Assembly (NCBI GenBank): GCA_049522195.1
Contig: JBEKOB010000004.1
Location: 20,809-84,808, forward strand
DNA: 64,000 nucleotides
Direction of reading: 5' to 3'
Origin: Bacteroidota bacterium
GTDB lineage: Bacteria > Bacteroidota > Ignavibacteria > UBA10030
A program made the translations under genes and the position numbers. Positions 1-64,000 of this stretch are shown here, in pieces. Positions within the stretch are counted from its first letter, which is position 1, and each line of letters opens with the position of its first letter. Below the pieces are notes generated by a model that made no database searches, had not been told where the DNA came from, and was given only the letters and a program-made list of their open reading frames with translations.

Positions 1-422
1 ACCACTGTTTCGACATGACGATCGGCGAAGACCGCGGGGCGTTCGTTGACACGATCATAAGCGAGACAGGCAATACAGGCGTCGATGTTGCCCTCGAGAT
101 GTCAGGCAGCTACCGGGCCTATGAAGATGCTGCCCGTGTTATCCGGATGGGGGGCACATTCTCTCTCCTCGGGATCCCTTCGGGCACGATGCAAGTCGAC
201 TTCGCGAAGAATATCATCTTCAGTGGCATAACAGTTCATGGAATTATCGGGCGACGGGTATTCCAGACATGGGACCAGATGGAAGTGTTGTTGAAGGCAG
301 GACTCGCGAAGCAGCTAATGAAGACCGGTTTTGTCACGCATCAACTGCCGCTGGAACGGTTTGAGGAAGGCTTTCAGGCGATTCGTAATGGCGATGCGTA
401 TAAGGTGCTCCTCAAGCCCTGA
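1..422 (+). CDS. tdh: L-threonine 3-dehydrogenase, C-terminal part (5' end outside window)
   Basis: ORF 15..422 stays open in the same frame back to the window edge. Translation matches the C-terminal half of Zn-dependent Tdh (VDVALEMSG, GGTFSLLGIP, FQTWDQM, GDAYKVLL). kbl paralogs lie downstream. Confidence 0.8.
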   Translation, partial: HCFDMTIGEDRGAFVDTIISETGNTGVDVALEMSGSYRAYEDAARVIRMGGTFSLLGIPSGTMQVDFAKNIIFSGITVHGIIGRRVFQTWDQMEVLLKAGLAKQLMKTGFVTHQLPLERFEEGFQAIRNGDAYKVLLKP

Positions 423-463
423 GAAGGGGTGAAGGGCACATATCTTGATTTTGTAGATCGATC

Positions 464-844
464 ATGGCCATAGGAATTGGAACAGACGTCGTCGAAATTG
501 ATCGCTTGAGAAAGCTGAGGCACCGAGCCGAGTTCCTAGCGCAGGTATTCACACGCACCGAGATCCAGAACGCGCCCCGCGGTCCCTCTCAAGACACATT
601 CTACGCTACGCTTTTTGCGATCAAAGAAGCTCTGTTGAAAGCGCTGGGGTGTGGTCTGAAGAGCGGTTGTTTGTGGCACAATATCCAAATCACGCATGAT
701 TGGAAACCCCACTTGTCCGGCCTCCTCGGGCGTCTCGCCGAGGAGAAGTCGGTATCGAAAATCCACGTTTCACATTCACACTCAAACAGAAACGCCATTG
801 CCTTCGTTTTGATTGAAACAACCACTGAGGAGGAGATCCTATGA
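464..844 (+). CDS. acpS: holo-[acyl-carrier-protein] synthase (4'-phosphopantetheinyl transferase, AcpS type)
   Basis: 126 aa. N-terminus MAIGIGTDVVEIDR and the FAIKEALLKALG motif are typical of AcpS. Its stop overlaps the next ATG (ATGA at 841-844). Confidence 0.85.
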   Translation: MAIGIGTDVVEIDRLRKLRHRAEFLAQVFTRTEIQNAPRGPSQDTFYATLFAIKEALLKALGCGLKSGCLWHNIQITHDWKPHLSGLLGRLAEEKSVSKIHVSHSHSNRNAIAFVLIETTTEEEIL

Positions 845-2541
845 GTAACATCGGCTCCTATGAGGCAAGATACAAAGACTTCGATTGGAAGACGGCGGCG
901 GAAGAACTTGGATATGGTAAAGATGGAAAATACAATATCGGCTATTTCTGCAGTGATCGTATTTGTGAGATGGGAGGTGGGGGAAAGGTAGCCCTGTTTT
1001 GGGAAGGGTTCACAGGTGAAGTGAAGCGGTACACCTACGACGACCTGAGGATGTACAGTAATTCCTTCGCAACGATGCTGAGGGAAAGCGGGTTGCAGCT
1101 TGGAGATCGCATTTGCCTGTTCATGGATCGGATCCCGGAGCTTTACATAGCGTTCCTTGGCGTGCTCAAGATGGGGGGTATCGTCCAGCCTTTGTTCTCG
1201 GCGTTTGGAGAGGACGCGCTGGAGATGCGGCTGGAAGATGCAAAGACGAGGGCGATTCTGACGACCCGCAAGCACCTGGGCAAGGTGAGAAGGATCCGTG
1301 CTTCACTTCCGGAGTTGGCGGTCGTCATCGTAGTTGACGCGGGTGGACGGGCGATGGAAAATGGGGAGATTGCCTTTTCTATGGAAAGCGCGCCGAGGCA
1401 GAAGGAGATCAACATCGCTCAGGTTGGGCCGGAGTCCCCTTCAGTCCTTCACTATACTTCGGGAACGACGGGAAAGCCGAAAGGGGCATTGCACGTTCAC
1501 TCTTCGATCATTGCTCAGGCGATAACCGCTCGATGGGTGCTTGACCTTCGCCCTGATGACATCTATTGGTGCACGGCAGACCCTGGTTGGGTCACGGGGA
1601 CATCGTACGGGATCATTGGTGCCTGGGCGAGCGGGATAACGCAGGTCGTTCTTGACGCGGGGTTCAGTGCGCACAAGTGGTACGCGTTCATCGAGAAGCA
1701 CAAGGTAACAGTCTGGTACTCGGCTCCGACAGCTATCCGTTTGTTGATGAAGGAGGGGCTTGAGCCGGTCAGCAAGCATGACCTTTCGTCATTGCGGCAC
1801 CTGGTCAGTGTCGGAGAGCCACTGAATGCTGAAGCAGTCATCTGGTCGGAGAAGGCGTACGGACTTCCATTTCATGATTCATTCTGGCAGACCGAGACGG
1901 GTTCGATTGTGATATCAAACTACCCCGGAATGAAAATCAAACCTGGCTCGATGGGAAAGCCGTTTCCGGGGATCACAGCGACTGTTCTGAATCCGAAGAC
2001 CTATGAGCCGATTGAGACGCCCGGCACAATCGGGCTTATTGGTTTGAAACCAGGATGGCCATCGATGTTCCGGTCATATTGGAACAGCCAGGAAGCATAC
2101 GACAAGAAGTTCCGGAACGGCTGGTACATCTGCGGTGATCGCGCCAGCACTGACAGCGAGGGGTACTTTTGGTTCGTTGGGCGAGACGATGACGTCATCA
2201 ACACAGCAGGGCATCTCGTCGGCCCGTTTGAAATAGAGTCGGCGCTCCTGGAGCATCCTTCAGTTGCAGAATCCGCTGCGGTCGGGAAACCGGATCCGAT
2301 AAACATGGAAGTTGTCAAAGCCTTCATTGCGCTCAAGCCCGGTTACGTGAAGAGTGATGACCTCGGCATGGAAATCATGAACTACATCCGCAAGAGGCTC
2401 TCACCGTTGGCCATGCCGCAAGAAATTGAGTTCGTCGATTCGCTTCCCAAGACCAGAAGCGGCAAGATCATGAGACGGCTCCTGAGAGCAAAAGAGTGGG
2501 GTGAAGAAATAGGAGACATCTCGACTCTTGAAAACGACTAA
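841..2541 (+). CDS. AMP-forming acyl-CoA/acyl-ACP synthetase (AcsA-like adenylate-forming enzyme)
   Basis: 566 aa. AMP-binding signature YTSGTTGKPKG, a GDRA...GYFWFVGRDDDVI core and a C-terminal PKTRSGKIMRR motif. Overall resembles Bacillus-type AcsA. Confidence 0.8.
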   Translation: MSNIGSYEARYKDFDWKTAAEELGYGKDGKYNIGYFCSDRICEMGGGGKVALFWEGFTGEVKRYTYDDLRMYSNSFATMLRESGLQLGDRICLFMDRIPELYIAFLGVLKMGGIVQPLFSAFGEDALEMRLEDAKTRAILTTRKHLGKVRRIRASLPELAVVIVVDAGGRAMENGEIAFSMESAPRQKEINIAQVGPESPSVLHYTSGTTGKPKGALHVHSSIIAQAITARWVLDLRPDDIYWCTADPGWVTGTSYGIIGAWASGITQVVLDAGFSAHKWYAFIEKHKVTVWYSAPTAIRLLMKEGLEPVSKHDLSSLRHLVSVGEPLNAEAVIWSEKAYGLPFHDSFWQTETGSIVISNYPGMKIKPGSMGKPFPGITATVLNPKTYEPIETPGTIGLIGLKPGWPSMFRSYWNSQEAYDKKFRNGWYICGDRASTDSEGYFWFVGRDDDVINTAGHLVGPFEIESALLEHPSVAESAAVGKPDPINMEVVKAFIALKPGYVKSDDLGMEIMNYIRKRLSPLAMPQEIEFVDSLPKTRSGKIMRRLLRAKEWGEEIGDISTLEND

Positions 2542-2578
2542 CGATGAACCGATACAGCTTCTTTCCCAAGGAGGAACT

Positions 2579-2833
2579 ATGGCTGAAGACATCAAGAAGG
2601 TGCTCATCGAGTACGTGAAGAAGGAGTATTTGGACGAAGATTCCGATCAGGAAATCACTGAAGACACCAAGCTGATCTCGAGTGGGATCGTTGATTCCTT
2701 TTCGATGGTGTCACTCAAGATGTTTCTGGAGAAGAAATTTCAGATCAAGATCCCGGATGAAAAAGCGACACCCGAAGCGTTCGATTCAGTTACGAGCATC
2801 ATCAAACTGCTAACGGAATTCACACCTCTCTGA
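2579..2833 (+). CDS. stand-alone acyl carrier protein
   Basis: 84 aa from the ATG at 2579, preceded by AAGGAGGA. Acidic helical protein with a GIVDSFSMVSL phosphopantetheine-serine motif. The TTG at 2528 given in the ORF track overlaps the ligase 3' end and is unlikely to be the start. Confidence 0.75.
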   Translation: MAEDIKKVLIEYVKKEYLDEDSDQEITEDTKLISSGIVDSFSMVSLKMFLEKKFQIKIPDEKATPEAFDSVTSIIKLLTEFTPL

Positions 2834-2843
2834 AGGAGGTTCT

Positions 2844-4091
2844 ATGTCCTACAGCGAAAAAGCTAGTGTGCATTATGCGAACGAGCTGATGTGCATCCGG
2901 GGAGCGGGGTTATTCAAGGAAGAGCGTCAAATCTTGTCTCCCCAGATGGCGCGCATCATGGTCGAATTCCCGGCCGGGGCGCCGGCCAAGGGAGTGCTCA
3001 ATTTCTGCGCGAACAACTATCTCGGATTGTCCAGCCATCCCGAGGTCGTGGAAGCAGCTCATAAGGGCCTCGATTCGCACGGCTACGGGATGTCCTCCGT
3101 CCGCTTCATCTGCGGGACACAGGATATCCATCGTGAACTCGAAAGGAAATTGTCTGAATTCCTTGAGACTGAAGATACAGTGTTGTTTCCTTCCTGTATG
3201 GAAGCCAACGCTGGACTTTTTGAAGTGGTCTTGGAAAAGGATGATGCGATGATTGCCGATCGTCTCGTCCATGCCTCAATTGTGGACGGGATGAGACTGT
3301 GCAAGGCGCAACTCTACAACTACAAACACATGAATATGCAGCACCTTGAGGAGAAGCTTCAGGAGACTCAGGGCTGTCGATTCCGGATGATCATAACCGA
3401 TGGGGTGTTTTCGATGGATGGTGACATCGCACCTCTTGATAAAATCTGTGACCTTGCCGACAAATACGACGCGTTGGTCATGGTGGATGATTCACATTCG
3501 ACTGGTTTCCTCGGAAAGCTCGGAAAGGGAACGCACGAGCATTGCGGGGTGTTGGGACGTATTGACGCCATCACAACAACGTTAGGGAAGGCGCTCGGTG
3601 GCGCTGCTGGTGGATGCGTCAGCGGCCGCAAAGAGATCGTGGAATTGTGCAGGCAGCGGGCGCGGCCGTACCTCTTCTCCAATACTGTTCCCCCCGTCGT
3701 CATCGCTGCATCGATCAAGGTGATCGACCTCATTTCAAAGTCCACCGAGAGACGGAACAAGCTTGAAGAAAACACGAAATACTTTCGGGAAAAAATGACC
3801 CAAGCCGGATTGGATATCAGACCGGGCGTACATCCAATTGTCCCTGTCATGCTCTACAATGCGAAGCTTGCTCAGGACGTTGCACGAGATCTTTATGAAG
3901 AGGGCATTTACGCGGTCGGATTTTTCTATCCCGTCGTTCCGCAGGGCCAGGCCCGCATTCGTGTGCAAATATCAGCCGACCATGAGCGAGAGCATCTCGA
4001 CAAAGCCATCGAGGCATTCACGAAGGTCGGGGCCAAGTACAATATCCTCGGCAAAAAGAAAGACGAAGTCATTGCCATGTATGGAATGTGA
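2844..4091 (+). CDS. PLP-dependent alpha-oxoamine synthase, divergent Kbl-like paralog
   Basis: 415 aa. Carries [25 protein letters not shown] and TLGKALGG (PLP lysine). Diverges from Kbl at otherwise conserved blocks and has a C-terminal extension. GAAGGAGG RBS, 11 nt after the ACP stop. Confidence 0.8.
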   Translation: MSYSEKASVHYANELMCIRGAGLFKEERQILSPQMARIMVEFPAGAPAKGVLNFCANNYLGLSSHPEVVEAAHKGLDSHGYGMSSVRFICGTQDIHRELERKLSEFLETEDTVLFPSCMEANAGLFEVVLEKDDAMIADRLVHASIVDGMRLCKAQLYNYKHMNMQHLEEKLQETQGCRFRMIITDGVFSMDGDIAPLDKICDLADKYDALVMVDDSHSTGFLGKLGKGTHEHCGVLGRIDAITTTLGKALGGAAGGCVSGRKEIVELCRQRARPYLFSNTVPPVVIAASIKVIDLISKSTERRNKLEENTKYFREKMTQAGLDIRPGVHPIVPVMLYNAKLAQDVARDLYEEGIYAVGFFYPVVPQGQARIRVQISADHEREHLDKAIEAFTKVGAKYNILGKKKDEVIAMYGM

Positions 4092-4165
4092 AAAACTTGA
4101 ATACATTGGCCCACCGATTAATTGGGAACCATCTTTAGAATAGAAGGAGGAGGGAACGTATTTTC

Positions 4166-5377
4166 ATGTCTGTCCACGAACGAGTACGCGAATTCTATCA
4201 CAAGGAGCTGATTGAGCTTCAATATGCTGATCTCTTCAAAGAAGAGCGGATCATTCATTCTCCGCAAGGCGCCGACATTTCAGTTGAATTCCCCGTGAAC
4301 ACAGACCAGAGTCAGGTGGTCAATTTCTGCGCGAACAACTACCTGGGTCTCTCCAGTCATCCTGCCGTCATCTCGGCCGCGAAGCATGCTTTGGAGGAAA
4401 GGGGATTCGGCATGTCCTCTGTCAGGTTTATTTGCGGGACGCAGGATCAACACAAAGAGCTCGAACGAAAGATCTCGGAATTTCTGGGGATGGAGGATGC
4501 AATTCTGTACTCCTCTTGCTTCGACGCGAATGGGGGTGTTTTCGAGGCACTGTTGAGCGAGGAGGATGCCCTCATATCGGATGAACTCAACCATGCGTCG
4601 ATCATTGACGGGATTCGCCTGTGCAAGGCAGAGCGCCATCGGTACAAACATGGAGACATGAAAGACCTCGAGCACCATCTGAAAGAAACCCAGAACAAAC
4701 GGTTCAGGATGATTGTGACTGATGGGGTGTTTTCGATGGATGGGGATGTTGCCAAGCTTGACGAGATATGCAACCTCGCGGAGGAGCACGACGCGATTCT
4801 TCTGGTGGATGATTCGCACGCGACCGGATTTGTCGGGAAAACGGGGAGAGGCACGCACGAACATCACGATGTGATGGGAAGGGTCGACCTCATAACAACG
4901 ACCTTCGGCAAAGCCCTTGGCGGTGCAGCAGGCGGCTGCATTGTGGGGCAGAAGGTGTTTATCGATATCCTGCGTCAGCGCTCCCGTCCATACCTATTCT
5001 CCAATACATTGAGTCCCGTTGTGGTCGGAGCGACGATCAAAGCAATCGGTTTGCTGATGGAGTCGACTGCCCTGCGTGACAAACTCGATGAAAATGCCCG
5101 GTATTTCAGGCGGCGCATTCGCGAAGCTGGTTTTCAAATCAAAGACGGATTCCATCCTATCGTACCGATCATGCTCGGTGATGCGGGACTTGTCCAGGTC
5201 ATGGCCCGTGAGCTCTATGGCGAAGGCATCTACGTGGTGGGATTCTTCTACCCCGTCGTTCCTCGGGGCACAGCGAGGATCCGCGTCCAGATCTCTGCGG
5301 CACATGAGAAACATCACATCGACAAAGCAATTGAGGCCTTTGCAAAGGTTGGAAAGAAGCTGGGCGTCATCAAGTAG
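4166..5377 (+). CDS. kbl: 2-amino-3-ketobutyrate CoA ligase (glycine C-acetyltransferase)
   Basis: 403 aa. Near-collinear with E. coli Kbl, including [37 protein letters not shown] and a GVIK-type C-terminus. Strong AAGGAGGAGGG RBS. Confidence 0.85.
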
Positions 5378-5439
5378 TCATCTGTAACCCGAACGCAGGT
5401 GCTCCACCTGAAAGTGGCATACTAGGAGTCTCGTCAGGA

Positions 5440-6576
5440 GTGAAGAACCGTCTCGTCTTCGTAGATCTTCTCAGGGGTTGGGCCACGATCATCATGATCG
5501 AGGTTCATGTTTTCAACGCCTTCCTGCTGACGGACATTAAGAATGCGGGATGGTTTGGCTGGGTAAACTTTGTCAACGGATTGGTCGCTCCGAGCTTTCT
5601 CTTCGTCGCGGGATTTGTATTTGTCGTGGTGAGCGATCGAAAGCTCGAAGAATTCCGGACATATGGCAAGGCGTTCTGGCGGCAGCTAAGCCGGATTTTC
5701 CTGATCTGGGTTATTGGATACGGACTTCATCTCCCGTACTTTTCGCTCACACGGACTCTGCGCGATTCGACGGCTTCGCAGCTCCTGCTCTTCAGTCAGT
5801 CCGATATACTTCACTGCATTGCCCTCGGTCTCCTCATCGTGTTCCTCGGGCGAATTGTCATTAAGCGGGATCCGTACTATCAGCTCTATCTCGTGCTGAT
5901 TGGATGTCTGACTGTCCTCGTCGCTCCGTTCATCTGGGGAATTGACTTTTCTATCTCCCTGCCTGGCTTCGTGGCGCCATATCTCAATGACCACCAGGGT
6001 TCAATCTTTCCAATATTCCCCTGGCTTGGATTCCTGATGTTTGGCGCTGTGGCAGCCTTTGCGTACAAGAAAGCGCGTGCATCAGGCGAGGAGAAAAAGT
6101 ACTTCTTGATTCTCACAGCGATTGGATTGTTTTTGGTCATAGCGGGTTCGCTCTTGATCGATCTCCCTTCTGACATCCCTGGTATGTCGACGGCGATCAG
6201 AGCCAATCCGGTTTTCTTCGCCTCTCGGTTGGGCATCGTGTTCCTTCTCCTTGTCGCATGCTGGTACTACGCTGAGTGGCGGAAGACCGAGAAATCGTTT
6301 GTGCTCGACGTGAGTAGGGAGTCGCTCCTGGTCTATACCGCGCACCTGCTGGTCATCTACGGCCGGTTTTGGAACGGGAACAGTCCAGCTTTCTACTATG
6401 GGGAGTCGCTTACCGTTCTTCAGGCGATCATTGTGACCATCGCCTTGATTGTCGTTATGATTGTTTTCGCGAAGGTGTGGTCGACGATAAAGCAGAAATC
6501 CATGCGTTGGGCGCGCACTATTTCCTACGCAACGGGAGTCATCGTCCTTGCAGTTTTTGTAATCCGTGTGTACTGA
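5440..6576 (+). CDS. polytopic membrane protein, DUF1624 / HGSNAT-like acyltransferase family
   Basis: 378 aa with about 10 predicted hydrophobic helices. The N-terminal R-x-x-FVDLLRGWATIIM motif is typical of the DUF1624 / heparan-alpha-glucosaminide N-acetyltransferase-like family. GTG start. Confidence 0.55.
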   Translation: MKNRLVFVDLLRGWATIIMIEVHVFNAFLLTDIKNAGWFGWVNFVNGLVAPSFLFVAGFVFVVVSDRKLEEFRTYGKAFWRQLSRIFLIWVIGYGLHLPYFSLTRTLRDSTASQLLLFSQSDILHCIALGLLIVFLGRIVIKRDPYYQLYLVLIGCLTVLVAPFIWGIDFSISLPGFVAPYLNDHQGSIFPIFPWLGFLMFGAVAAFAYKKARASGEEKKYFLILTAIGLFLVIAGSLLIDLPSDIPGMSTAIRANPVFFASRLGIVFLLLVACWYYAEWRKTEKSFVLDVSRESLLVYTAHLLVIYGRFWNGNSPAFYYGESLTVLQAIIVTIALIVVMIVFAKVWSTIKQKSMRWARTISYATGVIVLAVFVIRVY

Positions 6577-6683
6577 TGGTCTTCGGGATGGCAGTCGCGG
6601 TTAGCAGGCCATCGTCAATGGCAGGCAAACTCACTAGGGTAAGAGAAGCCGATAGTGGATCATTACACATAAATGGAGAGTGA

Positions 6684-7853
6684 ATGGAACTTGTTCTAGG
6701 CATAATTCTCGTCATAATTACGGGACTGTTGATTGTGATTTTTCTGCGTCTTCGCGCCGCGCAGCAGCCTGAGGCAACGCAGGCAACCCTCCTGATCCAG
6801 CAGCAAATCGATTCTTTGCGCGGTGAAGTCAATTTAAGCCTCAGAAATACGTCGGACTCACTGGGATCGTCTCTCAAAGCTACGCAAGACGCCTTGTACC
6901 AGAGTCTCAAGATGACATCGGAGACGATGAATCAGCAAATGAATGCAGTCACAACGCAATTATCGAGCGTCACGCAGCAGATACAGAACAATACCGGTCA
7001 GGTTGGAACGCGTCTCGACACCGCCGCGAAGGTGATCCAGGACGTCCAAAACAAGCTGGGAGAGCTTGGACAGGCCACAAAGGAGATCAAGGAACTTGGC
7101 CAGAGTGTCTCGAAGCTTGAGGAAATGCTGAAAGCGCCGAAACTGCGCGGAGGTCTCGGTGAGCTCCTCCTGGAAGATCTTCTCAAACAGGTCTTACCAA
7201 TCAGGTCGTTCGAGATGCAGTACCGGTTTAAAAGCGGCCAGGCAGTCGATGCGGTGATCCACCTCTCGGGAGGGATGGTACCGGTTGACTCCAAGTTCCC
7301 GCTTGAGAATTTCCAGAAGATGCTGGAGGCGAAAAGCGAGCAAGAAAAGCGAACTGCAGTCCGGACATTCAGATCGGACGTGAAGAAGCACATCGATGCA
7401 ATTTCGGATAAATATATTCTGCCGGACGAAGGGACGTTCGATTTCGCCCTCATGTATGTCCCGGCGGAGAACATCTACTACGAGACGATCATCAAGGACG
7501 AGACTGTCTCCGAAGAAGAGGGATTGTACAGCTACGCGATGAAGAAGAGGGTGATACCGGTGTCGCCTAACAGTTTTTACGCCCACCTGCGCGTGATCGC
7601 CATGGGATTCAAAGGGCTGCAGATTGAGAAGAGCGCAAAGGAGATTTTCCAGAGCCTTGAGCGTCTGGGGTCCGAATTGCAAAAATTCTCGGAAACGTTT
7701 GAAACGCTTGGAAATCAGTTGAGCAACGCTAAGAACAACTTCGACAAAGCCGACAAACAACTGAATAATCTCACAGAGAAGTTCAAAACCATCCAGTTAA
7801 TTCCTGAAGCCGGAAGTGTGAAACAGCTGGATCTTGGTGGAGAGACGAAATAG
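6684..7853 (+). CDS. rmuC: DNA recombination protein RmuC
   Basis: 389 aa. N-terminal TM helix, long coiled-coil, and a C-terminal RmuC nuclease-like region (VDSKFPLENF, ALMYVPAENIYYE). Confidence 0.8.
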   Translation: MELVLGIILVIITGLLIVIFLRLRAAQQPEATQATLLIQQQIDSLRGEVNLSLRNTSDSLGSSLKATQDALYQSLKMTSETMNQQMNAVTTQLSSVTQQIQNNTGQVGTRLDTAAKVIQDVQNKLGELGQATKEIKELGQSVSKLEEMLKAPKLRGGLGELLLEDLLKQVLPIRSFEMQYRFKSGQAVDAVIHLSGGMVPVDSKFPLENFQKMLEAKSEQEKRTAVRTFRSDVKKHIDAISDKYILPDEGTFDFALMYVPAENIYYETIIKDETVSEEEGLYSYAMKKRVIPVSPNSFYAHLRVIAMGFKGLQIEKSAKEIFQSLERLGSELQKFSETFETLGNQLSNAKNNFDKADKQLNNLTEKFKTIQLIPEAGSVKQLDLGGETK

Positions 7854-7877
7854 TGTAGGAGTTGCTGCGAGAGAGTA

Positions 7878-7910
7878 CAAAAAAAAGTCCCCTTGCGGGG
7901 ACTTTTTTTG
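7878..7910. terminator. bidirectional rho-independent terminator (rmuC / csp)
   Basis: A8-AGTCCCC-TTGC-GGGGACT-T7. Perfect stem flanked by an A-run and a T-run, between convergent genes. Confidence 0.8.
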
Positions 7911-7920
7911 TTAGTAGGGT

Positions 7921-8124
7921 CTAGACACGAACGATGTTGTACGCTCGTTTTCCTTTTTGTTCTTCTTTGAGTTCGAACTTGACTGTATCGCCCTGAGAAA
8001 GAACATCACGAAAACCGGTATTCTTCACGTTGCTTTTGTGAAAGAAGACCTCATCGCCAGCCTCGGTCACGATAAATCCAAAACCCTTCGACACGTTAAA
8101 GAACTTTACGGTCCCATTGTTCAT
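7921..8124 (-). CDS. cold-shock protein (CspA family)
   Basis: 67 aa. MNNGTVKFFNVSKGFGFI carries the RNP1 motif; VFFHKS is RNP2-like. Confidence 0.9.
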   Translation of the reverse strand: MNNGTVKFFNVSKGFGFIVTEAGDEVFFHKSNVKNTGFRDVLSQGDTVKFELKEEQKGKRAYNIVRV

Positions 8125-8154
8125 AGGTATTCAACTTCCCACGTCGTGAGCGAC

Positions 8155-8190
8155 TGAAAAAGAAAACCCCAGGAGAATATCTCGCTGGGG
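8155..8190 (-). terminator. rho-independent terminator downstream of second csp
   Basis: On the minus strand: CCCCAG-loop-CTGGGG followed by TTTTCTTTTT. Confidence 0.6.
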
Positions 8191-8211
8191 TTGTATAGAG
8201 AATAGACGAAC

Positions 8212-8412
8212 TTAGACCTTCTCTACGTTCGCGGCTTGCAGACCCTTCGGTCCTTGCTGGACATCGAACTGAACCTGGTCGCCCTCGTTCAAAGTGCGGT
8301 AGCCATCACCACGAATCGCCTTAAAATGGACGAAAACATCTTCGCCGTTTTGACGTGTGATGAAGCCAAAGCCCTTGGCTCCGTTGAACCACTTAACTGT
8401 TCCTTTTTCCAT
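8212..8412 (-). CDS. cold-shock protein (CspA family)
   Basis: 66 aa from the ATG at 8412 ([23 protein letters not shown]), with an AAGGAAG RBS. The longer 81-aa ORF-track start adds a non-homologous leader. Confidence 0.9.
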
Positions 8413-8823
8413 GGAACTTCCTTTCGGAAATGATGATTGAAGATGTACACGAGGCAACTAGCCGAAACGTTTTGCGTGCTATGGATGTGTTGTGATGCCC
8501 GGCCTCGTGAAGATTGGAAGGTCACGAAAAGAGGACATGAACAATGCATCTACAGCGACGACGCACAAGCTAGGCTACGTCTGCCCAGAGGGTAGCGAGG
8601 TCGCGCCATCCACTGGACTTTGAGGTGTACGTTAATTTGCAGTTGTAATATAGGTCTATTTCGGGTTACAAACAAGCAGAAAATTGAGATTGAGCCCGTG
8701 TTTCGTGAGTTTCCGGGTCAATCTCTGGATAAGACTGAAGAATTTAGCTATCTTTACCGAGGTATAGTGAGAAGTACTATCCTCTATCCCGTGGTCCACT
8801 CCATTGAGTTTTGAAGGAATCTG

Positions 8824-9915
8824 ATGAAATCTCTGAAGAGAATTGGTGTTTTGACTGGTGGCGGCGATTGTCCGGGCCTGAATGCAGTTATCCGGGGTAT
8901 CGCCAAGCCCGCGATGTCGTACTTTGGAGCAACGGTGGTCGGCGTTCTGGATGGATTTGAGGGATTGGTTGAGGGAAGAATGCGTGAACTAACACCAAAG
9001 GATGTCTCCGGTATCGTGAACCTGGGGGGAACAATCTTGGGGACCTCAAACAAAGGGGATCCGTTCCATTTCCCCGTCGAGACTCCCCAAGGGATCGATA
9101 TTCTGGACTGCTCGGAGAATGCAATACGGAACTACCGGGACTGGAACCTGGATGCATTGATCGCGATCGGCGGCGACGGGACGATGCATATCGTCGATAA
9201 GTTCACTGATCTCGGCCTGAATCTCATAGGTGTTCCAAAGACGATCGACAACGATCTTTCAGCGACAGACGTGACATTCGGCTACGATTCTGCCGTTACT
9301 GTTGCCACAGAAGCTATCGACCGCCTTCACACGACCGGATCAGCTCATCACAGGGTTATGGTCATTGAGGTTATGGGGCGTTATGCCGGCTGGATTGCTC
9401 TGGGATCAGGGCTGGCAGGTGGGGCCGATGTAATTCTCATTCCGGAGATTCCATTTCAATGGGACAAGATTTGCCAGCATGTCCTTAAACGCGGGAAACA
9501 TGGCAGCAAATTCAGCATCATCTGCGTTGCAGAGGGAGCAAAGCCGGCCGAAGGAGGTCTGATTGTTCGTGAACAGGATTCCAAGCGGACCGATCCGATT
9601 CGTCTTGGGGGCATTGGCGAAGTCGTCGGTGCGAAGATCACTGAGATGACAGGGCTGGAGACGCGCGTGACGGTACTAGGGCACCTGCAACGTGGTGGAA
9701 GCCCGACACCGTACGATCGTATCCTTGCCAGCAAGTACGGCACAAAAGCGCTCGAGCTTGCTTCCGAGAAAAAGTTCGGTCACATGGTAAGCCTCCAGGG
9801 AAATGAAGTTACTTCCGTTCCCGTGAAGGAAGCGATTCTGAAGCTTCGCACCGTTCCGTTGGACTCTCAACTGATCCGGGCTGCAAGAGCTGTGGGCACC
9901 TCCTTTGGTGACTGA
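8824..9915 (+). CDS. pfkA: 6-phosphofructokinase (PfkA family; phosphoryl donor not assignable)
   Basis: 363 aa. Carries GVLTGGGDCPGLNAVIRG, IGGDGT, PKTIDND, MGRYAGW and GHLQRGG. Confidence 0.85.
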   Translation: MKSLKRIGVLTGGGDCPGLNAVIRGIAKPAMSYFGATVVGVLDGFEGLVEGRMRELTPKDVSGIVNLGGTILGTSNKGDPFHFPVETPQGIDILDCSENAIRNYRDWNLDALIAIGGDGTMHIVDKFTDLGLNLIGVPKTIDNDLSATDVTFGYDSAVTVATEAIDRLHTTGSAHHRVMVIEVMGRYAGWIALGSGLAGGADVILIPEIPFQWDKICQHVLKRGKHGSKFSIICVAEGAKPAEGGLIVREQDSKRTDPIRLGGIGEVVGAKITEMTGLETRVTVLGHLQRGGSPTPYDRILASKYGTKALELASEKKFGHMVSLQGNEVTSVPVKEAILKLRTVPLDSQLIRAARAVGTSFGD

Positions 9916-9945
9916 GTCGTCGACATTTCGTATATTCTGAAAGCA

Positions 9946-9970
9946 CACCGCGGCCCAACCGGGCCGCGGT
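9946..9970 (+). terminator. stem-loop downstream of pfk (no U-tract)
   Basis: Perfect 10-bp stem ACCGCGGCCC / GGGCCGCGGT with a 4-nt loop. No T-run follows, so terminator function is uncertain. Confidence 0.45.
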
Positions 9971-10030
9971 CCATTCACTCCTGTACCGCAGTTCCATAAT
10001 CTCCTTGAATCTCACAAAGAACACACCGCT

Positions 10031-11644
10031 ATGAACAATCAATCACTGCTTCGTTTCCTGTGCGTTGTCTCCCTTTTCGTAGCTGCCTCTGCACAGGGGC
10101 AGGAAAGCGTCTTCAACGTCGGCCAATTTGGAGCGACAGGTAATAAATCCGAGAATGCCCAACAGGCCATTCAACGTGCGATCGATTCATGTTCACACTC
10201 GGGGGGCGGCGTCGTTTATCTGCCGCCGGGCGAATACTCTTCCGGGACACTCCATCTGCGAAGCCATGTTAGATTCTACATTGAGGCGGGAGCAACACTG
10301 TACTCGATCAAGACAAAGGAAGCATTCGATAAAGACGCGTTACTCTATGGCGAGGATTTGGAGAATATCACGATTGAAGGACGAGGAACGATCGACGGGC
10401 AGGGGGCCTACGAGTGGAGGCTGAATGACATTCAGGATGACTTCATTCGCCCGAATCAGGAGATGATGGAGGCGATCGGCAAACCGCTGATCCGCTCGTT
10501 CCCGAAAAAAGATCAATTCGGCAAGCTGATCCTCCTTCTGCGTTGCAAAGACGTCCGAATAACGGGAATTTCACTGGTTCGATCCCCGTCATGGACGATC
10601 CATCCATATGGCTGCGAGCGAATGATCATCGACGGCGTGTACATCCGATCGAGTCTTGCGGAAGGCGTTTGGGCAGACGGCATCGATCCTGACGGCTGCA
10701 AGGACCTTCGAATCGCGAATTGTACGATCGAAACAGGAGACGATGCGATTGTATTCTACTCTATGAACTGGTTCGGACCGGCGCTTCCGTGTGAAAACAT
10801 CACGGTTACGAACTGCCGGCTCTCGTCGGCGTCGAGCGCGATCAAGTTCTGTGATGGAAACATGAACTGCGTCCGAAACGTCACGATCGACAATTGTACG
10901 ATTACCAACTCCAATCGCGGTATTGCATTCATGGTATTTGACGGCGGCTATGTCAGCGATGTCGTGTTGTCGAACCTCACAATCGAGTGCCGGCGTCACG
11001 ACTGGTTTTGGTGGGGAGACGGGGATCCCTTCCACTTCAACATCAAACGACGAAGTGAAGTGCACAAGAACGTGAAGTTTGAAAACGAGCCCCCGGCTGG
11101 TTCGATCCGAAATATCCTGATTCAGAATGTCGTTGCGCACGGCAAAGGATCAAGCATCATCAACGGTCACCCCAAGAGCTGGCTGGATGGCGTAACGTTT
11201 GACAATGTGAAGTTGTATCTCTCTTCCGATTCTACCGCACCGTACGACAAGTCCGTGCATGCCCTGAAGTTCCAGATGGCGAAAAACCTGAAACTCCGGA
11301 ATGTCGAAGTCTTCTGGGGTAATCCGGGGTCGAAGCATTGGCGTTCTGCACTCTACATTGAAGATGTCAAGGGGCTCGAAGTGGATAACTTCGGAGGGCG
11401 ACCGCCGGTGACCGGTTCGCTTCTTCCGGCAGTCGAGTTGAACCGGGTTGAAAACGCAGTGATTCGAAATTCTACGGTCCAGGATGGGACATCGGTTTAT
11501 CTGGGCGTTTTCGGCAAGGAATCTGCAAACATTCTTCTGACCAATAATGACCTGAGAAAAGCCTCAACGCCATACTTGATTGGAAAGGAAGTATCACAGA
11601 GTTGCGTGATCGATTTGAACAATCTGTCCGGAGGAAAGAAATGA
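10031..11644 (+). CDS. secreted glycoside hydrolase family 28 / pectate-lyase-fold (polygalacturonase-like) protein
   Basis: 537 aa. Signal peptide (LLRFLCVVSLFVAASAQG), the N-terminal FGATGN...AIQRAID motif, GH28-like blocks ADGIDPD and ETGDDAIVF, and SAIKF with repeated beta-helix coils. Confidence 0.7.
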   Translation: MNNQSLLRFLCVVSLFVAASAQGQESVFNVGQFGATGNKSENAQQAIQRAIDSCSHSGGGVVYLPPGEYSSGTLHLRSHVRFYIEAGATLYSIKTKEAFDKDALLYGEDLENITIEGRGTIDGQGAYEWRLNDIQDDFIRPNQEMMEAIGKPLIRSFPKKDQFGKLILLLRCKDVRITGISLVRSPSWTIHPYGCERMIIDGVYIRSSLAEGVWADGIDPDGCKDLRIANCTIETGDDAIVFYSMNWFGPALPCENITVTNCRLSSASSAIKFCDGNMNCVRNVTIDNCTITNSNRGIAFMVFDGGYVSDVVLSNLTIECRRHDWFWWGDGDPFHFNIKRRSEVHKNVKFENEPPAGSIRNILIQNVVAHGKGSSIINGHPKSWLDGVTFDNVKLYLSSDSTAPYDKSVHALKFQMAKNLKLRNVEVFWGNPGSKHWRSALYIEDVKGLEVDNFGGRPPVTGSLLPAVELNRVENAVIRNSTVQDGTSVYLGVFGKESANILLTNNDLRKASTPYLIGKEVSQSCVIDLNNLSGGKK

Positions 11645-12705
11645 AAGCGCGAAAGGATCAAGAAAGAAGCGGTCTGATGCGCGCGGTTGAGATTACGAGA
11701 TTCGGTCCACCCGAAGTGCTGAAGATCTCTGAGGTGCTTGTCCCACAAATTGGAGAGGGGGATGTTCGTGTGCGTGTGAAGACGATCGGAGTGAATTTCG
11801 CCGACGTGTTCGCCCGGCTCGGTTACTACCCTGCAATTCCGAAGCCGCCGTTCATCCCGGGCCTGGAATTCGCCGGCACGGTTGACGCTGTGGGGAAGTC
11901 CGTGAAGGGACTTCGGAAAGGGGATCGTGTCCTTGGATTCAGCAGGCTAAATGCCTACGCTGAATTCGTCTCAGTCCCTGCAGCATTGCTGACCCGCATG
12001 CCTTCACGTATGTCTTTCAAGGAAGCCGCCGCCCTGGGCGTAACATATCTGACTGCCTACCATGGACTTGTCACTCTCGGACAAATGAAAAAGGGAGAGA
12101 GCCTGTTGCTGCACGCCGCCGCCGGTGGCGTTGGTACAGCTGCCCTGCAGATAGCAAAGCATCTCGGCGTTCGAGTCTACGCTACGGTGGGCTCCCAGTC
12201 GAAAACTCAGACGGCCCGGGAGCAAGGTGCAGCTGTGGTCATCAACTACGCAGACGAGGATTTCGCAGAAATCATACGACGTGAGAGCCACGGCCAGGGG
12301 GTCGACGTCATTCTTGATTCCGTTGGAGGAAAGGTCTTTCGGAAGGGTTGGAGACTCCTCAGACCTATGGGCCGATACGTCCTGTATGGATTTGCAGCTG
12401 CAGCGGGTCCGAAGGGGATCCCCAAATTAAAGGCTCTCATTGAATCTGCTTCTTTTCCCCTGATCTATCCTCCATCCATTGTTCCGAGAAATGTGACTTT
12501 GAGCGGGTTCAACCTGTACTTCCTTTTCGACAAGGTCGCCTATTTACAGCAGACGATGCGGAAGCTTCTGGGTTGGTATGACAAAGGTGTCGTGAGGCCT
12601 GTGATTGGGGCGGTATATCCATTCGAGAAGATCCGGGAAGCACACCAATTTCTCCAATCACGACAAAGCATCGGCAAGGTGGTGGTGACGGTTGGGATCG
12701 GGTGA
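11641..12705 (+). CDS. NADPH:quinone oxidoreductase / zinc-type alcohol dehydrogenase-like protein
   Basis: The ATG at 11641 overlaps the GH28 stop (ATGA) and has GGAGGA 7 nt upstream. MDR family blocks present: GVNFADV, LLHAAAGGVGTAALQ, GKVVV. An alternative start is the Met of MRAVEI, about 36 nt downstream. Confidence 0.75.
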   Translation: MKARKDQERSGLMRAVEITRFGPPEVLKISEVLVPQIGEGDVRVRVKTIGVNFADVFARLGYYPAIPKPPFIPGLEFAGTVDAVGKSVKGLRKGDRVLGFSRLNAYAEFVSVPAALLTRMPSRMSFKEAAALGVTYLTAYHGLVTLGQMKKGESLLLHAAAGGVGTAALQIAKHLGVRVYATVGSQSKTQTAREQGAAVVINYADEDFAEIIRRESHGQGVDVILDSVGGKVFRKGWRLLRPMGRYVLYGFAAAAGPKGIPKLKALIESASFPLIYPPSIVPRNVTLSGFNLYFLFDKVAYLQQTMRKLLGWYDKGVVRPVIGAVYPFEKIREAHQFLQSRQSIGKVVVTVGIG

Positions 12706-12760
12706 TCGGGCCATCGGGTGATCGGGCCATCGGGTGATCGGATCATCGGATGATCGGGTC
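12697..12760. repeat. 8-bp tandem repeat x8 (ATCGGRYS)
   Basis: Units in order: atcgggtg, atcgggcc, atcgggtg, atcgggcc, atcgggtg, atcggatc, atcggatg, atcgggtc. The qor stop TGA (12703-12705) spans the junction between units 1 and 2. Confidence 0.9.
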
Positions 12761-12784
12761 GATTCATTCTGAAATCCAATTAGT

Positions 12785-13399
12785 TTGGCGGAAGAAATGG
12801 GAGAGAAGCGACAGCGGGTTACTATCATCGACTCTAATTTCCTTCTGAAGGCGTATTGCTCCGGCTACTTTCCGATGGCGGATGACAAGACTGGCGAAAT
12901 AGGATGGTATTCCCCCGATCCACGCGCGATTTTCGAGCTGGACGGCTTGCGTGTCCCGCGCAGCCTTTCCCTCACGATGAAAAAGAAACCGTTCGAACTT
13001 CTTGTGAACACGCAGTTCGAGAAGGTCATGCGGGCATGTGCTGCAAGAAAAGAGACTTGGATCTCCGAGGAAATCATACAAAGCTACGTCGAACTGCAGC
13101 GATTAGGATTTGCGCACAGCGTGGAGTGTTGGAAGGATCAGAAGCTGGTCGGTGGATTGTACGGTGTGGCGATTGCCGGGGCATTCTTTGGGGAATCAAT
13201 GTTCAGCGAAATGCGGGACGCTTCCAAAATCGCTCTCGTGTTCCTCGTGGATCGAATGAATACAAGAGGTTTCGAATTGCTTGATACGCAGTTCGTGACG
13301 CCTCATCTTGCTCGTTTCGGTGCGAAGGAAATCGCGCGGGAGGATTATCTCCGGCGACTGAAAAAGGCCTTGAGAAAAGAATGTTCATTTTATCCGTGA
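12785..13399 (+). CDS. aat: leucyl/phenylalanyl-tRNA--protein transferase
   Basis: Carries GYFPM, WYSPDPRAIF, AHSVECW and LVGGLYGV...GESMFS, all Aat hallmarks. The start is either TTG 12785 or ATG 12797. Confidence 0.85.
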   Translation: MAEEMGEKRQRVTIIDSNFLLKAYCSGYFPMADDKTGEIGWYSPDPRAIFELDGLRVPRSLSLTMKKKPFELLVNTQFEKVMRACAARKETWISEEIIQSYVELQRLGFAHSVECWKDQKLVGGLYGVAIAGAFFGESMFSEMRDASKIALVFLVDRMNTRGFELLDTQFVTPHLARFGAKEIAREDYLRRLKKALRKECSFYP

Positions 13400-13505
13400 T
13401 GGCTTCGGTCGGAGCGCAGTGCAGGGACTGCACACGCGGGGTGAGGTACGGTATTGACCTGCAACCGGGATCCCGGCTACGATGCGACACCCAAGGAGTT
13501 TGACT

Positions 13506-14414
13506 ATGTTATCACGAAACGTTATGGGGTGGTTAGCGGTTGTTCTTACTGTTTCCTTTGCGTCCTTCTGGGGATTTTGGGGAAGCATTGAGAATTTCCA
13601 TGAAGGGTGGTTCTATGAGTCGTTTTGGATGAATCTTACCCTCGCATTCTTTCAGTACTGGATCTGGTCGATTACATTTCTGGCTTTGGGGGCCCTCTCC
13701 CTCCGGTGGCCGAAGGTAGGAGCAGCCATTTTTGTTCTGGCGGCGATTCTGGTCCCTTTACTTGGGATCAGAACCTCAGCCGCTATTGTTATATTTGCCG
13801 TCCCGCTCGCGATGATGGGCGTGCTTTGGTGGTTCGGACAGCCAAGTCCAAAGAAATGGGCATATCGAACCGTCATTGGAATTCCCTTGTTGGTGCTCGT
13901 GGGATTCAGCGTCGAACCTGTGATTCGTGTCGCCGGAAGATATGACGACGGGAACTATGGGGCTCGAATCATAGAAGGGAACGGGGTAAAACTTCTCTGG
14001 GCCCCGGAAGGCCCGGGCTGGCCTTCGGGTGGTCCTGGAGCAAGAATGCCCTCATGGTCTGAAGCGAAAAATCTTTGCAGTCGGCTTAACGCAGATGGGA
14101 CAGCCCTTGTTGACACTCCGCAGAATATCTGGCGACTCCCTACGATAGAGGAGGCGGTACGTTCTGAGGTTCGTCATGGGGCAAACGCCGGTGGCGTCTG
14201 GGATCCAGCCAAACATGAAGCTCGTTACGATCGGATGCCCGACAAGGAGTCGCCACTCTGGAAACTGCATTCGCCGGTGATTTATTGGTGGACGGCAACG
14301 GAGGTCAATGACTCGGTCGCGTACCGTATAGTGTACAATGGATACACTAATCCATTGCCGAAGAAACTCCGGGCAGGATATCTTGGCTTTCGGGCAGTGA
14401 AAGCGGTCCCGTGA
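13506..14414 (+). CDS. membrane protein with C-terminal DUF1566 (Lcl-like) domain
   Basis: The ATG at 13506 follows AAGGAG. About 5 N-terminal TM helices. The C-terminal WRLPTIEEA ... YWWTATE ... GFRAVKAV pattern is typical of DUF1566. Confidence 0.6.
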   Translation: MLSRNVMGWLAVVLTVSFASFWGFWGSIENFHEGWFYESFWMNLTLAFFQYWIWSITFLALGALSLRWPKVGAAIFVLAAILVPLLGIRTSAAIVIFAVPLAMMGVLWWFGQPSPKKWAYRTVIGIPLLVLVGFSVEPVIRVAGRYDDGNYGARIIEGNGVKLLWAPEGPGWPSGGPGARMPSWSEAKNLCSRLNADGTALVDTPQNIWRLPTIEEAVRSEVRHGANAGGVWDPAKHEARYDRMPDKESPLWKLHSPVIYWWTATEVNDSVAYRIVYNGYTNPLPKKLRAGYLGFRAVKAVP

Positions 14415-14434
14415 ACGTGTGTGGCGAATCTGGA

Positions 14435-14950
14435 ATGGATGGGATAGTCCAGGGAAAACGAACGGTGAAGCGAGAGTGCATATTGATGTTTGTATGGCTG
14501 ATCTCCCTGCTCCCGGCTTGTCGGGATCTGGGTCCTGCCTCGCTGGAAGACGCGGAAGCGATTACAGATGATCACAGCGGGATATCGGATCCGCGAGCAC
14601 GGTGGCAGGCGTATCAGCTGAGAAGCTACGTATTTGAGCAGCAACGATCGTGTTTCTGCGTAACTGGAGGGGCGACTTGTCTGGTGTATGTGTCAAACGA
14701 CAAGGTCACTGATGTTGTCAGGAAATCCGATGGCCAATCACTCTTCATTGAGTTTGGCTCCCTCTACAAAACGGCGAACCAACTGCTCGATCTGGCTGAT
14801 TCACTCAAGCAGGTGTCGGTCGCAAGACTCGTTATTGAATATGACGAGAAGTTTGGATTTCCTAAGTACATTTACGTTGACCCAAGTCTTCAGATAGCCG
14901 ACGAGGAGTACGCCTTCCTCACTTCGTCGGTCAGAAGATTGCTGAAGTAA
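14435..14950 (+). CDS. putative lipoprotein, DUF6174-like
   Basis: Signal peptide with lipobox LLPAC. A conserved Y-x-F...CFC...V-x-V pattern and a [14 protein letters not shown]...ADEE C-terminus. Start is ambiguous (14411, 14435 or 14486). The ORF overlaps the upstream stop. Confidence 0.5.
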
Positions 14951-15009
14951 GTCCATACATATCAGAGAACATTCCAGTACATTCTCAACCACCAACAAAA
15001 GGGCTCACA

Positions 15010-15921
15010 ATGTCGTCATCATTCAAAGTGCCTGTCGTGACACAGACAAACTTTGCCGGATTGAAGCTTGTCAACCGGGGAAAAGTGAGGGATATTTATG
15101 ATTTCGGGGATGCTCTGCTGATTGTGGCGAGCGATCGTCTCTCGGCTTACGATGTCATCATGGGAGAAGGAATTCCGTTTAAGGGGAAGGTGCTCACCCA
15201 AATATCCGACTATTGGTTCGAGCAGATGCAGGACGTCATTCCGAACCACCTGATCTCGACGATAGTCTATGACTTTCCTTCGGAGTGCAAGCCCTACTGG
15301 GGGGACCTGGAACAGCGATCGATGTACGCGAAAAAAACAAAACCGCTTGATATCGAATGCGTCGTTCGGGGATATATCTCCGGCTCGGGGTGGAAAGAAT
15401 ACAAAGAAAGCCAGAGCATTTGTGGCATCAAGTTGCCTGCGGGGCTCGTCGAGTCGGATAAGCTGCCCGAGCCCATCTTCACGCCTGCCACCAAGGAAGA
15501 TGTGGGGAAACACGATGAGAACATAGACTTCGCCAGGGCGGTGAGCATCGTTGGGAAGGGAATTGCCGAACGCGTCAGAGATGTCTCGATTGAGATTTAT
15601 TCCCGTGCCTCCGCGATCGCAGAGAAGAAAGGGATCATCATTGCGGATACCAAGATGGAGTTTGGTATTGATGACAAGGGTAAGCTGATTCTCATTGACG
15701 AACTGCTGACGCCGGATTCGTCACGATTCTGGCCGAAGGACAAGTACAAGCCCGGCAAGGGCCAGGAAAGCTATGATAAGCAGTATGTCCGCGACTATCT
15801 CGACTCCATCAATTTCAATCGTAAACCACCTGCACCGCGACTTCCGGAAGATGTTATATTCAAGACATCGGCGCTTTATCTCGAAGCGCTTAAGCGATTG
15901 AGCGGGAAGACGCTGATCTAA
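15010..15921 (+). CDS. purC: phosphoribosylaminoimidazole-succinocarboxamide synthase
   Basis: 303 aa. Carries [25 protein letters not shown] and the DSSRFWP SAICAR synthetase motif. Confidence 0.9.
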
Positions 15922-15925
15922 CAAG

Positions 15926-16381
15926 ATGGGTCAGCACAATAGTTCCAGTTCTTCCAACGAAATGGATAGTGGTTTCAGAATACTCGAGCACCCGTCAGAT
16001 ATAGGACTTGAAGTGTGGGGTCCCGATCTCGCTGAGGTGTTCAGACAGGCAGCGCTTGGGCTCACTTCGATTCTTGTTGATCCTGCGTCCGTCCGTGTTC
16101 GTGAGCGGCGCACGCTGGGTCTCAAGGGGAGTGACAACGAAAACCTCCTGGTCCGCTGGCTCTCGGAAATCCTCTATCTTTACGATGGAGCGGACTTTCT
16201 CGTGAGTGACGTCGAAATCCGGAGATTGCAGGACTCTTCGCTGGCAGCCATCTTGAAGGGTGAAAAGGTGGACACCGGACATCATCAATTCAGGATGGAT
16301 GTAAAAGCGGTGACGTATCATCAATTGAATATCGCGTTAGATGAAAACGTCTGGACCGCGAGGGTGTTTTTGGACATTTAG
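15926..16381 (+). CDS. archease
   Basis: 151 aa. The pattern EHPSDIGLEVWG...VKAVTYHQL...VFLDI is typical of archease. Sits immediately upstream of rtcB. Confidence 0.8.
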   Translation: MGQHNSSSSSNEMDSGFRILEHPSDIGLEVWGPDLAEVFRQAALGLTSILVDPASVRVRERRTLGLKGSDNENLLVRWLSEILYLYDGADFLVSDVEIRRLQDSSLAAILKGEKVDTGHHQFRMDVKAVTYHQLNIALDENVWTARVFLDI

Positions 16382-16382
16382 G

Positions 16383-17810
16383 ATGCTTCAGAAACTTGAC
16401 GAATATCGCTACCTGATACCGAAGAGCTTTCGGGAGGGGATGAACATCGAGGGGCTCATTTACGCGAGTCCCACCCTGATCAAGGCGATTGAGAATGATT
16501 TGACCCTGATGCAGGTGGCAAATGTAGCAACGCTGCCTGGCTTGGTCGGGCGATCGCTCGCGATGCCGGATGCTCATCAGGGCTACGGGTTTGCCATCGG
16601 TGGCGTTGCAGCCGCTGATCTCCAGAAGGGAGTTGTCTCTGCCGGAGGAGTGGGCTTTGATATCAACTGTGGCGTGCGCCTCCTTCGCTCGGACTTTCGA
16701 CTCGATGCGGTAAGGCCCCAGATCGATGCATTGCTCAACCAGATGTTCCGGGACATACCGTGTGGGACGGGGAAAAAGGGAATTGTAAGCGGATTGAGCG
16801 ATGTCGAACTCGACCGCGTGTTGGAACTGGGAGCCCGGTGGGCTGTTGAAAAAGGGTACGGGATATTCGAAGACCTGGCGCATATCGAGGAGGGGGGTAC
16901 GATCCCGCATGCCAATCCAGCCAAGGTGAGCCGGAGGGCGAAAGAGCGCGGTAGGGACCAACTCGGAACGCTTGGATCAGGAAATCACTTTGTTGAAGTG
17001 CAGTACGTATCGGAAATTTTCGACGAGGAAGCAGCGCAATCATTTGGGTTATACGGTGGTCAGATTGTCGTGCTGATTCATACCGGTTCACGCGGCCTCG
17101 GTCACCAGGTTTGCACCGACTATCTCGAGATCATGCAGGAAGCGATGCGGAAATACAAAATCACGATCGTAGATCGTCAGCTTGCCTGCGTTCCGATCCA
17201 ATCCCCCGAGGGGCAAAGTTACCTCCAGGCGATGGCTTCTGCTGCCAACTTCGCGTTCGCAAACAGGCAGATGATCACGCACTGGGTACGACAGGCCTTT
17301 GAGCAGGTTCTTGGCTCGGATGATCTGAAAATCGTCTACGACGTTTGTCACAACATTGCGAAGGAAGAATTGCATCGCGTAGACGGTTCCTCCCGCAAGG
17401 TGCTTGTCCATCGAAAGGGAGCGACCCGGGCATTCCCGAAGCACCGCCCCGAGATTCCACCCGACTACAACGAAGTCGGTCAACCCGTTCTAATCCCCGG
17501 GAGCATGGGAACCTGCTCTTACGTTTTGGTGGGCACAGAAAAGGCGATGGAGGAAACATTTGGATCGTCGTGCCACGGAGCGGGGAGAGCGATGAGCAGG
17601 CACGCGGCAAAGAAAGACATCACTGCAGATGAATTGCTGCGTGATCTGAAAGAGAAAGGCATCCATGTCCGCGGCGCGTCCAAAAGCGGCCTCACAGAGG
17701 AAAAGCCGGACGCATATAAGGATGTCAGTGCAGTCGTTGAGGTCGTGCATAACGCGGGGATTGCCCGCAAGGTTGCGAAGATGGTACCGATAGGTGTTAT
17801 CAAAGGGTGA
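16383..17810 (+). CDS. rtcB: RNA-splicing ligase RtcB
   Basis: The ATG lies 1 nt after the archease stop. Carries MPDAHQGYGF, DINCGVR, GSGNHF, HTGSRGLG and SSCHGAGR. Confidence 0.9.
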   Translation: MLQKLDEYRYLIPKSFREGMNIEGLIYASPTLIKAIENDLTLMQVANVATLPGLVGRSLAMPDAHQGYGFAIGGVAAADLQKGVVSAGGVGFDINCGVRLLRSDFRLDAVRPQIDALLNQMFRDIPCGTGKKGIVSGLSDVELDRVLELGARWAVEKGYGIFEDLAHIEEGGTIPHANPAKVSRRAKERGRDQLGTLGSGNHFVEVQYVSEIFDEEAAQSFGLYGGQIVVLIHTGSRGLGHQVCTDYLEIMQEAMRKYKITIVDRQLACVPIQSPEGQSYLQAMASAANFAFANRQMITHWVRQAFEQVLGSDDLKIVYDVCHNIAKEELHRVDGSSRKVLVHRKGATRAFPKHRPEIPPDYNEVGQPVLIPGSMGTCSYVLVGTEKAMEETFGSSCHGAGRAMSRHAAKKDITADELLRDLKEKGIHVRGASKSGLTEEKPDAYKDVSAVVEVVHNAGIARKVAKMVPIGVIKG

Positions 17811-17922
17811 TTATCTCGCACTCCTCCGGTGCAGAGGAACCAATGCTCCGTTTCTGCCGTTTTGAATCATAGTCTATCATTTGCTTCCAAATATCACTAC
17901 ATCGAACCAGTACGGAGTATGA

Positions 17923-19020
17923 ATGCTACCACTCACTGAAGAAAACGTTTTCCAGGCACTCAAAGCAGTAAAGGATCCAGACTTACATCGGGATATTGTC
18001 ACGCTAAATTTTGTCAAGAACCTGAAAATTTCTGGGAACAACGTAAGCTTCACTCTCGAACTCACCACGCCCGCTTGCCCTGTCCGGGATCAATTCAAAG
18101 TCGATACCGAACGTGCAATTCGGAGCACGATCTCCGGAGTTGGCAAAGTCGATGTGCAGATGACCGCCTCTGTCGCGACGCACACGAACCAGCAAAAAGA
18201 CCTCATACTGCCGGGCGTGAAAAACACGATCGCAGTCGCCAGTGGCAAGGGAGGCGTAGGAAAATCGACGGTAGCCGTTAATCTGGCGGTTTCACTCGCG
18301 CTCGATGGTGCGAATGTTGGTTTGGTCGACGCTGACGTTTATGGTCCCAGCATTCCGCTCATGTTTGGCATCAATGAGCGTCCGAAACTCTCCGAAAACA
18401 AGCTTGTGCCACTTGAACGGTATGGAGTGAAGATTATGTCCATAGGGTTTCTCGTTGACCCCATGCAAGCGGTTATCTGGAGGGGGCCGATGGCAAGCGG
18501 TGCGGTCAAACAGTTCATGAGTGATGTGAACTGGGGAAATCTCGACTACCTGATCTTCGACCTTCCTCCGGGAACGGGCGACATCCAGCTTACACTTGTC
18601 CAGACGATCCCATTGACCGGAGCGGTCATCGTGACGACCCCACAGGACGTTGCGCTTGCGGATGCCCGCAAAGGGCTTGTCATGTTCAACAAGGTGAACG
18701 TCCCCGTGTTGGGGATCGTGGAGAACATGAGCTATTTCATCTGCAGCCATTGTGGTCAGAGAGAAAACATCTTCGACAGTGGAGGCGGAAGTCGCACCGC
18801 AAAGGAGTTGAGTGTTCCGTTCCTCGGTGAGATACCAATTGATACGCGCATCAGGATTGGCGGCGACAATGGGACTCCAATCGTCGTCATGGACGAGACA
18901 TCTAAGCAGGCACAGACGATACGAACAATCGCCCGGAACCTCGCTGCACAGATCAGCATTCTCCATGTCTCGGCTTCACCATCCCAGAAGGTGGAAATCC
19001 TTCTCGGTGGATCAAACTAG
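17923..19020 (+). CDS. apbC: Mrp/NBP35-family iron-sulfur cluster carrier ATPase
   Basis: N-terminal MIP18/DUF59-like domain, deviant Walker A SGKGGVGKST, and a CxxC (CSHC) motif. Confidence 0.85.
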   Translation: MLPLTEENVFQALKAVKDPDLHRDIVTLNFVKNLKISGNNVSFTLELTTPACPVRDQFKVDTERAIRSTISGVGKVDVQMTASVATHTNQQKDLILPGVKNTIAVASGKGGVGKSTVAVNLAVSLALDGANVGLVDADVYGPSIPLMFGINERPKLSENKLVPLERYGVKIMSIGFLVDPMQAVIWRGPMASGAVKQFMSDVNWGNLDYLIFDLPPGTGDIQLTLVQTIPLTGAVIVTTPQDVALADARKGLVMFNKVNVPVLGIVENMSYFICSHCGQRENIFDSGGGSRTAKELSVPFLGEIPIDTRIRIGGDNGTPIVVMDETSKQAQTIRTIARNLAAQISILHVSASPSQKVEILLGGSN

Positions 19021-19033
19021 GAGAGGTTCTCGT

Positions 19034-19264
19034 ATGGTGACGACTGACATTCTTCAGAAGAGCCTCGAGCAGATTCGTCCATACCTTCAACGGGACGGCG
19101 GAGATGTTGAGCTTGTGCGGATGACAGAAGACGGAATTGTTGAAGTGCGGCTCACCGGGTCATGCGTTTCATGCCCTATGTCTCTTATGACATTGCGTGC
19201 GGGCATCGAGCGGGCGCTGCTGCTCGCTCATCAGGAGATAACGAGGGTGGAACAGGTGCGGTGA
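19034..19264 (+). CDS. NifU-like (Nfu C-terminal domain) protein
   Basis: 76 aa from the ATG at 19034. IRPYLQRDGGDVELV and the GSCVSCPMS CxxC motif. Confidence 0.75.
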   Translation: MVTTDILQKSLEQIRPYLQRDGGDVELVRMTEDGIVEVRLTGSCVSCPMSLMTLRAGIERALLLAHQEITRVEQVR

Positions 19265-19287
19265 GAAACAGAAGAATCAACGGAAGG

Positions 19288-19321
19288 GGCGCTGGCGCGT
19301 TGAGTGTCAGCGCCTTTTTTA
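19288..19321 (+). terminator. rho-independent terminator after nfu
   Basis: GGCGCTG-loop-CAGCGCC followed by T7. Overlaps the 3' end of the convergent ftsE. Confidence 0.7.
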
Positions 19322-19981
19322 TTTGATTTCAATATCAACCAGCTTGCCGTCCTTGAGCTGTATGACGCGTGCTGGGTACTTCCGGACGAGGTCGTAGTTG
19401 TGAGTTGCCATGAGAACGGCGGTGCCACGCATGTTGATCTTCTTGAGGAGTTCCATGATCTCCGCGGAGGCACCTGGGTCGAGGTTGCCGGTCGGCTCAT
19501 CGGCAAGGAGCAGGGAGGGGGCGTTGACGAGTGCGCGTGCAATGACGACACGCTGTTGTTCCCCTCCGGAAAGCTCATGGGGCATTTGATTCCGCTTGTG
19601 GCTGACACCAACGTCCGAGAGCGAATGAAAGACCCTTTTCTTGATGTCGCTTCTACGGGCGTCTGTAACATAGAGGGCAAAAGCCACGTTCTCGAATACG
19701 TCACGGTCTTCGAGCAGCTTGAAATCCTGGAACACGATGCCAAGCGTTCGTCGAAGCTTCGGCACCTCACGTGGATTCGTTGTCGCCGAATCGTAGTCGA
19801 ACACGCTCACTGTCCCTGAGTCCGGCTTGAGGTCCATGTAGAGGAGCCGGAGAAGCGAGCTTTTGCCGGCCCCTGTTGCCCCGACGAGGTAGACGAATTC
19901 CCCGTCCTTGATGGAAAGATCGAGCCGGTCGAGTACTACTTGTCCGTCAAATGAGACGGTAACGTCTTTAAGATGAATCAT
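19319..19981 (-). CDS. ftsE: cell division ATP-binding protein FtsE
   Basis: 220 aa ABC ATPase. Carries [18 protein letters not shown] and [12 protein letters not shown]. Typical FtsE length and N-terminus ([11 protein letters not shown]). Confidence 0.85.
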
Positions 19982-20961
19982 TTGCTTTTCGAAAATCGAA
20001 CCGCATACTTGATGGCTTCGAGCATGCTGGAGATATCTGCTGAACCCTTTCCTGCGATGTCAAACGCAGTACCGTGGCCGGGTGAAGTCCGTATGATATT
20101 AAGTCCGGCGGAGAAATTGACCGTTGTCCCGAATGAACTCATCTTCACCGGGATGAGACCCTGATCGTGATACATTGCTAGGATGGCATCGAACGACTTG
20201 TACCCGGCGGTCCCAAAAAAAGCATCTGCTGAGAGAGGGCCCTCGACTTGAAGCCCTGCGCCCTTGAGTGCATCGACCGCGGGCGTTATGATTTCCTTCT
20301 CTTCAGAACCGAGTATCCCGTGCTCGCCAGCGTGCGGATTGAGACTCAGAATGGCGATCCGTGGATTGCTGATCCGAAAGTTCTTCTGCAGCGCCTCAGC
20401 GATGATAGTTGCTTTGTCGACAATCTTCTCTTTCGTCAGGCCATCGGGGACATTGCGAAGCGGCGTGTGTATTGTAACGAGGCCGATCCGCATCTTGTCT
20501 GAGACAAGCATCATTGCGACCTTGGCGGAACGACTCAGGAGAGCGATCATCTCAGTTTGACCGGGGAAGCTGTACCCGGAGAGTTGCATCGCCTCCTTTG
20601 AGACCGGGGCAGTGACCATTGCGGCAGTCTTGCCGGATGTGCAAAGCTCCACGGCCTTTTCAATTGCGGCCCCCGCTGATTTGCCTGCCCCTTTAGTCAC
20701 TGCACCATAGCGAATGTCTGCCCAGAGGCCGTCGCCCACATCGAGGACGGGTATCGAAGCGGCATCCTTCCAGGGGAAAACGACCTTTTGGAGCTTGACC
20801 CGGATCTTGAGTTTGTCTCGGACATGTTCAAAAATGTTCAGCGGCCCAATGAGCAGGGGAGTGCACAGTTTCCGTGTTCCGGCATGCGCTGCAGCCTTGA
20901 GCGCAATTTCAGGTCCAACTCCGTTGAAGTCACCGATTGTTACAGCTATCAAGGGTTTCAC
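19978..20961 (-). CDS. pdxA: 4-hydroxythreonine-4-phosphate dehydrogenase
   Basis: 327 aa. Carries ITIGDFNGVGPEI, NPHAGEHG, MYHDQGL and SPGHGTAFDIAG. Confidence 0.85.
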   Translation of the reverse strand: MKPLIAVTIGDFNGVGPEIALKAAAHAGTRKLCTPLLIGPLNIFEHVRDKLKIRVKLQKVVFPWKDAASIPVLDVGDGLWADIRYGAVTKGAGKSAGAAIEKAVELCTSGKTAAMVTAPVSKEAMQLSGYSFPGQTEMIALLSRSAKVAMMLVSDKMRIGLVTIHTPLRNVPDGLTKEKIVDKATIIAEALQKNFRISNPRIAILSLNPHAGEHGILGSEEKEIITPAVDALKGAGLQVEGPLSADAFFGTAGYKSFDAILAMYHDQGLIPVKMSSFGTTVNFSAGLNIIRTSPGHGTAFDIAGKGSADISSMLEAIKYAVRFSKSK

Positions 20962-22307
20962 AGATTCTCAGCCTGACTCAGTACGTAATTACCGTTCTTT
21001 GTGGGATCGATAAAAATGAATCTCTTGTGGATCCGGTCATATGTCCAGATTTCCTTCGGACCGGAATTAGGTTGGAGCACTCGCTCAGACTTGGGAGGAG
21101 GACCATAGAGGATGAAGATCCGTCCCCGGTCCGTCTTATAGCCGTCGTTTTCTCTGGCCGTCGAAAACTTGCGCATCGCCTCGTCAACCCTGTAGTAGTA
21201 TTCAGCCATTGCCTGGTTGTAGGCGGTCGCCGTATCCTTGTCCCGCACCTTCCAGAATCGATAGAATGACTCTGCTCTTCGTTCGGCGGATCCGGACTGC
21301 ATACCATCGATTTCGGATTCCGTGGCGATGTGGCGAAGGGCATCGATGGCGAGATCCGGGTCCGTCAGTGAGAATGGATGGGATGGCCACGTGATATGGA
21401 ATTGATGAAGATCCTGCTTGGATGACTTCCCCGATCGGTATTGAACTTCCAGCGTATAGGAGCCCGGTTCGAGCTTTTCGAGCGGAAGAGGGACATACAG
21501 TGTCTTCCAACCCTGAGAGGAAGACTTCAGTCCATAGAGCACTCCCTGATCCTGAGGGAGAAGATGGAGAACTCCTCGGAGCATAGTGAATCTCGAGCCT
21601 TCGACCTTTTGTATCCTTTCACCAAATCCATCCGCCTGGCCCGTCAATTTCCATGTCAACGTAAGGCTGTCTTGAGCTGCTGGTTGAAAGAACTCAGTCA
21701 AGAATCCTCCTGCATCGGCGAAGAGGACATTGCCCCCCCGATTCATCGGAACGAACATCTGCGACCCCTCGCTGAGGGCGGGTTGTCTGCACATCACGAG
21801 ATCTGAGACCTCCAGTGAGCTAGGCTTCGAGGCGAGGAGCGTAACTTTCCTCGTTTTCTCCATGAACGTCCTGCCCGATTCATGATCGTCGACCGAGAAC
21901 ACGATCGTGTATTTCCCTGGTGGAGCTGACAGAGAGACAACACCCTGCAAGCTTGGAGTGCGGTCGGATTCTTTTGGAAGGGTTGAGCGCGTGAGCGGAA
22001 GCTGCAGAATCTGTCGTGCGACCGACAATTTTTGTTCGTTCTGGAGCTCTACAACGAGTTCGCCGTGAGCCACATACTCAGTTCGTTGTGGAGCTGATTC
22101 ATTGCGGATGAAAATGAAGAAATTCTGTCCGATGCGATAGTGAATGTTCAGTTGCATCGTTGAGGAGTCGGCATTGAAGAGCGCCAGAGCTTCATAGGAG
22201 ATGGGCGAGTTCGGATTACGGCTTTCACTCTCTTCAAAGCGGGTTTGAGATGTGACGTGTGCTGCCCCAACAATCAGGCATGCCGCGAGCAGCGAAGTGA
22301 GTCTCAT
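20958..22307 (-). CDS. GWxTD domain-containing secreted protein
   Basis: ATG at 22307 with a GGAGGG RBS and signal peptide MRLTSLLAACLIVGAAHV. The C-terminal GYKTDRGRIFILYGPP...EIWTY matches the GWxTD pattern. Confidence 0.65.
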   Translation of the reverse strand: MRLTSLLAACLIVGAAHVTSQTRFEESESRNPNSPISYEALALFNADSSTMQLNIHYRIGQNFFIFIRNESAPQRTEYVAHGELVVELQNEQKLSVARQILQLPLTRSTLPKESDRTPSLQGVVSLSAPPGKYTIVFSVDDHESGRTFMEKTRKVTLLASKPSSLEVSDLVMCRQPALSEGSQMFVPMNRGGNVLFADAGGFLTEFFQPAAQDSLTLTWKLTGQADGFGERIQKVEGSRFTMLRGVLHLLPQDQGVLYGLKSSSQGWKTLYVPLPLEKLEPGSYTLEVQYRSGKSSKQDLHQFHITWPSHPFSLTDPDLAIDALRHIATESEIDGMQSGSAERRAESFYRFWKVRDKDTATAYNQAMAEYYYRVDEAMRKFSTARENDGYKTDRGRIFILYGPPPKSERVLQPNSGPKEIWTYDRIHKRFIFIDPTKNGNYVLSQAENL

Positions 22308-22438
22308 AGTTCCCTCCAGCTCCCTGAATTCATCGCTAGTGACTGTCCAGGATCGGTGCGACGCCCTGGCTTTGAAAGGTAACAAGAAAACGCTAAGGGG
22401 GCAATGCAACCCTCTCATTTTTGCAGATCACTGACGGC

Positions 22439-23938
22439 TCATTTCCAGCGACGAAGAAACTCGGTGAGCAGACGCACCCCGATGCCGGATGCGCCTTTCT
22501 GAGTGTACTCTCCGTTCTCTTCGAGTATTGCAGTCCCCGCGATGTCGAGATGAGCCCATTTGTACGACCCGATGAACTTTTTCAAGAACCATGCCCCGGA
22601 GATGGCGCCGGCCCATCGTCCGCCGGTATTCTTCACATCTGCGACATCGCTTTTAATCAGTTTCTCATACTCGTCGAACATGGGTAGCTGCCAGACACGC
22701 TCGTGCGTGGCTTCACCAGCCAGGCTAAGCTTCTTCATCAATGCATCGTCGTTTCCGAGCATACCTGAGGCTTGGTGACCGAGGGCCACGACGACTGCTC
22801 CTGTAAGCGTTGCGAGGTCAATGACAGCTGAGGGCTTGTATTGTTCAGCATATGCCAGAGCATCGGCGAGTATTAAACGTCCTTCGGCATCCGTATTATC
22901 GATTTCAGAAGTCTTGCCGTTGTAATGACGGATGATATCCCCGGGACGAATGGAACTGCCGCTTGGCATGTTCTCAACGCTTGGAATGAGTCCCACAATA
23001 TGCACCGGGAGTTTCAGCCGGGCTGCGGCCTCGAAAGTACCAATAACGGCCGCTGCGCCCGACATATCCATCTTCATTTCCGCCATACCGGCAGACGGCT
23101 TGATAGAGATCCCTCCGGAGTCGAACGTGACTCCTTTTCCCACCAGAATCACGGGGCTCTTCCTGGTGTCTCCATACTCAAGAATGATGAATCGCGGCGG
23201 GTGGATGCTTCCCTGGCTGACTCCCAGGACACCCCCCATACTCAGCTCTTTGATCTCACGTTCATCAAGAATGGTCGCATTGTAGCCGCATCGCTCCGCT
23301 GAAAGGCGTGATGCCTCTGCAAGGGTTTCTGGATAGATCTCATTCCCCGGCGCGTTCGCCAGATCACGGGCCAGGTAGGTTCCTTCGCAGACGATTTGAG
23401 CCCACTCTGTGGCCTGACTTCCTGCCTTCAATTTGGCAGCGTCTTCTGTGCAGAAAGTAATGTTTAGAAGTTTGGGGGGAGCGTCGGGTTTCTTGGAGAT
23501 GTATTTGTCATACTTATACAGCGCTAAGATGGCGCCCTCTGCAAGTGCAGAAACAACCGATTGATAATCCGCTGCGACGGGCGGGATGAACATCGCCAGG
23601 CTTCCTGCTTTGAGCGATCGGGCCCGCTTTGCTGCTGCGGCTGAACTTCGACGGTATCGTTCAAGCGACAGTTTGCTCCGTTCTCCCAATCCGGCGAGAA
23701 CGATGCGGCGCACCTTGCCGCCCCTCCGTGCATACAGCACATGCGTCTCACCTTCTTTGCCGACAAAGTCGCCTAGCTCGGCTGCCGGAACTCGTACCCC
23801 GAGTTTGCGACCTATGGACGAGACTTCGGTTGAAAAAAGCTTCTTGTCCTGATGAACGAACATGGCAACAACGTCTGAGGTATTCTTGTTCAGCGAGGAT
23901 TTTTCAAATGCGATCTTCATACGAGCTCCGTCAGACAA
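22439..23938 (-). CDS. pepA: leucyl aminopeptidase (M17)
   Basis: 499 aa. Carries VGKGVTFDSGG, DMSGAA and NTDAEGRL, which are M17 signatures. Confidence 0.85.
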   Translation of the reverse strand: MSDGARMKIAFEKSSLNKNTSDVVAMFVHQDKKLFSTEVSSIGRKLGVRVPAAELGDFVGKEGETHVLYARRGGKVRRIVLAGLGERSKLSLERYRRSSAAAAKRARSLKAGSLAMFIPPVAADYQSVVSALAEGAILALYKYDKYISKKPDAPPKLLNITFCTEDAAKLKAGSQATEWAQIVCEGTYLARDLANAPGNEIYPETLAEASRLSAERCGYNATILDEREIKELSMGGVLGVSQGSIHPPRFIILEYGDTRKSPVILVGKGVTFDSGGISIKPSAGMAEMKMDMSGAAAVIGTFEAAARLKLPVHIVGLIPSVENMPSGSSIRPGDIIRHYNGKTSEIDNTDAEGRLILADALAYAEQYKPSAVIDLATLTGAVVVALGHQASGMLGNDDALMKKLSLAGEATHERVWQLPMFDEYEKLIKSDVADVKNTGGRWAGAISGAWFLKKFIGSYKWAHLDIAGTAILEENGEYTQKGASGIGVRLLTEFLRRWK

Positions 23939-24917
23939 TGTACTGTTTCGAGCTTGCGACGACCCGCTCGCGGATCATCTCCAAACGGGCTGCCGGGATA
24001 CGTGCACCGGCCGCATTCTTGTGTCCGTTACCGCCGTATTCCTGAGCAAGTTTGTTCACTGCGATATCACCTCGCGAACGGAAGCTCACCTTGACTTCCT
24101 CGCGCAGTTCCGTGAACATCAGTCCTATCTGCACGCCGGCAATGGTGAGCGTGTAATTGATGAAGTTCTCGATATCTTCTTCTGTGGTCCCCGTTTTCTT
24201 AAACATCTCCCACGTGACGATCATAGACGCCACTTTGCCGTCGTGAGCAAGCTGGAGCGTTGACAAGGCGTGACCAAGGAGCTGCAGGCGATTGGCTGTC
24301 CCTTGTTCGTAGATCTTCTGGTATGCCTCGACAGGGTTCGCACCATGATCAAGCAAGTCAGCAATGATCCGATGAATCGTTGAATCGGTTTTCGGGAATC
24401 GAAAAGAACCGGTATCCGTCATGATGGCCGCATACAGCGGGACAGCGAGATCCGGTGTGAGGCACTCTTTGTCCATGGAGAGCAACAGGCTATACAGAAT
24501 TTCCCCCGTTGCCGCTGTCTCTGGATCAACGATATACAAGTCAGCGAAGGGGAGCTGATCGAGATGGTGATCGATGCACACCTTCACCGCCTTGCTATTG
24601 GCGATGTATGGTTTCAAGCTTTGGAGCCGCTCGAGCTGGTTCGCATCGAGGACAATGATCGCATCTGCATTGAGAACCATATTCGCGTGTTGAGCGGGAT
24701 CAAACTGCTCGATAATGCCTTTTGTGTCGAGAAATGCACAGTTCGCCGGAAGCGGGCTGTGGTTGAGAACGGCAACGATCTTGCCATGGGAGGTGAGGTA
24801 GCGCGCAAGGGCAAGTTCGCTCCCAATGGCATCCGGGTCCGGGTTGACGTGAGTCGTCACTACGAACTTGTCATGCTGCGCAACGATTTGTCGGAATTCT
24901 TCGAAGGCTTTTTCCAT
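23931..24917 (-). CDS. nrnA: DHH-family oligoribonuclease / pAp phosphatase NrnA
   Basis: 328 aa. Carries HVNPDPDAIGS, CIDHH and GGNGHKNAAGA (DHHA1). Confidence 0.75.
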   Translation of the reverse strand: MEKAFEEFRQIVAQHDKFVVTTHVNPDPDAIGSELALARYLTSHGKIVAVLNHSPLPANCAFLDTKGIIEQFDPAQHANMVLNADAIIVLDANQLERLQSLKPYIANSKAVKVCIDHHLDQLPFADLYIVDPETAATGEILYSLLLSMDKECLTPDLAVPLYAAIMTDTGSFRFPKTDSTIHRIIADLLDHGANPVEAYQKIYEQGTANRLQLLGHALSTLQLAHDGKVASMIVTWEMFKKTGTTEEDIENFINYTLTIAGVQIGLMFTELREEVKVSFRSRGDIAVNKLAQEYGGNGHKNAAGARIPAARLEMIRERVVASSKQYIV

Positions 24918-24943
24918 CGGCGGTCCAGGTATGATTCAGGTAT

Positions 24944-24978
24944 AAAAAAAGGTGTGACCGAAGCACCGAGCCACACCT
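24944..24978 (-). terminator. rho-independent terminator after korB
   Basis: On the minus strand: AGGTGTG-loop-CACACCT followed by T7. Confidence 0.7.
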
Positions 24979-24999
24979 TCAATCGCCCCTTCACGAGTA

Positions 25000-26052
25000 T
25001 CACTGAACAACCCAGGTTTCCCCGGAGTTCAGAAGCTTTTTGAAATCACCAATGCCCCGCTTCTCCTGTGCGAATGCGATCTGGCGCTCCATCTCGGCTT
25101 CATACACCGGGCGGTCAATTGCCAGGAAGATGCCGACGGGGCGGGGGAGATGCGGTTTGTACGTCATATCAGCCAGAATGAAGGAGAGCGTCGTATCCTT
25201 CTCGTTGTGGACAAGGAGATCATTCACCGAGTTTTTCCCATCCTTCAGGGAGACGACTTCGGGGCTGAAACCATTCAGTTTGATGCCTTTGTCTTTCTCC
25301 TTGCCAAAGAGGAGAGGTTTTCCGTGCTCGATGAACACGACGTTGTCGTCCTTTGTCTCTTTCTCAGTGAACGGGAAGAATGCGCCGTCGTTGAAGACGT
25401 TGCAATTCTGATAGATTTCGACGAACGAAGTCCCTTTGTGTTCCGCAGCGCGCTTGATGATCCCCTGCATATGTTTCGGGTCCCTGTCAAGCGTCCTTGC
25501 AACAAATGTGGCGCTAGCGCCGAGTGCCAGAGCCGCCGGATTGAACGGATAATCGACCGAGCCGTATGGCGTCGACTTCGTAACCTTGCCCATTTCCGAG
25601 GTGGGCGAGTATTGCCCCTTTGTCAGCCCGTAGATCTGATTGTTGAACAACAGAACCTGGAGATCCAGATTGCGCCGCATCAGATGAATGAAATGGTTTC
25701 CGCCGATGCTCATCCCATCTCCGTCGCCGGTGACGACCCACACTGAGAGGTCAGGTCTGGCAATTTTCAGGCCGGATGCTACCGCAGTCGCTCGACCGTG
25801 GATGCTGTGAAATCCATAGGTCTCCATGTAGTACGGAAAGCGGCTCGAACAACCGATACCCGATACGAAGACCATTTTGTTCTTTGGGATCCCGAGATCG
25901 GGCATCACTCTTTGCGTCTGAGCGAGGATCGAATAGTCGCCGCAACCCGGGCACCATCGAACATCCTGATCGCTCGAAAAGTCTTTGGCTGTGTACTTTG
26001 GTACCGGAATCTCGTTTGTGCCTTTCATAATCTCTTCGACAAGCGTGCTCAT
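25000..26052 (-). CDS. korB: 2-oxoglutarate:ferredoxin oxidoreductase, beta (TPP-binding) subunit
   Basis: 350 aa. WCPGCGDY and the GDGD...GGNH TPP motif. Overlaps korA by 4 nt. Confidence 0.85.
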   Translation of the reverse strand: MSTLVEEIMKGTNEIPVPKYTAKDFSSDQDVRWCPGCGDYSILAQTQRVMPDLGIPKNKMVFVSGIGCSSRFPYYMETYGFHSIHGRATAVASGLKIARPDLSVWVVTGDGDGMSIGGNHFIHLMRRNLDLQVLLFNNQIYGLTKGQYSPTSEMGKVTKSTPYGSVDYPFNPAALALGASATFVARTLDRDPKHMQGIIKRAAEHKGTSFVEIYQNCNVFNDGAFFPFTEKETKDDNVVFIEHGKPLLFGKEKDKGIKLNGFSPEVVSLKDGKNSVNDLLVHNEKDTTLSFILADMTYKPHLPRPVGIFLAIDRPVYEAEMERQIAFAQEKRGIGDFKKLLNSGETWVVQ

Positions 26053-27890
26053 TTTATCCCTTTCAGAGTTTCTTCAATTACTTTCTCCAGTTCGACCGAC
26101 CTGAAGGGGAGACCGCGGACCCTATTGAATCCCTTCGCGGGTACAAGGAACTCCGATCGCAGCACCTTCACCAGCTGACCGAGATTGATCTCCGGAACAA
26201 GTATCTGCTTGAACTTGCTGAGAATTTCGCCGAGGTTTTTCGGTAACGGGTTCAGATAACGGAGGTGGAGATGCGAAACAGAATTCCCTTTCTTCTGTTG
26301 ACGCTCAACGGCAGTCCTGATGGCTCCGTAGGTACCACCCCAACCGACCACGAGGAGTTCACCCTGCGGTTCGCCGTCGACCTTCGCAAGCGGTATGTCG
26401 TTGGCAATGCGCTGGATCTTTTCTGCGCGGAGGTGAATCATCAGATCATGATTATCGGGTTCGTAGTTGACGTTCCCGGTGATGTTCTGTTTCTCGAGTC
26501 CGCCAATGCGATGTTCCAAGCCCGGGGTTCCCGGTATCGCCCATGGACGTGAGAGTGTTGCTTCATCACGTGCATAAGGCATGAAGCCCTCCGGGTTTGT
26601 GACGAACTTGGGAGAGATGTCCGGCATCTTGTCGAAATCCGGAATGAGCCACGGCTCGGATCCGTTCGCAAGATATCCGTCCGTCAGAAGCAAAACCGGA
26701 GTCATGTACTTAAGAGCGATACGACACGCTTCAAACGTCGCATCAAAACAATCTGATGGAGTGGAGGCTGCGATTACCGGCACCGGAGCTTCTCCGTTCC
26801 TGCCATACAGGGCCTGCAACAAATCTGCCTGCTCAGTTTTCGTTGGAAGTCCTGTGCTCGGTCCGCCTCGTTGAACGTTGCAAATGACCAGCGGTAGCTC
26901 AACCATCACTGCCAGACCAATAGCCTCGGTCTTTAACGCCACCCCAGGACCGCTCGTTGTAGTTATGCCGAGCGCGCCTCCAAACGAAGCGCCGATCGCC
27001 GAAGTAATTCCGGCAATCTCATCTTCGGCCTGAAAAGTCTTGACTCCATGGCTCTTGTAGAGCGAGAGTTCATGGAGAATGTCGCTGGCCGGAGTGATAG
27101 GGTAGCTGCCCAGGAAAAGCTGCATACTGGCTTTTTTTGCAGCAGCCATGAAGCCCCACGCAACCGCCTGATTGCCTGTAATATTACGGTATCGTCCCGG
27201 TGTAAGCTTCGCAGGAGCGACATCGTATCGCACGGAGAAGATCTCCGTCGTCTCGCTGAAATTCCATCCCGCCTTCAACACCCTGGTATTCGCTTCCAGA
27301 ATGTCCGGTTTGTTCTTGAACTTTACCTTCAGCCATTCGATGGTTGTCTCCAGCGGCCGGCCGTACATCCAGTACATCATTCCCAGGGCGAAGAAGTTCT
27401 TGGAACGGTCCACGAATTTGCTGGAGATGTTGAGATCCTGCAGAGCAAGGGCGGTCAGCTTGCTGATGTCGACTTCGTGTACCGTGTATTTCTCTAGCGA
27501 TCCGTCCTTCAGAGGATTCTGCGCATACCCAGCGAGCTTGAGATTCCTGTCGTTAAAACCATCAGTATTGACGATGATGGATCCGCCCAAAATGAGGCTC
27601 GAGAGATTGACTTTCAAAGCCGCGGGATTCATGGCGACCAGAACGTCGCAGTGGTCACCCGGCGTGTGGATCTCTGTGCTTCCGAAGTGGATCTGGAACC
27701 CGCTGACGCCAAAAAGTGTCCCTGCGGGTGCCCGAATTTCGGCCGGGTAGTCAGGGAGCGTGCTCAAGTCATTTCCGAGAATTGCAGTCGTATTGGTGAA
27801 CTGCGTTCCCGTCAGCTGCATCCCGTCGCCCGAATCGCCTGCAAAACGTATGGTTACTTCATCAACGTTTTCTATCGTTTTCTGTGACAT
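26049..27890 (-). CDS. korA: 2-oxoglutarate:ferredoxin oxidoreductase, alpha subunit (gamma-alpha fusion type)
   Basis: 613 aa. N-terminal gamma-like domain (FAGDSGDGMQ) fused to the pyrimidine-binding alpha domain (SYPITPAS). Confidence 0.85.
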   Translation of the reverse strand: MSQKTIENVDEVTIRFAGDSGDGMQLTGTQFTNTTAILGNDLSTLPDYPAEIRAPAGTLFGVSGFQIHFGSTEIHTPGDHCDVLVAMNPAALKVNLSSLILGGSIIVNTDGFNDRNLKLAGYAQNPLKDGSLEKYTVHEVDISKLTALALQDLNISSKFVDRSKNFFALGMMYWMYGRPLETTIEWLKVKFKNKPDILEANTRVLKAGWNFSETTEIFSVRYDVAPAKLTPGRYRNITGNQAVAWGFMAAAKKASMQLFLGSYPITPASDILHELSLYKSHGVKTFQAEDEIAGITSAIGASFGGALGITTTSGPGVALKTEAIGLAVMVELPLVICNVQRGGPSTGLPTKTEQADLLQALYGRNGEAPVPVIAASTPSDCFDATFEACRIALKYMTPVLLLTDGYLANGSEPWLIPDFDKMPDISPKFVTNPEGFMPYARDEATLSRPWAIPGTPGLEHRIGGLEKQNITGNVNYEPDNHDLMIHLRAEKIQRIANDIPLAKVDGEPQGELLVVGWGGTYGAIRTAVERQQKKGNSVSHLHLRYLNPLPKNLGEILSKFKQILVPEINLGQLVKVLRSEFLVPAKGFNRVRGLPFRSVELEKVIEETLKGIK

Positions 27891-28061
27891 AAAGGGCTGA
27901 TTTCCTTACAGTTATGCTCCGTAAAATGAAGCCATTATTCAATTAAACTACCACAATTTCTCATTTTTTGCACGAAAAGTCAAGGCGATGTCGCTACCGA
28001 TTTGATGCCCCCAAAGCAAGTTCGGTTCGCATCAGGCTACCCTCGTCTTCGCAATACTCAA

Positions 28062-28098
28062 CAAAAAAGCCCACCGCTTAGTTCAGGCACGGTGGGCT
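28062..28098 (-). terminator. rho-independent terminator after rplI
   Basis: On the minus strand: AAGCCCACCG-loop-CGGTGGGCTT followed by TTTTTTG. Confidence 0.75.
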
Positions 28099-28125
28099 TC
28101 CCAATTCGGAATGTTCGTTCCGCAT

Positions 28126-28575
28126 CTACTCGCGGACGACCCAGACCTTCAGATTCCCGATCACACCGCCGGGCAACTTCACGTTGACCGTGTAGATGCC
28201 GAGTGCCTTGATCGAATCTTCGAGCTCAATATGCCGCTTGTCGATTGTGAGCCCTTTCTCTTTGAGCGATTCGGCAATCATCTGTGATGTTACTGAACCA
28301 AACAACTTCTCGTCTTCACCAACCTTCATCTGAATTGTGATGGACACTTTCTCGAGTTCTGCCGCAAGCTTTTCAGAGGCGCGTTTTTCCTTGTCGAGCG
28401 CACGAACGTGCTGCTTTTTCTCTTCCTCGAGTTGCTGGATGCTGCTCGCAGTCGCCAGATAGGCGATGTCGCGGGGAATCAGATAGTTGCGTGCGTATCC
28501 TTCCTTCACCTCGACGACGTCTCCGATGTGCCCAAGCTCCGAAAATTCCTGTCGTAAGATTACCTTCATTGTCAA
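28126..28575 (-). CDS. rplI: 50S ribosomal protein L9
   Basis: 149 aa. MKVILRQEFSELGHIGDVVEVKEGYARNYLIP. Confidence 0.9.
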   Translation of the reverse strand: MTMKVILRQEFSELGHIGDVVEVKEGYARNYLIPRDIAYLATASSIQQLEEEKKQHVRALDKEKRASEKLAAELEKVSITIQMKVGEDEKLFGSVTSQMIAESLKEKGLTIDKRHIELEDSIKALGIYTVNVKLPGGVIGNLKVWVVRE

Positions 28576-28612
28576 ACTCCTTCGATCGAATAGAGACTCA
28601 AACTGTTCTTTA

Positions 28613-28906
28613 TTACTTCACTGCATCTGAGACAAAGGGGAGAAGTGCGAGATGGCGCGCCCGCTTGATTGCGGTAACGAGCATCCGTTGATGCCTGGCG
28701 CATGTCCCCGTGATCCGTTTGGGAATGATCCGACCCTGCTCAGACACGAAGCGCTGAAGTTTCTTATCGGCCTTGTAATCGACAAAATCTTCCTTGTTGT
28801 CGCAGAAGCGGCAGGTGCGCTTTTTTCTGATCTGTCCAGATGATCCACGCTGTGATGAGCCGCGGCGATCGCCCTGACGGCTTGTGCTGTTCCTTGTGTA
28901 TGCCAT
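28613..28906 (-). CDS. rpsR: 30S ribosomal protein S18
   Basis: 97 aa. CRFC...DYK...L.RF....G.I.PRR.TG.CA.HQR pattern. Confidence 0.9.
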
Positions 28907-28969
28907 TGTTCAAATTCCTTTGGGATATTTCCTGAGTTCGATGAGTTAGTCGTGACCTGAGGTAAAACC

Positions 28970-29407
28970 TCAGGCCGATGGAGCTGCCGGGCTTGGAGCC
29001 GGTGCTGCTTCTGGTGCGGCAGCCTTGGGTGGTTCCTCTGGTTTGACCTCTGCTGCGGCCGGTTGTTCCGCTGCGAGAAGGGCGGCGGCGGAGCGGGCCT
29101 TGAGTGCCCGCTTGTCGAGCACGAGACTCAGATACCGGAGGATGTTCTCATCGAGGAAATAGTGCCGTTCGAGTTTTGCGATGACGTCACCGGGAGCGCC
29201 GAACTCAATGACGACATAGAACCCGTTGTTCTTCTTCCTGAGGGGGTAAGCAAAGCGCTTCCGTCCCCATTTCACGAACTCGCGAATTTCTCCGCCGTTC
29301 TTCGTGATAAGGTCCTTCACTTTCTCGATCACTGCATCAATTTGATGGTCATCGAGGGAAGCATTGACAATGAAGGTCGTTTCGTAGACCCGTTTGACAT
29401 CAGACAT
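28970..29407 (-). CDS. rpsF: 30S ribosomal protein S6 with Ala/Pro-rich C-terminal tail
   Basis: 145 aa. Core YETTFIV...WGRKRFAYP, followed by a ~45-aa A/P/E-rich extension. Confidence 0.9.
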   Translation of the reverse strand: MSDVKRVYETTFIVNASLDDHQIDAVIEKVKDLITKNGGEIREFVKWGRKRFAYPLRKKNNGFYVVIEFGAPGDVIAKLERHYFLDENILRYLSLVLDKRALKARSAAALLAAEQPAAAEVKPEEPPKAAAPEAAPAPSPAAPSA

Positions 29408-29478
29408 AGTGCTGGTTCCCTTTGGACTGGTATGAGATACGGCCCCGGCTGTTTGAGCTGCTCAAGCCGGAACAGGGT

Positions 29479-30084
29479 TTATGGATGGTTTGAAAGATCT
29501 TCTTCAGACTGCTGTTTCTTATTGAATTCGTTCATGGATTTTGCCATTCCCTCCGTGACAGCGAGAAGGCAGGCGTATTGCGCTTTCGCGATCATCGTGT
29601 CCACCTCAGGACGTTCCGCTTTGGAGAACTGCTCAAGAACGAAATCCGCGAGAAGGTTTTTCTCTTTCGGCATTGCCGGTGATGCAATCCCGCACCGGAG
29701 CCTTGGAAACTCGTCCGACTGCAGGTGATAGATAATGGAGTAGAGTCCATTGTGCCCGCCGTCGCTTCCACCCAGGCGGAGCCTGAGCTGCCCTAAGGGG
29801 AGTTGGAAATCGTCGCAGACGACAAGGAACTGGTCAGCCGTTGCTCCGAATTCCTCCTTGATCTCCATCACCGCCAGACCGCTTTGGTTCATGTACGTCA
29901 GCGGTTTCACGATCACGAGTGGCGTTTCCCCGACGTGAGCATGAGCGATCAGGTATTCACCACGACCTTCTTTGAAGGGGCATCGCAGATGCAGGGCCAG
30001 ATGATCGGCAACTTCGGAACCAATGTTATGTCTCGTTCCGGAATACCTGCTTTCAGGATTACCAAGTCCGATGACAAAGAACAT
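29479..30084 (-). CDS. pth: peptidyl-tRNA hydrolase
   Basis: 201 aa. Carries GLGNPESRYSGTRHNIG and GGHNGL. Confidence 0.9.
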   Translation of the reverse strand: MFFVIGLGNPESRYSGTRHNIGSEVADHLALHLRCPFKEGRGEYLIAHAHVGETPLVIVKPLTYMNQSGLAVMEIKEEFGATADQFLVVCDDFQLPLGQLRLRLGGSDGGHNGLYSIIYHLQSDEFPRLRCGIASPAMPKEKNLLADFVLEQFSKAERPEVDTMIAKAQYACLLAVTEGMAKSMNEFNKKQQSEEDLSNHP

Positions 30085-30107
30085 AGGTCAGCGACCCCGG
30101 AACAAAA

Positions 30108-30872
30108 CTACTTCTTCGCTTTCTCTGCCGCAGGGGCTTTGCCGCCGGCCGCAGGCGCTTTCCCGGTGGGTGCTTTTCCGGCAGGTGCTTTTCCTGCAGG
30201 TGCTTCGCTGCCGCCTTCCTCTTCGCCTTCTTCTGGTTTCTTGCCCTTCGCAATCACCTCGGGCTCGCCCGGTGCCGCTTCAGCTTCAGCTACTACTGCG
30301 CCTGGAACTGCCTCAGCTTCCTTCAGAACCGTCGGCGGAACAACTGCGACGACCGTGCTGCTCTCGTTCTCCAGCACCTTCACGTTCGGAAGGGACAAAT
30401 CGCGCACGTGAATCGATTTGTTGATCTCAAGCGTCTCGACATTGAGCTCAATTCGATCCGGAATGTTCTTCGGCAAACATGAAACGCGCAGACGGTGCAG
30501 GATATGTTGAAGGATGCCGCCATCGCGTACACCCTGCGGGATCCCCTGGATCGTCACAGGTACCTCGATCGTAAGCTCTTCGTTCTCGTTCAAACCGAAC
30601 AGGTCGAAATGAACCGGACGATCTGTCACAGGGTCGAACTGGACGTCGCGAAGAATACATGTGTGCTTCGAACCGTCGTCGAGTGTGAGGTTGATGACGT
30701 TGGCCGCCGAAGACTTGTACAGGGGCTGCAAAGTCAATTCCACCATGGCAATGGGGATATTGTTTTGTCCGTGGCCGTAGTAAATCCCCGGAACCTTGCC
30801 CTGCCTGAGTAACTGTTTGGCTTTTTTCCCGATGTCCTTGCGAACTTCGGCGGTGACTGCTATTTCTGACAT
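30108..30872 (-). CDS. rplY: 50S ribosomal protein L25 / general stress protein Ctc, with Lys/Ala/Pro repeat tail
   Basis: 254 aa. The Ctc-type two-domain L25 (GKVPGIYYG, DVQFDPV) is followed by a low-complexity tail ending APAGKAPAGKAPTGKAPAAGGKAPAAEKAKK. Confidence 0.85.
   Translation of the reverse strand: MSEIAVTAEVRKDIGKKAKQLLRQGKVPGIYYGHGQNNIPIAMVELTLQPLYKSSAANVINLTLDDGSKHTCILRDVQFDPVTDRPVHFDLFGLNENEELTIEVPVTIQGIPQGVRDGGILQHILHRLRVSCLPKNIPDRIELNVETLEINKSIHVRDLSLPNVKVLENESSTVVAVVPPTVLKEAEAVPGAVVAEAEAAPGEPEVIAKGKKPEEGEEEGGSEAPAGKAPAGKAPTGKAPAAGGKAPAAEKAKK
30135..30215. repeat. 15-bp in-frame tandem repeat inside rplY 3' end
   Basis: Plus-strand units cgctttcccggtggg, tgcttttccggcagg and tgcttttcctgcagg (plus degenerate flanks) encode the (KAPxG)n tail. 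Confidence 0.6.
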
Positions 30873-30898
30873 TGTACCTTCTCCTCAGTTATGCTAAA

Positions 30899-31843
30899 CT
30901 AAATCTTATCCTTGTCGACGTCAAAGAGCGAGCTGATTGATTGGTTATTGTGTGTACGAATAATTGCCTCTGCAAAAATCTTTGCAACGGACCGCAGTTC
31001 GATTTTTGGCGACTCCTCCCGCAGCGGGACACTGTCCGTGACCATCACCGTGGTTACTTCTGAATTGTTGATTCGCTCCATCGCCTTGCCTGACAGAATC
31101 GGGTGTGTGCACGCGCCGTAGATTTCCCGCGCTCCCTTTTCCCGCAACGCCTTGACCGCATTGACGAATGTTCCTGCTGTGTCGATCAGGTCGTCGACGA
31201 TCAGCACATTCTTTCCGTTGGTGTTGCCGATGACGTTCAACACTTCAACTTCATTTGCCTTCGGGCGTCTCTTGTCGATCAATACGAGGTCCGCATCAAG
31301 CCGGCGTGCATATGAGCGGGCCATTTTCAGACTGCCGACATCAGGCGATACAACAGCCAGATTCGGGATCTTCTTCTTTCGGAAGTAGTCTGAGAAGACC
31401 GCTGATGCATACAAGTGATCGAGCGGGATATCAAAGAACCCTTGAATCTGAGCTGCGTGCAAATCCATCGTGATGACACGATCAGCACCTGCTTCCGTGA
31501 TCAGGTTGGCTACAAGCTTGGCCGTCACCGAAACACGGGGTTGATCTTTTCTGTCCTGACGCGCATAGCCGAAGTACGGTATGACCGCCGTAATTCGTCG
31601 GGCTGATGCACGGCGGGCCGCATCGATCAGAATCAATAACTCCAGCAGGTTCTCCGCAGGAGGCTGAGTCGACTGAACGATGAAGACGTCGTCGCCTCTG
31701 ATGTTGTCAGTATATTTTACCCAAATCTCACCGTCACTGAAATTCCTCAACTCGATCCGACCCAACGGGATGCCTGCCGCCTTCGCAATTTTCTCTGCCA
31801 GTTGACGGTTCGCTCTGCCTGAGAAAATCTTGAGATCGCTCAT
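30899..31843 (-). CDS. prs: ribose-phosphate pyrophosphokinase
   Basis: ATG at 31843 (MSDLKIFSG). Carries YFGYARQDRK, DLHA.QIQGFF and the VDDLIDTAGT PRPP motif. Confidence 0.9.
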   Translation of the reverse strand: MSDLKIFSGRANRQLAEKIAKAAGIPLGRIELRNFSDGEIWVKYTDNIRGDDVFIVQSTQPPAENLLELLILIDAARRASARRITAVIPYFGYARQDRKDQPRVSVTAKLVANLITEAGADRVITMDLHAAQIQGFFDIPLDHLYASAVFSDYFRKKKIPNLAVVSPDVGSLKMARSYARRLDADLVLIDKRRPKANEVEVLNVIGNTNGKNVLIVDDLIDTAGTFVNAVKALREKGAREIYGACTHPILSGKAMERINNSEVTTVMVTDSVPLREESPKIELRSVAKIFAEAIIRTHNNQSISSLFDVDKDKI

Positions 31844-31903
31844 AATCGAACCTAATGATGACGTTTTGACATGTTGAAGCAGACCTGTCACCAGATCTAC
31901 GCT

Positions 31904-31964
31904 GCTGGGGTGCCAGGATTCTTCGCTGAAAGCGGATGCGCCTTCGGCGCAGAACCTGGGAATG
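31904..31964 (-). pseudogene. duplicated 3' fragment of tRNA-Gln (T-arm + acceptor 3' strand) interrupted by a 30-nt insert in the T-loop
   Basis: 31904-31921 and 31952-31964 are identical to 32051-32068 and 32069-32081 of the intact tRNA-Gln locus. The 30 nt between them (31922-31951) carry two hairpins. No matching 5' half lies upstream. Confidence 0.6.
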
Positions 31965-32051
31965 TCCTCTCAGCAAACTGTTCTTTGCACCTCGTTACAA
32001 TCTGTTCGAGGAAACACTTCTGCGATCGCTTGAAAGCGATCAAGAATCTCG

Positions 32052-32123
<72 letters not shown>

Positions 32124-32310
32124 ATCTGAAAAGGAACGAATCTTGGAGAATCTTCCCGCTGGTACTGAGAGTTGTCTAATCCTAACCTTGCCGGATATAC
32201 GCCGAGGAGGAAAAGAACGAATCCAAACAGGTGCCTTCAGCAAACCTCGGTCGTCTCATTCCGAACGCTGCCGGGAATGCAAGACAGCCTATGCTGGAAA
32301 GGCCCCGTTC

Positions 32311-32348
32311 ACAAAAAACAAAGCCCAACTCAGAAAAGAATTGGGCTT
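32311..32348 (-). terminator. rho-independent terminator after M14 peptidase gene
   Basis: On the minus strand: AAGCCCAA-loop-TTGGGCTT followed by TGTTTTTTGT. Confidence 0.75.
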
Positions 32349-32416
32349 CTAAGATAGCCAAAAAGCGGCTAGTAGTCAACGAAATTCTCGAAATCGTGGG
32401 TGTTTTTGCCTCAGTT

Positions 32417-35029
32417 TCAATCAGGTTGCGGCAAGAACAGGATCGAGTTGAGCAAGAGCTTTTCCAGACCGGACCAGAATCGCCGGAACGTGACATTCTC
32501 GGCAAACAGGACTGCACGACCCCGACCAATGCGATAGTCCTGAATATATGCAGCCTCTGAGATCTTCTGTGCCTTTTCTTTCGTCACATAGCCGCTTGTC
32601 TGGACGGAGTCTTTAGAAAATCGTGCCACATTATGGCCGGATTCAGTCAGTTCGAGGGGGAGGGCATCGCTCTTGAACACGAAAATCTCCCGTGGTACAC
32701 CGAAACCGATCGGATGCGTTGTGTCAACGAGAACCCTAAATATCGTTCCTGGTATTCTGCCCAGGCGGTCAATTTCTTCCTTTTCGAAGAGAGTTTGTCG
32801 TTTGCTGAGTTCTTTTTTTGCTTTGTCGAGCTCTTTTTCCTCCTTAGACTTCTCATCCTCCTTCTTCTCCGCCTTGTTCGCTGCCTGTGTGATTCCCGAC
32901 TTTGCCTTCATCAGGAATTGCGCGCCCCCTTCAATACCAATCATGACGCCACCCCCTTGGATCCATCGCTTCAGTTTCTCGGTTCTTGCGCTGTCAAACA
33001 CCGCCTGATAACTGGATGCATCCGGTAGTATGATGACATCGAATTTTGAGAGATCCGCGTCTGCGAGTTCTGTTGCGCGGATTCCCGTGAATGGGATTCC
33101 CAGCTCCCGTTCGAAGAGGAACCAGAGTTCTCCGAAGTCGTTTGAGCTTACCGGCGGTCCGACGGCAATTGCAATATTTGCCTTCTTCATAGGTGTAATG
33201 AAGCTGGAACCAAGGCTGACGCCATTTTCTGTGAGCCCGGTCGATGCGGTGTATACATCAACTCCAAATTCTGCGGCGAGCCTCTCGATGTCGATTGCGA
33301 GGGAATCGTTGTTGGAGCCCGAGAAAGCAACGACGGTGCCTGCGACAAAATGTTGTCCGACTGTCTCGAAAGGACGTCGTGCGACAGAGAGAGAGTATCC
33401 GCGCTCGAGAAGCCGCCACACCAATTGGATGGCATTGTTTCGCTGCCACGGTATCAGGTACGCGTATGCCTGCTTGTCACCAATGATTCTTCCAACAGGC
33501 GGCGCGGGTGCCTGAATTCGAACACTCCCCGGCGGAAGGGGAGACTGGGTGGCCCACGCCTTCAGTCCTGACGCAATCGGAAGCGACCAGGCTGACACAT
33601 CATAGAAGAATGTGTCGCGCACTGCTGTAATGGGTTCGAGAAGAGTCTTCACAAGCCGTCCCTGGGGCTGTGATGTAGCAACGAAGTACGTTCCTTTTGG
33701 AATTCTCTCCTTTCCCCATTTAGTGGAAAAGAACTCCTGGACCTGAAGCGCCAATCCATCGGTCAGCTGGTGTACCTCGATTCCCTGGCGAAGGAGTGTT
33801 TCGATGACTTGATTTGAACGTGTCGGATCTTCAGCGTCGCTGATGAGGTATCCTTTGATGGGAGAGGAAGAACTGAGCGCTGTTAGCCAAAAGCTGTAGA
33901 AGTCTTCCAGTCTTTCCTTCTTGTTCTTCACGCTGGTTTCAAGCGTCGCGATGCTCGTCACAAAATGATTGCGTGCGCGGTCCCGGAGAGTAAGAATCTG
34001 GCCGTTTGGTTTTCGGACCGCCAGACTGGCGCGCGAGCCGCCCCCTTGCTCGTATGTCATCCCGGTCGCGCCGTTGAATGTCGGCCAGGAATCGCCATAG
34101 CCGGGATAGAACATGTCGAAGCGTTCTCCGACGTAATAAGGAAGACCGAGCTTATCGAACGCCTCAGCGTTTCCCTTGCCGAATATTTTTCCCCACTTGA
34201 GTACTTCCGGCGGCAATGATTCGTGGACTGGAACAGCTGCTGGAAAAAAGAAGTACGAGCCGGAATACTCCATTTCATGATAATCGACGTGAACATGAGG
34301 CATCCATGTCCGATAGAACCGGACGCGGGCTCGAGTCTCCTGTTGCGTTTGCCACGAAAGGTCACGGTTGAGGTCGAAGAAATAGTGATTCGTTCTGCCC
34401 CCAGGCCACGGCTCGCTGTGTTCAACGGAAGAAGGATTGAGATTCGGCTTTGCGCCGAGCATAGAGTTGACCCATTGAACGTACCGTTCCCGTCCGTCAG
34501 GATTGACGTTTGGATCGATAATGACGACTGCGTTTTCGAGAATCGATTGTGTGCGGCTGTCGGTCCCGGCGCACAGCTGATATGCTACCGCCATGGCGGC
34601 TTCAGGTGATGAGGCCTCGTTCCCATGCACGCCGTACGAGAGATAGACGATGACGGGAAGCGATGCGATGATCTTTTCTGCGTCGGCTTTTGACTGAAGA
34701 ATTCTCGGATCCGTCAGTTTCAAGTTCGCCTGCCTGATTTCCTCGATGCGTGCCAGATTGGCGGGAGAAGTTATGATGAAGGCCTGCAACATGCGATGCT
34801 CGTTTGTCTCGCCATATACGACACGGTGTATCCGATCCGAAGAGGCGGCAAGCTTTTCGAAGAAGGTATGAAGGGAAGCATAGTCCGTGAATCGGTCCCC
34901 GATGTGGTAGCCAAGCACAGCCTCGGGAGCGACCACCTTGGGATCGTACGTTCCACCAGGATAAAAGTCTGGAGTTTTCTGGGCGAACGCGTATGTGGTA
35001 ATGAAGAGAACAACGAGAATTCGTTTCAT
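32417..35029 (-). CDS. large secreted M14-family zinc carboxypeptidase with C-terminal GATase1/ThuA-like region
   Basis: ATG at 35029 with signal peptide MKRILVVLFITTYAFA. M14 motifs HGNEASSPE, the NPDGRE region and DYHEM. The C-terminal half has FDVIILPD...GGGVMIGIEGG and a Lys/Glu coiled segment. Confidence 0.75.
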   Translation of the reverse strand: MKRILVVLFITTYAFAQKTPDFYPGGTYDPKVVAPEAVLGYHIGDRFTDYASLHTFFEKLAASSDRIHRVVYGETNEHRMLQAFIITSPANLARIEEIRQANLKLTDPRILQSKADAEKIIASLPVIVYLSYGVHGNEASSPEAAMAVAYQLCAGTDSRTQSILENAVVIIDPNVNPDGRERYVQWVNSMLGAKPNLNPSSVEHSEPWPGGRTNHYFFDLNRDLSWQTQQETRARVRFYRTWMPHVHVDYHEMEYSGSYFFFPAAVPVHESLPPEVLKWGKIFGKGNAEAFDKLGLPYYVGERFDMFYPGYGDSWPTFNGATGMTYEQGGGSRASLAVRKPNGQILTLRDRARNHFVTSIATLETSVKNKKERLEDFYSFWLTALSSSSPIKGYLISDAEDPTRSNQVIETLLRQGIEVHQLTDGLALQVQEFFSTKWGKERIPKGTYFVATSQPQGRLVKTLLEPITAVRDTFFYDVSAWSLPIASGLKAWATQSPLPPGSVRIQAPAPPVGRIIGDKQAYAYLIPWQRNNAIQLVWRLLERGYSLSVARRPFETVGQHFVAGTVVAFSGSNNDSLAIDIERLAAEFGVDVYTASTGLTENGVSLGSSFITPMKKANIAIAVGPPVSSNDFGELWFLFERELGIPFTGIRATELADADLSKFDVIILPDASSYQAVFDSARTEKLKRWIQGGGVMIGIEGGAQFLMKAKSGITQAANKAEKKEDEKSKEEKELDKAKKELSKRQTLFEKEEIDRLGRIPGTIFRVLVDTTHPIGFGVPREIFVFKSDALPLELTESGHNVARFSKDSVQTSGYVTKEKAQKISEAAYIQDYRIGRGRAVLFAENVTFRRFWSGLEKLLLNSILFLPQPD

Positions 35030-35158
35030 GCCGGCTCCGGTCTCAAAATGTGTTTGCCAATGTACACCAAAAACGTGGAAAACCAAAGTTGGTCTTCTTG
35101 CATTTCGAGCTACAATTGGGTAAGTTCAAGCCACACAGTATATCTGAGGAGTTCATCT

Positions 35159-35764
35159 ATGGTGGAGGTCAGGGCTGATTCACTTGCTCGTTATGTTGCG
35201 CTGAGAAGTGATCACATTGTTGCACAATCGTTTTGGATCCTTTCGTTTGCCGTCTTCACAGCAATCGGAGCGCAAATCGAGATACCGCATTACCCGGTGC
35301 CCTATACGCTGCAAACATTCTTTGTTCTGCTTGCGGGGGGACTTCTGGGAAGGCGAAACGCATTCCTGAGCATGCTCCTCTATGTCGGATTTGGTGCTGC
35401 CGGATTGCCGGTGTTCTCCGGTGGTTCAGCCGGACTAGCGCGTCTGCTCGGCCCAACCGGCGGCTATCTCCTCAGTTTTCCTGTCGCCGCATACCTGGTC
35501 AGTTCGCTTCTCTCCGTTCGGCCCCGAGGAATGGAAGAAGTTGATGGGCGGATCAAACGATGGCTCGCCGTTTCCGGATGGGGAATAGGAGCTATGAGCA
35601 TCGGGTTGATTCTCATCTACTTGATGGGGACACTGCAGCTCAACGCTGTGTATTACCACAATTGGACTTCATCTTTCAATCTGGGCTTCCTGATTTTTTC
35701 GTGGTGGGATATTCTGAAGCTTATCGCCGCAGCGGGGATTTGGAAGGAACTCAGCCGCTCATAA
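35159..35764 (+). CDS. bioY: biotin transporter BioY
   Basis: 201 aa from the ATG at 35159, with a GAGGAG RBS. IPHYPVPYTLQTFFVLLAGGLLG...GPTGGYLLSFP is diagnostic for BioY. The longer ORF-track start overlaps the divergent peptidase gene. Confidence 0.85.
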   Translation: MVEVRADSLARYVALRSDHIVAQSFWILSFAVFTAIGAQIEIPHYPVPYTLQTFFVLLAGGLLGRRNAFLSMLLYVGFGAAGLPVFSGGSAGLARLLGPTGGYLLSFPVAAYLVSSLLSVRPRGMEEVDGRIKRWLAVSGWGIGAMSIGLILIYLMGTLQLNAVYYHNWTSSFNLGFLIFSWWDILKLIAAAGIWKELSRS

Positions 35765-35790
35765 TCGGCACGCCGAATTCAGAAAACGCA

Positions 35791-35826
35791 AAGCCGCTTC
35801 ATGCCGAAGCGGCTTTCTTGTTTCTG
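35791..35826 (+). terminator. rho-independent terminator after bioY
   Basis: AAGCCGCTTC-ATGCC-GAAGCGGCTT followed by TCTTGTTTCT. Confidence 0.75.
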
Positions 35827-35974
35827 ACATCGTTGCACCAAGTGTGCCGCCGGCCTCTAGTTCCTGCTGCTCACACAGCGCCCCCAGTTCCCCACCTCTT
35901 GCTTCTCTCTCCCGAACTTGGTACACTGGCACGGGATTCCCCCCGCGCCCGCCACTTCAAAGCAGAACAGGTGT

Positions 35975-38464
35975 ATGAAGAGGTTTGCCTTCCGCACCGT
36001 GCTATACTTGTTCCTCGACGCATTTTTGCTTGTTGCGTCTCTCGTTCACATCCCCGATGTCGTGCGACGCCCTTCCGCGCCATTTGAGATTGAAAAGAAG
36101 GGGACGTCGGTGGTTGTCAGCTCGATCCTGGATTCGGCTGCCTGCCCGGGTTTGAAGCCCGGAGACCTCTTGCTCATGTGGCAAGGGAAACAGGTTGCCA
36201 TACCAGAGATGGTTGAATACCTGGCAGATGTCGCACCGATTGGAGCTCGAATCGAGGTTGGTGTGAGGAGAGGGGAAGTCGTATTCCGGTCGAATATTCA
36301 TCTGATCGCATATTACAAACCATCCGAGTTCCTGATCCTCTCGCGGTTCCTGATCATTTCGTTATTTGTAGGATTAGCGGTCTTTGGTGTTGGTGTGTTT
36401 GTTTTTCTCAGCCGGCCGAACGACCTCGCTGCACGGGCACTCCATTGGGCACTGATTACGTTTGGGACGACCACGCTCATCACGTGGGGAGCTGTTGAAC
36501 CGGGATCGATCGAGACCTCGCTCGCAAGGATTATCTGGTTTGTTGTCTATCTGGGGGTCGCCGTTTCATTCTTCTTCTTTTCGCTCGTTTTTCCAAAACA
36601 ACGGTTCCAGCGCCTCGGCCAGTTCTCCTGGCTCCTTGTTGTCCTTGTTCTTCTCCTTGGTATTGCATTCGCTTCGTTCCATCTTACTGCGCTCTGGTCG
36701 GGTTCCGCGGAGGCCCTTACCGCATTTCAATCCTATTTCGATCTCTTCCACGTGGCATTGTTGATCCTCATCGGCGGCGGAATTCTCAACATCGCCCGGG
36801 CCACGTTGAAGGCCTCATCGAGTGAAGAACGGAAGAAGATGTACTGGATCCTATGGGGCTTGGCAATCGGTGCGCTGCCGTTTTTGCTCCTGCACATCCT
36901 CCCTCAGGTCATCTTGTCGCACTATGTCATACCTGAGGAGTTCACGACGATCTTCTTTCTCGCCGTTCCAGTCAGTTTTGCCATCGCTCTTCTCAAATAC
37001 CGCCTGTTTGACATCGAAGTCGTGATCAACAGGACGATCGTGTATGGTGTGCTGTCGACGATTATCGCGGCCGGGTACGGCCTGATTGTCCTCTTGATGA
37101 CGTCCATCATCGGCGACATTGTATTCGAACAGTATCTCCTGGTCGCGGGGTTGACACTCGTTCTTGGCGTGCTCATCAATCCTCTCAGACTACGGCTGCA
37201 GCATCTCATTGACGAAATACTGTTCGCGGCCAGGGCGAACTTCCGCCGCGCTCTTTCTCAAGCCACCGAAAAGCTACATCGTGCACTGAACCGCAACGAG
37301 TTATTCCGCGAACTTGTCGACGCCGTCCATCACGTTGTGCCGGGTGAAATGATAGCCGCGTACGAGGGGTTGGACAAGCGACTGATTCTCCGAAGCTTCT
37401 GGGGTTCCGCACCGCAGGAATCGGTTTCCCCTGACGAGGAACTCATGGCGGCACTTTTATCCGGGGAAACACTCATCTCGGCACGCGGAGCGGAAGACAA
37501 TCACGCGTTGATCAATCCTTTGAGAGAGAAGTGGCTTTCGGAGTTGCACTGGTCAGTTTGTGTGCCAGTCATCTCACAATCGAAGGAACTCCTTGGAACT
37601 CTGGTGCTAAATCCGCGGTCGGGAGAGCGTTATAAGGAAGAAGAGGTGGCGTTCTTTCGAAGTGTCGCAGCACAGGCGTCGGAGCTTCTGGAGCGACTCA
37701 TCCTTCAGGAAAAGATTATTCTCGCTCAGGAAGAACGACGCCGACTCGAAGAGCTAAGTGCCCTGAAGTCGTTTTTTGTTTCGAGTGTCTCTCACGAACT
37801 CAGGACGCCACTGACGTCAATAGTGATCTTTGCCGAGAGGCTTCGCTCCGGCGCGGTCAAATCGCGCCGACAACAGAAAGAATACCTCGAGATTATTGAA
37901 GGTGAGAGCAACCGGCTGTCAAGGTTAATTACAAACATACTTGATTTCGCGAAGATCGAACGGGGGATAAAAGAATACAACTTCTCTGAGATAAACGTAG
38001 CCGATGTCGTCAAACGGTCTGTTCAGGGGATTCGCTATCAGTTTCTTAGCCTTGATGCTGCACTGCGTGTTCGGGTCGAGAAGGGGCTGCCTCCCATTAT
38101 CGCAGATGCGGACGCGCTTGAAGAAGCCCTGTTAAATCTCCTCTCCAACGCTTTGAAATACTCTACAGCCGTCAAGAAAATTGAACTGAAGGTTTCACGA
38201 GCCCGGGGTGCGGTGATCATGGCCGTGTCGGACAAAGGCATCGGCATTCCGGAGGAGGAACTGCCTCACATTTTTGACCAGTTCTACAGGGTCAAGGATG
38301 AGAAAACACGGCAGGTGGGTGGAACCGGACTCGGTTTGGCGGTCGTCAAGCACATTGTTGAAGCGCATCACGGCACACTCTCGGTGAAAAGCGTCGTGAG
38401 GCAGGGGACCACGTTTACCCTTACACTTCCAATCCCGTCAAAAAACAGAAGGAAGAATCCATGA
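35975..38464 (+). CDS. sensor histidine kinase with N-terminal PDZ-like domain, polytopic membrane region and GAF-like domain
   Basis: ATG at 35975. An N-terminal TM helix is followed by a PDZ-like GLKPGDLLLMWQGKQV...RRGEVVF region. About 8 hydrophobic helices and a GAF-like region follow. The H-box is SHELRTPLTSI, and HATPase N/G boxes are present (LLSNALKYS, DKGIGIP, GGTGLGL). Confidence 0.8.
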   Translation: MKRFAFRTVLYLFLDAFLLVASLVHIPDVVRRPSAPFEIEKKGTSVVVSSILDSAACPGLKPGDLLLMWQGKQVAIPEMVEYLADVAPIGARIEVGVRRGEVVFRSNIHLIAYYKPSEFLILSRFLIISLFVGLAVFGVGVFVFLSRPNDLAARALHWALITFGTTTLITWGAVEPGSIETSLARIIWFVVYLGVAVSFFFFSLVFPKQRFQRLGQFSWLLVVLVLLLGIAFASFHLTALWSGSAEALTAFQSYFDLFHVALLILIGGGILNIARATLKASSSEERKKMYWILWGLAIGALPFLLLHILPQVILSHYVIPEEFTTIFFLAVPVSFAIALLKYRLFDIEVVINRTIVYGVLSTIIAAGYGLIVLLMTSIIGDIVFEQYLLVAGLTLVLGVLINPLRLRLQHLIDEILFAARANFRRALSQATEKLHRALNRNELFRELVDAVHHVVPGEMIAAYEGLDKRLILRSFWGSAPQESVSPDEELMAALLSGETLISARGAEDNHALINPLREKWLSELHWSVCVPVISQSKELLGTLVLNPRSGERYKEEEVAFFRSVAAQASELLERLILQEKIILAQEERRRLEELSALKSFFVSSVSHELRTPLTSIVIFAERLRSGAVKSRRQQKEYLEIIEGESNRLSRLITNILDFAKIERGIKEYNFSEINVADVVKRSVQGIRYQFLSLDAALRVRVEKGLPPIIADADALEEALLNLLSNALKYSTAVKKIELKVSRARGAVIMAVSDKGIGIPEEELPHIFDQFYRVKDEKTRQVGGTGLGLAVVKHIVEAHHGTLSVKSVVRQGTTFTLTLPIPSKNRRKNP

Positions 38465-39141
38465 AACGCATGCTGATTGTCGAGGACGACAAAGCTATAC
38501 TCCGGGGTCTGATCGACAGCTTCAAGGCCGAGCATTTTGAGGTGGAGACTTCATCTGACGGTGAAGAAGGATACATGTTTGCGAGAAGGAGGAAGTTCGA
38601 CCTTATCATACTTGATGTAATGCTTCCCGGGATGAACGGGCTCGACATCTGCAAACAGCTTCGAGTAGACGGCGTCAAGACTCCCATCCTGATGCTTACC
38701 GGCAAAGGGGAGGAGATTGACAAGGTCATGGGTCTAGAACTGGGCGCGGATGACTACATCACGAAGCCGTTCAGCATGAAGGAACTCATCGCCCGAGTCA
38801 AAGCGGTCCTGCGTCGTCAATCGGACATTCGTACTGCCTTGACCGAGGCAACCTTTGGGGACGTATTCGTCGATTTCAAGAAGCAAGAAGCAACCAAAGG
38901 AAAGAAGTCGCTGGATTTAAGTGCGAAGGAGTTTCAGTTGCTGAAGTACTTCGCCGAACGCGAAGGCGAGGTCATTTCACGCAATCAACTTCTCGACGAT
39001 GTTTGGGGGTATGAGGCGATGCCCACCACTCGGACTGTAGACAACTATATTCTTTCGCTCCGCAAGAAAATCGAATCAGATCCATCGAAGCCGAAGCATC
39101 TTCTCACCATCCATACCGCCGGCTACAAGTTTGTGAAATAG
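38461..39141 (+). CDS. OmpR/PhoB-family response regulator
   Basis: 226 aa. Receiver domain (DLIILDVMLPGMNG, KP) plus a winged-helix C-terminus (LSAKEFQLLKYF, RTVDNYI..LRKK, GYKF). Overlaps the kinase stop (ATGA). Confidence 0.85.
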   Translation: MKRMLIVEDDKAILRGLIDSFKAEHFEVETSSDGEEGYMFARRRKFDLIILDVMLPGMNGLDICKQLRVDGVKTPILMLTGKGEEIDKVMGLELGADDYITKPFSMKELIARVKAVLRRQSDIRTALTEATFGDVFVDFKKQEATKGKKSLDLSAKEFQLLKYFAEREGEVISRNQLLDDVWGYEAMPTTRTVDNYILSLRKKIESDPSKPKHLLTIHTAGYKFVK

Positions 39142-39227
39142 CATAGATCTTGACCACCTTTTCTGATGTCCTAATCAACGGATCCGCTTGTCCAGTTGAT
39201 CTCCTTTCAAAATCCAGGGAGGATTCG

Positions 39228-39821
39228 ATGCGTACACTCGTGGCTGTGGTAGCTCTGAGCGCTTTCATCTGTTCCGGTTCGATCGCTCAGTTCAGAAAAG
39301 GTAACGTTGAGCTTTCCATGAACGCCAGTCTCGGTTCGAGGAGTATAAAGGTCTCGAGCCGCGGCTATGAGGATTCGGAGAGCTACAATTTTGTGTACTT
39401 TGGTGTGTCTTCAGGGATTTTTGTGACGCAAGGTCTTTCGATTGAGCCTGAGATTGCGTTCATGGCGATGGAGAAACAATTCCCAACGTGGTATTTTCTG
39501 GGAAATGTCTCCTACACTTACGCGAATGAAGGGGCAAAGCTGGCGCCCTTTATCCGTGCCGGTATTGGTGTCTCAAACGGAATCCCTGTGCTCCCTGGAA
39601 CGATGGCTGTTTTCAGGACAACGGATAATCTCGATCTGCAGGTGCTCAATATCGGGGGTGGCGTGAAATACCAGATTGCGGGGGCAACGTATCTTCGAGC
39701 TGAAGCAAACTACAAACATTACTCTTGGAGTCGGACCCTTTATGCTGCGAGTTCTTCGACGGACTACTCGTACGGGGATCTTGGGTTACTGATCGGGTTA
39801 TCCGTCCTTCTTGGCGAGTAA
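39228..39821 (+). CDS. outer-membrane beta-barrel protein (OmpW/porin-like family)
   Basis: ATG at 39228 after AGGGAGG, with signal peptide MRTLVAVVALSAFICSGSIAQ. Alternating beta-strand pattern with a hydrophobic C-terminal strand. Family assignment is weak. Confidence 0.55.
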   Translation: MRTLVAVVALSAFICSGSIAQFRKGNVELSMNASLGSRSIKVSSRGYEDSESYNFVYFGVSSGIFVTQGLSIEPEIAFMAMEKQFPTWYFLGNVSYTYANEGAKLAPFIRAGIGVSNGIPVLPGTMAVFRTTDNLDLQVLNIGGGVKYQIAGATYLRAEANYKHYSWSRTLYAASSSTDYSYGDLGLLIGLSVLLGE

Positions 39822-39844
39822 GAAGGGCAATGACTGACAACAGC

Positions 39845-39875
39845 AAGGGGCAAGCTCATACTTGCCCCTTTGATA
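39845..39875. terminator. bidirectional terminator hairpin
   Basis: AAGGGGCAAG-CTCATA-CTTGCCCCTT followed by TGAT. Lies between convergent genes. Confidence 0.7.
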
Positions 39876-39923
39876 TTCCGTGTGTCCATTGCGACCCTGG
39901 ACACCAGTCTCCATTGCCTGCCG

Positions 39924-40592
39924 CTAGAACTTCAGATGCTGTTCCCACCTTCTAAAGAGCTCTGCGGTTGCCTTCACATCCCCTAGACAGTAATTGGCGA
40001 TCTCCTGAAACTTCTTCTCCCCAAACAGTCGGCCGAGATCGAGACCTGTGATTCCATGGGCTTTTGGGCTCTCAATGCCGAATGATTTACAGTAGAAGTC
40101 GAGACTGAATTTTCGCGTCGCCCCATAAAACGTCAACTGATCAAGCAGATCACAATGGACCGAAGCATCGTAGCGGTACGGCATGAGGTTGCGCGAGGGC
40201 TTGACCTCGAGGATTGCTGAGCGGATGAGCAGGAACGGACAGTCAAATCCGCGTCCATTGAAGGTGATGAACTGGTCGTACCTTGTGACGTCATTCCAGA
40301 AGATTGTGAGAATCTCTTTTTCCGGACAGGAAATAAAATGAACCTGCCCATCTTCGGATTGAGACTCGCCCTCCGTATCAGACTGGAAGATGACCTTGCC
40401 ACGGTTGGTATCCGGATTGAGCATGCCGATCGCAATGATCTGGGCCGTCGTAGGGTAGAGGCTGAGTTTCTGGATCGCTTCCTCTTTCTCCTCGTCTGAG
40501 TCCGCGAATTTCAAGAGGTATTCCTGCCGGACTTCATCGAACGACTCAAGGGGGTAGCCCAGAGTCTCAATGTCGATCACAACGCGAGCCAT
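39924..40592 (-). CDS. predicted 3'-5' exonuclease, RNase H-like / PolB-exonuclease-related (DEDD)
   Basis: 222 aa. VIDIETLG (Exo I), FNGRGFDCPFL (Exo II) and YCLGDVKAT (Exo III). Confidence 0.6.
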   Translation of the reverse strand: MARVVIDIETLGYPLESFDEVRQEYLLKFADSDEEKEEAIQKLSLYPTTAQIIAIGMLNPDTNRGKVIFQSDTEGESQSEDGQVHFISCPEKEILTIFWNDVTRYDQFITFNGRGFDCPFLLIRSAILEVKPSRNLMPYRYDASVHCDLLDQLTFYGATRKFSLDFYCKSFGIESPKAHGITGLDLGRLFGEKKFQEIANYCLGDVKATAELFRRWEQHLKF

Positions 40593-40601
40593 GGAGTTTC
40601 C

Positions 40602-41645
40602 TCAGGCCGTGATTCGATACTGTTTGAGTCCCCAGTGTGTTTCGACTGCAGCCACTTTGAGGATTGTGTAGAGCGGGATGACCAGCAGCATGCCGAGGAC
40701 TCCCATTAACTGATTCCCGACGATCAGCACTATGATGACCGTCAAGGGATGCATATCAACAGTTTTCGCAAAACAGAGTGGTTGAACGATGATATTGTCT
40801 ATCGTTTGTATGACGAGCGTCAGGATCGCGATCGGGGGAATCAAACTCAGATCTCCCGTCTGGGTCACCGACAGAAGGAACACAGGAAGCACGCCGATGA
40901 ACGGACCGACATACGGGATGAGGTTTGCCAACCCCGCAATCACACCCATCAAGATCGCGTACTTCACACCGATAATATAGAATCCGATAATGTTCAGAAT
41001 CCCCACAACCACCGAGTCGAGTATCCATCCCCGCAAATATCCCACAAGCTCCTTCTGGATTTTACTCACAACGTTCAATGTCATCTCAAAATACTTATTT
41101 GGAACACGCTCAAGGAGACGCTTGACCGCACGGTCGCCTTCTGAAAGCGCGAAGTATGTGACGAAAGGGATTATCAGGAAACTGAAGGCCGAACTCGCTC
41201 CAGACGCAGCATCCTGAACCATCGACTGCACGCTCTCGTCGATCATCGCGCGAATTCTGTGAGATGCGGTCTCTGGATTGACGAGCGGTATGCCCTTTGT
41301 TATGTTGCGGACCAGTTCGTCGAGTTTCTGATCGAGCGGAAAGTTCCGGAACCCGGCGTACAGCTCACGGACGTGGTTGAGGATAACCGGTATTCCATTG
41401 GCCGCGTTAAACAAGATGAAGAGGACAAGCAGAAGGAATACGATGGCGACCGAAATGGAACGACTCACGCCCAGGTGAATCTCGAGGAACCTGACCGGCG
41501 GGCGCAGCATGAATGCCAGCAGGAGGGCGAGGATCAGGGCAACCAGGAGCGACGGGAACAAACAGGCAATCGAAAAAGCAGCAGTCAGTACTGCGATTAG
41601 AGCGGTAACCCTGAGCGCCGGATTCGTGGTATAGGTTGTGAGCAT
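40602..41645 (-). CDS. AI-2E family transporter (PerM/YhhT-like permease)
   Basis: The ATG at 41645 aligns its N-terminus with the upstream paralog. The ANLIPYVGPFIG and HPL.VI..L..G motifs are typical of the AI-2E family. Confidence 0.8.
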   Translation of the reverse strand: MLTTYTTNPALRVTALIAVLTAAFSIACLFPSLLVALILALLLAFMLRPPVRFLEIHLGVSRSISVAIVFLLLVLFILFNAANGIPVILNHVRELYAGFRNFPLDQKLDELVRNITKGIPLVNPETASHRIRAMIDESVQSMVQDAASGASSAFSFLIIPFVTYFALSEGDRAVKRLLERVPNKYFEMTLNVVSKIQKELVGYLRGWILDSVVVGILNIIGFYIIGVKYAILMGVIAGLANLIPYVGPFIGVLPVFLLSVTQTGDLSLIPPIAILTLVIQTIDNIIVQPLCFAKTVDMHPLTVIIVLIVGNQLMGVLGMLLVIPLYTILKVAAVETHWGLKQYRITA

Positions 41646-41695
41646 CAGATCTTTCGGCTGAGCGTGACGTGAGCGGCCGGCCCACGGTTGTAACC

Positions 41696-42739
41696 TCAAG
41701 CCGTAATGCGGTAGTTCTTGAGGCCCCAGAACGATTCAACTGCGGATATTTTGATAATTGTGGCCAACGGAATTGCGAGGAGCATGCCCCCAACGCCCAT
41801 CATCTCGTGGCCGACGAGGAGAAGCAGGATGACGGTTAGCGGATGCATATCCACCGATTTGGCGAAACACAACGGCTGGACAACAAAATCATCGATCATC
41901 CGGATAACGAGCGCCATAATGATGATTGGTCCAACCATCCCGAAATTCCCTTGCTGCGTCAGGGAAACGAGGATCGCAAGGCTCGCTCCCACAATTGGTC
42001 CGAGATAGGGGACGAGGTTCGCGATGCCCGCCAGAACACCGATAATGATGGAGTACTGAATCCCGAGAATTGTGAGGCCGACTATACTGAGAAGGCCGAC
42101 AATCATGGAGTCGAGAAGCCATCCCTTAAGATACCCGACAAGTTGATGCCGGATCTTTTGCATGACGTTCAAGGTCATCTCGAAATACCGGTTTGGCACC
42201 CGCTCGATAAGGGTGGTGAACGCACGCCGTCCGTCTGCTAGGATGAAATATGTCACGAACGGGACGATCACGAGTGTCACGAGTGTGCCCAGAGCTTTCT
42301 GGAGCGATGCGCCCGCCTCATCGGTTGCGCGTTCAATCATTCCCTGGATCGATTGTGCGAGCGAAGCGCTGTTGATAAAAGGAAGCGTTCCTTCGAGGCC
42401 TTTGGTCAGCTCCTGGAGTTTCGATTCAAAGGGGAACTGGCGAATCTGGTCATGGATCGTAATAAGATGGTCGAGAGCGACCGGTATCAGGAGAGAGAGA
42501 ATGTAGACGAGAGACCCGCCGATGGTGATGAACGTTGCAATGATCGCTGGTACCCGCTTCATTCCGAATCGGCTTTCGATTGCAGAAACAAAGGGGCCAA
42601 GAATGAACGCTGCCAGCGCTGAGAGGATCAGTGCAAGAACGAGATCGGGGAAAAAGGATGCAATCCAGAACGCCAAAGCGATGGATGCGATCAGAAGCGT
42701 CACTTTGATGATGGGATGGCTGGGGGCTACAGGTTTCAT
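41696..42739 (-). CDS. AI-2E family transporter (tandem paralog)
   Basis: 347 aa, collinear with the downstream paralog (ANLVPYLGPIVG, VDMHPLTVILLLLVG). Confidence 0.8.
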   Translation of the reverse strand: MKPVAPSHPIIKVTLLIASIALAFWIASFFPDLVLALILSALAAFILGPFVSAIESRFGMKRVPAIIATFITIGGSLVYILSLLIPVALDHLITIHDQIRQFPFESKLQELTKGLEGTLPFINSASLAQSIQGMIERATDEAGASLQKALGTLVTLVIVPFVTYFILADGRRAFTTLIERVPNRYFEMTLNVMQKIRHQLVGYLKGWLLDSMIVGLLSIVGLTILGIQYSIIIGVLAGIANLVPYLGPIVGASLAILVSLTQQGNFGMVGPIIIMALVIRMIDDFVVQPLCFAKSVDMHPLTVILLLLVGHEMMGVGGMLLAIPLATIIKISAVESFWGLKNYRITA

Positions 42740-42745
42740 AGAATG

Positions 42746-43381
42746 TTATCGAATGACGCTACGTGCAATTTTGTACGCGACTTCGGTTGAGAATCCGCGG
42801 TTCAGCAGGTAGTCTGCCAGTCGCTTCTGGCGCACCGCAGGTTCGAGGTCGGAGAATCGTGCCCGACTCATCTTGAGTTTGCGCGCTGCCAATGCCCTGG
42901 CTGCTTCCTGCTCACTTTCGTCTGTCACGTACTCCTTGAGCACCCGTTCGGCCGCCTGAAATGAAATACCTTTGTCGAGAAGCTTTCTCCGAAGGAGCGC
43001 TCTCCCCATCGGTTTTCCCCGGAGTTTGTCCCTGATGAACATCCTCGCAAACTCAAGATCGTTTATGAGCATCAGTTCGCGAAGCCGCTCCACCGCCTCG
43101 CGTACGAGGTCCGCAGCAAATCCCTTGCGGGTCAATTTGTCGGTGACTTCCTTTGAGCTGCGCGGACGGTATGAAATGAAGTTGACAGCAATTTGATGCG
43201 CCCGTTCGCGGGAGTCTGCCAGAATGATCCCGTCGATAGTGTCCTGGTCAATCGACTTCCCGTTGTGGAGCCCAGTCTTTGCCAGGAGGGTCTCGCTGAC
43301 GCGAAACGCAGGATTCTCGTCAACGAAAACCTCGTATCTATTACGCTCTCGCCGGCATTTCTGTATCCTGGTGATGAGCAT
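42746..43381 (-). CDS. recX: recombination regulator RecX
   Basis: ATG at 43381. Three-repeat helical RecX pattern (YRPRSSKEV..KL..KGF). Sits immediately downstream of recA. Confidence 0.8.
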   Translation of the reverse strand: MLITRIQKCRRERNRYEVFVDENPAFRVSETLLAKTGLHNGKSIDQDTIDGIILADSRERAHQIAVNFISYRPRSSKEVTDKLTRKGFAADLVREAVERLRELMLINDLEFARMFIRDKLRGKPMGRALLRRKLLDKGISFQAAERVLKEYVTDESEQEAARALAARKLKMSRARFSDLEPAVRQKRLADYLLNRGFSTEVAYKIARSVIR

Positions 43382-43491
43382 GGAATCCTGCGGGCCTGGG
43401 AAAATGATGTACAACGAACCACGCATGAGTTGTAGGACAAAGCGACGCTTCGTCCTACAGGTGGGGTCGAAACCGCAATTTCAACAACCTG

Positions 43492-44571
43492 CTAACTCTT
43501 TGCCGTCTTCTTGGATGCTGCAGCAGGTTCAGCTTTGATCGGAGCCGCTGGTGGTGCCGGTTCCGCTGGGAGTAAGCCCAGTTTACGCCGGACCGCCGTG
43601 TCGATTTCTTTCGCAAGTGCAGCGTTCGCCTGGAGATACGTTTTCACGGAATCGCGCCCCTGGCCGATTCTCTCATCCTTGTACGAGAACCACGACCCGC
43701 TCTTTGCGATGATGTTCTGCTCGACTGCCGTGTCGATAAGGTCGCCCAGCTTCGAGATTCCTTCATTATAGAGGATATCGAACAACGCTTCCTTGAAAGG
43801 AGGAGCCACCTTGTTCTTCACAACCTTCACGCGCGTCCTGTTGCCGATAATGCTCTGACCGTCTTTCAATGCTTCGATGCGGCGGACGTCGAGGCGGACG
43901 GATGCGTAGAACTTCAGAGCATTGCCCCCCGTTGTCGTTTCCGGATTGCCGAACATGACACCGATCTTCTGCCTCAACTGGTTAGTGAACATTACGGTCG
44001 TTTTCGATTTGCTGATGGCAGAAGTCAGTTTGCGTAACGCTTGAGACATCAAACGTGCCTGTACGCCCATCGTCGGGTCGCCCATCTCGCCTTCGATTTC
44101 TGCCCGGGGAGTCAGAGCTGCAACCGAATCGATAATGATAATATCGAGGGCGTTGCTGCGGACGAGTGTCTCGACGATCTCGAGAGCCTGTTCGCCGAAC
44201 TCCGGTTGCGAGAGGAGGAGGTTGTTGACATCGACGCCCAGTTTTTTCGCGTAAGCAATGTCCAGCGCGTGCTCCGTATCGATGAACGCTGCGACGCCAC
44301 CTGTCTTCTGCGCTTCCGCGATCAAGTGGAGACAAATGGTCGTCTTTCCCGATGATTCAGGGCCGAAGATCTCGACGACGCGGCCGCGCGGTATTCCGCC
44401 GATTCCAAGCGCAGCATCGAGGGAGATCGAGCCGGTCGATATTGCGTCGATCTTCGCGATCGGACCCTCCGTGAGTTTCATGATGGCTCCCTTGCCGTGC
44501 TGCTTCTCGATCTGATCGATGGCAATCTTGAGGGCCTGAGCGCGTGCTTCTTTGTTCACTGTTTCGGACAT
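43492..44571 (-). CDS. recA: recombinase RecA
   Basis: 359 aa. Carries [18 protein letters not shown] and the [34 protein letters not shown] block. Ala/Pro-rich C-terminal tail. Confidence 0.95.
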
Positions 44572-44583
44572 GGAAACTCCTAG

Positions 44584-45147
44584 TTATGATGCAAGAGGAA
44601 TAGAATTCAAGAGAGTGTATACAGAGCCGGTTGGCTTCAACTCACTGCGTATGATGTGAATTTCGCTGCAGCGGGCTATCAACGGTTTGAAAGTAATGGA
44701 TTTTAGTCTGGCTGTCAAGCGGTCGAGATTGCGATCCCCTTTCACTCTGCCAAGCGTGACGTGACCGTGAAACGGACGGTCTTCTTTCGCGAACCCAAAT
44801 GAACTGCAAACCCGTTCAACGCGTTCCTGAATCCCCTGTACGTGCTCGTTTTGTTGCGTTCCGATCCACACGACTCTTGGTCGTGTGACGGTTGGGAAGG
44901 CGCCGAGCGATACAAAGGGGAGGTCAAATGGCGCTATTCCGCCAATGGAATTCTCGACCTCCTTTGCGATGAGCGGAGGCTGCGATGAGTCGACATCGCC
45001 AAGAAACTTTAACGTGATGTGAAATTTCTCGGACCCATCCCACTTTACCTCGGCCTGCGTTTCAATAAGCCGTCTCTGAATGTCGGCGAATTGTCGCTGT
45101 ATTTCAGATGGAAGGGGAAGTGCTATGAATGCGCGGATCATAGACAT
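44584..45147 (-). CDS. thpR: RNA 2',3'-cyclic phosphodiesterase (2'-5' RNA ligase family, ThpR/LigT)
   Basis: Start at 45147 or 45141, just after the cinA stop. Two HxT/S motifs are present (HITLKF and HVTLGR). Confidence 0.8.
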   Translation of the reverse strand: MSMIRAFIALPLPSEIQRQFADIQRRLIETQAEVKWDGSEKFHITLKFLGDVDSSQPPLIAKEVENSIGGIAPFDLPFVSLGAFPTVTRPRVVWIGTQQNEHVQGIQERVERVCSSFGFAKEDRPFHGHVTLGRVKGDRNLDRLTARLKSITFKPLIARCSEIHIIRSELKPTGSVYTLLNSIPLAS

Positions 45148-45154
45148 AAAAATC

Positions 45155-46408
45155 TCACAAATCGACCTTGAGGAGCTTCCTTCTGAGGAGCTCAAGCGCC
45201 GCCTGAGCAGCCCGCTCCTTGATCCTGCGCCGTTCATCACCCAGCGTGAACCGGAGCGCCAGTGTGCCGGAGCGATCGGAATATCCGACCCATACAAGAC
45301 CAACAGGCTTCTCGGCCGATCCTCCGGTTGGACCGGCGATCCCCGTGGTCGAAAGACCAATATCCGTGTTCGACTTCCTGCGTGCCCCTTCGGCCATGGC
45401 CTCGGCAACCTCGCGACTCACGGCGCCGTGCTGCTGAATGAGCGCCGACGGAACGCCAAGATCTGCCAACTTGGCGTCGTTGCTGTACGTGATGTAAGAC
45501 CGGTCAAAGTAGCTTGAGCTACCCGGCACATTTGTGATCCTGTCTGATATAAGGCCGCCGGTGCACGATTCTGCGACAGCCAGCGTAAGATGGTGCTCGA
45601 GAAGGAGCTTCCCGATGACATGTTCGAGCTCTTCATCACCGCTTGCGTAAATGTATTTCCCCACTTTCGCACGGATGGCTTGCTCTACCATCTCAATCTG
45701 TGCCTGAGCCGCCGCTACATTCTTTGCGCGGACTGTGATCCGAAGCCTCGTCCCGGTTGGCCCCGGAAGGAACGCTAAAGTGGTGCCGTCGCCGGGTCTG
45801 AACAACGCGTTCACGTCTCCGATATGCTCGGCGAGGAACGACTCTCCGATGCCAGTGGTCTTCAGCGTTCGATGCTGGATCACAAGACCCGAAGCCCGAT
45901 GTGCGAAGAACGGCAGTATGAATTCCTCAACCATCGCCTTCATCTCAAAAGGAACCCCGGGCATCGCGATGAAGAACTTTTCGTTCCGTTCGAACAGGAA
46001 GCCCGGTGCCGTGCCGTGATTGTTCTGGATGACAGTGCAGGTCCTGGGAACCAAGGCTTGATCCTCATTGATTTTCTTCGGGGCAATGCCCCTGCGCTCG
46101 AAAAACCCTCGTACCCGCCGCAGTGCTTCTTCGTTCACAACCAGATCCGTTGCAAAGAACTTGCACACCGCGGTCCTGGTGATGTCATCGTGGGTCGGCC
46201 CGAGGCCCCCCGTCACGAGCACGATGCTGCAATTGTCGAGCGCTTCGGCGAACGACTCGAGAATTGCGTCTTCCTCGTCGCCAACGGTGGTCATCCGGCT
46301 CACTGCAATACCGATTGAGTTGAGTCGCTCGGCAATGAATGCCTGATTTGTATTGATGACTTGCCCGATCAAGAGCTCGTCACCGATCGAAATGATCTCT
46401 GCTTTCAT
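45155..46408 (-). CDS. cinA: competence/damage-inducible protein CinA (MoCF-like domain + nicotinamide-nucleotide amidase PncC domain)
   Basis: 417 aa. Carries MKAEIISIGDELLIGQVINTN, TGGLGPTHDDIT and a C-terminal ESCTGG PncC motif. Confidence 0.85.
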   Translation of the reverse strand: MKAEIISIGDELLIGQVINTNQAFIAERLNSIGIAVSRMTTVGDEEDAILESFAEALDNCSIVLVTGGLGPTHDDITRTAVCKFFATDLVVNEEALRRVRGFFERRGIAPKKINEDQALVPRTCTVIQNNHGTAPGFLFERNEKFFIAMPGVPFEMKAMVEEFILPFFAHRASGLVIQHRTLKTTGIGESFLAEHIGDVNALFRPGDGTTLAFLPGPTGTRLRITVRAKNVAAAQAQIEMVEQAIRAKVGKYIYASGDEELEHVIGKLLLEHHLTLAVAESCTGGLISDRITNVPGSSSYFDRSYITYSNDAKLADLGVPSALIQQHGAVSREVAEAMAEGARRKSNTDIGLSTTGIAGPTGGSAEKPVGLVWVGYSDRSGTLALRFTLGDERRRIKERAAQAALELLRRKLLKVDL

Positions 46409-46442
46409 GCTCTGGTAGGAGAAACCTGTGAAAGAAAACTGT

Positions 46443-46964
46443 TTAGATGATCTTTATTGCAACGGCCAGCTGAAGGAGGAGGTTGGTGTAGATTGCAGAC
46501 ACGACGTCGTCGAGCATGACCCCGGCCCCGCCGTGAAGGTTGTCGAACCGGCGTGCCGGATATGGCTTCACAATGTCGAGAATCCTGAATATAAAGAACC
46601 CCAGCGTCGCAACAAGGATAGTCTTCGGAAGAAACAGAAGAGACACCCACATTCCCACAACTTCATCAATCGTGACTTCGCTGGGATCTTGACCGTACAC
46701 TTTCTCCATTGCATCGGAGGCCCTGATGCCGAGAGCAAGGACGACAAGACTCGCGGGGAGAAGGACGTACCATCGTTCGAAACCGGGGATACAATAGAAT
46801 GCAAGACCTACTGCGCTGCCAACGGTACCTGAAGCGATCGGTGAAAATCCGGAGAACAGTCCGGAAGCGAACGCTTTCGTGACAAAACCCACTTTCGGCG
46901 ACTGCGCGGGTGTTTGCTCCGGGGCGTTGTTATTCGGACTCGGTGACTCGGGTGGAAGCGCCAT
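46443..46964 (-). CDS. pgpA: phosphatidylglycerophosphatase A
   Basis: SGLFSGFSPIASGTVGS, DPSEVTIDEVVG and RILDIVKPYPA match PgpA. The start is uncertain: the ATGs at 47009 and 46964 both overlap the pgsA 3' end. Confidence 0.7.
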   Translation of the reverse strand: MALPPESPSPNNNAPEQTPAQSPKVGFVTKAFASGLFSGFSPIASGTVGSAVGLAFYCIPGFERWYVLLPASLVVLALGIRASDAMEKVYGQDPSEVTIDEVVGMWVSLLFLPKTILVATLGFFIFRILDIVKPYPARRFDNLHGGAGVMLDDVVSAIYTNLLLQLAVAIKII

Positions 46965-47556
46965 ACAATTCTCGGACAGTCGTCCAGTTGTCGATAATGT
47001 AGAGGACACCGGTCAGCAGTGTGATTGCTGCTATGACCGCCATGCAGGCATAGAGAAGCGATTGATCCAGAAGCCGATCGAGGAGGGAACCGTAACGCAA
47101 ACGAAAATATTCGGTGTCCCTCGCGATGTAAGCAAGAAGGATGTAATAGATCAGGGCGAACTGGATGAATGTCTTTGTTTTCGCACTGCGGGATGTATTG
47201 AAGGGTTTCCCTTTGAGCTCCGCGTACGAACGCAGGAAGGTGATGGCAACGTCCCGGACTACAATGACCCAAACAGTCCAGGGTGGAACCAGGTTCAAGT
47301 AGATGAAAGCAATGAGGGCGGCAGAGGTGACGATCTTATCGGCCAGCGGATCGAGGAACGTCCCCCAGCGCGTCACGTAGCCCCATCTGCGCGCAACCCA
47401 CCCATCGTACCAATCCGTGAGCATCGCAATGAAGAAGACTAACGGCGACAGCTGGCGCAGCACCGGGTTCGTTGAGAACAGGAATGCGACGAAGACAGGT
47501 GCCAGCAGTATCCGAAGAAATGTCAACTGGTTTGGGGGTGAGAATGCGAGCTTCAT
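46930..47556 (-). CDS. pgsA: CDP-diacylglycerol--glycerol-3-phosphate 3-phosphatidyltransferase
   Basis: 208 aa. N-terminal PNQLTFLRI and the CDP-alcohol phosphotransferase motif D.YDG...R......G..LDPLADK. Confidence 0.85.
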   Translation of the reverse strand: MKLAFSPPNQLTFLRILLAPVFVAFLFSTNPVLRQLSPLVFFIAMLTDWYDGWVARRWGYVTRWGTFLDPLADKIVTSAALIAFIYLNLVPPWTVWVIVVRDVAITFLRSYAELKGKPFNTSRSAKTKTFIQFALIYYILLAYIARDTEYFRLRYGSLLDRLLDQSLLYACMAVIAAITLLTGVLYIIDNWTTVRELYGASTRVTESE

Positions 47557-47591
47557 CTCTTGTGTATTCTGGGTTCAATCACCGCCGGAAC

Positions 47592-47619
47592 AAAAAATCC
47601 CGCCAGAGCTGCGGGATTT
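47592..47619 (-). terminator. rho-independent terminator after rpmB
   Basis: On the minus strand: AAATCCCGC-loop-GCGGGATTT followed by TTTG. Confidence 0.7.
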
Positions 47620-47654
47620 CAAGTACCACGAATTATGTCGACAGCTCGCCCGCG

Positions 47655-47846
47655 TCAGGCAGCCTTCTGAACCTTGCCAGACTTGATGCAATTGGTGCAC
47701 ACCGTGATGCGTCGGACTGAGCCGTCAACCTTTGCGCGAACCGACTGGAGGTTCGGAAGGAACCTTCGGGGCGCACGGTTGTGGGCGTGACTTACATGGT
47801 TTCCCGCCATTGGTTTCTTGCCACAGATTTCACAAACTCTTGCCAT
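47655..47846 (-). CDS. rpmB: 50S ribosomal protein L28
   Basis: 63 aa. [34 protein letters not shown]. Confidence 0.9.
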
Positions 47847-48011
47847 CAGTACACTCCATCTCGATAGTTCAAAAAATGTGAACCAATATAGCCAGAAAAT
47901 CGGAAAGAGGCAACACCATTTTCAGTGCATGACACGGTGTTTCGGGAGACGGCCGAGGTTGCGCAAACCTGTTTTTTTGGTTATCATAGTCGGAACCACG
48001 GGAGTTCCTGA

Positions 48012-48053
48012 GGTGAAAAGTAAACAGTGAATAGTGAATCGTAAATCGTGAAC
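48012..48053. repeat. heptamer tandem array x6 (NGTRAAY)
   Basis: Units in order: ggtgaaa, agtaaac, agtgaat, agtgaat, cgtaaat, cgtgaac. Located in the rpmB/tsaD divergent intergenic region. Confidence 0.85.
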
Positions 48054-48101
48054 GGCGGATGGTCTGCCTGTTCATTTTGGTCCAGTCCTGAACCAGATGC
48101 C

Positions 48102-48150
48102 CAAATCTTTGAACTTTAAACTTGAAACTGAAAACTCAAAACTCCAAACT
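48102..48150. repeat. heptamer tandem array x7 (NNAAACT)
   Basis: Units in order: caaatct, ttgaact, ttaaact, tgaaact, gaaaact, caaaact, ccaaact. ACT recurs at an exact 7-nt spacing. Confidence 0.85.
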
Positions 48151-48191
48151 TGTGGTGAGCGTAGTCGAGCCACTCAAAACCCCCAACTCCC

Positions 48192-49220
48192 TTGACTATC
48201 CTAGGCATTGAAACATCGTGTGACGAAACCTCCGCTGCTGTCGTCCGGGAGGGCCGGCTGCTGGCCAATGTGACGGCGACGCAGCTGTTCCACTCCCAGT
48301 ATGGAGGCGTCGTCCCTGAGTTGGCTTCAAGGGCTCACCAGCGCTGCATCATTCCAGTAGTGGAAGAGGCGCTCGCGAAAGCAGGAGTTCCCAAGAGGGA
48401 ACTCAATGCGATAGCCGCGGTCTACGGCCCCGGCTTGATCGGAGCTATTCTCGTTGGTCTCAGCTTCGGGAAATCGATGGCCCTTGGCCTCGGTATCCCG
48501 TTTGTCGGGGTTGATCATATGGAAGCCCACATTTTCTCGAACCTGATCGATGATCCAAAACCGGAGTTCCCTTTTATCAATCTGACGGTCTCTGGAGGAC
48601 ACACTCAGCTTGTTCTCGTCCGCGGTCCCTTTGAATACCAGCTCCTTGGCGAAACGAAAGACGACGCTGCGGGAGAGGCATTTGACAAGGTGGCAAAGAT
48701 GCTCGGCATCGGCTACCCCGGAGGACCTTTGATTGACAAGTATGCAAAAGACGGTGATCCGACATTTGTCAGTTTCCCCCGTCCCTATCTTGAAGAAGGG
48801 TCGCTCGAGTTCAGCTTCAGTGGATTGAAGACTTCCGTGTTGTATTATCTCCGGAAAATGGGCTACAAGCCTGCTGCTGTCGGTGAGGAGGCATCCGCCG
48901 CGCAGAAGAAACTGCGGGCTGATCTTTGCGCCAGTTTTCAGGCAGCTGTCGTTGATGTCCTGGTCGATAAAGCAATCAGGGCGGCGTTGGCATTTCGCGT
49001 AAAACACGTTACCGTTGCAGGTGGCGTTTCCGCGAATTCCGAGCTTCGCAGGAGGATGCAGGAGGCTGCCAGCCGTCGCGGACTGACAACGTTCATCCCG
49101 AAAATTGAGTACTGCACGGACAATGGGGCAATGGTCGCGATGGTCGGATACACAAAGATGCAAACGGGCAAGACATCGAGTCTTGAACTCACAGCGGTAC
49201 CTAATCTCTCTCTTTCTTGA
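48192..49220 (+). CDS. tsaD: tRNA N6-adenosine threonylcarbamoyltransferase
   Basis: 342 aa with a TTG start. Carries ILGIETSCDETS, GVDHMEAH, SGGHT and GYPGGP. Confidence 0.9.
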   Translation: MTILGIETSCDETSAAVVREGRLLANVTATQLFHSQYGGVVPELASRAHQRCIIPVVEEALAKAGVPKRELNAIAAVYGPGLIGAILVGLSFGKSMALGLGIPFVGVDHMEAHIFSNLIDDPKPEFPFINLTVSGGHTQLVLVRGPFEYQLLGETKDDAAGEAFDKVAKMLGIGYPGGPLIDKYAKDGDPTFVSFPRPYLEEGSLEFSFSGLKTSVLYYLRKMGYKPAAVGEEASAAQKKLRADLCASFQAAVVDVLVDKAIRAALAFRVKHVTVAGGVSANSELRRRMQEAASRRGLTTFIPKIEYCTDNGAMVAMVGYTKMQTGKTSSLELTAVPNLSLS

Positions 49221-50014
49221 TGAATCGAATACAGAAAAAGTTCACGAGCCTCAGGACTTCCGGTCAGAAAGCGCTCATCCCGTATATCACTCCGGAATAT
49301 CCGTTCAAGGGAATCACCCTTGGCTTGCTCCGGGCACTCGAGGAGGCGGAAGCAGATCTCATCGAGGTCGGGATTCCGTTTTCGGATCCCCTCGCAGACG
49401 GGGAGACAATTCAACATTCTTCTGAAGTCGCTCTGAAGAACGGTGCGACCGTCGATCGCATCCTCCTCTCGGTGAGCGAGTTCCGCAACAGCAGCGAGCT
49501 TCCGATCCTCCTGATGGGATACGTCAACCCCATTCTTCGGATCGGCATCGAGAAGTTTATGGAGTCGTGCAAGTCTGCCGGTGTCGATGGATTAATCATC
49601 CCTGACCTTCCCCCCGAGGAGGCTTCAGTGATCACAAGCGTGAGCAGGAAGCATGGTATCAGCAACGTGTTTTTGATCGCCCCAACGACTTCCGATTCGA
49701 GGATCAAGGAGATTGACGGACACTCGACAGACTTCTCCTATTGCGTTTCTGTCACCGGCGTAACAGGGGCGAGATCGCAGTTTGGAGCTGGAGGGGGACT
49801 GGATGAGTTTTTCATGAGAGTCAGGAAGAACACACAGAAGCCCTTTGTGGTCGGTTTTGGTATATCGAAACAGGAGCACGTTCAGCGCGTCTGGGAGTAT
49901 GCGGATGGGGCGGTGGTCGGATCTTCTCTTATCAATGTTTTGGGAAAAGCGACATCGGAAGAAGAAGCGCTTCGAGCGGCTGTTGATTTCCTTCGTTCAC
50001 TTCGTCCATCCTAA
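49220..50014 (+). CDS. trpA: tryptophan synthase alpha chain
   Basis: The ATG at 49220 overlaps the tsaD stop (TGATG); a TTG at 49217 is also possible. Carries LIPYITPEYP, IEVGIPFSDPLADG, YVNP and GFGIS. Confidence 0.85.
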   Translation: MNRIQKKFTSLRTSGQKALIPYITPEYPFKGITLGLLRALEEAEADLIEVGIPFSDPLADGETIQHSSEVALKNGATVDRILLSVSEFRNSSELPILLMGYVNPILRIGIEKFMESCKSAGVDGLIIPDLPPEEASVITSVSRKHGISNVFLIAPTTSDSRIKEIDGHSTDFSYCVSVTGVTGARSQFGAGGGLDEFFMRVRKNTQKPFVVGFGISKQEHVQRVWEYADGAVVGSSLINVLGKATSEEEALRAAVDFLRSLRPS

Positions 50015-50026
50015 CCAGGATTAGCT

Positions 50027-50320
50027 ATGAATGACCTTGATGTGTGGCGCAAGAGAATCGACGACATTGACGTGCAACTTGTCAGACTTCTGAACGAACG
50101 CACGATGTGCGCAACAGAGATCGGGAAGATCAAGATCACGCTTGGATTGGATGCGTACTCCCCGGAACGTGAGCTCGAAGTGATGCGAAACGTAACTGCA
50201 TGGAACAAGGGACCGCTCTCGTCGGCGGCGGTGCGACGGTTGTTCGAACGTATTATCGACGAAGCTCGCAGCGTCGAGCGGGTGTATATGCACGAACAGA
50301 AAAAGAAACCAAGACGGTAA
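50027..50320 (+). CDS. chorismate mutase (AroQ class)
   Basis: 97 aa. The LDVWRKRIDDIDVQLVRLLNER...IGKIK...PERE pattern is typical of AroQ chorismate mutases. Confidence 0.8.
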   Translation: MNDLDVWRKRIDDIDVQLVRLLNERTMCATEIGKIKITLGLDAYSPERELEVMRNVTAWNKGPLSSAAVRRLFERIIDEARSVERVYMHEQKKKPRR

Positions 50321-50342
50321 TCCTCTGGCTGCACAACTAACG

Positions 50343-51377
50343 ATATCGAGGTACTTCAAACAGCGGTGGCTGCAGGCAGTCGCAATCGCATGTGTTGCTC
50401 TGCTTGCGGGGTCGATATACCTCGTTTTCTTCGCCTCAAACACCTCCTCGCTTTCGTCCGAACGCGCTGTCATTGTCCCGAGGGGCGCTTCGTTCAAGAC
50501 GGTTCTGGATTCGCTCGAGTCTTCGGGGGTCCTGCGTGTTGGGTGGACGCTGAGCCTCGCCGGACGGTTCCTTGGACTCACAAAGAACATGAAGGTGGGC
50601 AAGTACCTTTTCCCCCGGGGCCTCTCGAACGTTGAAATCCTGCATGACCTTGCAGAAGGAAAGTCGCGGATCCTCATGAACCTTCCGATCCCCGAAGGGT
50701 GGAGGATGGAACGGATTGCTCTGCAGTGTGGCAAAATTCTTGGTATCGACACTCAACGGTTCATCTCCCTTTGCGACAACAGCTCGTTTAGAAGGGAATT
50801 AGGCGTCGATGCTCCTTCGATCGAAGGGTACCTCATGCCTGATACATACAAGTTTCTTTGGCAGGTGAGTGAAGAGGAGATTATCGAGCGGATGGTCGGC
50901 GAGTTCAGGAAATTCTATTCAGATAGCCTGAAGAAACGACAAGATGAGATGCGGCTTTCGTTGAGTGAAGTATTGACGCTTGCCTCGATCGTGGAAGATG
51001 AGGCAGTTCTTGACCGCGAGCGCCCAGTCATTGCCGGCGTGTATATCAACCGGCTCAGGAAACGGATGCGCCTTGAGGCAGACCCGACAGTACAGTATGC
51101 TCTCCCCGAAGGGAAGCGAAGGCTGACCTATTCAGATCTTCGAATCGATTCACCGTACAATACGTACCTCTATTATGGTCTTCCTCCTGGACCGATCAAC
51201 AACCCAGGAAGGAAGTCTATTCTCGCCACGCTGTTTCCTGAGAAGCATTCCTTCCTGTATTTCGTTGCGGATGGGTCGGGTGGACACATCTTCTCCCGCA
51301 ATTACACAGATCATCAGAAAGCGGTGAAATCCTACCGGCGGATCCGACGGGAAGCCGCCAAATCATCCGGCTCGTAA
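50343..51377 (+). CDS. mltG: endolytic murein transglycosylase MltG (YceG); 5' boundary uncertain, no canonical start codon
   Basis: YceG core present (IPEGWRMERIA, LMPDTYKF, ASIVEDEA, YNTY...GLPPGPINNPG). The in-frame upstream sequence encodes the expected TM anchor (WLQAVAIACVALLAGSIYLVFF) and a LysM-like region. The first ATG/GTG/TTG in this frame is only at 50589. The start given here is the ATA at 50343. Confidence 0.65.
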   Translation: MSRYFKQRWLQAVAIACVALLAGSIYLVFFASNTSSLSSERAVIVPRGASFKTVLDSLESSGVLRVGWTLSLAGRFLGLTKNMKVGKYLFPRGLSNVEILHDLAEGKSRILMNLPIPEGWRMERIALQCGKILGIDTQRFISLCDNSSFRRELGVDAPSIEGYLMPDTYKFLWQVSEEEIIERMVGEFRKFYSDSLKKRQDEMRLSLSEVLTLASIVEDEAVLDRERPVIAGVYINRLRKRMRLEADPTVQYALPEGKRRLTYSDLRIDSPYNTYLYYGLPPGPINNPGRKSILATLFPEKHSFLYFVADGSGGHIFSRNYTDHQKAVKSYRRIRREAAKSSGS

Positions 51378-51569
51378 GGCGAAGGGATGCGTCGTCCGTC
51401 GGTTTGAAAGCGGAACATGAACATCGTCAACACAGGATTCTTTCTCCTCTTTTCTCTATATTAAATCATCGATCAACCCAATTCTCCGGAAGTCTGTTTC
51501 CTGTCAATGCAGTCATACGCCAAAGTACGAAGCAACGCCATCTTGAATCACCTGAGAGTGTCATTCCGC

Positions 51570-53273
51570 ATGATCGGTCACCTCGTACCTTTGGTGCTCT
51601 GCTCGTTGCTTCTTCTCTCATGTGCCGGACAACGCGCTCCTGAAGGTGGACCGATCGATACCGATCCGCCGTACGTTGCTTCAACAGTCCCTCCTAACTA
51701 CACCACGCGATTCAAAGGGAACAGCCTTACGATTGAGTTTAACAAGTATGTCGACCACCGCAGCGTCGAAGGAGCTCTCTTCATCTCTCCTTCACTTGGG
51801 CAGCTCGAGTTCGATTGGTCAGGACGTGAGGTCGAAATCCATTTCACAGGAACGCTTCGCCGCAGCACCACGTATGTTGTCACTGTCGGAACTGATGTCG
51901 CCGACCTTCATAATCGCAACAAGATGGCCCAATCATTTACTCTGGCGTTCACGACCGGAGAAGACATCGACCACGGCGCTATCGAAGGCAGAGTATTCCC
52001 GCGTAAGGAGGCCGACCCCCCGCTTGGAGTGATGGTCTTTGCGTATAAGCTTGATGGTCTCAACCCTGACACGCTGGATCCGAGAATGACAAAGCCGGAT
52101 TATGTCACACAGACTGGAAAGGATGGCGCATTTCTTCTGCGGCATCTCGCGTTCGGCGCGTACCGCGTCATCGCTGTAAGGGACGAATACAAGAATCTGC
52201 TATACGATCCGGAGACAGATGAGTATTGCGCTGAGCCCGAAGAAATTGCCCTCACTCCGACCGACACTCTCAAAGCCGGCGTGTGGATGCGGCTTGGGAA
52301 GGAAGACACGACTGCCATCCGGCTCACAAAGGTGACGTCCTTAAATCAACGCCATCTGGCAATCGAGTTCTCATCTCCGCTTGACACAGCTGGTGTCGAC
52401 AAGGGCTGGTTCGGGATCATCGACACTCTCTCTCAGAAGCCTCTCGGCGTTCGGTCTCTGTGTCCAGTATTTCCCAAGATGATGTCCGCGGTGATCGTTA
52501 CAGACTCGCAGGCAGCTGGGGTTGGATATCGCCTGGGGATCTCCACTCTTCAGGGCGCGAATGGGTTGCGCATCAGCCCGACAGCGGACCGTCTCACTTT
52601 TACGGGCTCCGAATTGAAGGATTCACTTGCTCCGAGGATCTCGACCATCTCAGTATCCGATAGTGCACGCGAAATTGATCTCCAGCCAAAGTTTCTTCTT
52701 ATCTTTTCCGACGCCGTGCAAAGGGATACTGCGGGTAAGGCAATCTCCCTCGTGGATAGTAATCGAAGTGCTGTTCCGCTGACAGTACACTGGCTCTCTG
52801 ATGCGGCTGTGGAAATTGAGCCGCGGGGAAGACTTGCCAGCAAAACGTGGTTCTCGCTTCGGATCGGAATGCGAAGCGTCTTAACCCTCGGTGGCAAGGG
52901 AGGAAGGGATTCGTTACGAGTGTTTCATTTTCAGACGTTGGACGAGGAGTCGTTCAGCAGCATCGAGGGGTTCGTCAACGATATGAGTCTGACAGATCTC
53001 AAGGGAGATATCATCCTTGTGGCACGCAACGTTTCCCGGAAGGAACCAAAAGAATACACTGCGCGTCTTTCCAAAACCGGACCGTTTGTTCTGAGTGATC
53101 TGCTCGAAGGGAAGTACATACTCCAGGCGTTCCGGGATCGCAATGGTGATAAGCAATATTCGACCGGCCGTGTCTTTCCATTTCAAACTTCCGAGAGGTT
53201 CACCGAGTTTCCAGATACGCTAAAGCTGCGTGCCCGATGGCCGCTCGAGGGCGTAGAGTTGAAGCTCCACTGA
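51570..53273 (+). CDS. lipoprotein with SbsA-type Ig-like domains
   Basis: ATG at 51570 with lipobox LLLLSCAG. The DTDPPYVASTVPPNYTTRF...LTIEFNKYVD pattern is typical of the Ig-like SbsA domain family. Confidence 0.55.
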   Translation: MIGHLVPLVLCSLLLLSCAGQRAPEGGPIDTDPPYVASTVPPNYTTRFKGNSLTIEFNKYVDHRSVEGALFISPSLGQLEFDWSGREVEIHFTGTLRRSTTYVVTVGTDVADLHNRNKMAQSFTLAFTTGEDIDHGAIEGRVFPRKEADPPLGVMVFAYKLDGLNPDTLDPRMTKPDYVTQTGKDGAFLLRHLAFGAYRVIAVRDEYKNLLYDPETDEYCAEPEEIALTPTDTLKAGVWMRLGKEDTTAIRLTKVTSLNQRHLAIEFSSPLDTAGVDKGWFGIIDTLSQKPLGVRSLCPVFPKMMSAVIVTDSQAAGVGYRLGISTLQGANGLRISPTADRLTFTGSELKDSLAPRISTISVSDSAREIDLQPKFLLIFSDAVQRDTAGKAISLVDSNRSAVPLTVHWLSDAAVEIEPRGRLASKTWFSLRIGMRSVLTLGGKGGRDSLRVFHFQTLDEESFSSIEGFVNDMSLTDLKGDIILVARNVSRKEPKEYTARLSKTGPFVLSDLLEGKYILQAFRDRNGDKQYSTGRVFPFQTSERFTEFPDTLKLRARWPLEGVELKLH

Positions 53274-53527
53274 TTGGTAGCTGCACAATCGTCCCGCATA
53301 CGCAGTTTGCTCTCACTATGGTTTCCTAAAACCGCCTTCCGGCTCCGAGCTTTCTCCTCTTCGCTTCCGGTTTCCAGCGCAGCGATGTTCTCAATCGTGG
53401 CAGTCTCTCCAACCCATTGATTTGTTTGACTTTTTGACCAATTTTGTTTAACCTCATTGGAATTTTGTATCTCAGAGTGTCGCAAGAACGCCATTCTGCA
53501 ACGATTTCCCCAGTTTGAGTGTTTTCT

Positions 53528-53884
53528 ATGCTAGAAAGCTACGTTCCGATTTTTGTGATGGTCGCCGGAGGAATCACATTCGGCTTCGTCATGGTGAAAT
53601 TGAACGAGTGGTTCGGCCCGCGGCGACCGTCTGAAGAAAAGCTCTCGACGTACGAGAGTGGCATGGAGCCGGTCAGGAGTGCCCGTGAGCGGTTCTCCGT
53701 CAAGTACTATATGGTCGCGGTCTTGTTCATCCTCTTCGATATTGAAGTGGTGTTTCTCTATCCCTGGGCTGTCTCCTTCAAGCAGCTTGGTGTGGGAGGA
53801 TTTGTTGAGATGGTGGTGTTTATCGGCATTCTGCTGATCGGGTATTTCTACGTGTGGAGAAAAGGAGCTCTCGAATGGGATTAG
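53528..53884 (+). CDS. nuoA: NADH-quinone oxidoreductase subunit A
   Basis: YESGMEP and [30 protein letters not shown] at 53519 is an alternative start. Confidence 0.85.
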
Positions 53885-54414
53885 AACATGCTCTGGGTGA
53901 CAGTTTCCTGACGACGAAAATCGACCTTGCCATCAATTGGTGCCGGAAGAATTCTCTTTGGCCGATGCCGATGGGGATTTCGTGCTGCGCCATCGAAATG
54001 ATGGCCTTTGCTGGACCGCGGTTCGACGTCGCCCGCTTTGGATCTGAGGTCTTCAGATTCTCGCCGCGTCAATCCGATGTGATGATCGTAGCGGGGACAA
54101 CGACGTTCAAGATGGCGAAGGTCGTCCGAAAAATCTACGACCAGATGCCGGACCCGAAATGGGTCATCGCGATGGGAGCGTGCACATCATCGGGCGGCAT
54201 GTACCGCACTTATTCGGTTGTGCAGGGGATCGATCAGTTCCTGCCGGTCGATGTGTATGTCGCCGGCTGTCCGCCGCGACCCGACAATCTTCTTAATGCT
54301 CTGATCAAGCTGCAGGAAAAAGTTCAGAGGGGAGAAAGCAAAGGAAGCTTCCCCGCCTTTGTCGGCGAACCAAAGCTCAATCAACCGCAGGCTCTCCCGA
54401 TCATTTCAGGTTGA
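53875..54414 (+). CDS. nuoB: NADH-quinone oxidoreductase subunit B
   Basis: ATG at 53875. [27 protein letters not shown] and the GCPPRP Fe-S ligand pattern. Confidence 0.9.
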
Positions 54415-54417
54415 GGT

Positions 54418-54903
54418 ATGAACGCTGTCATCATCGACAAGTTAAAAGCGCGGTTTGGCGAACAGAGTATCCGGGTCAGCGAGTTTCGGGGCGAGCTTAC
54501 TCTTGTCGTGCCGAAGGATCACATCGTCGAAATCTGCCGCTTTCTCAAGGAAGACGCCGAGCTGAAATTCGACTTGCTGGCCGATGTGTGTGGCATCGAC
54601 ATGAACACGGCGGAGAAACGATTCGGGGTGATCTACAACCTGTATTCGCTTTCGAATAAATTCCGACTTCGCCTGAAGACGTTTACCGAGGAAGAAGATC
54701 CAAAAGTGCCGACGGTGACCGGCGTGTGGGGCACGGCCAATTGGCACGAACGCGAGACGTTCGACATGTTCGGCATCGTGTTCGAAGGACACCCGGATCT
54801 GCGAAGAGTCTACATGCCCGAAGAGTTTGAACACTATCCGCTGCGAAAAGACTTTCCCCTGATGGGAATCCCCGGATCCATTCCTCTTCCGAAAAACAAG
54901 TGA
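54418..54903 (+). CDS. nuoC: NADH-quinone oxidoreductase subunit C
   Basis: 161 aa. ANWHERETFDMFGIVFEGHPDLRR. Confidence 0.85.
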   Translation: MNAVIIDKLKARFGEQSIRVSEFRGELTLVVPKDHIVEICRFLKEDAELKFDLLADVCGIDMNTAEKRFGVIYNLYSLSNKFRLRLKTFTEEEDPKVPTVTGVWGTANWHERETFDMFGIVFEGHPDLRRVYMPEEFEHYPLRKDFPLMGIPGSIPLPKNK

Positions 54904-56159
54904 TGGAAACCCGAACAGAAGAAGTCTCGAAAAAGTCGAAGATTCTCCAAGCCCTCGAGGATCAGAATACGAGCGTGACATTTGAGGATCCCCTTGAGAA
55001 TGATATGATTCTCAACATGGGCCCTCAACACCCTGCCACGCATGGCGTGTTGCGGTTGTTGATCCGCCTCGACGGAGAGACCGTGGTTGGTTGCGTCCCC
55101 GAAGTCGGGTATCTCCATCGCGGCTATGAGAAGCTGGCTGAGAACTGCACGTACCACGAGTTTATCCCGCACACGGACCGCCTCGACTATCTTTCCCCGA
55201 TGAATAATAATACAGCGTACGCTCTCGCCGTTGAGAAACTGCTGGGGATTGAAGCACCGCCGCGGGCACAGTACATCCGCGTGATGATCTCCGAACTTGC
55301 TCGCATCTCATCCCATCTTATGTTCCTCGGATCGCTTGCGATGGACGTTGGCGCATTGACGGTCTGGATGTGGGCGTTCCGCGAGAGGGAGAAGCAATAC
55401 GACATTTTTGAGAATATCGCGGGCGCACGGTTCACCACGAGCTATACGCGCATCGGTGGTCTCGCTCAGGATGTCAGGCCTGAGACCTTGGCAATGGTCG
55501 CGAAGTTTGTCGATGAATTGACGGGACACATCGTAGAATGCGAGAAGCTCCTCAACACGAACCGGATTTTCCTGGAGCGTACAGACGGCATCGGAGTGAT
55601 CACACGGGATCAGGCGATTGATCTTGGCCTGACAGGTCCTGGCCTCCGCGCGTGCGGTGTTGATCACGACCTGCGCAAAGCAAGTCCATATCTGGTTTAC
55701 AAGGATCTCGATTTTGACGTCCCTCTTTACGAAGGTGGGGATGCGCTTGCACGGTACTATGTCCGAATGGCCGAAATGCGCGAGAGCATCAAGATTATCA
55801 AACAGGTGCTCGAAAAGATCCCATCCGGAGATATCCACGCGTTCAAGCCGAAGAAGGTTCTTCCCCGCAAGGACCGCATCTATACAAAGATGGAAGAGCT
55901 TATTCATGACTTCATGATTGTGAATTTCGGTGTCGAGCCGCCGGTCGGTGAAATCTATAGCGCCGTAGAGGCGCCTAAAGGGGAGCTCGGTTTCTATATC
56001 TATAGTAACGGTGAAGGATATCCGTGGCGGTTAAAGATCCGCTCGCCATCGTTTGTCAATCTGCAGTCGCTTCCCACCATGGTCCGGGGTTGTATGATCT
56101 CCGACGTCGTTGCAATCATTGGCAGCCTCGACCCGGTGATGGGAGAAGCGGATAAGTAA
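54900..56159 (+). CDS. nuoD: NADH-quinone oxidoreductase subunit D
   Basis: 419 aa. Carries MGPQHPATHGVLRL, GYLHRGYEKL, and SPSF.NL...P....G....D.VAIIGS.D.V.GE.D. Confidence 0.9.
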   Translation: MMETRTEEVSKKSKILQALEDQNTSVTFEDPLENDMILNMGPQHPATHGVLRLLIRLDGETVVGCVPEVGYLHRGYEKLAENCTYHEFIPHTDRLDYLSPMNNNTAYALAVEKLLGIEAPPRAQYIRVMISELARISSHLMFLGSLAMDVGALTVWMWAFREREKQYDIFENIAGARFTTSYTRIGGLAQDVRPETLAMVAKFVDELTGHIVECEKLLNTNRIFLERTDGIGVITRDQAIDLGLTGPGLRACGVDHDLRKASPYLVYKDLDFDVPLYEGGDALARYYVRMAEMRESIKIIKQVLEKIPSGDIHAFKPKKVLPRKDRIYTKMEELIHDFMIVNFGVEPPVGEIYSAVEAPKGELGFYIYSNGEGYPWRLKIRSPSFVNLQSLPTMVRGCMISDVVAIIGSLDPVMGEADK

Positions 56160-56192
56160 TTGTCAATTGTGAATTGCCAATTGTCGATTGGG
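56158..56192. repeat. heptamer tandem array x5 (AATTGNN)
   Basis: Units in order: aattgtc, aattgtg, aattgcc, aattgtc, gattggg. The array begins within the nuoD stop codon. Degenerate 7-nt units continue to about 56220, and aaaatcg, acaatcg, aaaattc occur at 56252-56272. Confidence 0.85.
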
Positions 56193-56219
56193 CAACGGCA
56201 ACCAAACCTAATCGGCAAT

Positions 56220-56253
56220 CTCCGCCGAAGGCGGATGCGCCTCTGGCGCAGAA
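56220..56253 (+). repeat. 34-nt double-hairpin element, copy 2 (copy 1 at 31921-31954)
   Basis: Sequence ctCCGCCgaaGGCGGaTGCGCCtctGGCGCAgaa. It matches 31921-31954 at 29 of 34 positions. Every difference is in a loop, forms a wobble pair, or is a compensatory pair. Confidence 0.7.
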
Positions 56254-56277
56254 AATCGACAATCGAAAATTCCCGGT

Positions 56278-56748
56278 ATGTTATCTGAACAGAACCTCAA
56301 GAAAATCGAAGACCTGAAGAAGTCCTACCCGACGACGCAAGCGTTGGTGCTGCCGGTGCTGTGGATGGTCCAGGAAGAGCATGGGTACATCTCGGAAGAC
56401 TCGATGAAGTATGTCGCTGGATTGCTCAATGTGTCATTCGGGCATGTCCTCGGCGTCGTGACCTTCTATACGATGTTCCATTCCAAGCCCATCGGGAAGC
56501 ATCACCTCGAGGTGTGCACGAATGTTTCCTGTATGCTCCGTGGATCGGACAAGATCGTAGCGTATCTCGAGAAGCGGCTGGGGATCGGGTTGGGGCAGAC
56601 TTCGAAAGATAAGAAATGGACGCTGTCGGAAGTCGAATGCATGGGATCGTGCGGAACGGCACCCATGCTCGCCGTTGGTGAAGAGTATTACGAGAATCTC
56701 ACCGAAGAGAAACTCGATCGGACGATCGCAGAGCTGGAGCGGAAATAG
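56278..56748 (+). CDS. nuoE: NADH-quinone oxidoreductase subunit E
   Basis: 156 aa. Thioredoxin-like 2Fe-2S pattern CTNVSCMLRG...CMGSCGTAP. Confidence 0.85.
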   Translation: MLSEQNLKKIEDLKKSYPTTQALVLPVLWMVQEEHGYISEDSMKYVAGLLNVSFGHVLGVVTFYTMFHSKPIGKHHLEVCTNVSCMLRGSDKIVAYLEKRLGIGLGQTSKDKKWTLSEVECMGSCGTAPMLAVGEEYYENLTEEKLDRTIAELERK

Positions 56749-56754
56749 GCTGCC

Positions 56755-58026
56755 ATGGAAAAGTATATCCTACCAGACATCCCCGGGCTGCACAAGATCG
56801 ACGTCTACGAATCGCATGGCGGTTACAAGGCGTTTCGGAAAGCGCTTGACATGAAGCCCGAAGAGGTGACGGATGAGGTGAAGAAGTCCGGCTTGCGCGG
56901 GCGAGGCGGTGCGTGTTTTCCCACCGGCCTCAAGTGGACTTTTATGCCGAAGCAAACCACCAAGCCGAAGTATCTCTGTGTGAACGGTGACGAGTCGGAG
57001 CCCGGGACATTCAAGGATCGGCAGATATTCGAGTTCAATCCTCATCTGCTCATTGAGGGGACTCTCATCGGTGCATATGCGATGGGGATAACAACCTCCT
57101 TCATCTACATTCGCGGTGAATATGGGAAGTGGATCAGGATGCTCGAGAAGGCACTCGCTGATGCTTACGCGAAGGGCTACGTCGGAACGAACATCCTCGG
57201 CACTTCATTTTCCACCACGATCATTATTCATAAGGGGGCCGGTGCCTACATCTGCGGTGAGGAATCATCGCTGATGAACTCAATCGAAGGCATGCGCGGC
57301 TATCCACGCATCAAACCTCCGTTCCCCGCACAATTCGGATTGTGGGGCTACCCGACGACGATCAACAACGTCGAAACCATGAGCAACGTCCCACTGATTC
57401 TCAACAATGGATGGGAATGGTATTCCAAGATCGGAGCCGCCAAACACCCGGGACCGATTCTCGTTGGCGTCAGCGGACACGTGAACAAGCCGGGTGTCTA
57501 CGAATTGCCGACCGGTGTGCCTCTTCTTGAGATCATCTACAAGCATGCAGGGGGTGTCCCCGGTGACAAGAAGATCAAGGCCGTGATTCCAGGTGGTTCA
57601 TCAACAATGATCATGCGCGGCGACCAGCTCGAAGGGGCCTGTATGGATGCGGAATCGCTCAAGGCAGCCGGCTCCTCGGTCGGTACCGCCGGCCTGATTG
57701 TCATGGACGAAGACACTGACTTGATCAGAGTAATCACGCGCATATCGATGTTCTACTATCACGAGTCCTGCGGCCAATGCACACCATGCCGCGAGGGAAC
57801 CGGATGGCTCTGGAAGATTCTGAAGCGGTTCGAGAAGGGAGAAGGTAGGTCAGGGGACATCGATCTGTTGATGGATATTGCCAACAACATCGAAGGGAAC
57901 ACCATCTGTGCTCTCGGCGATGCTGCAGCCTGGCCGGTTCAATCGATGATCCGTCGATTCCGCGATGAGTTTGAAAAAAGAGTCGAGCCTGCTCCGGCCC
58001 GAGTTGAGCAGGAAGCCGCAGCCTGA
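56755..58026 (+). CDS. nuoF: NADH-quinone oxidoreductase subunit F
   Basis: 423 aa. Carries GLRGRGGACFPTG, NGDESEPGTFKDR, GAGAYICGEESSL and ESCGQCTPCREG. Confidence 0.9.
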   Translation: MEKYILPDIPGLHKIDVYESHGGYKAFRKALDMKPEEVTDEVKKSGLRGRGGACFPTGLKWTFMPKQTTKPKYLCVNGDESEPGTFKDRQIFEFNPHLLIEGTLIGAYAMGITTSFIYIRGEYGKWIRMLEKALADAYAKGYVGTNILGTSFSTTIIIHKGAGAYICGEESSLMNSIEGMRGYPRIKPPFPAQFGLWGYPTTINNVETMSNVPLILNNGWEWYSKIGAAKHPGPILVGVSGHVNKPGVYELPTGVPLLEIIYKHAGGVPGDKKIKAVIPGGSSTMIMRGDQLEGACMDAESLKAAGSSVGTAGLIVMDEDTDLIRVITRISMFYYHESCGQCTPCREGTGWLWKILKRFEKGEGRSGDIDLLMDIANNIEGNTICALGDAAAWPVQSMIRRFRDEFEKRVEPAPARVEQEAAA

Positions 58027-58050
58027 CCAGGCCACGGCAACGAATGGGAT

Positions 58051-58104
58051 GAAGCCCGTGTGAACCGCCTCCAAGAAGGAGCGGACACGGGCTTCTCGCT
58101 TTTG
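58051..58104 (+). terminator. rho-independent terminator after nuoF
   Basis: GAAGCCCGTGT-loop-ACACGGGCTTC followed by TCGCTTTTG. Confidence 0.7.
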
Positions 58105-58218
58105 TCAAAGGCGCCACGTTTCCCTGCAATTTGAAACAAATTGCCGGGAATTGTTGTAGATCAAAGACCTTAGAAGTGCAGCTCGAGAAGGAACACGAGG
58201 GGATTTCGATACGTCTAT

Positions 58219-58851
58219 ATGACTGAATCCGGTCACATAAATCAGCCGATGGCATATCAAACGCTAGCGCAGCCGGCGGAAGCACCACTCCATACAAAAA
58301 GCGATGAAGTACTGATCACCCTGGTTCACCAGGGCGAGCAAGGTGCATTTCGAGTTTTGCTGGAGCGATACCAGGAACGGATCAGAAATCTGATCTATTC
58401 TATTTTTCATGACCAGCAGGTGGTTGATGATTTGTCGCAGGAAGTATTCATCAAAGCATATGAGGCACTTCCCCAGTTCAGGTTTCAGTCCTCCTTTTAT
58501 ACTTGGTTGTATCGCATCGCCGTCAACAAGAGCAGGGATGAGCTTCGCAAGCGGAAGGTCCGCCGGTGGTTCTCGCTTCAGACCATGCTCGACTCCGGCG
58601 ACAAAGAACTGGGATCGAAAATTCTCGTTGAACAGCATGACAATGAGCTGCAGGAGCTGCTCGCTGCCGGTCTGAAAACGCTGCCGGAGAAGTATCGTAT
58701 CGCCATTATCTTGAAAGATGTAGATGGACTATCCTATGAAGAAATTGCGGAGGTTATGGAATGCGAGATTGGTACAGTGAAGTCCAGGTTGTCGCGCGCA
58801 CGCGCTATGCTCAGAAAAGTTCTTGAGCCTTTGCTGAAGGAGAATGTGTAA
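58219..58851 (+). CDS. ECF-subfamily RNA polymerase sigma factor
   Basis: 210 aa. Region 2 (DLSQEVFIKAY, FYTWLYRIAVN) and region 4 (LSYEEIAEVMECEIGTVKSRLSRAR). Confidence 0.85.
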   Translation: MTESGHINQPMAYQTLAQPAEAPLHTKSDEVLITLVHQGEQGAFRVLLERYQERIRNLIYSIFHDQQVVDDLSQEVFIKAYEALPQFRFQSSFYTWLYRIAVNKSRDELRKRKVRRWFSLQTMLDSGDKELGSKILVEQHDNELQELLAAGLKTLPEKYRIAIILKDVDGLSYEEIAEVMECEIGTVKSRLSRARAMLRKVLEPLLKENV

Positions 58852-58852
58852 A

Positions 58853-60373
58853 ATGAAATCTCAGACAAAGGCCGAACTTTCACAACTGCTTTCATCCTAT
58901 CTTGACGGCGAACTCGATGAAGTGCAAGTTCATGCTGTTGAGACAATGCTTTCGCAAAATCCCGATGCTCAGAAAGAGCTCGAAGAACTCAGCGCACTGA
59001 AGAATCTGCTGGCCTCGAAGAGACCACTTCCGCCGGCGTACAGTTTCTGGACCCGCTTCTCGGCTGAGCTGGAGCGAAGAAAGAAGGAAGAAGAGAACCT
59101 CCTTCCGTTCCCGCGAAAGTATTTGCCGGTGGTCTCGATTGGGGTCGCTGTTGTCGTGCTCGTCGTCGGCATTGTGCTCTTTCAGCAGCGGGCGACGCTC
59201 GTTGAATACGTGAGCAGGCAATCAGAACGTGTGCAGAAGGCGGTTGAAGAGAACGTTCTCAAAGGCACCCTCATGCCACTCTTCACTCACATCGACAAGA
59301 ACCAGGCACTGCAGTTCGCGATGTTTGGTACGCTGCCTTTGGATGCAAAGGCTGAAACTGAACTGCGCGTGAACGAAGATTCCGCCCGCGGATACACGAT
59401 CGATGTCAATAAGATGGGAGAGCGGAAGACACCCACCGTCACAGTAAAGGAATTCGTCGACGAGGTGAAGCCGAGCCGGGTTCAGCTCGAGATCATCGAT
59501 TCATTGCTCGATCTCGGGCGAGCAAAACTCGTGGGTTCGGTGCTCGTTGCCGAGGACAAAGCGATGGCTGTCAGTCCCGAGCTCTCAAGGTTGAATCGCG
59601 TCATGCTTTCCGGTATTGCCGCTACACTGGAACCGGATCAACGCGTGAGGTTCGAGCACTTCCTGCGATCCAGGAAGGCGCCGTATATGCTTGCCGGCGG
59701 ACGGCGAGGGCCTGAAACACCCGAACGCATCTACCATTCCATGAGAACGCCCGTAGGTATGTCGCAGTTCGTCGTGGTCTCCGCGGACACTGTTCTCGTA
59801 TCCCGGCTTGATATCGATCTTGACAGCTTGCGACGTCACGCAGGCGAGATGGTGGAGGCGCAGAGGGATGTGGCAGCGCACATGAACAGTCTGATACGAC
59901 GGATGGCTGAGCGGGAGATGGCTGTGAGTCAGCGCTATAAGATGCCTGCTCCTCGTGTCAGGGTCTCGGGGGATTCGGAATCGTTCAGCATCCAGGTCAG
60001 CACAGGCTGGGAGGGAATGCCGTCCATGCCGATGGAGCCCTGGGTCAGGCCGCGTATGTCTGAGCAGGTTGGAACAGGCAGACGTAAACCGAGTAGTGGA
60101 TTCAATGTGCAGTTTGGCGGAGACGACAGCTCGTTCTTCTTCAATCTCGATATGGACAGCTTGATGGTGCGGATGGGGAAGGCGGGCGAGGGAGGTGGAA
60201 TTGAGGTATTCAAAGGCGATCCGAAGATGCGCAATCGCGTGTTCCAGTTCGACGAGCAGGGGTTCCAGCAATTCCTCGACAGCGCGTTCCAGGGTAAAAA
60301 GCACAAGATGTCGAAGCTGGACTCCCTTATGAATGAGATGGACAAGCGTGAGCGCATGAAGAGGGAGAAATAA
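58853..60373 (+). CDS. putative anti-sigma factor (single-pass membrane protein with large C-terminal domain)
   Basis: The ATG lies 1 nt after the sigma stop. N-terminal LSSYLDGELDE anti-sigma helix and one TM helix (VVSIGVAVVVLVVGIVLF). The ~390-aa C-terminal region has no recognisable motif. Confidence 0.55.
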   Translation: MKSQTKAELSQLLSSYLDGELDEVQVHAVETMLSQNPDAQKELEELSALKNLLASKRPLPPAYSFWTRFSAELERRKKEEENLLPFPRKYLPVVSIGVAVVVLVVGIVLFQQRATLVEYVSRQSERVQKAVEENVLKGTLMPLFTHIDKNQALQFAMFGTLPLDAKAETELRVNEDSARGYTIDVNKMGERKTPTVTVKEFVDEVKPSRVQLEIIDSLLDLGRAKLVGSVLVAEDKAMAVSPELSRLNRVMLSGIAATLEPDQRVRFEHFLRSRKAPYMLAGGRRGPETPERIYHSMRTPVGMSQFVVVSADTVLVSRLDIDLDSLRRHAGEMVEAQRDVAAHMNSLIRRMAEREMAVSQRYKMPAPRVRVSGDSESFSIQVSTGWEGMPSMPMEPWVRPRMSEQVGTGRRKPSSGFNVQFGGDDSSFFFNLDMDSLMVRMGKAGEGGGIEVFKGDPKMRNRVFQFDEQGFQQFLDSAFQGKKHKMSKLDSLMNEMDKRERMKREK

Positions 60374-60423
60374 TAGCCAGAGCCCCGACAATAGTCTCTT
60401 CGATCAAGACCTTTTTGAAACCG

Positions 60424-60462
60424 GAGCCCCGATGCGCAGAACCGCACCGGGGCTCGTCTTTT
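60424..60462 (+). terminator. rho-independent terminator after anti-sigma gene
   Basis: GAGCCCCG-loop-CGGGGCTC followed by GTCTTTT. Confidence 0.7.
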
Positions 60463-60536
60463 CAGGCGGTTTGCTTATCTTTTCACTCTTGCCTATATTC
60501 ACTTCACAGAAACCTACCGGAGAGTGACAGACCTAC

Positions 60537-61016
60537 TTGTCAGAACACATCAAAGTTCGCATTAGCCGCGTTGGTCAGGGGGAGAACGACCTACCGCTCC
60601 CGGCATATGCAACGCAAGGGTCAGCGGGGATGGACCTTGTTGCAGCTGTCGAGTCCGATGTAAGTATCAATCCAGCCGAGACCATTCTTGTTCCAACCGG
60701 GATCAGCATCGAGCTTCCCGAAGGATACGAAGCGCAGGTGCGCCCGCGCAGCGGACTCGCAATCAAGCACCAGATTGGAATACTGAACTCGCCCGGGACG
60801 ATTGATTCTGACTACCGCGGCGAAGTAAAGATCGTTCTCACGAATTTTGGAAAACAACCGTTTACCATCCGGCGTGGTGATCGCATTGCTCAGATGATTG
60901 TCCAGAGATACGCAAGGGTTGAATGGGAGGAAGCGCAGTCACTGGATAAGACAGTTCGCGGCGGTGGAGGATTCGGCCACACTGGTGTTTCGTCGTCCAA
61001 GAGGGAGAAATCATGA
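60537..61016 (+). CDS. dut: dUTP diphosphatase
   Basis: TTG start. Carries [20 protein letters not shown] and GGFGHTG. Confidence 0.85.
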
Positions 61017-62323
61017 GTGCCAAAAGGCGCCCGCAGAAGGCGCGTTCCGTAGCTGAACCACAGCTTGAAGGGCTCGATACGCACTGGGATTCGCTTTTTC
61101 AATCACTCGGTCGCATGGAGATTGTCCTGCTTATCGGAGCGATTCTGCTCCTCCTCGTTCTGATCTATTCAATTCAGGTAGTTCTGTCACCGTTTCTTCT
61201 TCTTGGCGCCATCCTGTTTCTCCTCTATCCGTTGAGGGGCTACAACCTCGCCAAGAAAATCATGTGGCTGAGCATCATCCTTTTCGGCATCTGGTTTGTC
61301 TCATCGATTTCATCCCTGCTCGCGCCGTTCGCGGTCTCTCTGGTGCTTGCCTATGTGCTGAATCCGATCGTCGAGCGGTTTGAAAAATGGAGCGTCCCGC
61401 GCTGGGTCACTTCCATGATTCTGATCCTGATATTGCTCGGATTGATCGTGCTCTTCTTCTTCCTGGTGCTCCCGGTGGTCTTGACGCAGGTTGAAGGAAT
61501 CCTCGATTCAATGTCGAAGCTCATTACCGATTTCAATAGCTGGATCTGGAACAGTAGCATGGTCAAGGCCCTTGAGAAATACGGTGTGTCGGCAGACGAG
61601 GTGCGAAACACCATTACGAGCAAGTTCATGCCAAAGCTTGAGGATATCCTCAAGGACCTCGTTCGGGGGCTTCTCTTGCTGGCAAGCAGTATCAGCAACC
61701 TTGTGACGCAGATCTTTTATGTCGTTCTAGTGCCGTTCTTGACGTTCTATATTCTGGCGGACTTGCCGAAGATTCATTATCGCTTCACAATGCTTTTCAG
61801 CCATCGATACCGAGATCGCGTTGAATTATATCTGAAGACAGCAGACGAAGTCATTGGTCTGTATCTCCGTGGAGCCGTAACCGTTGCTTTGATGCAGGGA
61901 GTCATCATTGCGACAATCTTTTCGATCGTCGGCATCAAGTACGCATTGATGATCGGCGTCATCGCTGCGATTCTGGATCTCATTCCGTACTTCGGCCTTA
62001 TTGTTACGATGGTGCTCGCGGCTATCGTGACGATGTTCAGCGATCCGCCTGTCCTGCCGAAAGTTCTGTTCGCAGCTCTTTCCATAGAGTCGTTGCGGAT
62101 TTTTGAGACGATGTACCTCTCGCCGCGAATCGTCGGGAGCAAAGTTGGTCTGCATCCCTTGCTTGTGATTTTCTCGATCCTCGTGTTCTTTTACTTCCTC
62201 GGCTTCCTCGGCTTGCTCATCGCCGTTCCGACAACTGCGGTGATCATCACATTCATTAAGGAATGGGAAGCAACTCGAAAGGGGATACCTCCGGGGCGGT
62301 ATCACGCGCCTCCGGCGGAGTGA
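61013..62323 (+). CDS. AI-2E family transporter (third copy in window)
   Basis: The ATG overlaps the dut stop (ATGA). Polytopic, with [11 protein letters not shown] and [14 protein letters not shown] motifs as in the 40.6-42.7 kb paralogs. Has a longer N-terminal leader. Confidence 0.75.
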
Positions 62324-62329
62324 TACTCT

Positions 62330-63010
62330 ATGGCGGGGACATTGTTTCTGGTCGCAACGCCGATCGGCAATTGGGAAGATATCACTCTTCGCGCTCTTCG
62401 TGTCTTGAAGGAAGTGGATCTCGTGGTGTATGAAGAGCGGAAGGAGGGATCGCGTCTCTTTCGGCACTACGGAATCGAAAAACCCGTCGAGAGTCTCAAT
62501 GAGCACAACGAGGCAGCTTCATCGCAGGTCATCCTCGATCGTATCAAGGGGGGAATGTCGGTGGCCCTCATCTCTGACGCAGGGACCCCTGTGTTTTCTG
62601 ATCCAGGACAAGTCCTTGTTGAACGGGCCATACGGTTGGGAATTCCTGTTGTCCCGATCCCCGGCGCCTCTTCCCTCATGCCCGCACTGATCGTCTCCGG
62701 TTTCTCAATTCGTGAGTTTCTTTTCGAAGGCTTCCTTTCTCCAAAGCGAACCCGGCGCATTGCGGAGTTGCAGCAGTTGAAGCGTGAACCCCGCACGATT
62801 GTGCTTATGGATGCCCCGTACCGATTGGTTCAACTTGTGCGGGACATTGCCGATGTGATTGGGCCTTCGCGCCGGATTTGCGTCGCATTCGACCTTACCC
62901 TGCCGACGGAAAAGATTTTCCACGGCACAGCGCCCGAGCTCTACAAGCAGTTCGCGAAAGAGGAGAGAAAAGGGGAGTTTGTGCTGCTGATCGAGGGGGT
63001 GGGGAAGTAA
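62330..63010 (+). CDS. rsmI: 16S rRNA (cytidine1402-2'-O)-methyltransferase
   Basis: 226 aa. GTLFLVATPIGN..DIT.RA...L and DAGTP..SDPG. Confidence 0.85.
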   Translation: MAGTLFLVATPIGNWEDITLRALRVLKEVDLVVYEERKEGSRLFRHYGIEKPVESLNEHNEAASSQVILDRIKGGMSVALISDAGTPVFSDPGQVLVERAIRLGIPVVPIPGASSLMPALIVSGFSIREFLFEGFLSPKRTRRIAELQQLKREPRTIVLMDAPYRLVQLVRDIADVIGPSRRICVAFDLTLPTEKIFHGTAPELYKQFAKEERKGEFVLLIEGVGK

Positions 63011-63012
63011 CA

Positions 63013-63096
63013 CACTTCGATATTCATTATTGGACATTCGGCGTTGGATATTCGCGTGAATGTCTAATATCGAATATTGAATGTTGAATCATGAAG
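63013..63096 (+). repeat. twelve heptamers arranged as an inverted array (6x NNATTSR then 6x NNNGAAT) forming a long imperfect hairpin
   Basis: The units are cacttcg, atattca, ttattgg, acattcg, gcgttgg, atattcg, then cgtgaat, gtctaat, atcgaat, attgaat, gttgaat, catgaag. Positions 63022-63053 pair with 63058-63089 around the loop gcgt. The pairing gives 22 Watson-Crick, 6 G-U and 4 mismatches. Confidence 0.8.
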
Positions 63097-63111
63097 TTTG
63101 GTATAGGAAAC

Positions 63112-63149
63112 AAGCAGGGGCCGCCTCGTTGCTGAGACGGCCCCTGCTT
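63112..63149. terminator. bidirectional terminator hairpin (rsmI / pdaD)
   Basis: AAGCAGGGGCCG-loop-CGGCCCCTGCTT. GC-rich 12-bp stem between convergent genes. Confidence 0.7.
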
Positions 63150-63169
63150 CTTGATGAGCGCAGCTATGT

Positions 63170-63715
63170 TTACGGGATCAGAACCGCGACTGCGATAACC
63201 GTCGTCCAAATCCCCTTCTTGTCCCCTTCAGCGGACTGCGTGACGTTGAAGGTTCGAACGATCTTACCGGACATCTTGAACATCTTTTCCCGTTCGTCCC
63301 ACGCGGTGTTCGGATCGAACTCCAATCCGAGTGTCGAGGCCAGCATGGTTGCTGCCAGATCTTCGGCATAGTCTCCCGCGCGCTCGTCGGTCTCGCCGAA
63401 CGGATGGTGCTCGGAGAGATACCCGTACAGGTTCTGGTCTGCAGGTTGAGCGACGCCGATTGCCGATGCAACCAACCTATTGGGTTCATTGGTGGCGTTC
63501 CGGGCCATCACGCAGAAGGTGATGGCGCCCGGCTCAAGAAGCTTCAGGCCATCCTCTTTAGGGATTCGTTTGCAGTTGGGTGGATAGATGCTTGAGACGG
63601 TGACGAGGTTGCATTTCTCGATGCCGGCATCTCTCAGGGCAAGCTCGAACGATTGCAGATAGTCTTTATGCCGGCCGACCCCTTTGGTGAAAAACATTTT
63701 GGTTGGTACGAACAC
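63170..63715 (-). CDS. pdaD: pyruvoyl-dependent arginine decarboxylase
   Basis: 181 aa with a GTG start (an ATG at 63697 is an alternative). [23 protein letters not shown] and the VTVSSI self-cleavage serine context. Confidence 0.8.
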
Positions 63716-63849
63716 TTCCTCATCTCCCTCTTAAGTATTGTGATAGATACAAATAAACGATCTCTCTATAAGATGCTCACACAAAGGCGCAAAGGAAATC
63801 CCGTCAAAAGGTTGCGCGGCCTGGCGTCATCGTGTGAGATGACTTAGTT

Positions 63850-64000
63850 TTATCGATGAACTATTTTCAAAAACTTCCGTTTGCCTACCTTCACGATGAA
63901 CTCTTTGCCTTGCGGTATTCCCGCATTGAGGTCCGTCACTCGCTCTCCATTAATAGAGACTCCCCCTTGCTCAATCAGCCGCCGTGCCTCGCTTTTCGAT
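63850..64000 (-). CDS. tyrS: tyrosyl-tRNA synthetase, C-terminal S4 domain (5' part outside window)
   Basis: The minus-strand frame reads SKSEARRLIEQGGVSINGERVTDLNAGIPQGKEFIVKVGKRKFLKIVHR* with the stop at 63850-63852. It is absent from the ORF track because it has no start codon inside the window. Confidence 0.7.
   Translation of the reverse strand, partial: SKSEARRLIEQGGVSINGERVTDLNAGIPQGKEFIVKVGKRKFLKIVHR

Follow-up and report, generated by a model that had tools for sequence, protein, structure and literature searches.

Which reaction is carried out by an adenylate-forming ligase, a small carrier protein (ACP) and an α-oxoamine synthase (AOS) that are encoded side by side between a threonine dehydrogenase-like gene and a canonical-looking kbl? 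This question is raised by the first 6,576 nucleotides of a 64,000-nucleotide stretch of contig JBEKOB010000004.1 (the window) from a bacterium of the Ignavibacteria lineage UBA10030. A preliminary description inferred from these genes an ACP-dependent route in which a carboxylic or fatty acid is activated, placed on the carrier and joined to an amino acid, yielding an α-amino ketone that could be a long-chain (sphingoid-like) base, an aminolipid or a signal precursor. The analysis presented here points towards a much smaller substrate and product.

Organization of the locus

An ORF check of the window placed all seven genes on the + strand and confirmed the coordinates and gene order of the preliminary description, including the ATGA at 841-844 in which the acpS stop overlaps the ligase start. 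The first gene is the 3' end (1..422) of a Zn-dependent dehydrogenase of the Tdh family (L-threonine 3-dehydrogenase-like). It is followed by acpS (464..844), coding for an AcpS-type 4'-phosphopantetheinyl transferase (holo-ACP synthase) that matches PF01648 and, with a score of 68.2, clears the TIGR00516 cut-off of 59.8, and by the AcsA-type ligase (841..2541), a putative acetate-[ACP] ligase with the ribosome-binding site GGAGGAG upstream of its start. The gene for the stand-alone, 84-aa carrier (2579..2833) begins with an ATG preceded by GGAGGA and contains the IVDSFSMVSL motif; between its stop and the start of AOS-1 (2844..4091), a Kbl-family PLP enzyme and candidate acetyl-ACP:glycine C-acetyltransferase, lies a 10-nt spacer that itself contains AGGAGG. 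The series is completed by AOS-2 (4166..5377), a canonical-type Kbl (glycine C-acetyltransferase), and by an HGSNAT_cat/DUF1624 polytopic membrane protein (5440..6576), which reaches 50.1 bits on PF07786 (cut-off 22) and has no NCBIfam match.

In other samples, this contig carries the full tdh-like gene (L001:6618-7844), which codes for 408 aa. Its best NCBIfam matches are Tdh equivalogs, with a score of 296 that stays below the cut-off of 380, and it differs from canonical Tdh by insertions of 37 and 10 aa, with the catalytic and structural Zn ligands retained. Judged from its sequence, the Tdh-like protein is the divergent component of the locus.

Conservation of the module

The carrier belongs to a family (motif GIVDSFSM) with members in at least 589 species-level genomes. 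The 80 best loci of this family, picked by similarity of the ACP, span more than ten phylum-level lineages, with Ignavibacteriota (21), Aminicenantes (11), WOR-3 (9), Acidobacteriota (5), Zixibacteria (4), Calditrichota (4) and Chrysiogenota (4) among the labels, plus others. AOS-1 lies directly 3' of the ACP in 71 of the 72 informative loci (median spacing 10 nt), and an adjacency kept this strictly across many phyla is far beyond chance. The ligase lies somewhere upstream of the ACP in 64/71 loci, at a distance of no more than 500 nt in 55/71, while 7/71 have no ligase in the roughly 8-10 kb upstream of the carrier. The trio is thus kept together in relatives, and identities between orthologs of different phyla reach 63-89% for AOS-1 and 63-88% for the ligase.

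The other genes are less constant. An acpS gene stands upstream of the ligase in 30/80 loci from several phyla, a second AOS/Kbl is present in 37/80 and a Tdh-like gene in 28/80; AOS-2 is therefore a frequent but non-obligatory companion. The HGSNAT-like gene occurs beside the module in two loci only, both from close relatives (L011 and L022), and is probably a lineage-specific neighbour outside the conserved module. These comparative data invert the view of a tdh-kbl frame into which the trio had been inserted: the trio holds as a unit, but it is the ligase, the ACP and AOS-1 that form the core, with tdh, acpS and the second kbl as variable companions. In WOR-3 the operon has the order tdh-acpS-ligase-ACP-AOS-1, followed by a SoxB/ThiO-like oxidoreductase. 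Here the tdh is bona fide, as it clears both Tdh cut-offs, one of them with 465 against 458, and AOS-1 is the sole Kbl, sitting in the kbl slot beside tdh. No ketoreductase, ceramide synthase or N-acyltransferase recurs near the module in the related loci, which extends to relatives what had already been seen for ceramide-route genes close to the genes described here, and conserved tailoring or export genes are likewise missing from these neighbourhoods. A prior description of the ligase-ACP-AOS-1 module was not found; databases label its parts as ordinary Kbl and Acs.

Substrate of the ligase

HMM annotation and a residue check speak against the loading of fatty acids by the ligase. The protein passes the NF003313 'acetate--CoA ligase' equivalog (771.7 against a cut-off of 729), and its best PDB match is the 572-aa AcsA 9g79 (E 4e-170, about 47% identity). 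The acetate pocket formed by V310, T311, V386 and W414 is retained in 59-61 of 61 ligase orthologs, and Trp414 is an experimentally established chain-length gate (PMC10455477). As both the pocket is kept and the equivalog passed, the sequence supports acetate as the probable substrate. In one genome, a tandem ligase paralog carries W414->Leu and hence a larger pocket.

With the short AcsA-type, AMP-forming Acs enzymes (B. subtilis AcsA, 9g79; NF003313/PRK04319) the ligase also shares Gly524, the equivalent of the catalytic Lys609, and Arg584, which contacts the 3'-phosphate of CoA. It differs from them in its synteny with a carrier gene, in its proposed acceptor (ACP instead of CoA) and in several clade-invariant changes: R526->Leu (61/61) and V516->Asp, which lie in the A8/hinge region, and W413->Tyr/Phe. 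E. coli Acs, B. subtilis AcsA and the remaining Acs enzymes in the PDB share an Arg at position 526, and when the corresponding residue was replaced (R528A), saturation with CoA was not reached.

The carrier protein

All HMM scores of the ACP are sub-threshold (ACP_for_OlsHI 53.8 against 130, Pfam PP-binding 20.6 against 20.8, the AcpP model TIGR00517 31.2 against 70.45). The carrier-protein call, which was first based on such scores, is now backed by an AlphaFold model (pLDDT 87) that puts Ser40 of the GIVDSFSM motif at the N-terminal end of helix II. Foldseek matches to carrier proteins, with TM values up to 0.84, lend further support. Among 27 diverse relatives, neither G36 nor S40 varies. 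The modelling thus supports a carrier protein with Ser40 as the predicted site of phosphopantetheine attachment. PigG and DltC are the top structural matches, followed by FAS ACPs, with AcpS-DltC complexes also present. PigG acts as carrier for the glycine:[carrier protein] ligase of Bradyrhizobium. As the nearest structural neighbours are aminoacyl-type carriers, there may be room for cargo other than acetyl.

Two Kbl-type synthases

Both synthases pass the Kbl equivalog TIGR01822 (cut-off 493) with similar scores, 618.7 for AOS-1 and 628.9 for AOS-2, and Kbl status extends to AOS-1 orthologs of three phyla, which clear the same cut-off. AOS-1 had been described as a divergent, Kbl-like enzyme. 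This holds in so far as the phylogeny places it in a separate, monophyletic clade (70/70); the clade is nested within Kbl, however, and AOS-1 does not stand much further from E. coli Kbl than AOS-2 does (57% and 60% identity, respectively; 62% between the two). The seven residues that define the Kbl substrate cavity in the CnKBL crystal structures (PMC9814548) are invariant in all 70 AOS-1 members, as are all catalytic residues; AOS-1 and Kbl also share an invariant VRFIC loop, from which Spt deviates. On three Spt models AOS-1 scores 222-318, far below the cut-offs of 500-670. The invariant cavity supports specificity for glycine and a C2 unit, as far as this can be read from sequence.

AOS-2 carries the Kbl-group residue at every clade-discriminating position. 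By contrast, the AOS-1 clade is marked by F74Y, Y108F, S109P, F112M, G116A, N135V, L264C, S268A, L298R and D334N, and by a conserved C-terminal extension with a predicted ordered helix (residues 406-413, pLDDT 85-92). The invariant exchanges are concentrated near SCFDAN, the PLP-binding motif, and near the residue that precedes the stacking His; N135V, which adjoins this PLP-stacking His, could alter amino-acid specificity.

Relation to known systems

The parallel that had been drawn to ACP-dependent Spt systems is borne out at the level of gene logic. In Rhodobacteria a specialised ACP (AcpR), a cognate acyl-ACP synthetase (AasR) and serine palmitoyltransferase form a working unit (Caulobacter CC_1165/1163/1162; E. 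coli BL21 ECD_02851/02853/02854), in which AasR takes its cognate ACP as sole acyl acceptor and does not acylate CoA (PMC9386255). Both systems combine an ANL-superfamily ligase with a dedicated small carrier encoded directly upstream of an AOS that uses, or in the present case would use, the carrier thioester. The likeness is nevertheless at superfamily level only, with 24% identity of the ligase to AasR and 29% of AOS-1 to Spt of E. coli BL21, and E = 0.03 (not significant) between the ACP and AcpR. A ligase with an AcsA-type acetate pocket and a Kbl-type AOS (glycine, C2) stand here against a fatty acyl-AMP ligase and Spt (serine, C16) there, and the present module lacks a reductase and ceramide synthase and resides in other phyla.

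The second point of reference is threonine cleavage by Tdh and Kbl (E. coli tdh-kbl; KBL structures 1FC4 and 7BXP), to which AOS-1 is tied by identity, equivalog score, catalytic and cavity residues, its frequent proximity to tdh and its kbl position in WOR-3. It departs from this pathway in that it forms a paralogous clade of its own, marked by invariant substitutions and the C-terminal helix, often coexists with canonical Kbl, and follows a carrier gene, usually with genes for an acetate-activating ligase and a PPTase further upstream; its proposed thiol co-substrate is holo-ACP instead of CoA. As a concept, the ATP-dependent acetylation of a carrier-protein thiol is familiar from CitC and MadH, the acetate-[acyl-carrier-protein] ligases of citrate lyase and malonate decarboxylase, whose carriers bear a 2'-(5''-phosphoribosyl)-3'-dephospho-CoA group and are part of the lyase or decarboxylase complexes. 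To our knowledge, these ligases are not AcsA-type ANL enzymes and have no AOS partner.

A model for the module and its alternatives

The reading we favour, with a probability of slightly below one half, couples threonine dehydrogenase to an acetate-[ACP] ligase and a glycine C-acetyltransferase that depends on the ACP. AcpS would convert the 84-aa apo-carrier to its holo form, and the ligase would reversibly turn acetate, ATP and holo-ACP into acetyl-S-ACP, AMP and PPi; the synteny and the clade-invariant changes of the A8 loop suggest the ACP as its thiol partner. AOS-1 would likewise connect acetyl-S-ACP and glycine, in either direction, with 2-amino-3-ketobutyrate and holo-ACP, and the Tdh-family dehydrogenase would link 2-amino-3-ketobutyrate to L-threonine, while in the source genome AOS-2 would act alongside the module as a CoA-dependent Kbl. 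The proposed product is therefore a C4 amino-keto acid and not a long-chain base. R526->Leu and V516->Asp in the ligase, together with N135V, F112M and the C-terminal helix of AOS-1, would be in keeping with a replacement of CoA by the ACP as thiol partner, and they appear to lie away from the acyl pocket of the ligase and outside the Kbl cavity. The ACP as thiol partner is supported by the co-located acpS. There is no obvious selective reason for replacing CoA by ACP in the transfer of a C2 unit, and the seven loci lacking an upstream ligase also count against the model.

Both enzymes may still use CoA, because they pass the curated equivalogs of CoA enzymes and the ligase keeps R584. On this basis the genes could code for an ordinary acetyl-CoA synthetase and a CoA-dependent Kbl paralog, brought together by shared acetate and threonine metabolism, with the carrier serving another process or being a subunit of AOS-1 that has a regulatory or structural function. 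Such a role is taken by mitochondrial ACP for the PLP enzyme NFS1. We regard this as unlikely, though it has the retained K609, the name 'glycine C-acetyltransferase' given to AOS-1 in all public sources and the displaced or absent ligase of some loci in its favour; it has to account for the near-constant ACP-AOS-1 adjacency with its short spacer, for the PPTase gene at 30/80 loci and for the loss, in all 61 ligases, of an Arg that true Acs enzymes conserve and that is important in the CoA step. A distinct role for AOS-1 is also suggested by its separate clade, often found beside a canonical Kbl. Somewhat more doubtful is the same Claisen architecture with other small substrates (Ala, Ser or Thr and/or C2-C4 acyl groups), giving a small α-amino ketone as a signal, pyrazine or aminoacetone-type metabolite. 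AOS-1 would have been retuned by N135V, F112M, Y108F/S109P and G116A, all near the active site, and the clustering of its substitutions, the W414->Leu paralog, the PigG-like carrier and the aminoacetone-derived pyrazines known from Tdh/Kbl systems (PMC9814548) are in line with this; the invariant cavity and VRFIC loop, the missing tailoring and export genes, and a cross-phylum identity and spread over hundreds of species that resemble core metabolism and not signalling argue against it.

The long-chain lipid route, an analog of AasR-AcpR-Spt with a fatty acid or another long carboxylic acid on the carrier and a long-chain base, aminolipid or sphingoid-like lipid as product, now appears very improbable. 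Its gene logic is identical to that of the rhodobacterial trio (PMC9386255), an LptF/LptG-family permease lies 3' of the module in some Ignavibacteriaceae as it does in the E. coli BL21 spt cluster, and the best, if far sub-cut-off, HMM of the carrier is an ornithine-lipid ACP. These points are outweighed by the Trp414-gated acetate pocket, the Kbl cavity and loop where Spt differs, the low Spt scores, the distance from AasR and AcpR and the lack of conserved genes for later ceramide steps. Equally remote is a Dlt-like envelope modification, in which the ligase-loaded carrier would hand its acetyl or acyl group to the HGSNAT/DUF1624 protein for passage through the membrane to an acceptor outside the cytoplasm. 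Ligase, carrier and a polytopic acetyltransferase-like protein do share one strand of the window, and the carrier resembles DltC, but the membrane protein accompanies the module in 2/80 loci only, the ligase is not of the DltA type, and AOS-1, the tightest-linked partner, would be left without a role.

Direction and significance

Every step of the proposed acetyl-ACP/glycine reaction would be reversible, and the pathway could run either way. Acetate activation could feed the synthesis of 2-amino-3-ketobutyrate, threonine or aminoacetone, an option that we hold to be only a little less probable than the reverse. We lean slightly towards catabolism, in which threonine would yield glycine and acetyl-ACP, and the AMP-forming ligase, running backwards, would release acetate and ATP; such a reversal of AMP-forming Acs with formation of ATP has been demonstrated (PMC4992975, PMC13404658). 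Whichever way it runs, the ligase, the ACP and AOS-1 are a genuine conserved functional unit of many little-studied bacterial phyla.

Organisation of the gene cluster

Seven open reading frames occupy the window's initial 6.6 kb and run in one direction, as stated in the preliminary description, and the stop codon of acpS does overlap the start of the ligase gene (ATGA at 841-844). All seven lie on the + strand, and their families were assigned with Pfam and NCBIfam. The cluster opens with a Tdh-like gene of which the window includes only the 3' end (1-422); the full form of 408 aa is found at L001:6618-7844 (L numbers denote the individual loci compared). This is followed by acpS (464-844; 68.2 with the AcpS equivalog-domain model, cut-off 59.8), an adenylate-forming ligase (841-2541), a carrier protein of 84 aa (2579-2833) assigned from sub-threshold HMM scores and a structure model, and two alpha-oxoamine synthases of the Kbl family, AOS-1 (2844-4091) and AOS-2 (4166-5377). 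The spacer between carrier and AOS-1 is only 10 nt long and contains AGGAGG. The last gene, at 5440-6576, encodes a polytopic HGSNAT_cat/DUF1624 membrane protein which matched no NCBIfam model; it starts 62 nt past AOS-2, is found beside the module solely in the nearest relatives (L011, L022) and may be no more than an adjoining gene.

As the same contig was found in peatland metagenomes, part of the sequence upstream of the window could be recovered, where the Tdh-like gene is preceded by the unrelated DUF1028, rsmB, rpmE and T9SS porQ genes. In a scan of the operon region, counts of promoters and terminators did not rise above those of shuffled controls, and an Rfam scan at gathering thresholds, covering 141 kb in seven loci of different phyla, returned 6S and SRP RNA only, with no glycine or other riboswitch. 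Ten large ORFs sampled past 12 kb of the window included no lipid, ACP or acetate genes. Elsewhere in the window, and without relation to the module, lie an adjacent pair of cold-shock-domain genes (7921-8124(-) and 8212-8457(-)) and genes for a phosphofructokinase (8824-9915(+)), a 2-oxoacid:ferredoxin oxidoreductase subunit (26049-27890(-)) and RtcB (16341-17810(+)), which fit an anaerobic organism of the FCB group.

Conservation of the ligase-ACP-AOS-1 unit

An exhaustive search delimited a separate carrier family with 65 representatives at E <= 1e-10, and when a single genome of each GTDB species was scanned with the motif GIVDSFSM, at least 589 matches of the family were confirmed. The best 80 loci were picked by carrier similarity, so that the counts below cover carrier-bearing loci; gene presence was scored by searching every ORF in them with the window proteins (BLASTP). 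By the labels of the MAG submitters they comprise 21 Ignavibacteria-type loci, 11 from Aminicenantes, nine from WOR-3, five each from Bacteroidota and Acidobacteriota/Thermoanaerobaculia, and four each from Zixibacteria, Calditrichota and Chrysiogenota, with singletons or pairs from UBP2, Fermentibacteria, Eisenbacteria, Polyangia, Deferrimicrobium and Clostridia.

An AOS-1 ortholog directly follows the carrier in 71 of 72 informative loci (median gap 10 nt), while a ligase is encoded within 500 nt upstream in 55/71 and anywhere upstream in the locus in 64/71. Across phyla, orthologs of AOS-1 are 63-89% and those of the ligase 63-88% identical. A second AOS is present in 37/80 loci, acpS in 30/80, a Tdh-like gene in 28/80 and an HGSNAT-like gene in 2/80. 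What is conserved is therefore the unit ligase-ACP-AOS-1, in which ACP and AOS-1 are the most tightly linked pair, and the trio singled out in the preliminary description is indeed kept together in relatives. Tdh, acpS and canonical kbl are common accessories of this unit.

Every ORF lying up to 7.5 kb from the ACP in the 80 loci was also clustered, and most proved to be shadow ORFs. The real neighbour families are GH3, ABC ATPase, RsmB, HAD hydrolase, histidine kinases, LptF/G, SdhAB and, in WOR-3, a DAO/SoxB-like gene, each in at most 11/80 loci. The GH3 gene is NagZ-like and comes after AOS-1 in 11 loci. In two Ignavibacteriaceae loci (L069:7482-9928, L074:7496-9942), flavoprotein and Fe-S subunits of succinate dehydrogenase/fumarate reductase take the place of the ligase, which is missing within ~10 kb upstream of the carrier. 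In Aminicenantes and Chrysiogenota, small conserved ORFs of ~150 aa that have no Pfam match adjoin the carrier upstream (L082:9451-9906, L058:7291-7761), and a divergently oriented HAD-family hydrolase gene lies between ligase and ACP (e.g. L082:8680-9348(-)).

The Tdh-like protein of the window lineage scores below the family cut-offs (296 vs 380, 273 vs 458) and retains the Zn ligands, and by its sequence it appears to be an atypical member of the set. It shares with the proteins of L016 and L021 two insertions, one of 37 aa behind the GRIVDAG strand and one of 10 aa within the Rossmann domain. The Tdh encoded at the same operon position in WOR-3 passes both cut-offs (465.1 vs 458.35; 453.9 vs 380). 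This WOR-3 operon (L034:6846-12778, CP070802.1) consists of tdh, acpS, ligase, ACP, AOS-1 and a SoxB/ThiO-like FAD oxidoreductase; it has no second Kbl, which places AOS-1 in the Kbl slot. The oxidoreductase scores below all its family cut-offs and may act on the glycine produced.

The carrier protein

The carrier is poorly captured by existing models: its best HMM, "ACP for OlsHI", gives 53.8 (cut-off 130), Pfam PP-binding 20.6 (cut-off 20.8) and the AcpP model TIGR00517 31.2 (cut-off 70.45), which means that the AcpP equivalog is not matched. The serine motif is DSF, within GIVDSFSM, and not the DSL of the AcpP type. As these scores are sub-threshold, the structure was modelled (pLDDT 87), giving three main helices; Ser40 lies at the N-terminal end of helix II. 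A Foldseek search with the model retrieved carrier proteins, with PigG (TM 0.84), the carrier of the Bradyrhizobium glycine:[carrier protein] ligase and DltC as the best matches and fatty acid synthase ACPs next. The protein is a genuine stand-alone carrier, distinct from AcpP. Rosetta-stone fusions were uninformative, since the longer proteins containing related carriers are alpha/beta-hydrolase (OlsI-like) fusions of distant relatives.

The ligase

HMM annotation, proposed earlier as a check, places the ligase in the acetate--CoA ligase family (NF003313, 771.7 vs cut-off 729), and its closest solved relative is the 572-aa AcsA 9g79 (E 4e-170, ~47% identity). In an alignment of 61 orthologs with B. 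subtilis AcsA and E. coli Acs, which shares the numbering of Salmonella Acs (Se), the acetate-pocket residues V310, T311, V386 and W414 are kept in 59-61 of the 61 orthologs. Experiments have established Trp414, which corresponds to Trp416 in Methanothermobacter, as the determinant of acyl range (PMC10455477). With this pocket retained, Trp414 included, a fatty acid is a very unlikely substrate.

Three Acs arginines, Se R191, R526 and R584, act in the CoA or thioester-forming step (roles after PMC10455477). R584 is retained and the R191 region is not alignable in short AcsA-type enzymes, while position R526 is Leu in 61/61 orthologs and Arg in E. coli Acs, B. subtilis AcsA and other solved Acs. 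The R528A variant of the Methanothermobacter enzyme, altered at the equivalent residue, did not reach saturation with CoA, and this arginine probably stabilises the conformation in which the thioester is formed (PMC10455477). Further clade-specific changes are V516 to Asp, in the A8/hinge motif of R526, and W413 to Tyr or Phe. One uncultured Ignavibacteria MAG has tandem AcsA-type ligases upstream of the carrier (L043:6427-8151 and L043:8236-9954), and in both of them position R526 is Leu. In the upstream copy Trp414 has also become Leu, and its score of 651 lies below the acetate--CoA ligase cut-off of 729, which suggests a paralog activating a larger acid for the same carrier.

AOS-1 as a member of the Kbl family

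AOS-1 had been described as divergent, which is overstated: it is 57% identical to E. coli Kbl, compared with 60% for AOS-2 and 62% between the two, and both exceed the Kbl cut-offs (AOS-1 599.4 and AOS-2 619.3 with NF005394, cut-off 460; 618.7 and 628.9 with the TIGR01822 equivalog, cut-off 493). Its orthologs from WOR-3 and Acidobacteriota give Kbl equivalog scores of 625 and 585, and in every public source the clade is labelled "glycine C-acetyltransferase". In an unbootstrapped neighbour-joining tree rooted with E. coli BL21 Spt, the carrier-adjacent synthases form a monophyletic clade (70/70) within the Kbl family.

The catalytic residues of Kbl (Lys244, His136, Asp210, His213, Ser185) are invariant in 70/70 members, as are N50, V79, H136, H213, L272, F273 and R368 (E. 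coli numbering), the seven-residue substrate cavity defined from crystal structures of CnKBL with Gly or Thr bound (PMC9814548). The loop V79-R80-F81-I82-C83 is the same as in Kbl and reads S-R-M-A-N in Spt. In ALAS, its counterpart is the succinyl-binding loop. Given the retention of catalytic residues, cavity and VRFIC loop, the predicted substrates are glycine and a C2 thioester. Readings as BioF (pimeloyl) or ALAS (succinyl) were discarded, with the acetate pocket and the Kbl loop kept and no bio or hem genes nearby.

Against 30 canonical Kbl sequences, the clade differs by F74Y, Y108F, S109P, F112M, G116A, N135V, L264C, S268A, L298R and D334N. It also has a conserved extension of ~12 residues (consensus LgKtKqEIIdmYGm), predicted as an ordered helix at residues 406-413 (pLDDT 85-92; whole model 74). 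The fixed synteny with the carrier, the clade-specific residues and this C-terminal helix point indirectly to the ACP as the candidate thiol co-substrate of AOS-1.

Proposed pathway and alternatives

The clade-invariant changes, the WOR-3 operon, the co-located phosphopantetheinyl transferase and the precedent of AasR, the acyl-ACP synthetase of the Rhodobacteria, which acylates only its cognate ACP (PMC9386255), make a relay from ligase to ACP to AOS-1 the most economical reading. The module would then be a carrier-dependent C2 variant of Acs and Kbl, to which we give a probability of about one half (0.48). The ligase would interconvert acetate, ATP and holo-ACP with acetyl-ACP, AMP and PPi; AOS-1 would interconvert acetyl-ACP and glycine with 2-amino-3-ketobutyrate and holo-ACP; and the Tdh-like step would link 2-amino-3-ketobutyrate and NADH to L-threonine.

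It is possible, if improbable, that the enzymes use CoA in the ordinary way and the carrier has some other or regulatory role. AOS-1 does reach the Kbl cut-offs with all catalytic and cavity residues, and the ligase has the score and acetate pocket of an AcsA-type AMP-forming acetyl-CoA synthetase, but it has lost R526 of the thioester-forming step, and a carrier without carrier chemistry sits uneasily with the near-constant ACP-AOS-1 pair. The same architecture retuned to other small substrates, giving an aminoketone metabolite, is likewise improbable in view of the conserved Kbl cavity and VRFIC loop of AOS-1. DltC among the best structural matches of the carrier, and an HGSNAT-like gene in the window, could recall a Dlt-like acylation of the envelope. 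As this gene occurs in only 2/80 loci, a consistent pairing with a membrane acyltransferase is lacking, and this explanation was rejected as having very little chance; there is no MBOAT either.

The long-chain, sphingoid-like lipid pathway of the preliminary description draws on ACP-dependent serine palmitoyltransferase systems, and the module was compared directly with the characterised E. coli BL21 trio of AasR, the specialised AcpR and the serine palmitoyltransferase Spt (PMC9386255; locus L092). As in that system, a dedicated non-AcpP ACP is encoded beside the AOS. The Spt models of NCBIfam, by contrast, give AOS-1 scores far below their cut-offs (317.5 vs 640, 279.5 vs 500, 221.7 vs 670), its identity to Spt is 29% against 57% to Kbl, the ligase is 24% identical to AasR_Ec with acetate--CoA ligase as its best family, and the similarity of the ACP to AcpR is insignificant (E = 0.03). 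Neither a 3-ketosphinganine reductase (epimerase/dehydratase family) or other ketoreductase nor a ceramide synthase/N-acyltransferase was found in window 1-12000 or among the families recurring within ~7.5 kb of the carrier in the 80 loci, in agreement with the initial observation. The likeness to AasR-AcpR-Spt is one of architecture and not of family membership, and with Trp414 and the Kbl cavity kept, the lipid model has hardly any probability left. In Ignavibacteriaceae (L060:12914-14215; equivalents in L047, L069 and L074), the ACP, AOS-1 and a second Kbl-like AOS are followed in this order by an LptF/LptG-family permease. Additional lptF/lptG paralogs likewise flank the characterised spt cluster of E. 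coli BL21 (compare L092:4921-7067), a parallel that may be coincidental or may hint at a link to the envelope.

For the carrier-dependent C2 pathway, the catabolic direction, from threonine to glycine, acetate and ATP, is slightly favoured. To our knowledge, Tdh-Kbl is catabolic in characterised cases, and the WOR-3 operon includes a glycine/sarcosine-oxidase-like gene. Furthermore, cultured relatives ferment peptides, as PMC5317091 indicates for Caldithrix, and ATP synthesis through reversal of AMP-forming Acs is documented (PMC4992975, PMC13404658). The anabolic or loading direction is favoured by the known carrier-loading ANL ligases, which work this way, and by the Trp414-to-Leu paralog of L043.

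Implications

No account of an ACP-linked Kbl or of an AcsA-type acetate-ACP ligase turned up in a literature search. The finding is the ligase, dedicated ACP and AOS design applied to the C2 node of Tdh, Kbl and Acs, together with its wide distribution; no long-standing open question is answered by the module alone. More tentatively, the whole may represent an unrecognised "acetyl-carrier protein" branch, in which the threonine-glycine-acetate node would run on a dedicated phosphopantetheinyl carrier and not on CoA. Its enzymes would be an AcsA-derived acetate-[ACP] ligase and an ACP-dependent Kbl, and its hosts perhaps hundreds of mostly uncultured anaerobic species of Ignavibacteriota, WOR-3, Aminicenantes, Zixibacteria, Calditrichota, Chrysiogenota and Acidobacteriota. 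Since relatives of the cultured Ignavibacterium album and Caldithrix carry the module, the proposal is testable.

If the model is right, nature offers examples of a switch from CoA to a carrier in ANL ligases and AOS enzymes, with R526L and V516D (A8 loop) in the ligase and the C-terminal helix in AOS-1, which would be useful for enzyme engineering. Acs and Kbl would have an ACP-dependent sister system that is invisible to current annotation pipelines, where its components go by the names "acetate--CoA ligase", "acyl carrier protein" and "glycine C-acetyltransferase", and flux would be mis-assigned in metabolic reconstructions of several candidate phyla. The ligase, ACP and AOS design, known from sphingolipid initiation, would extend to a C2 substrate, suggesting that it is older and more general than thought. 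For the organisms themselves, reversal of the ligase may turn the acetyl thioester derived from threonine into ATP, or, as an alternative role, the module may keep C2 flux apart from the acetyl-CoA pool.
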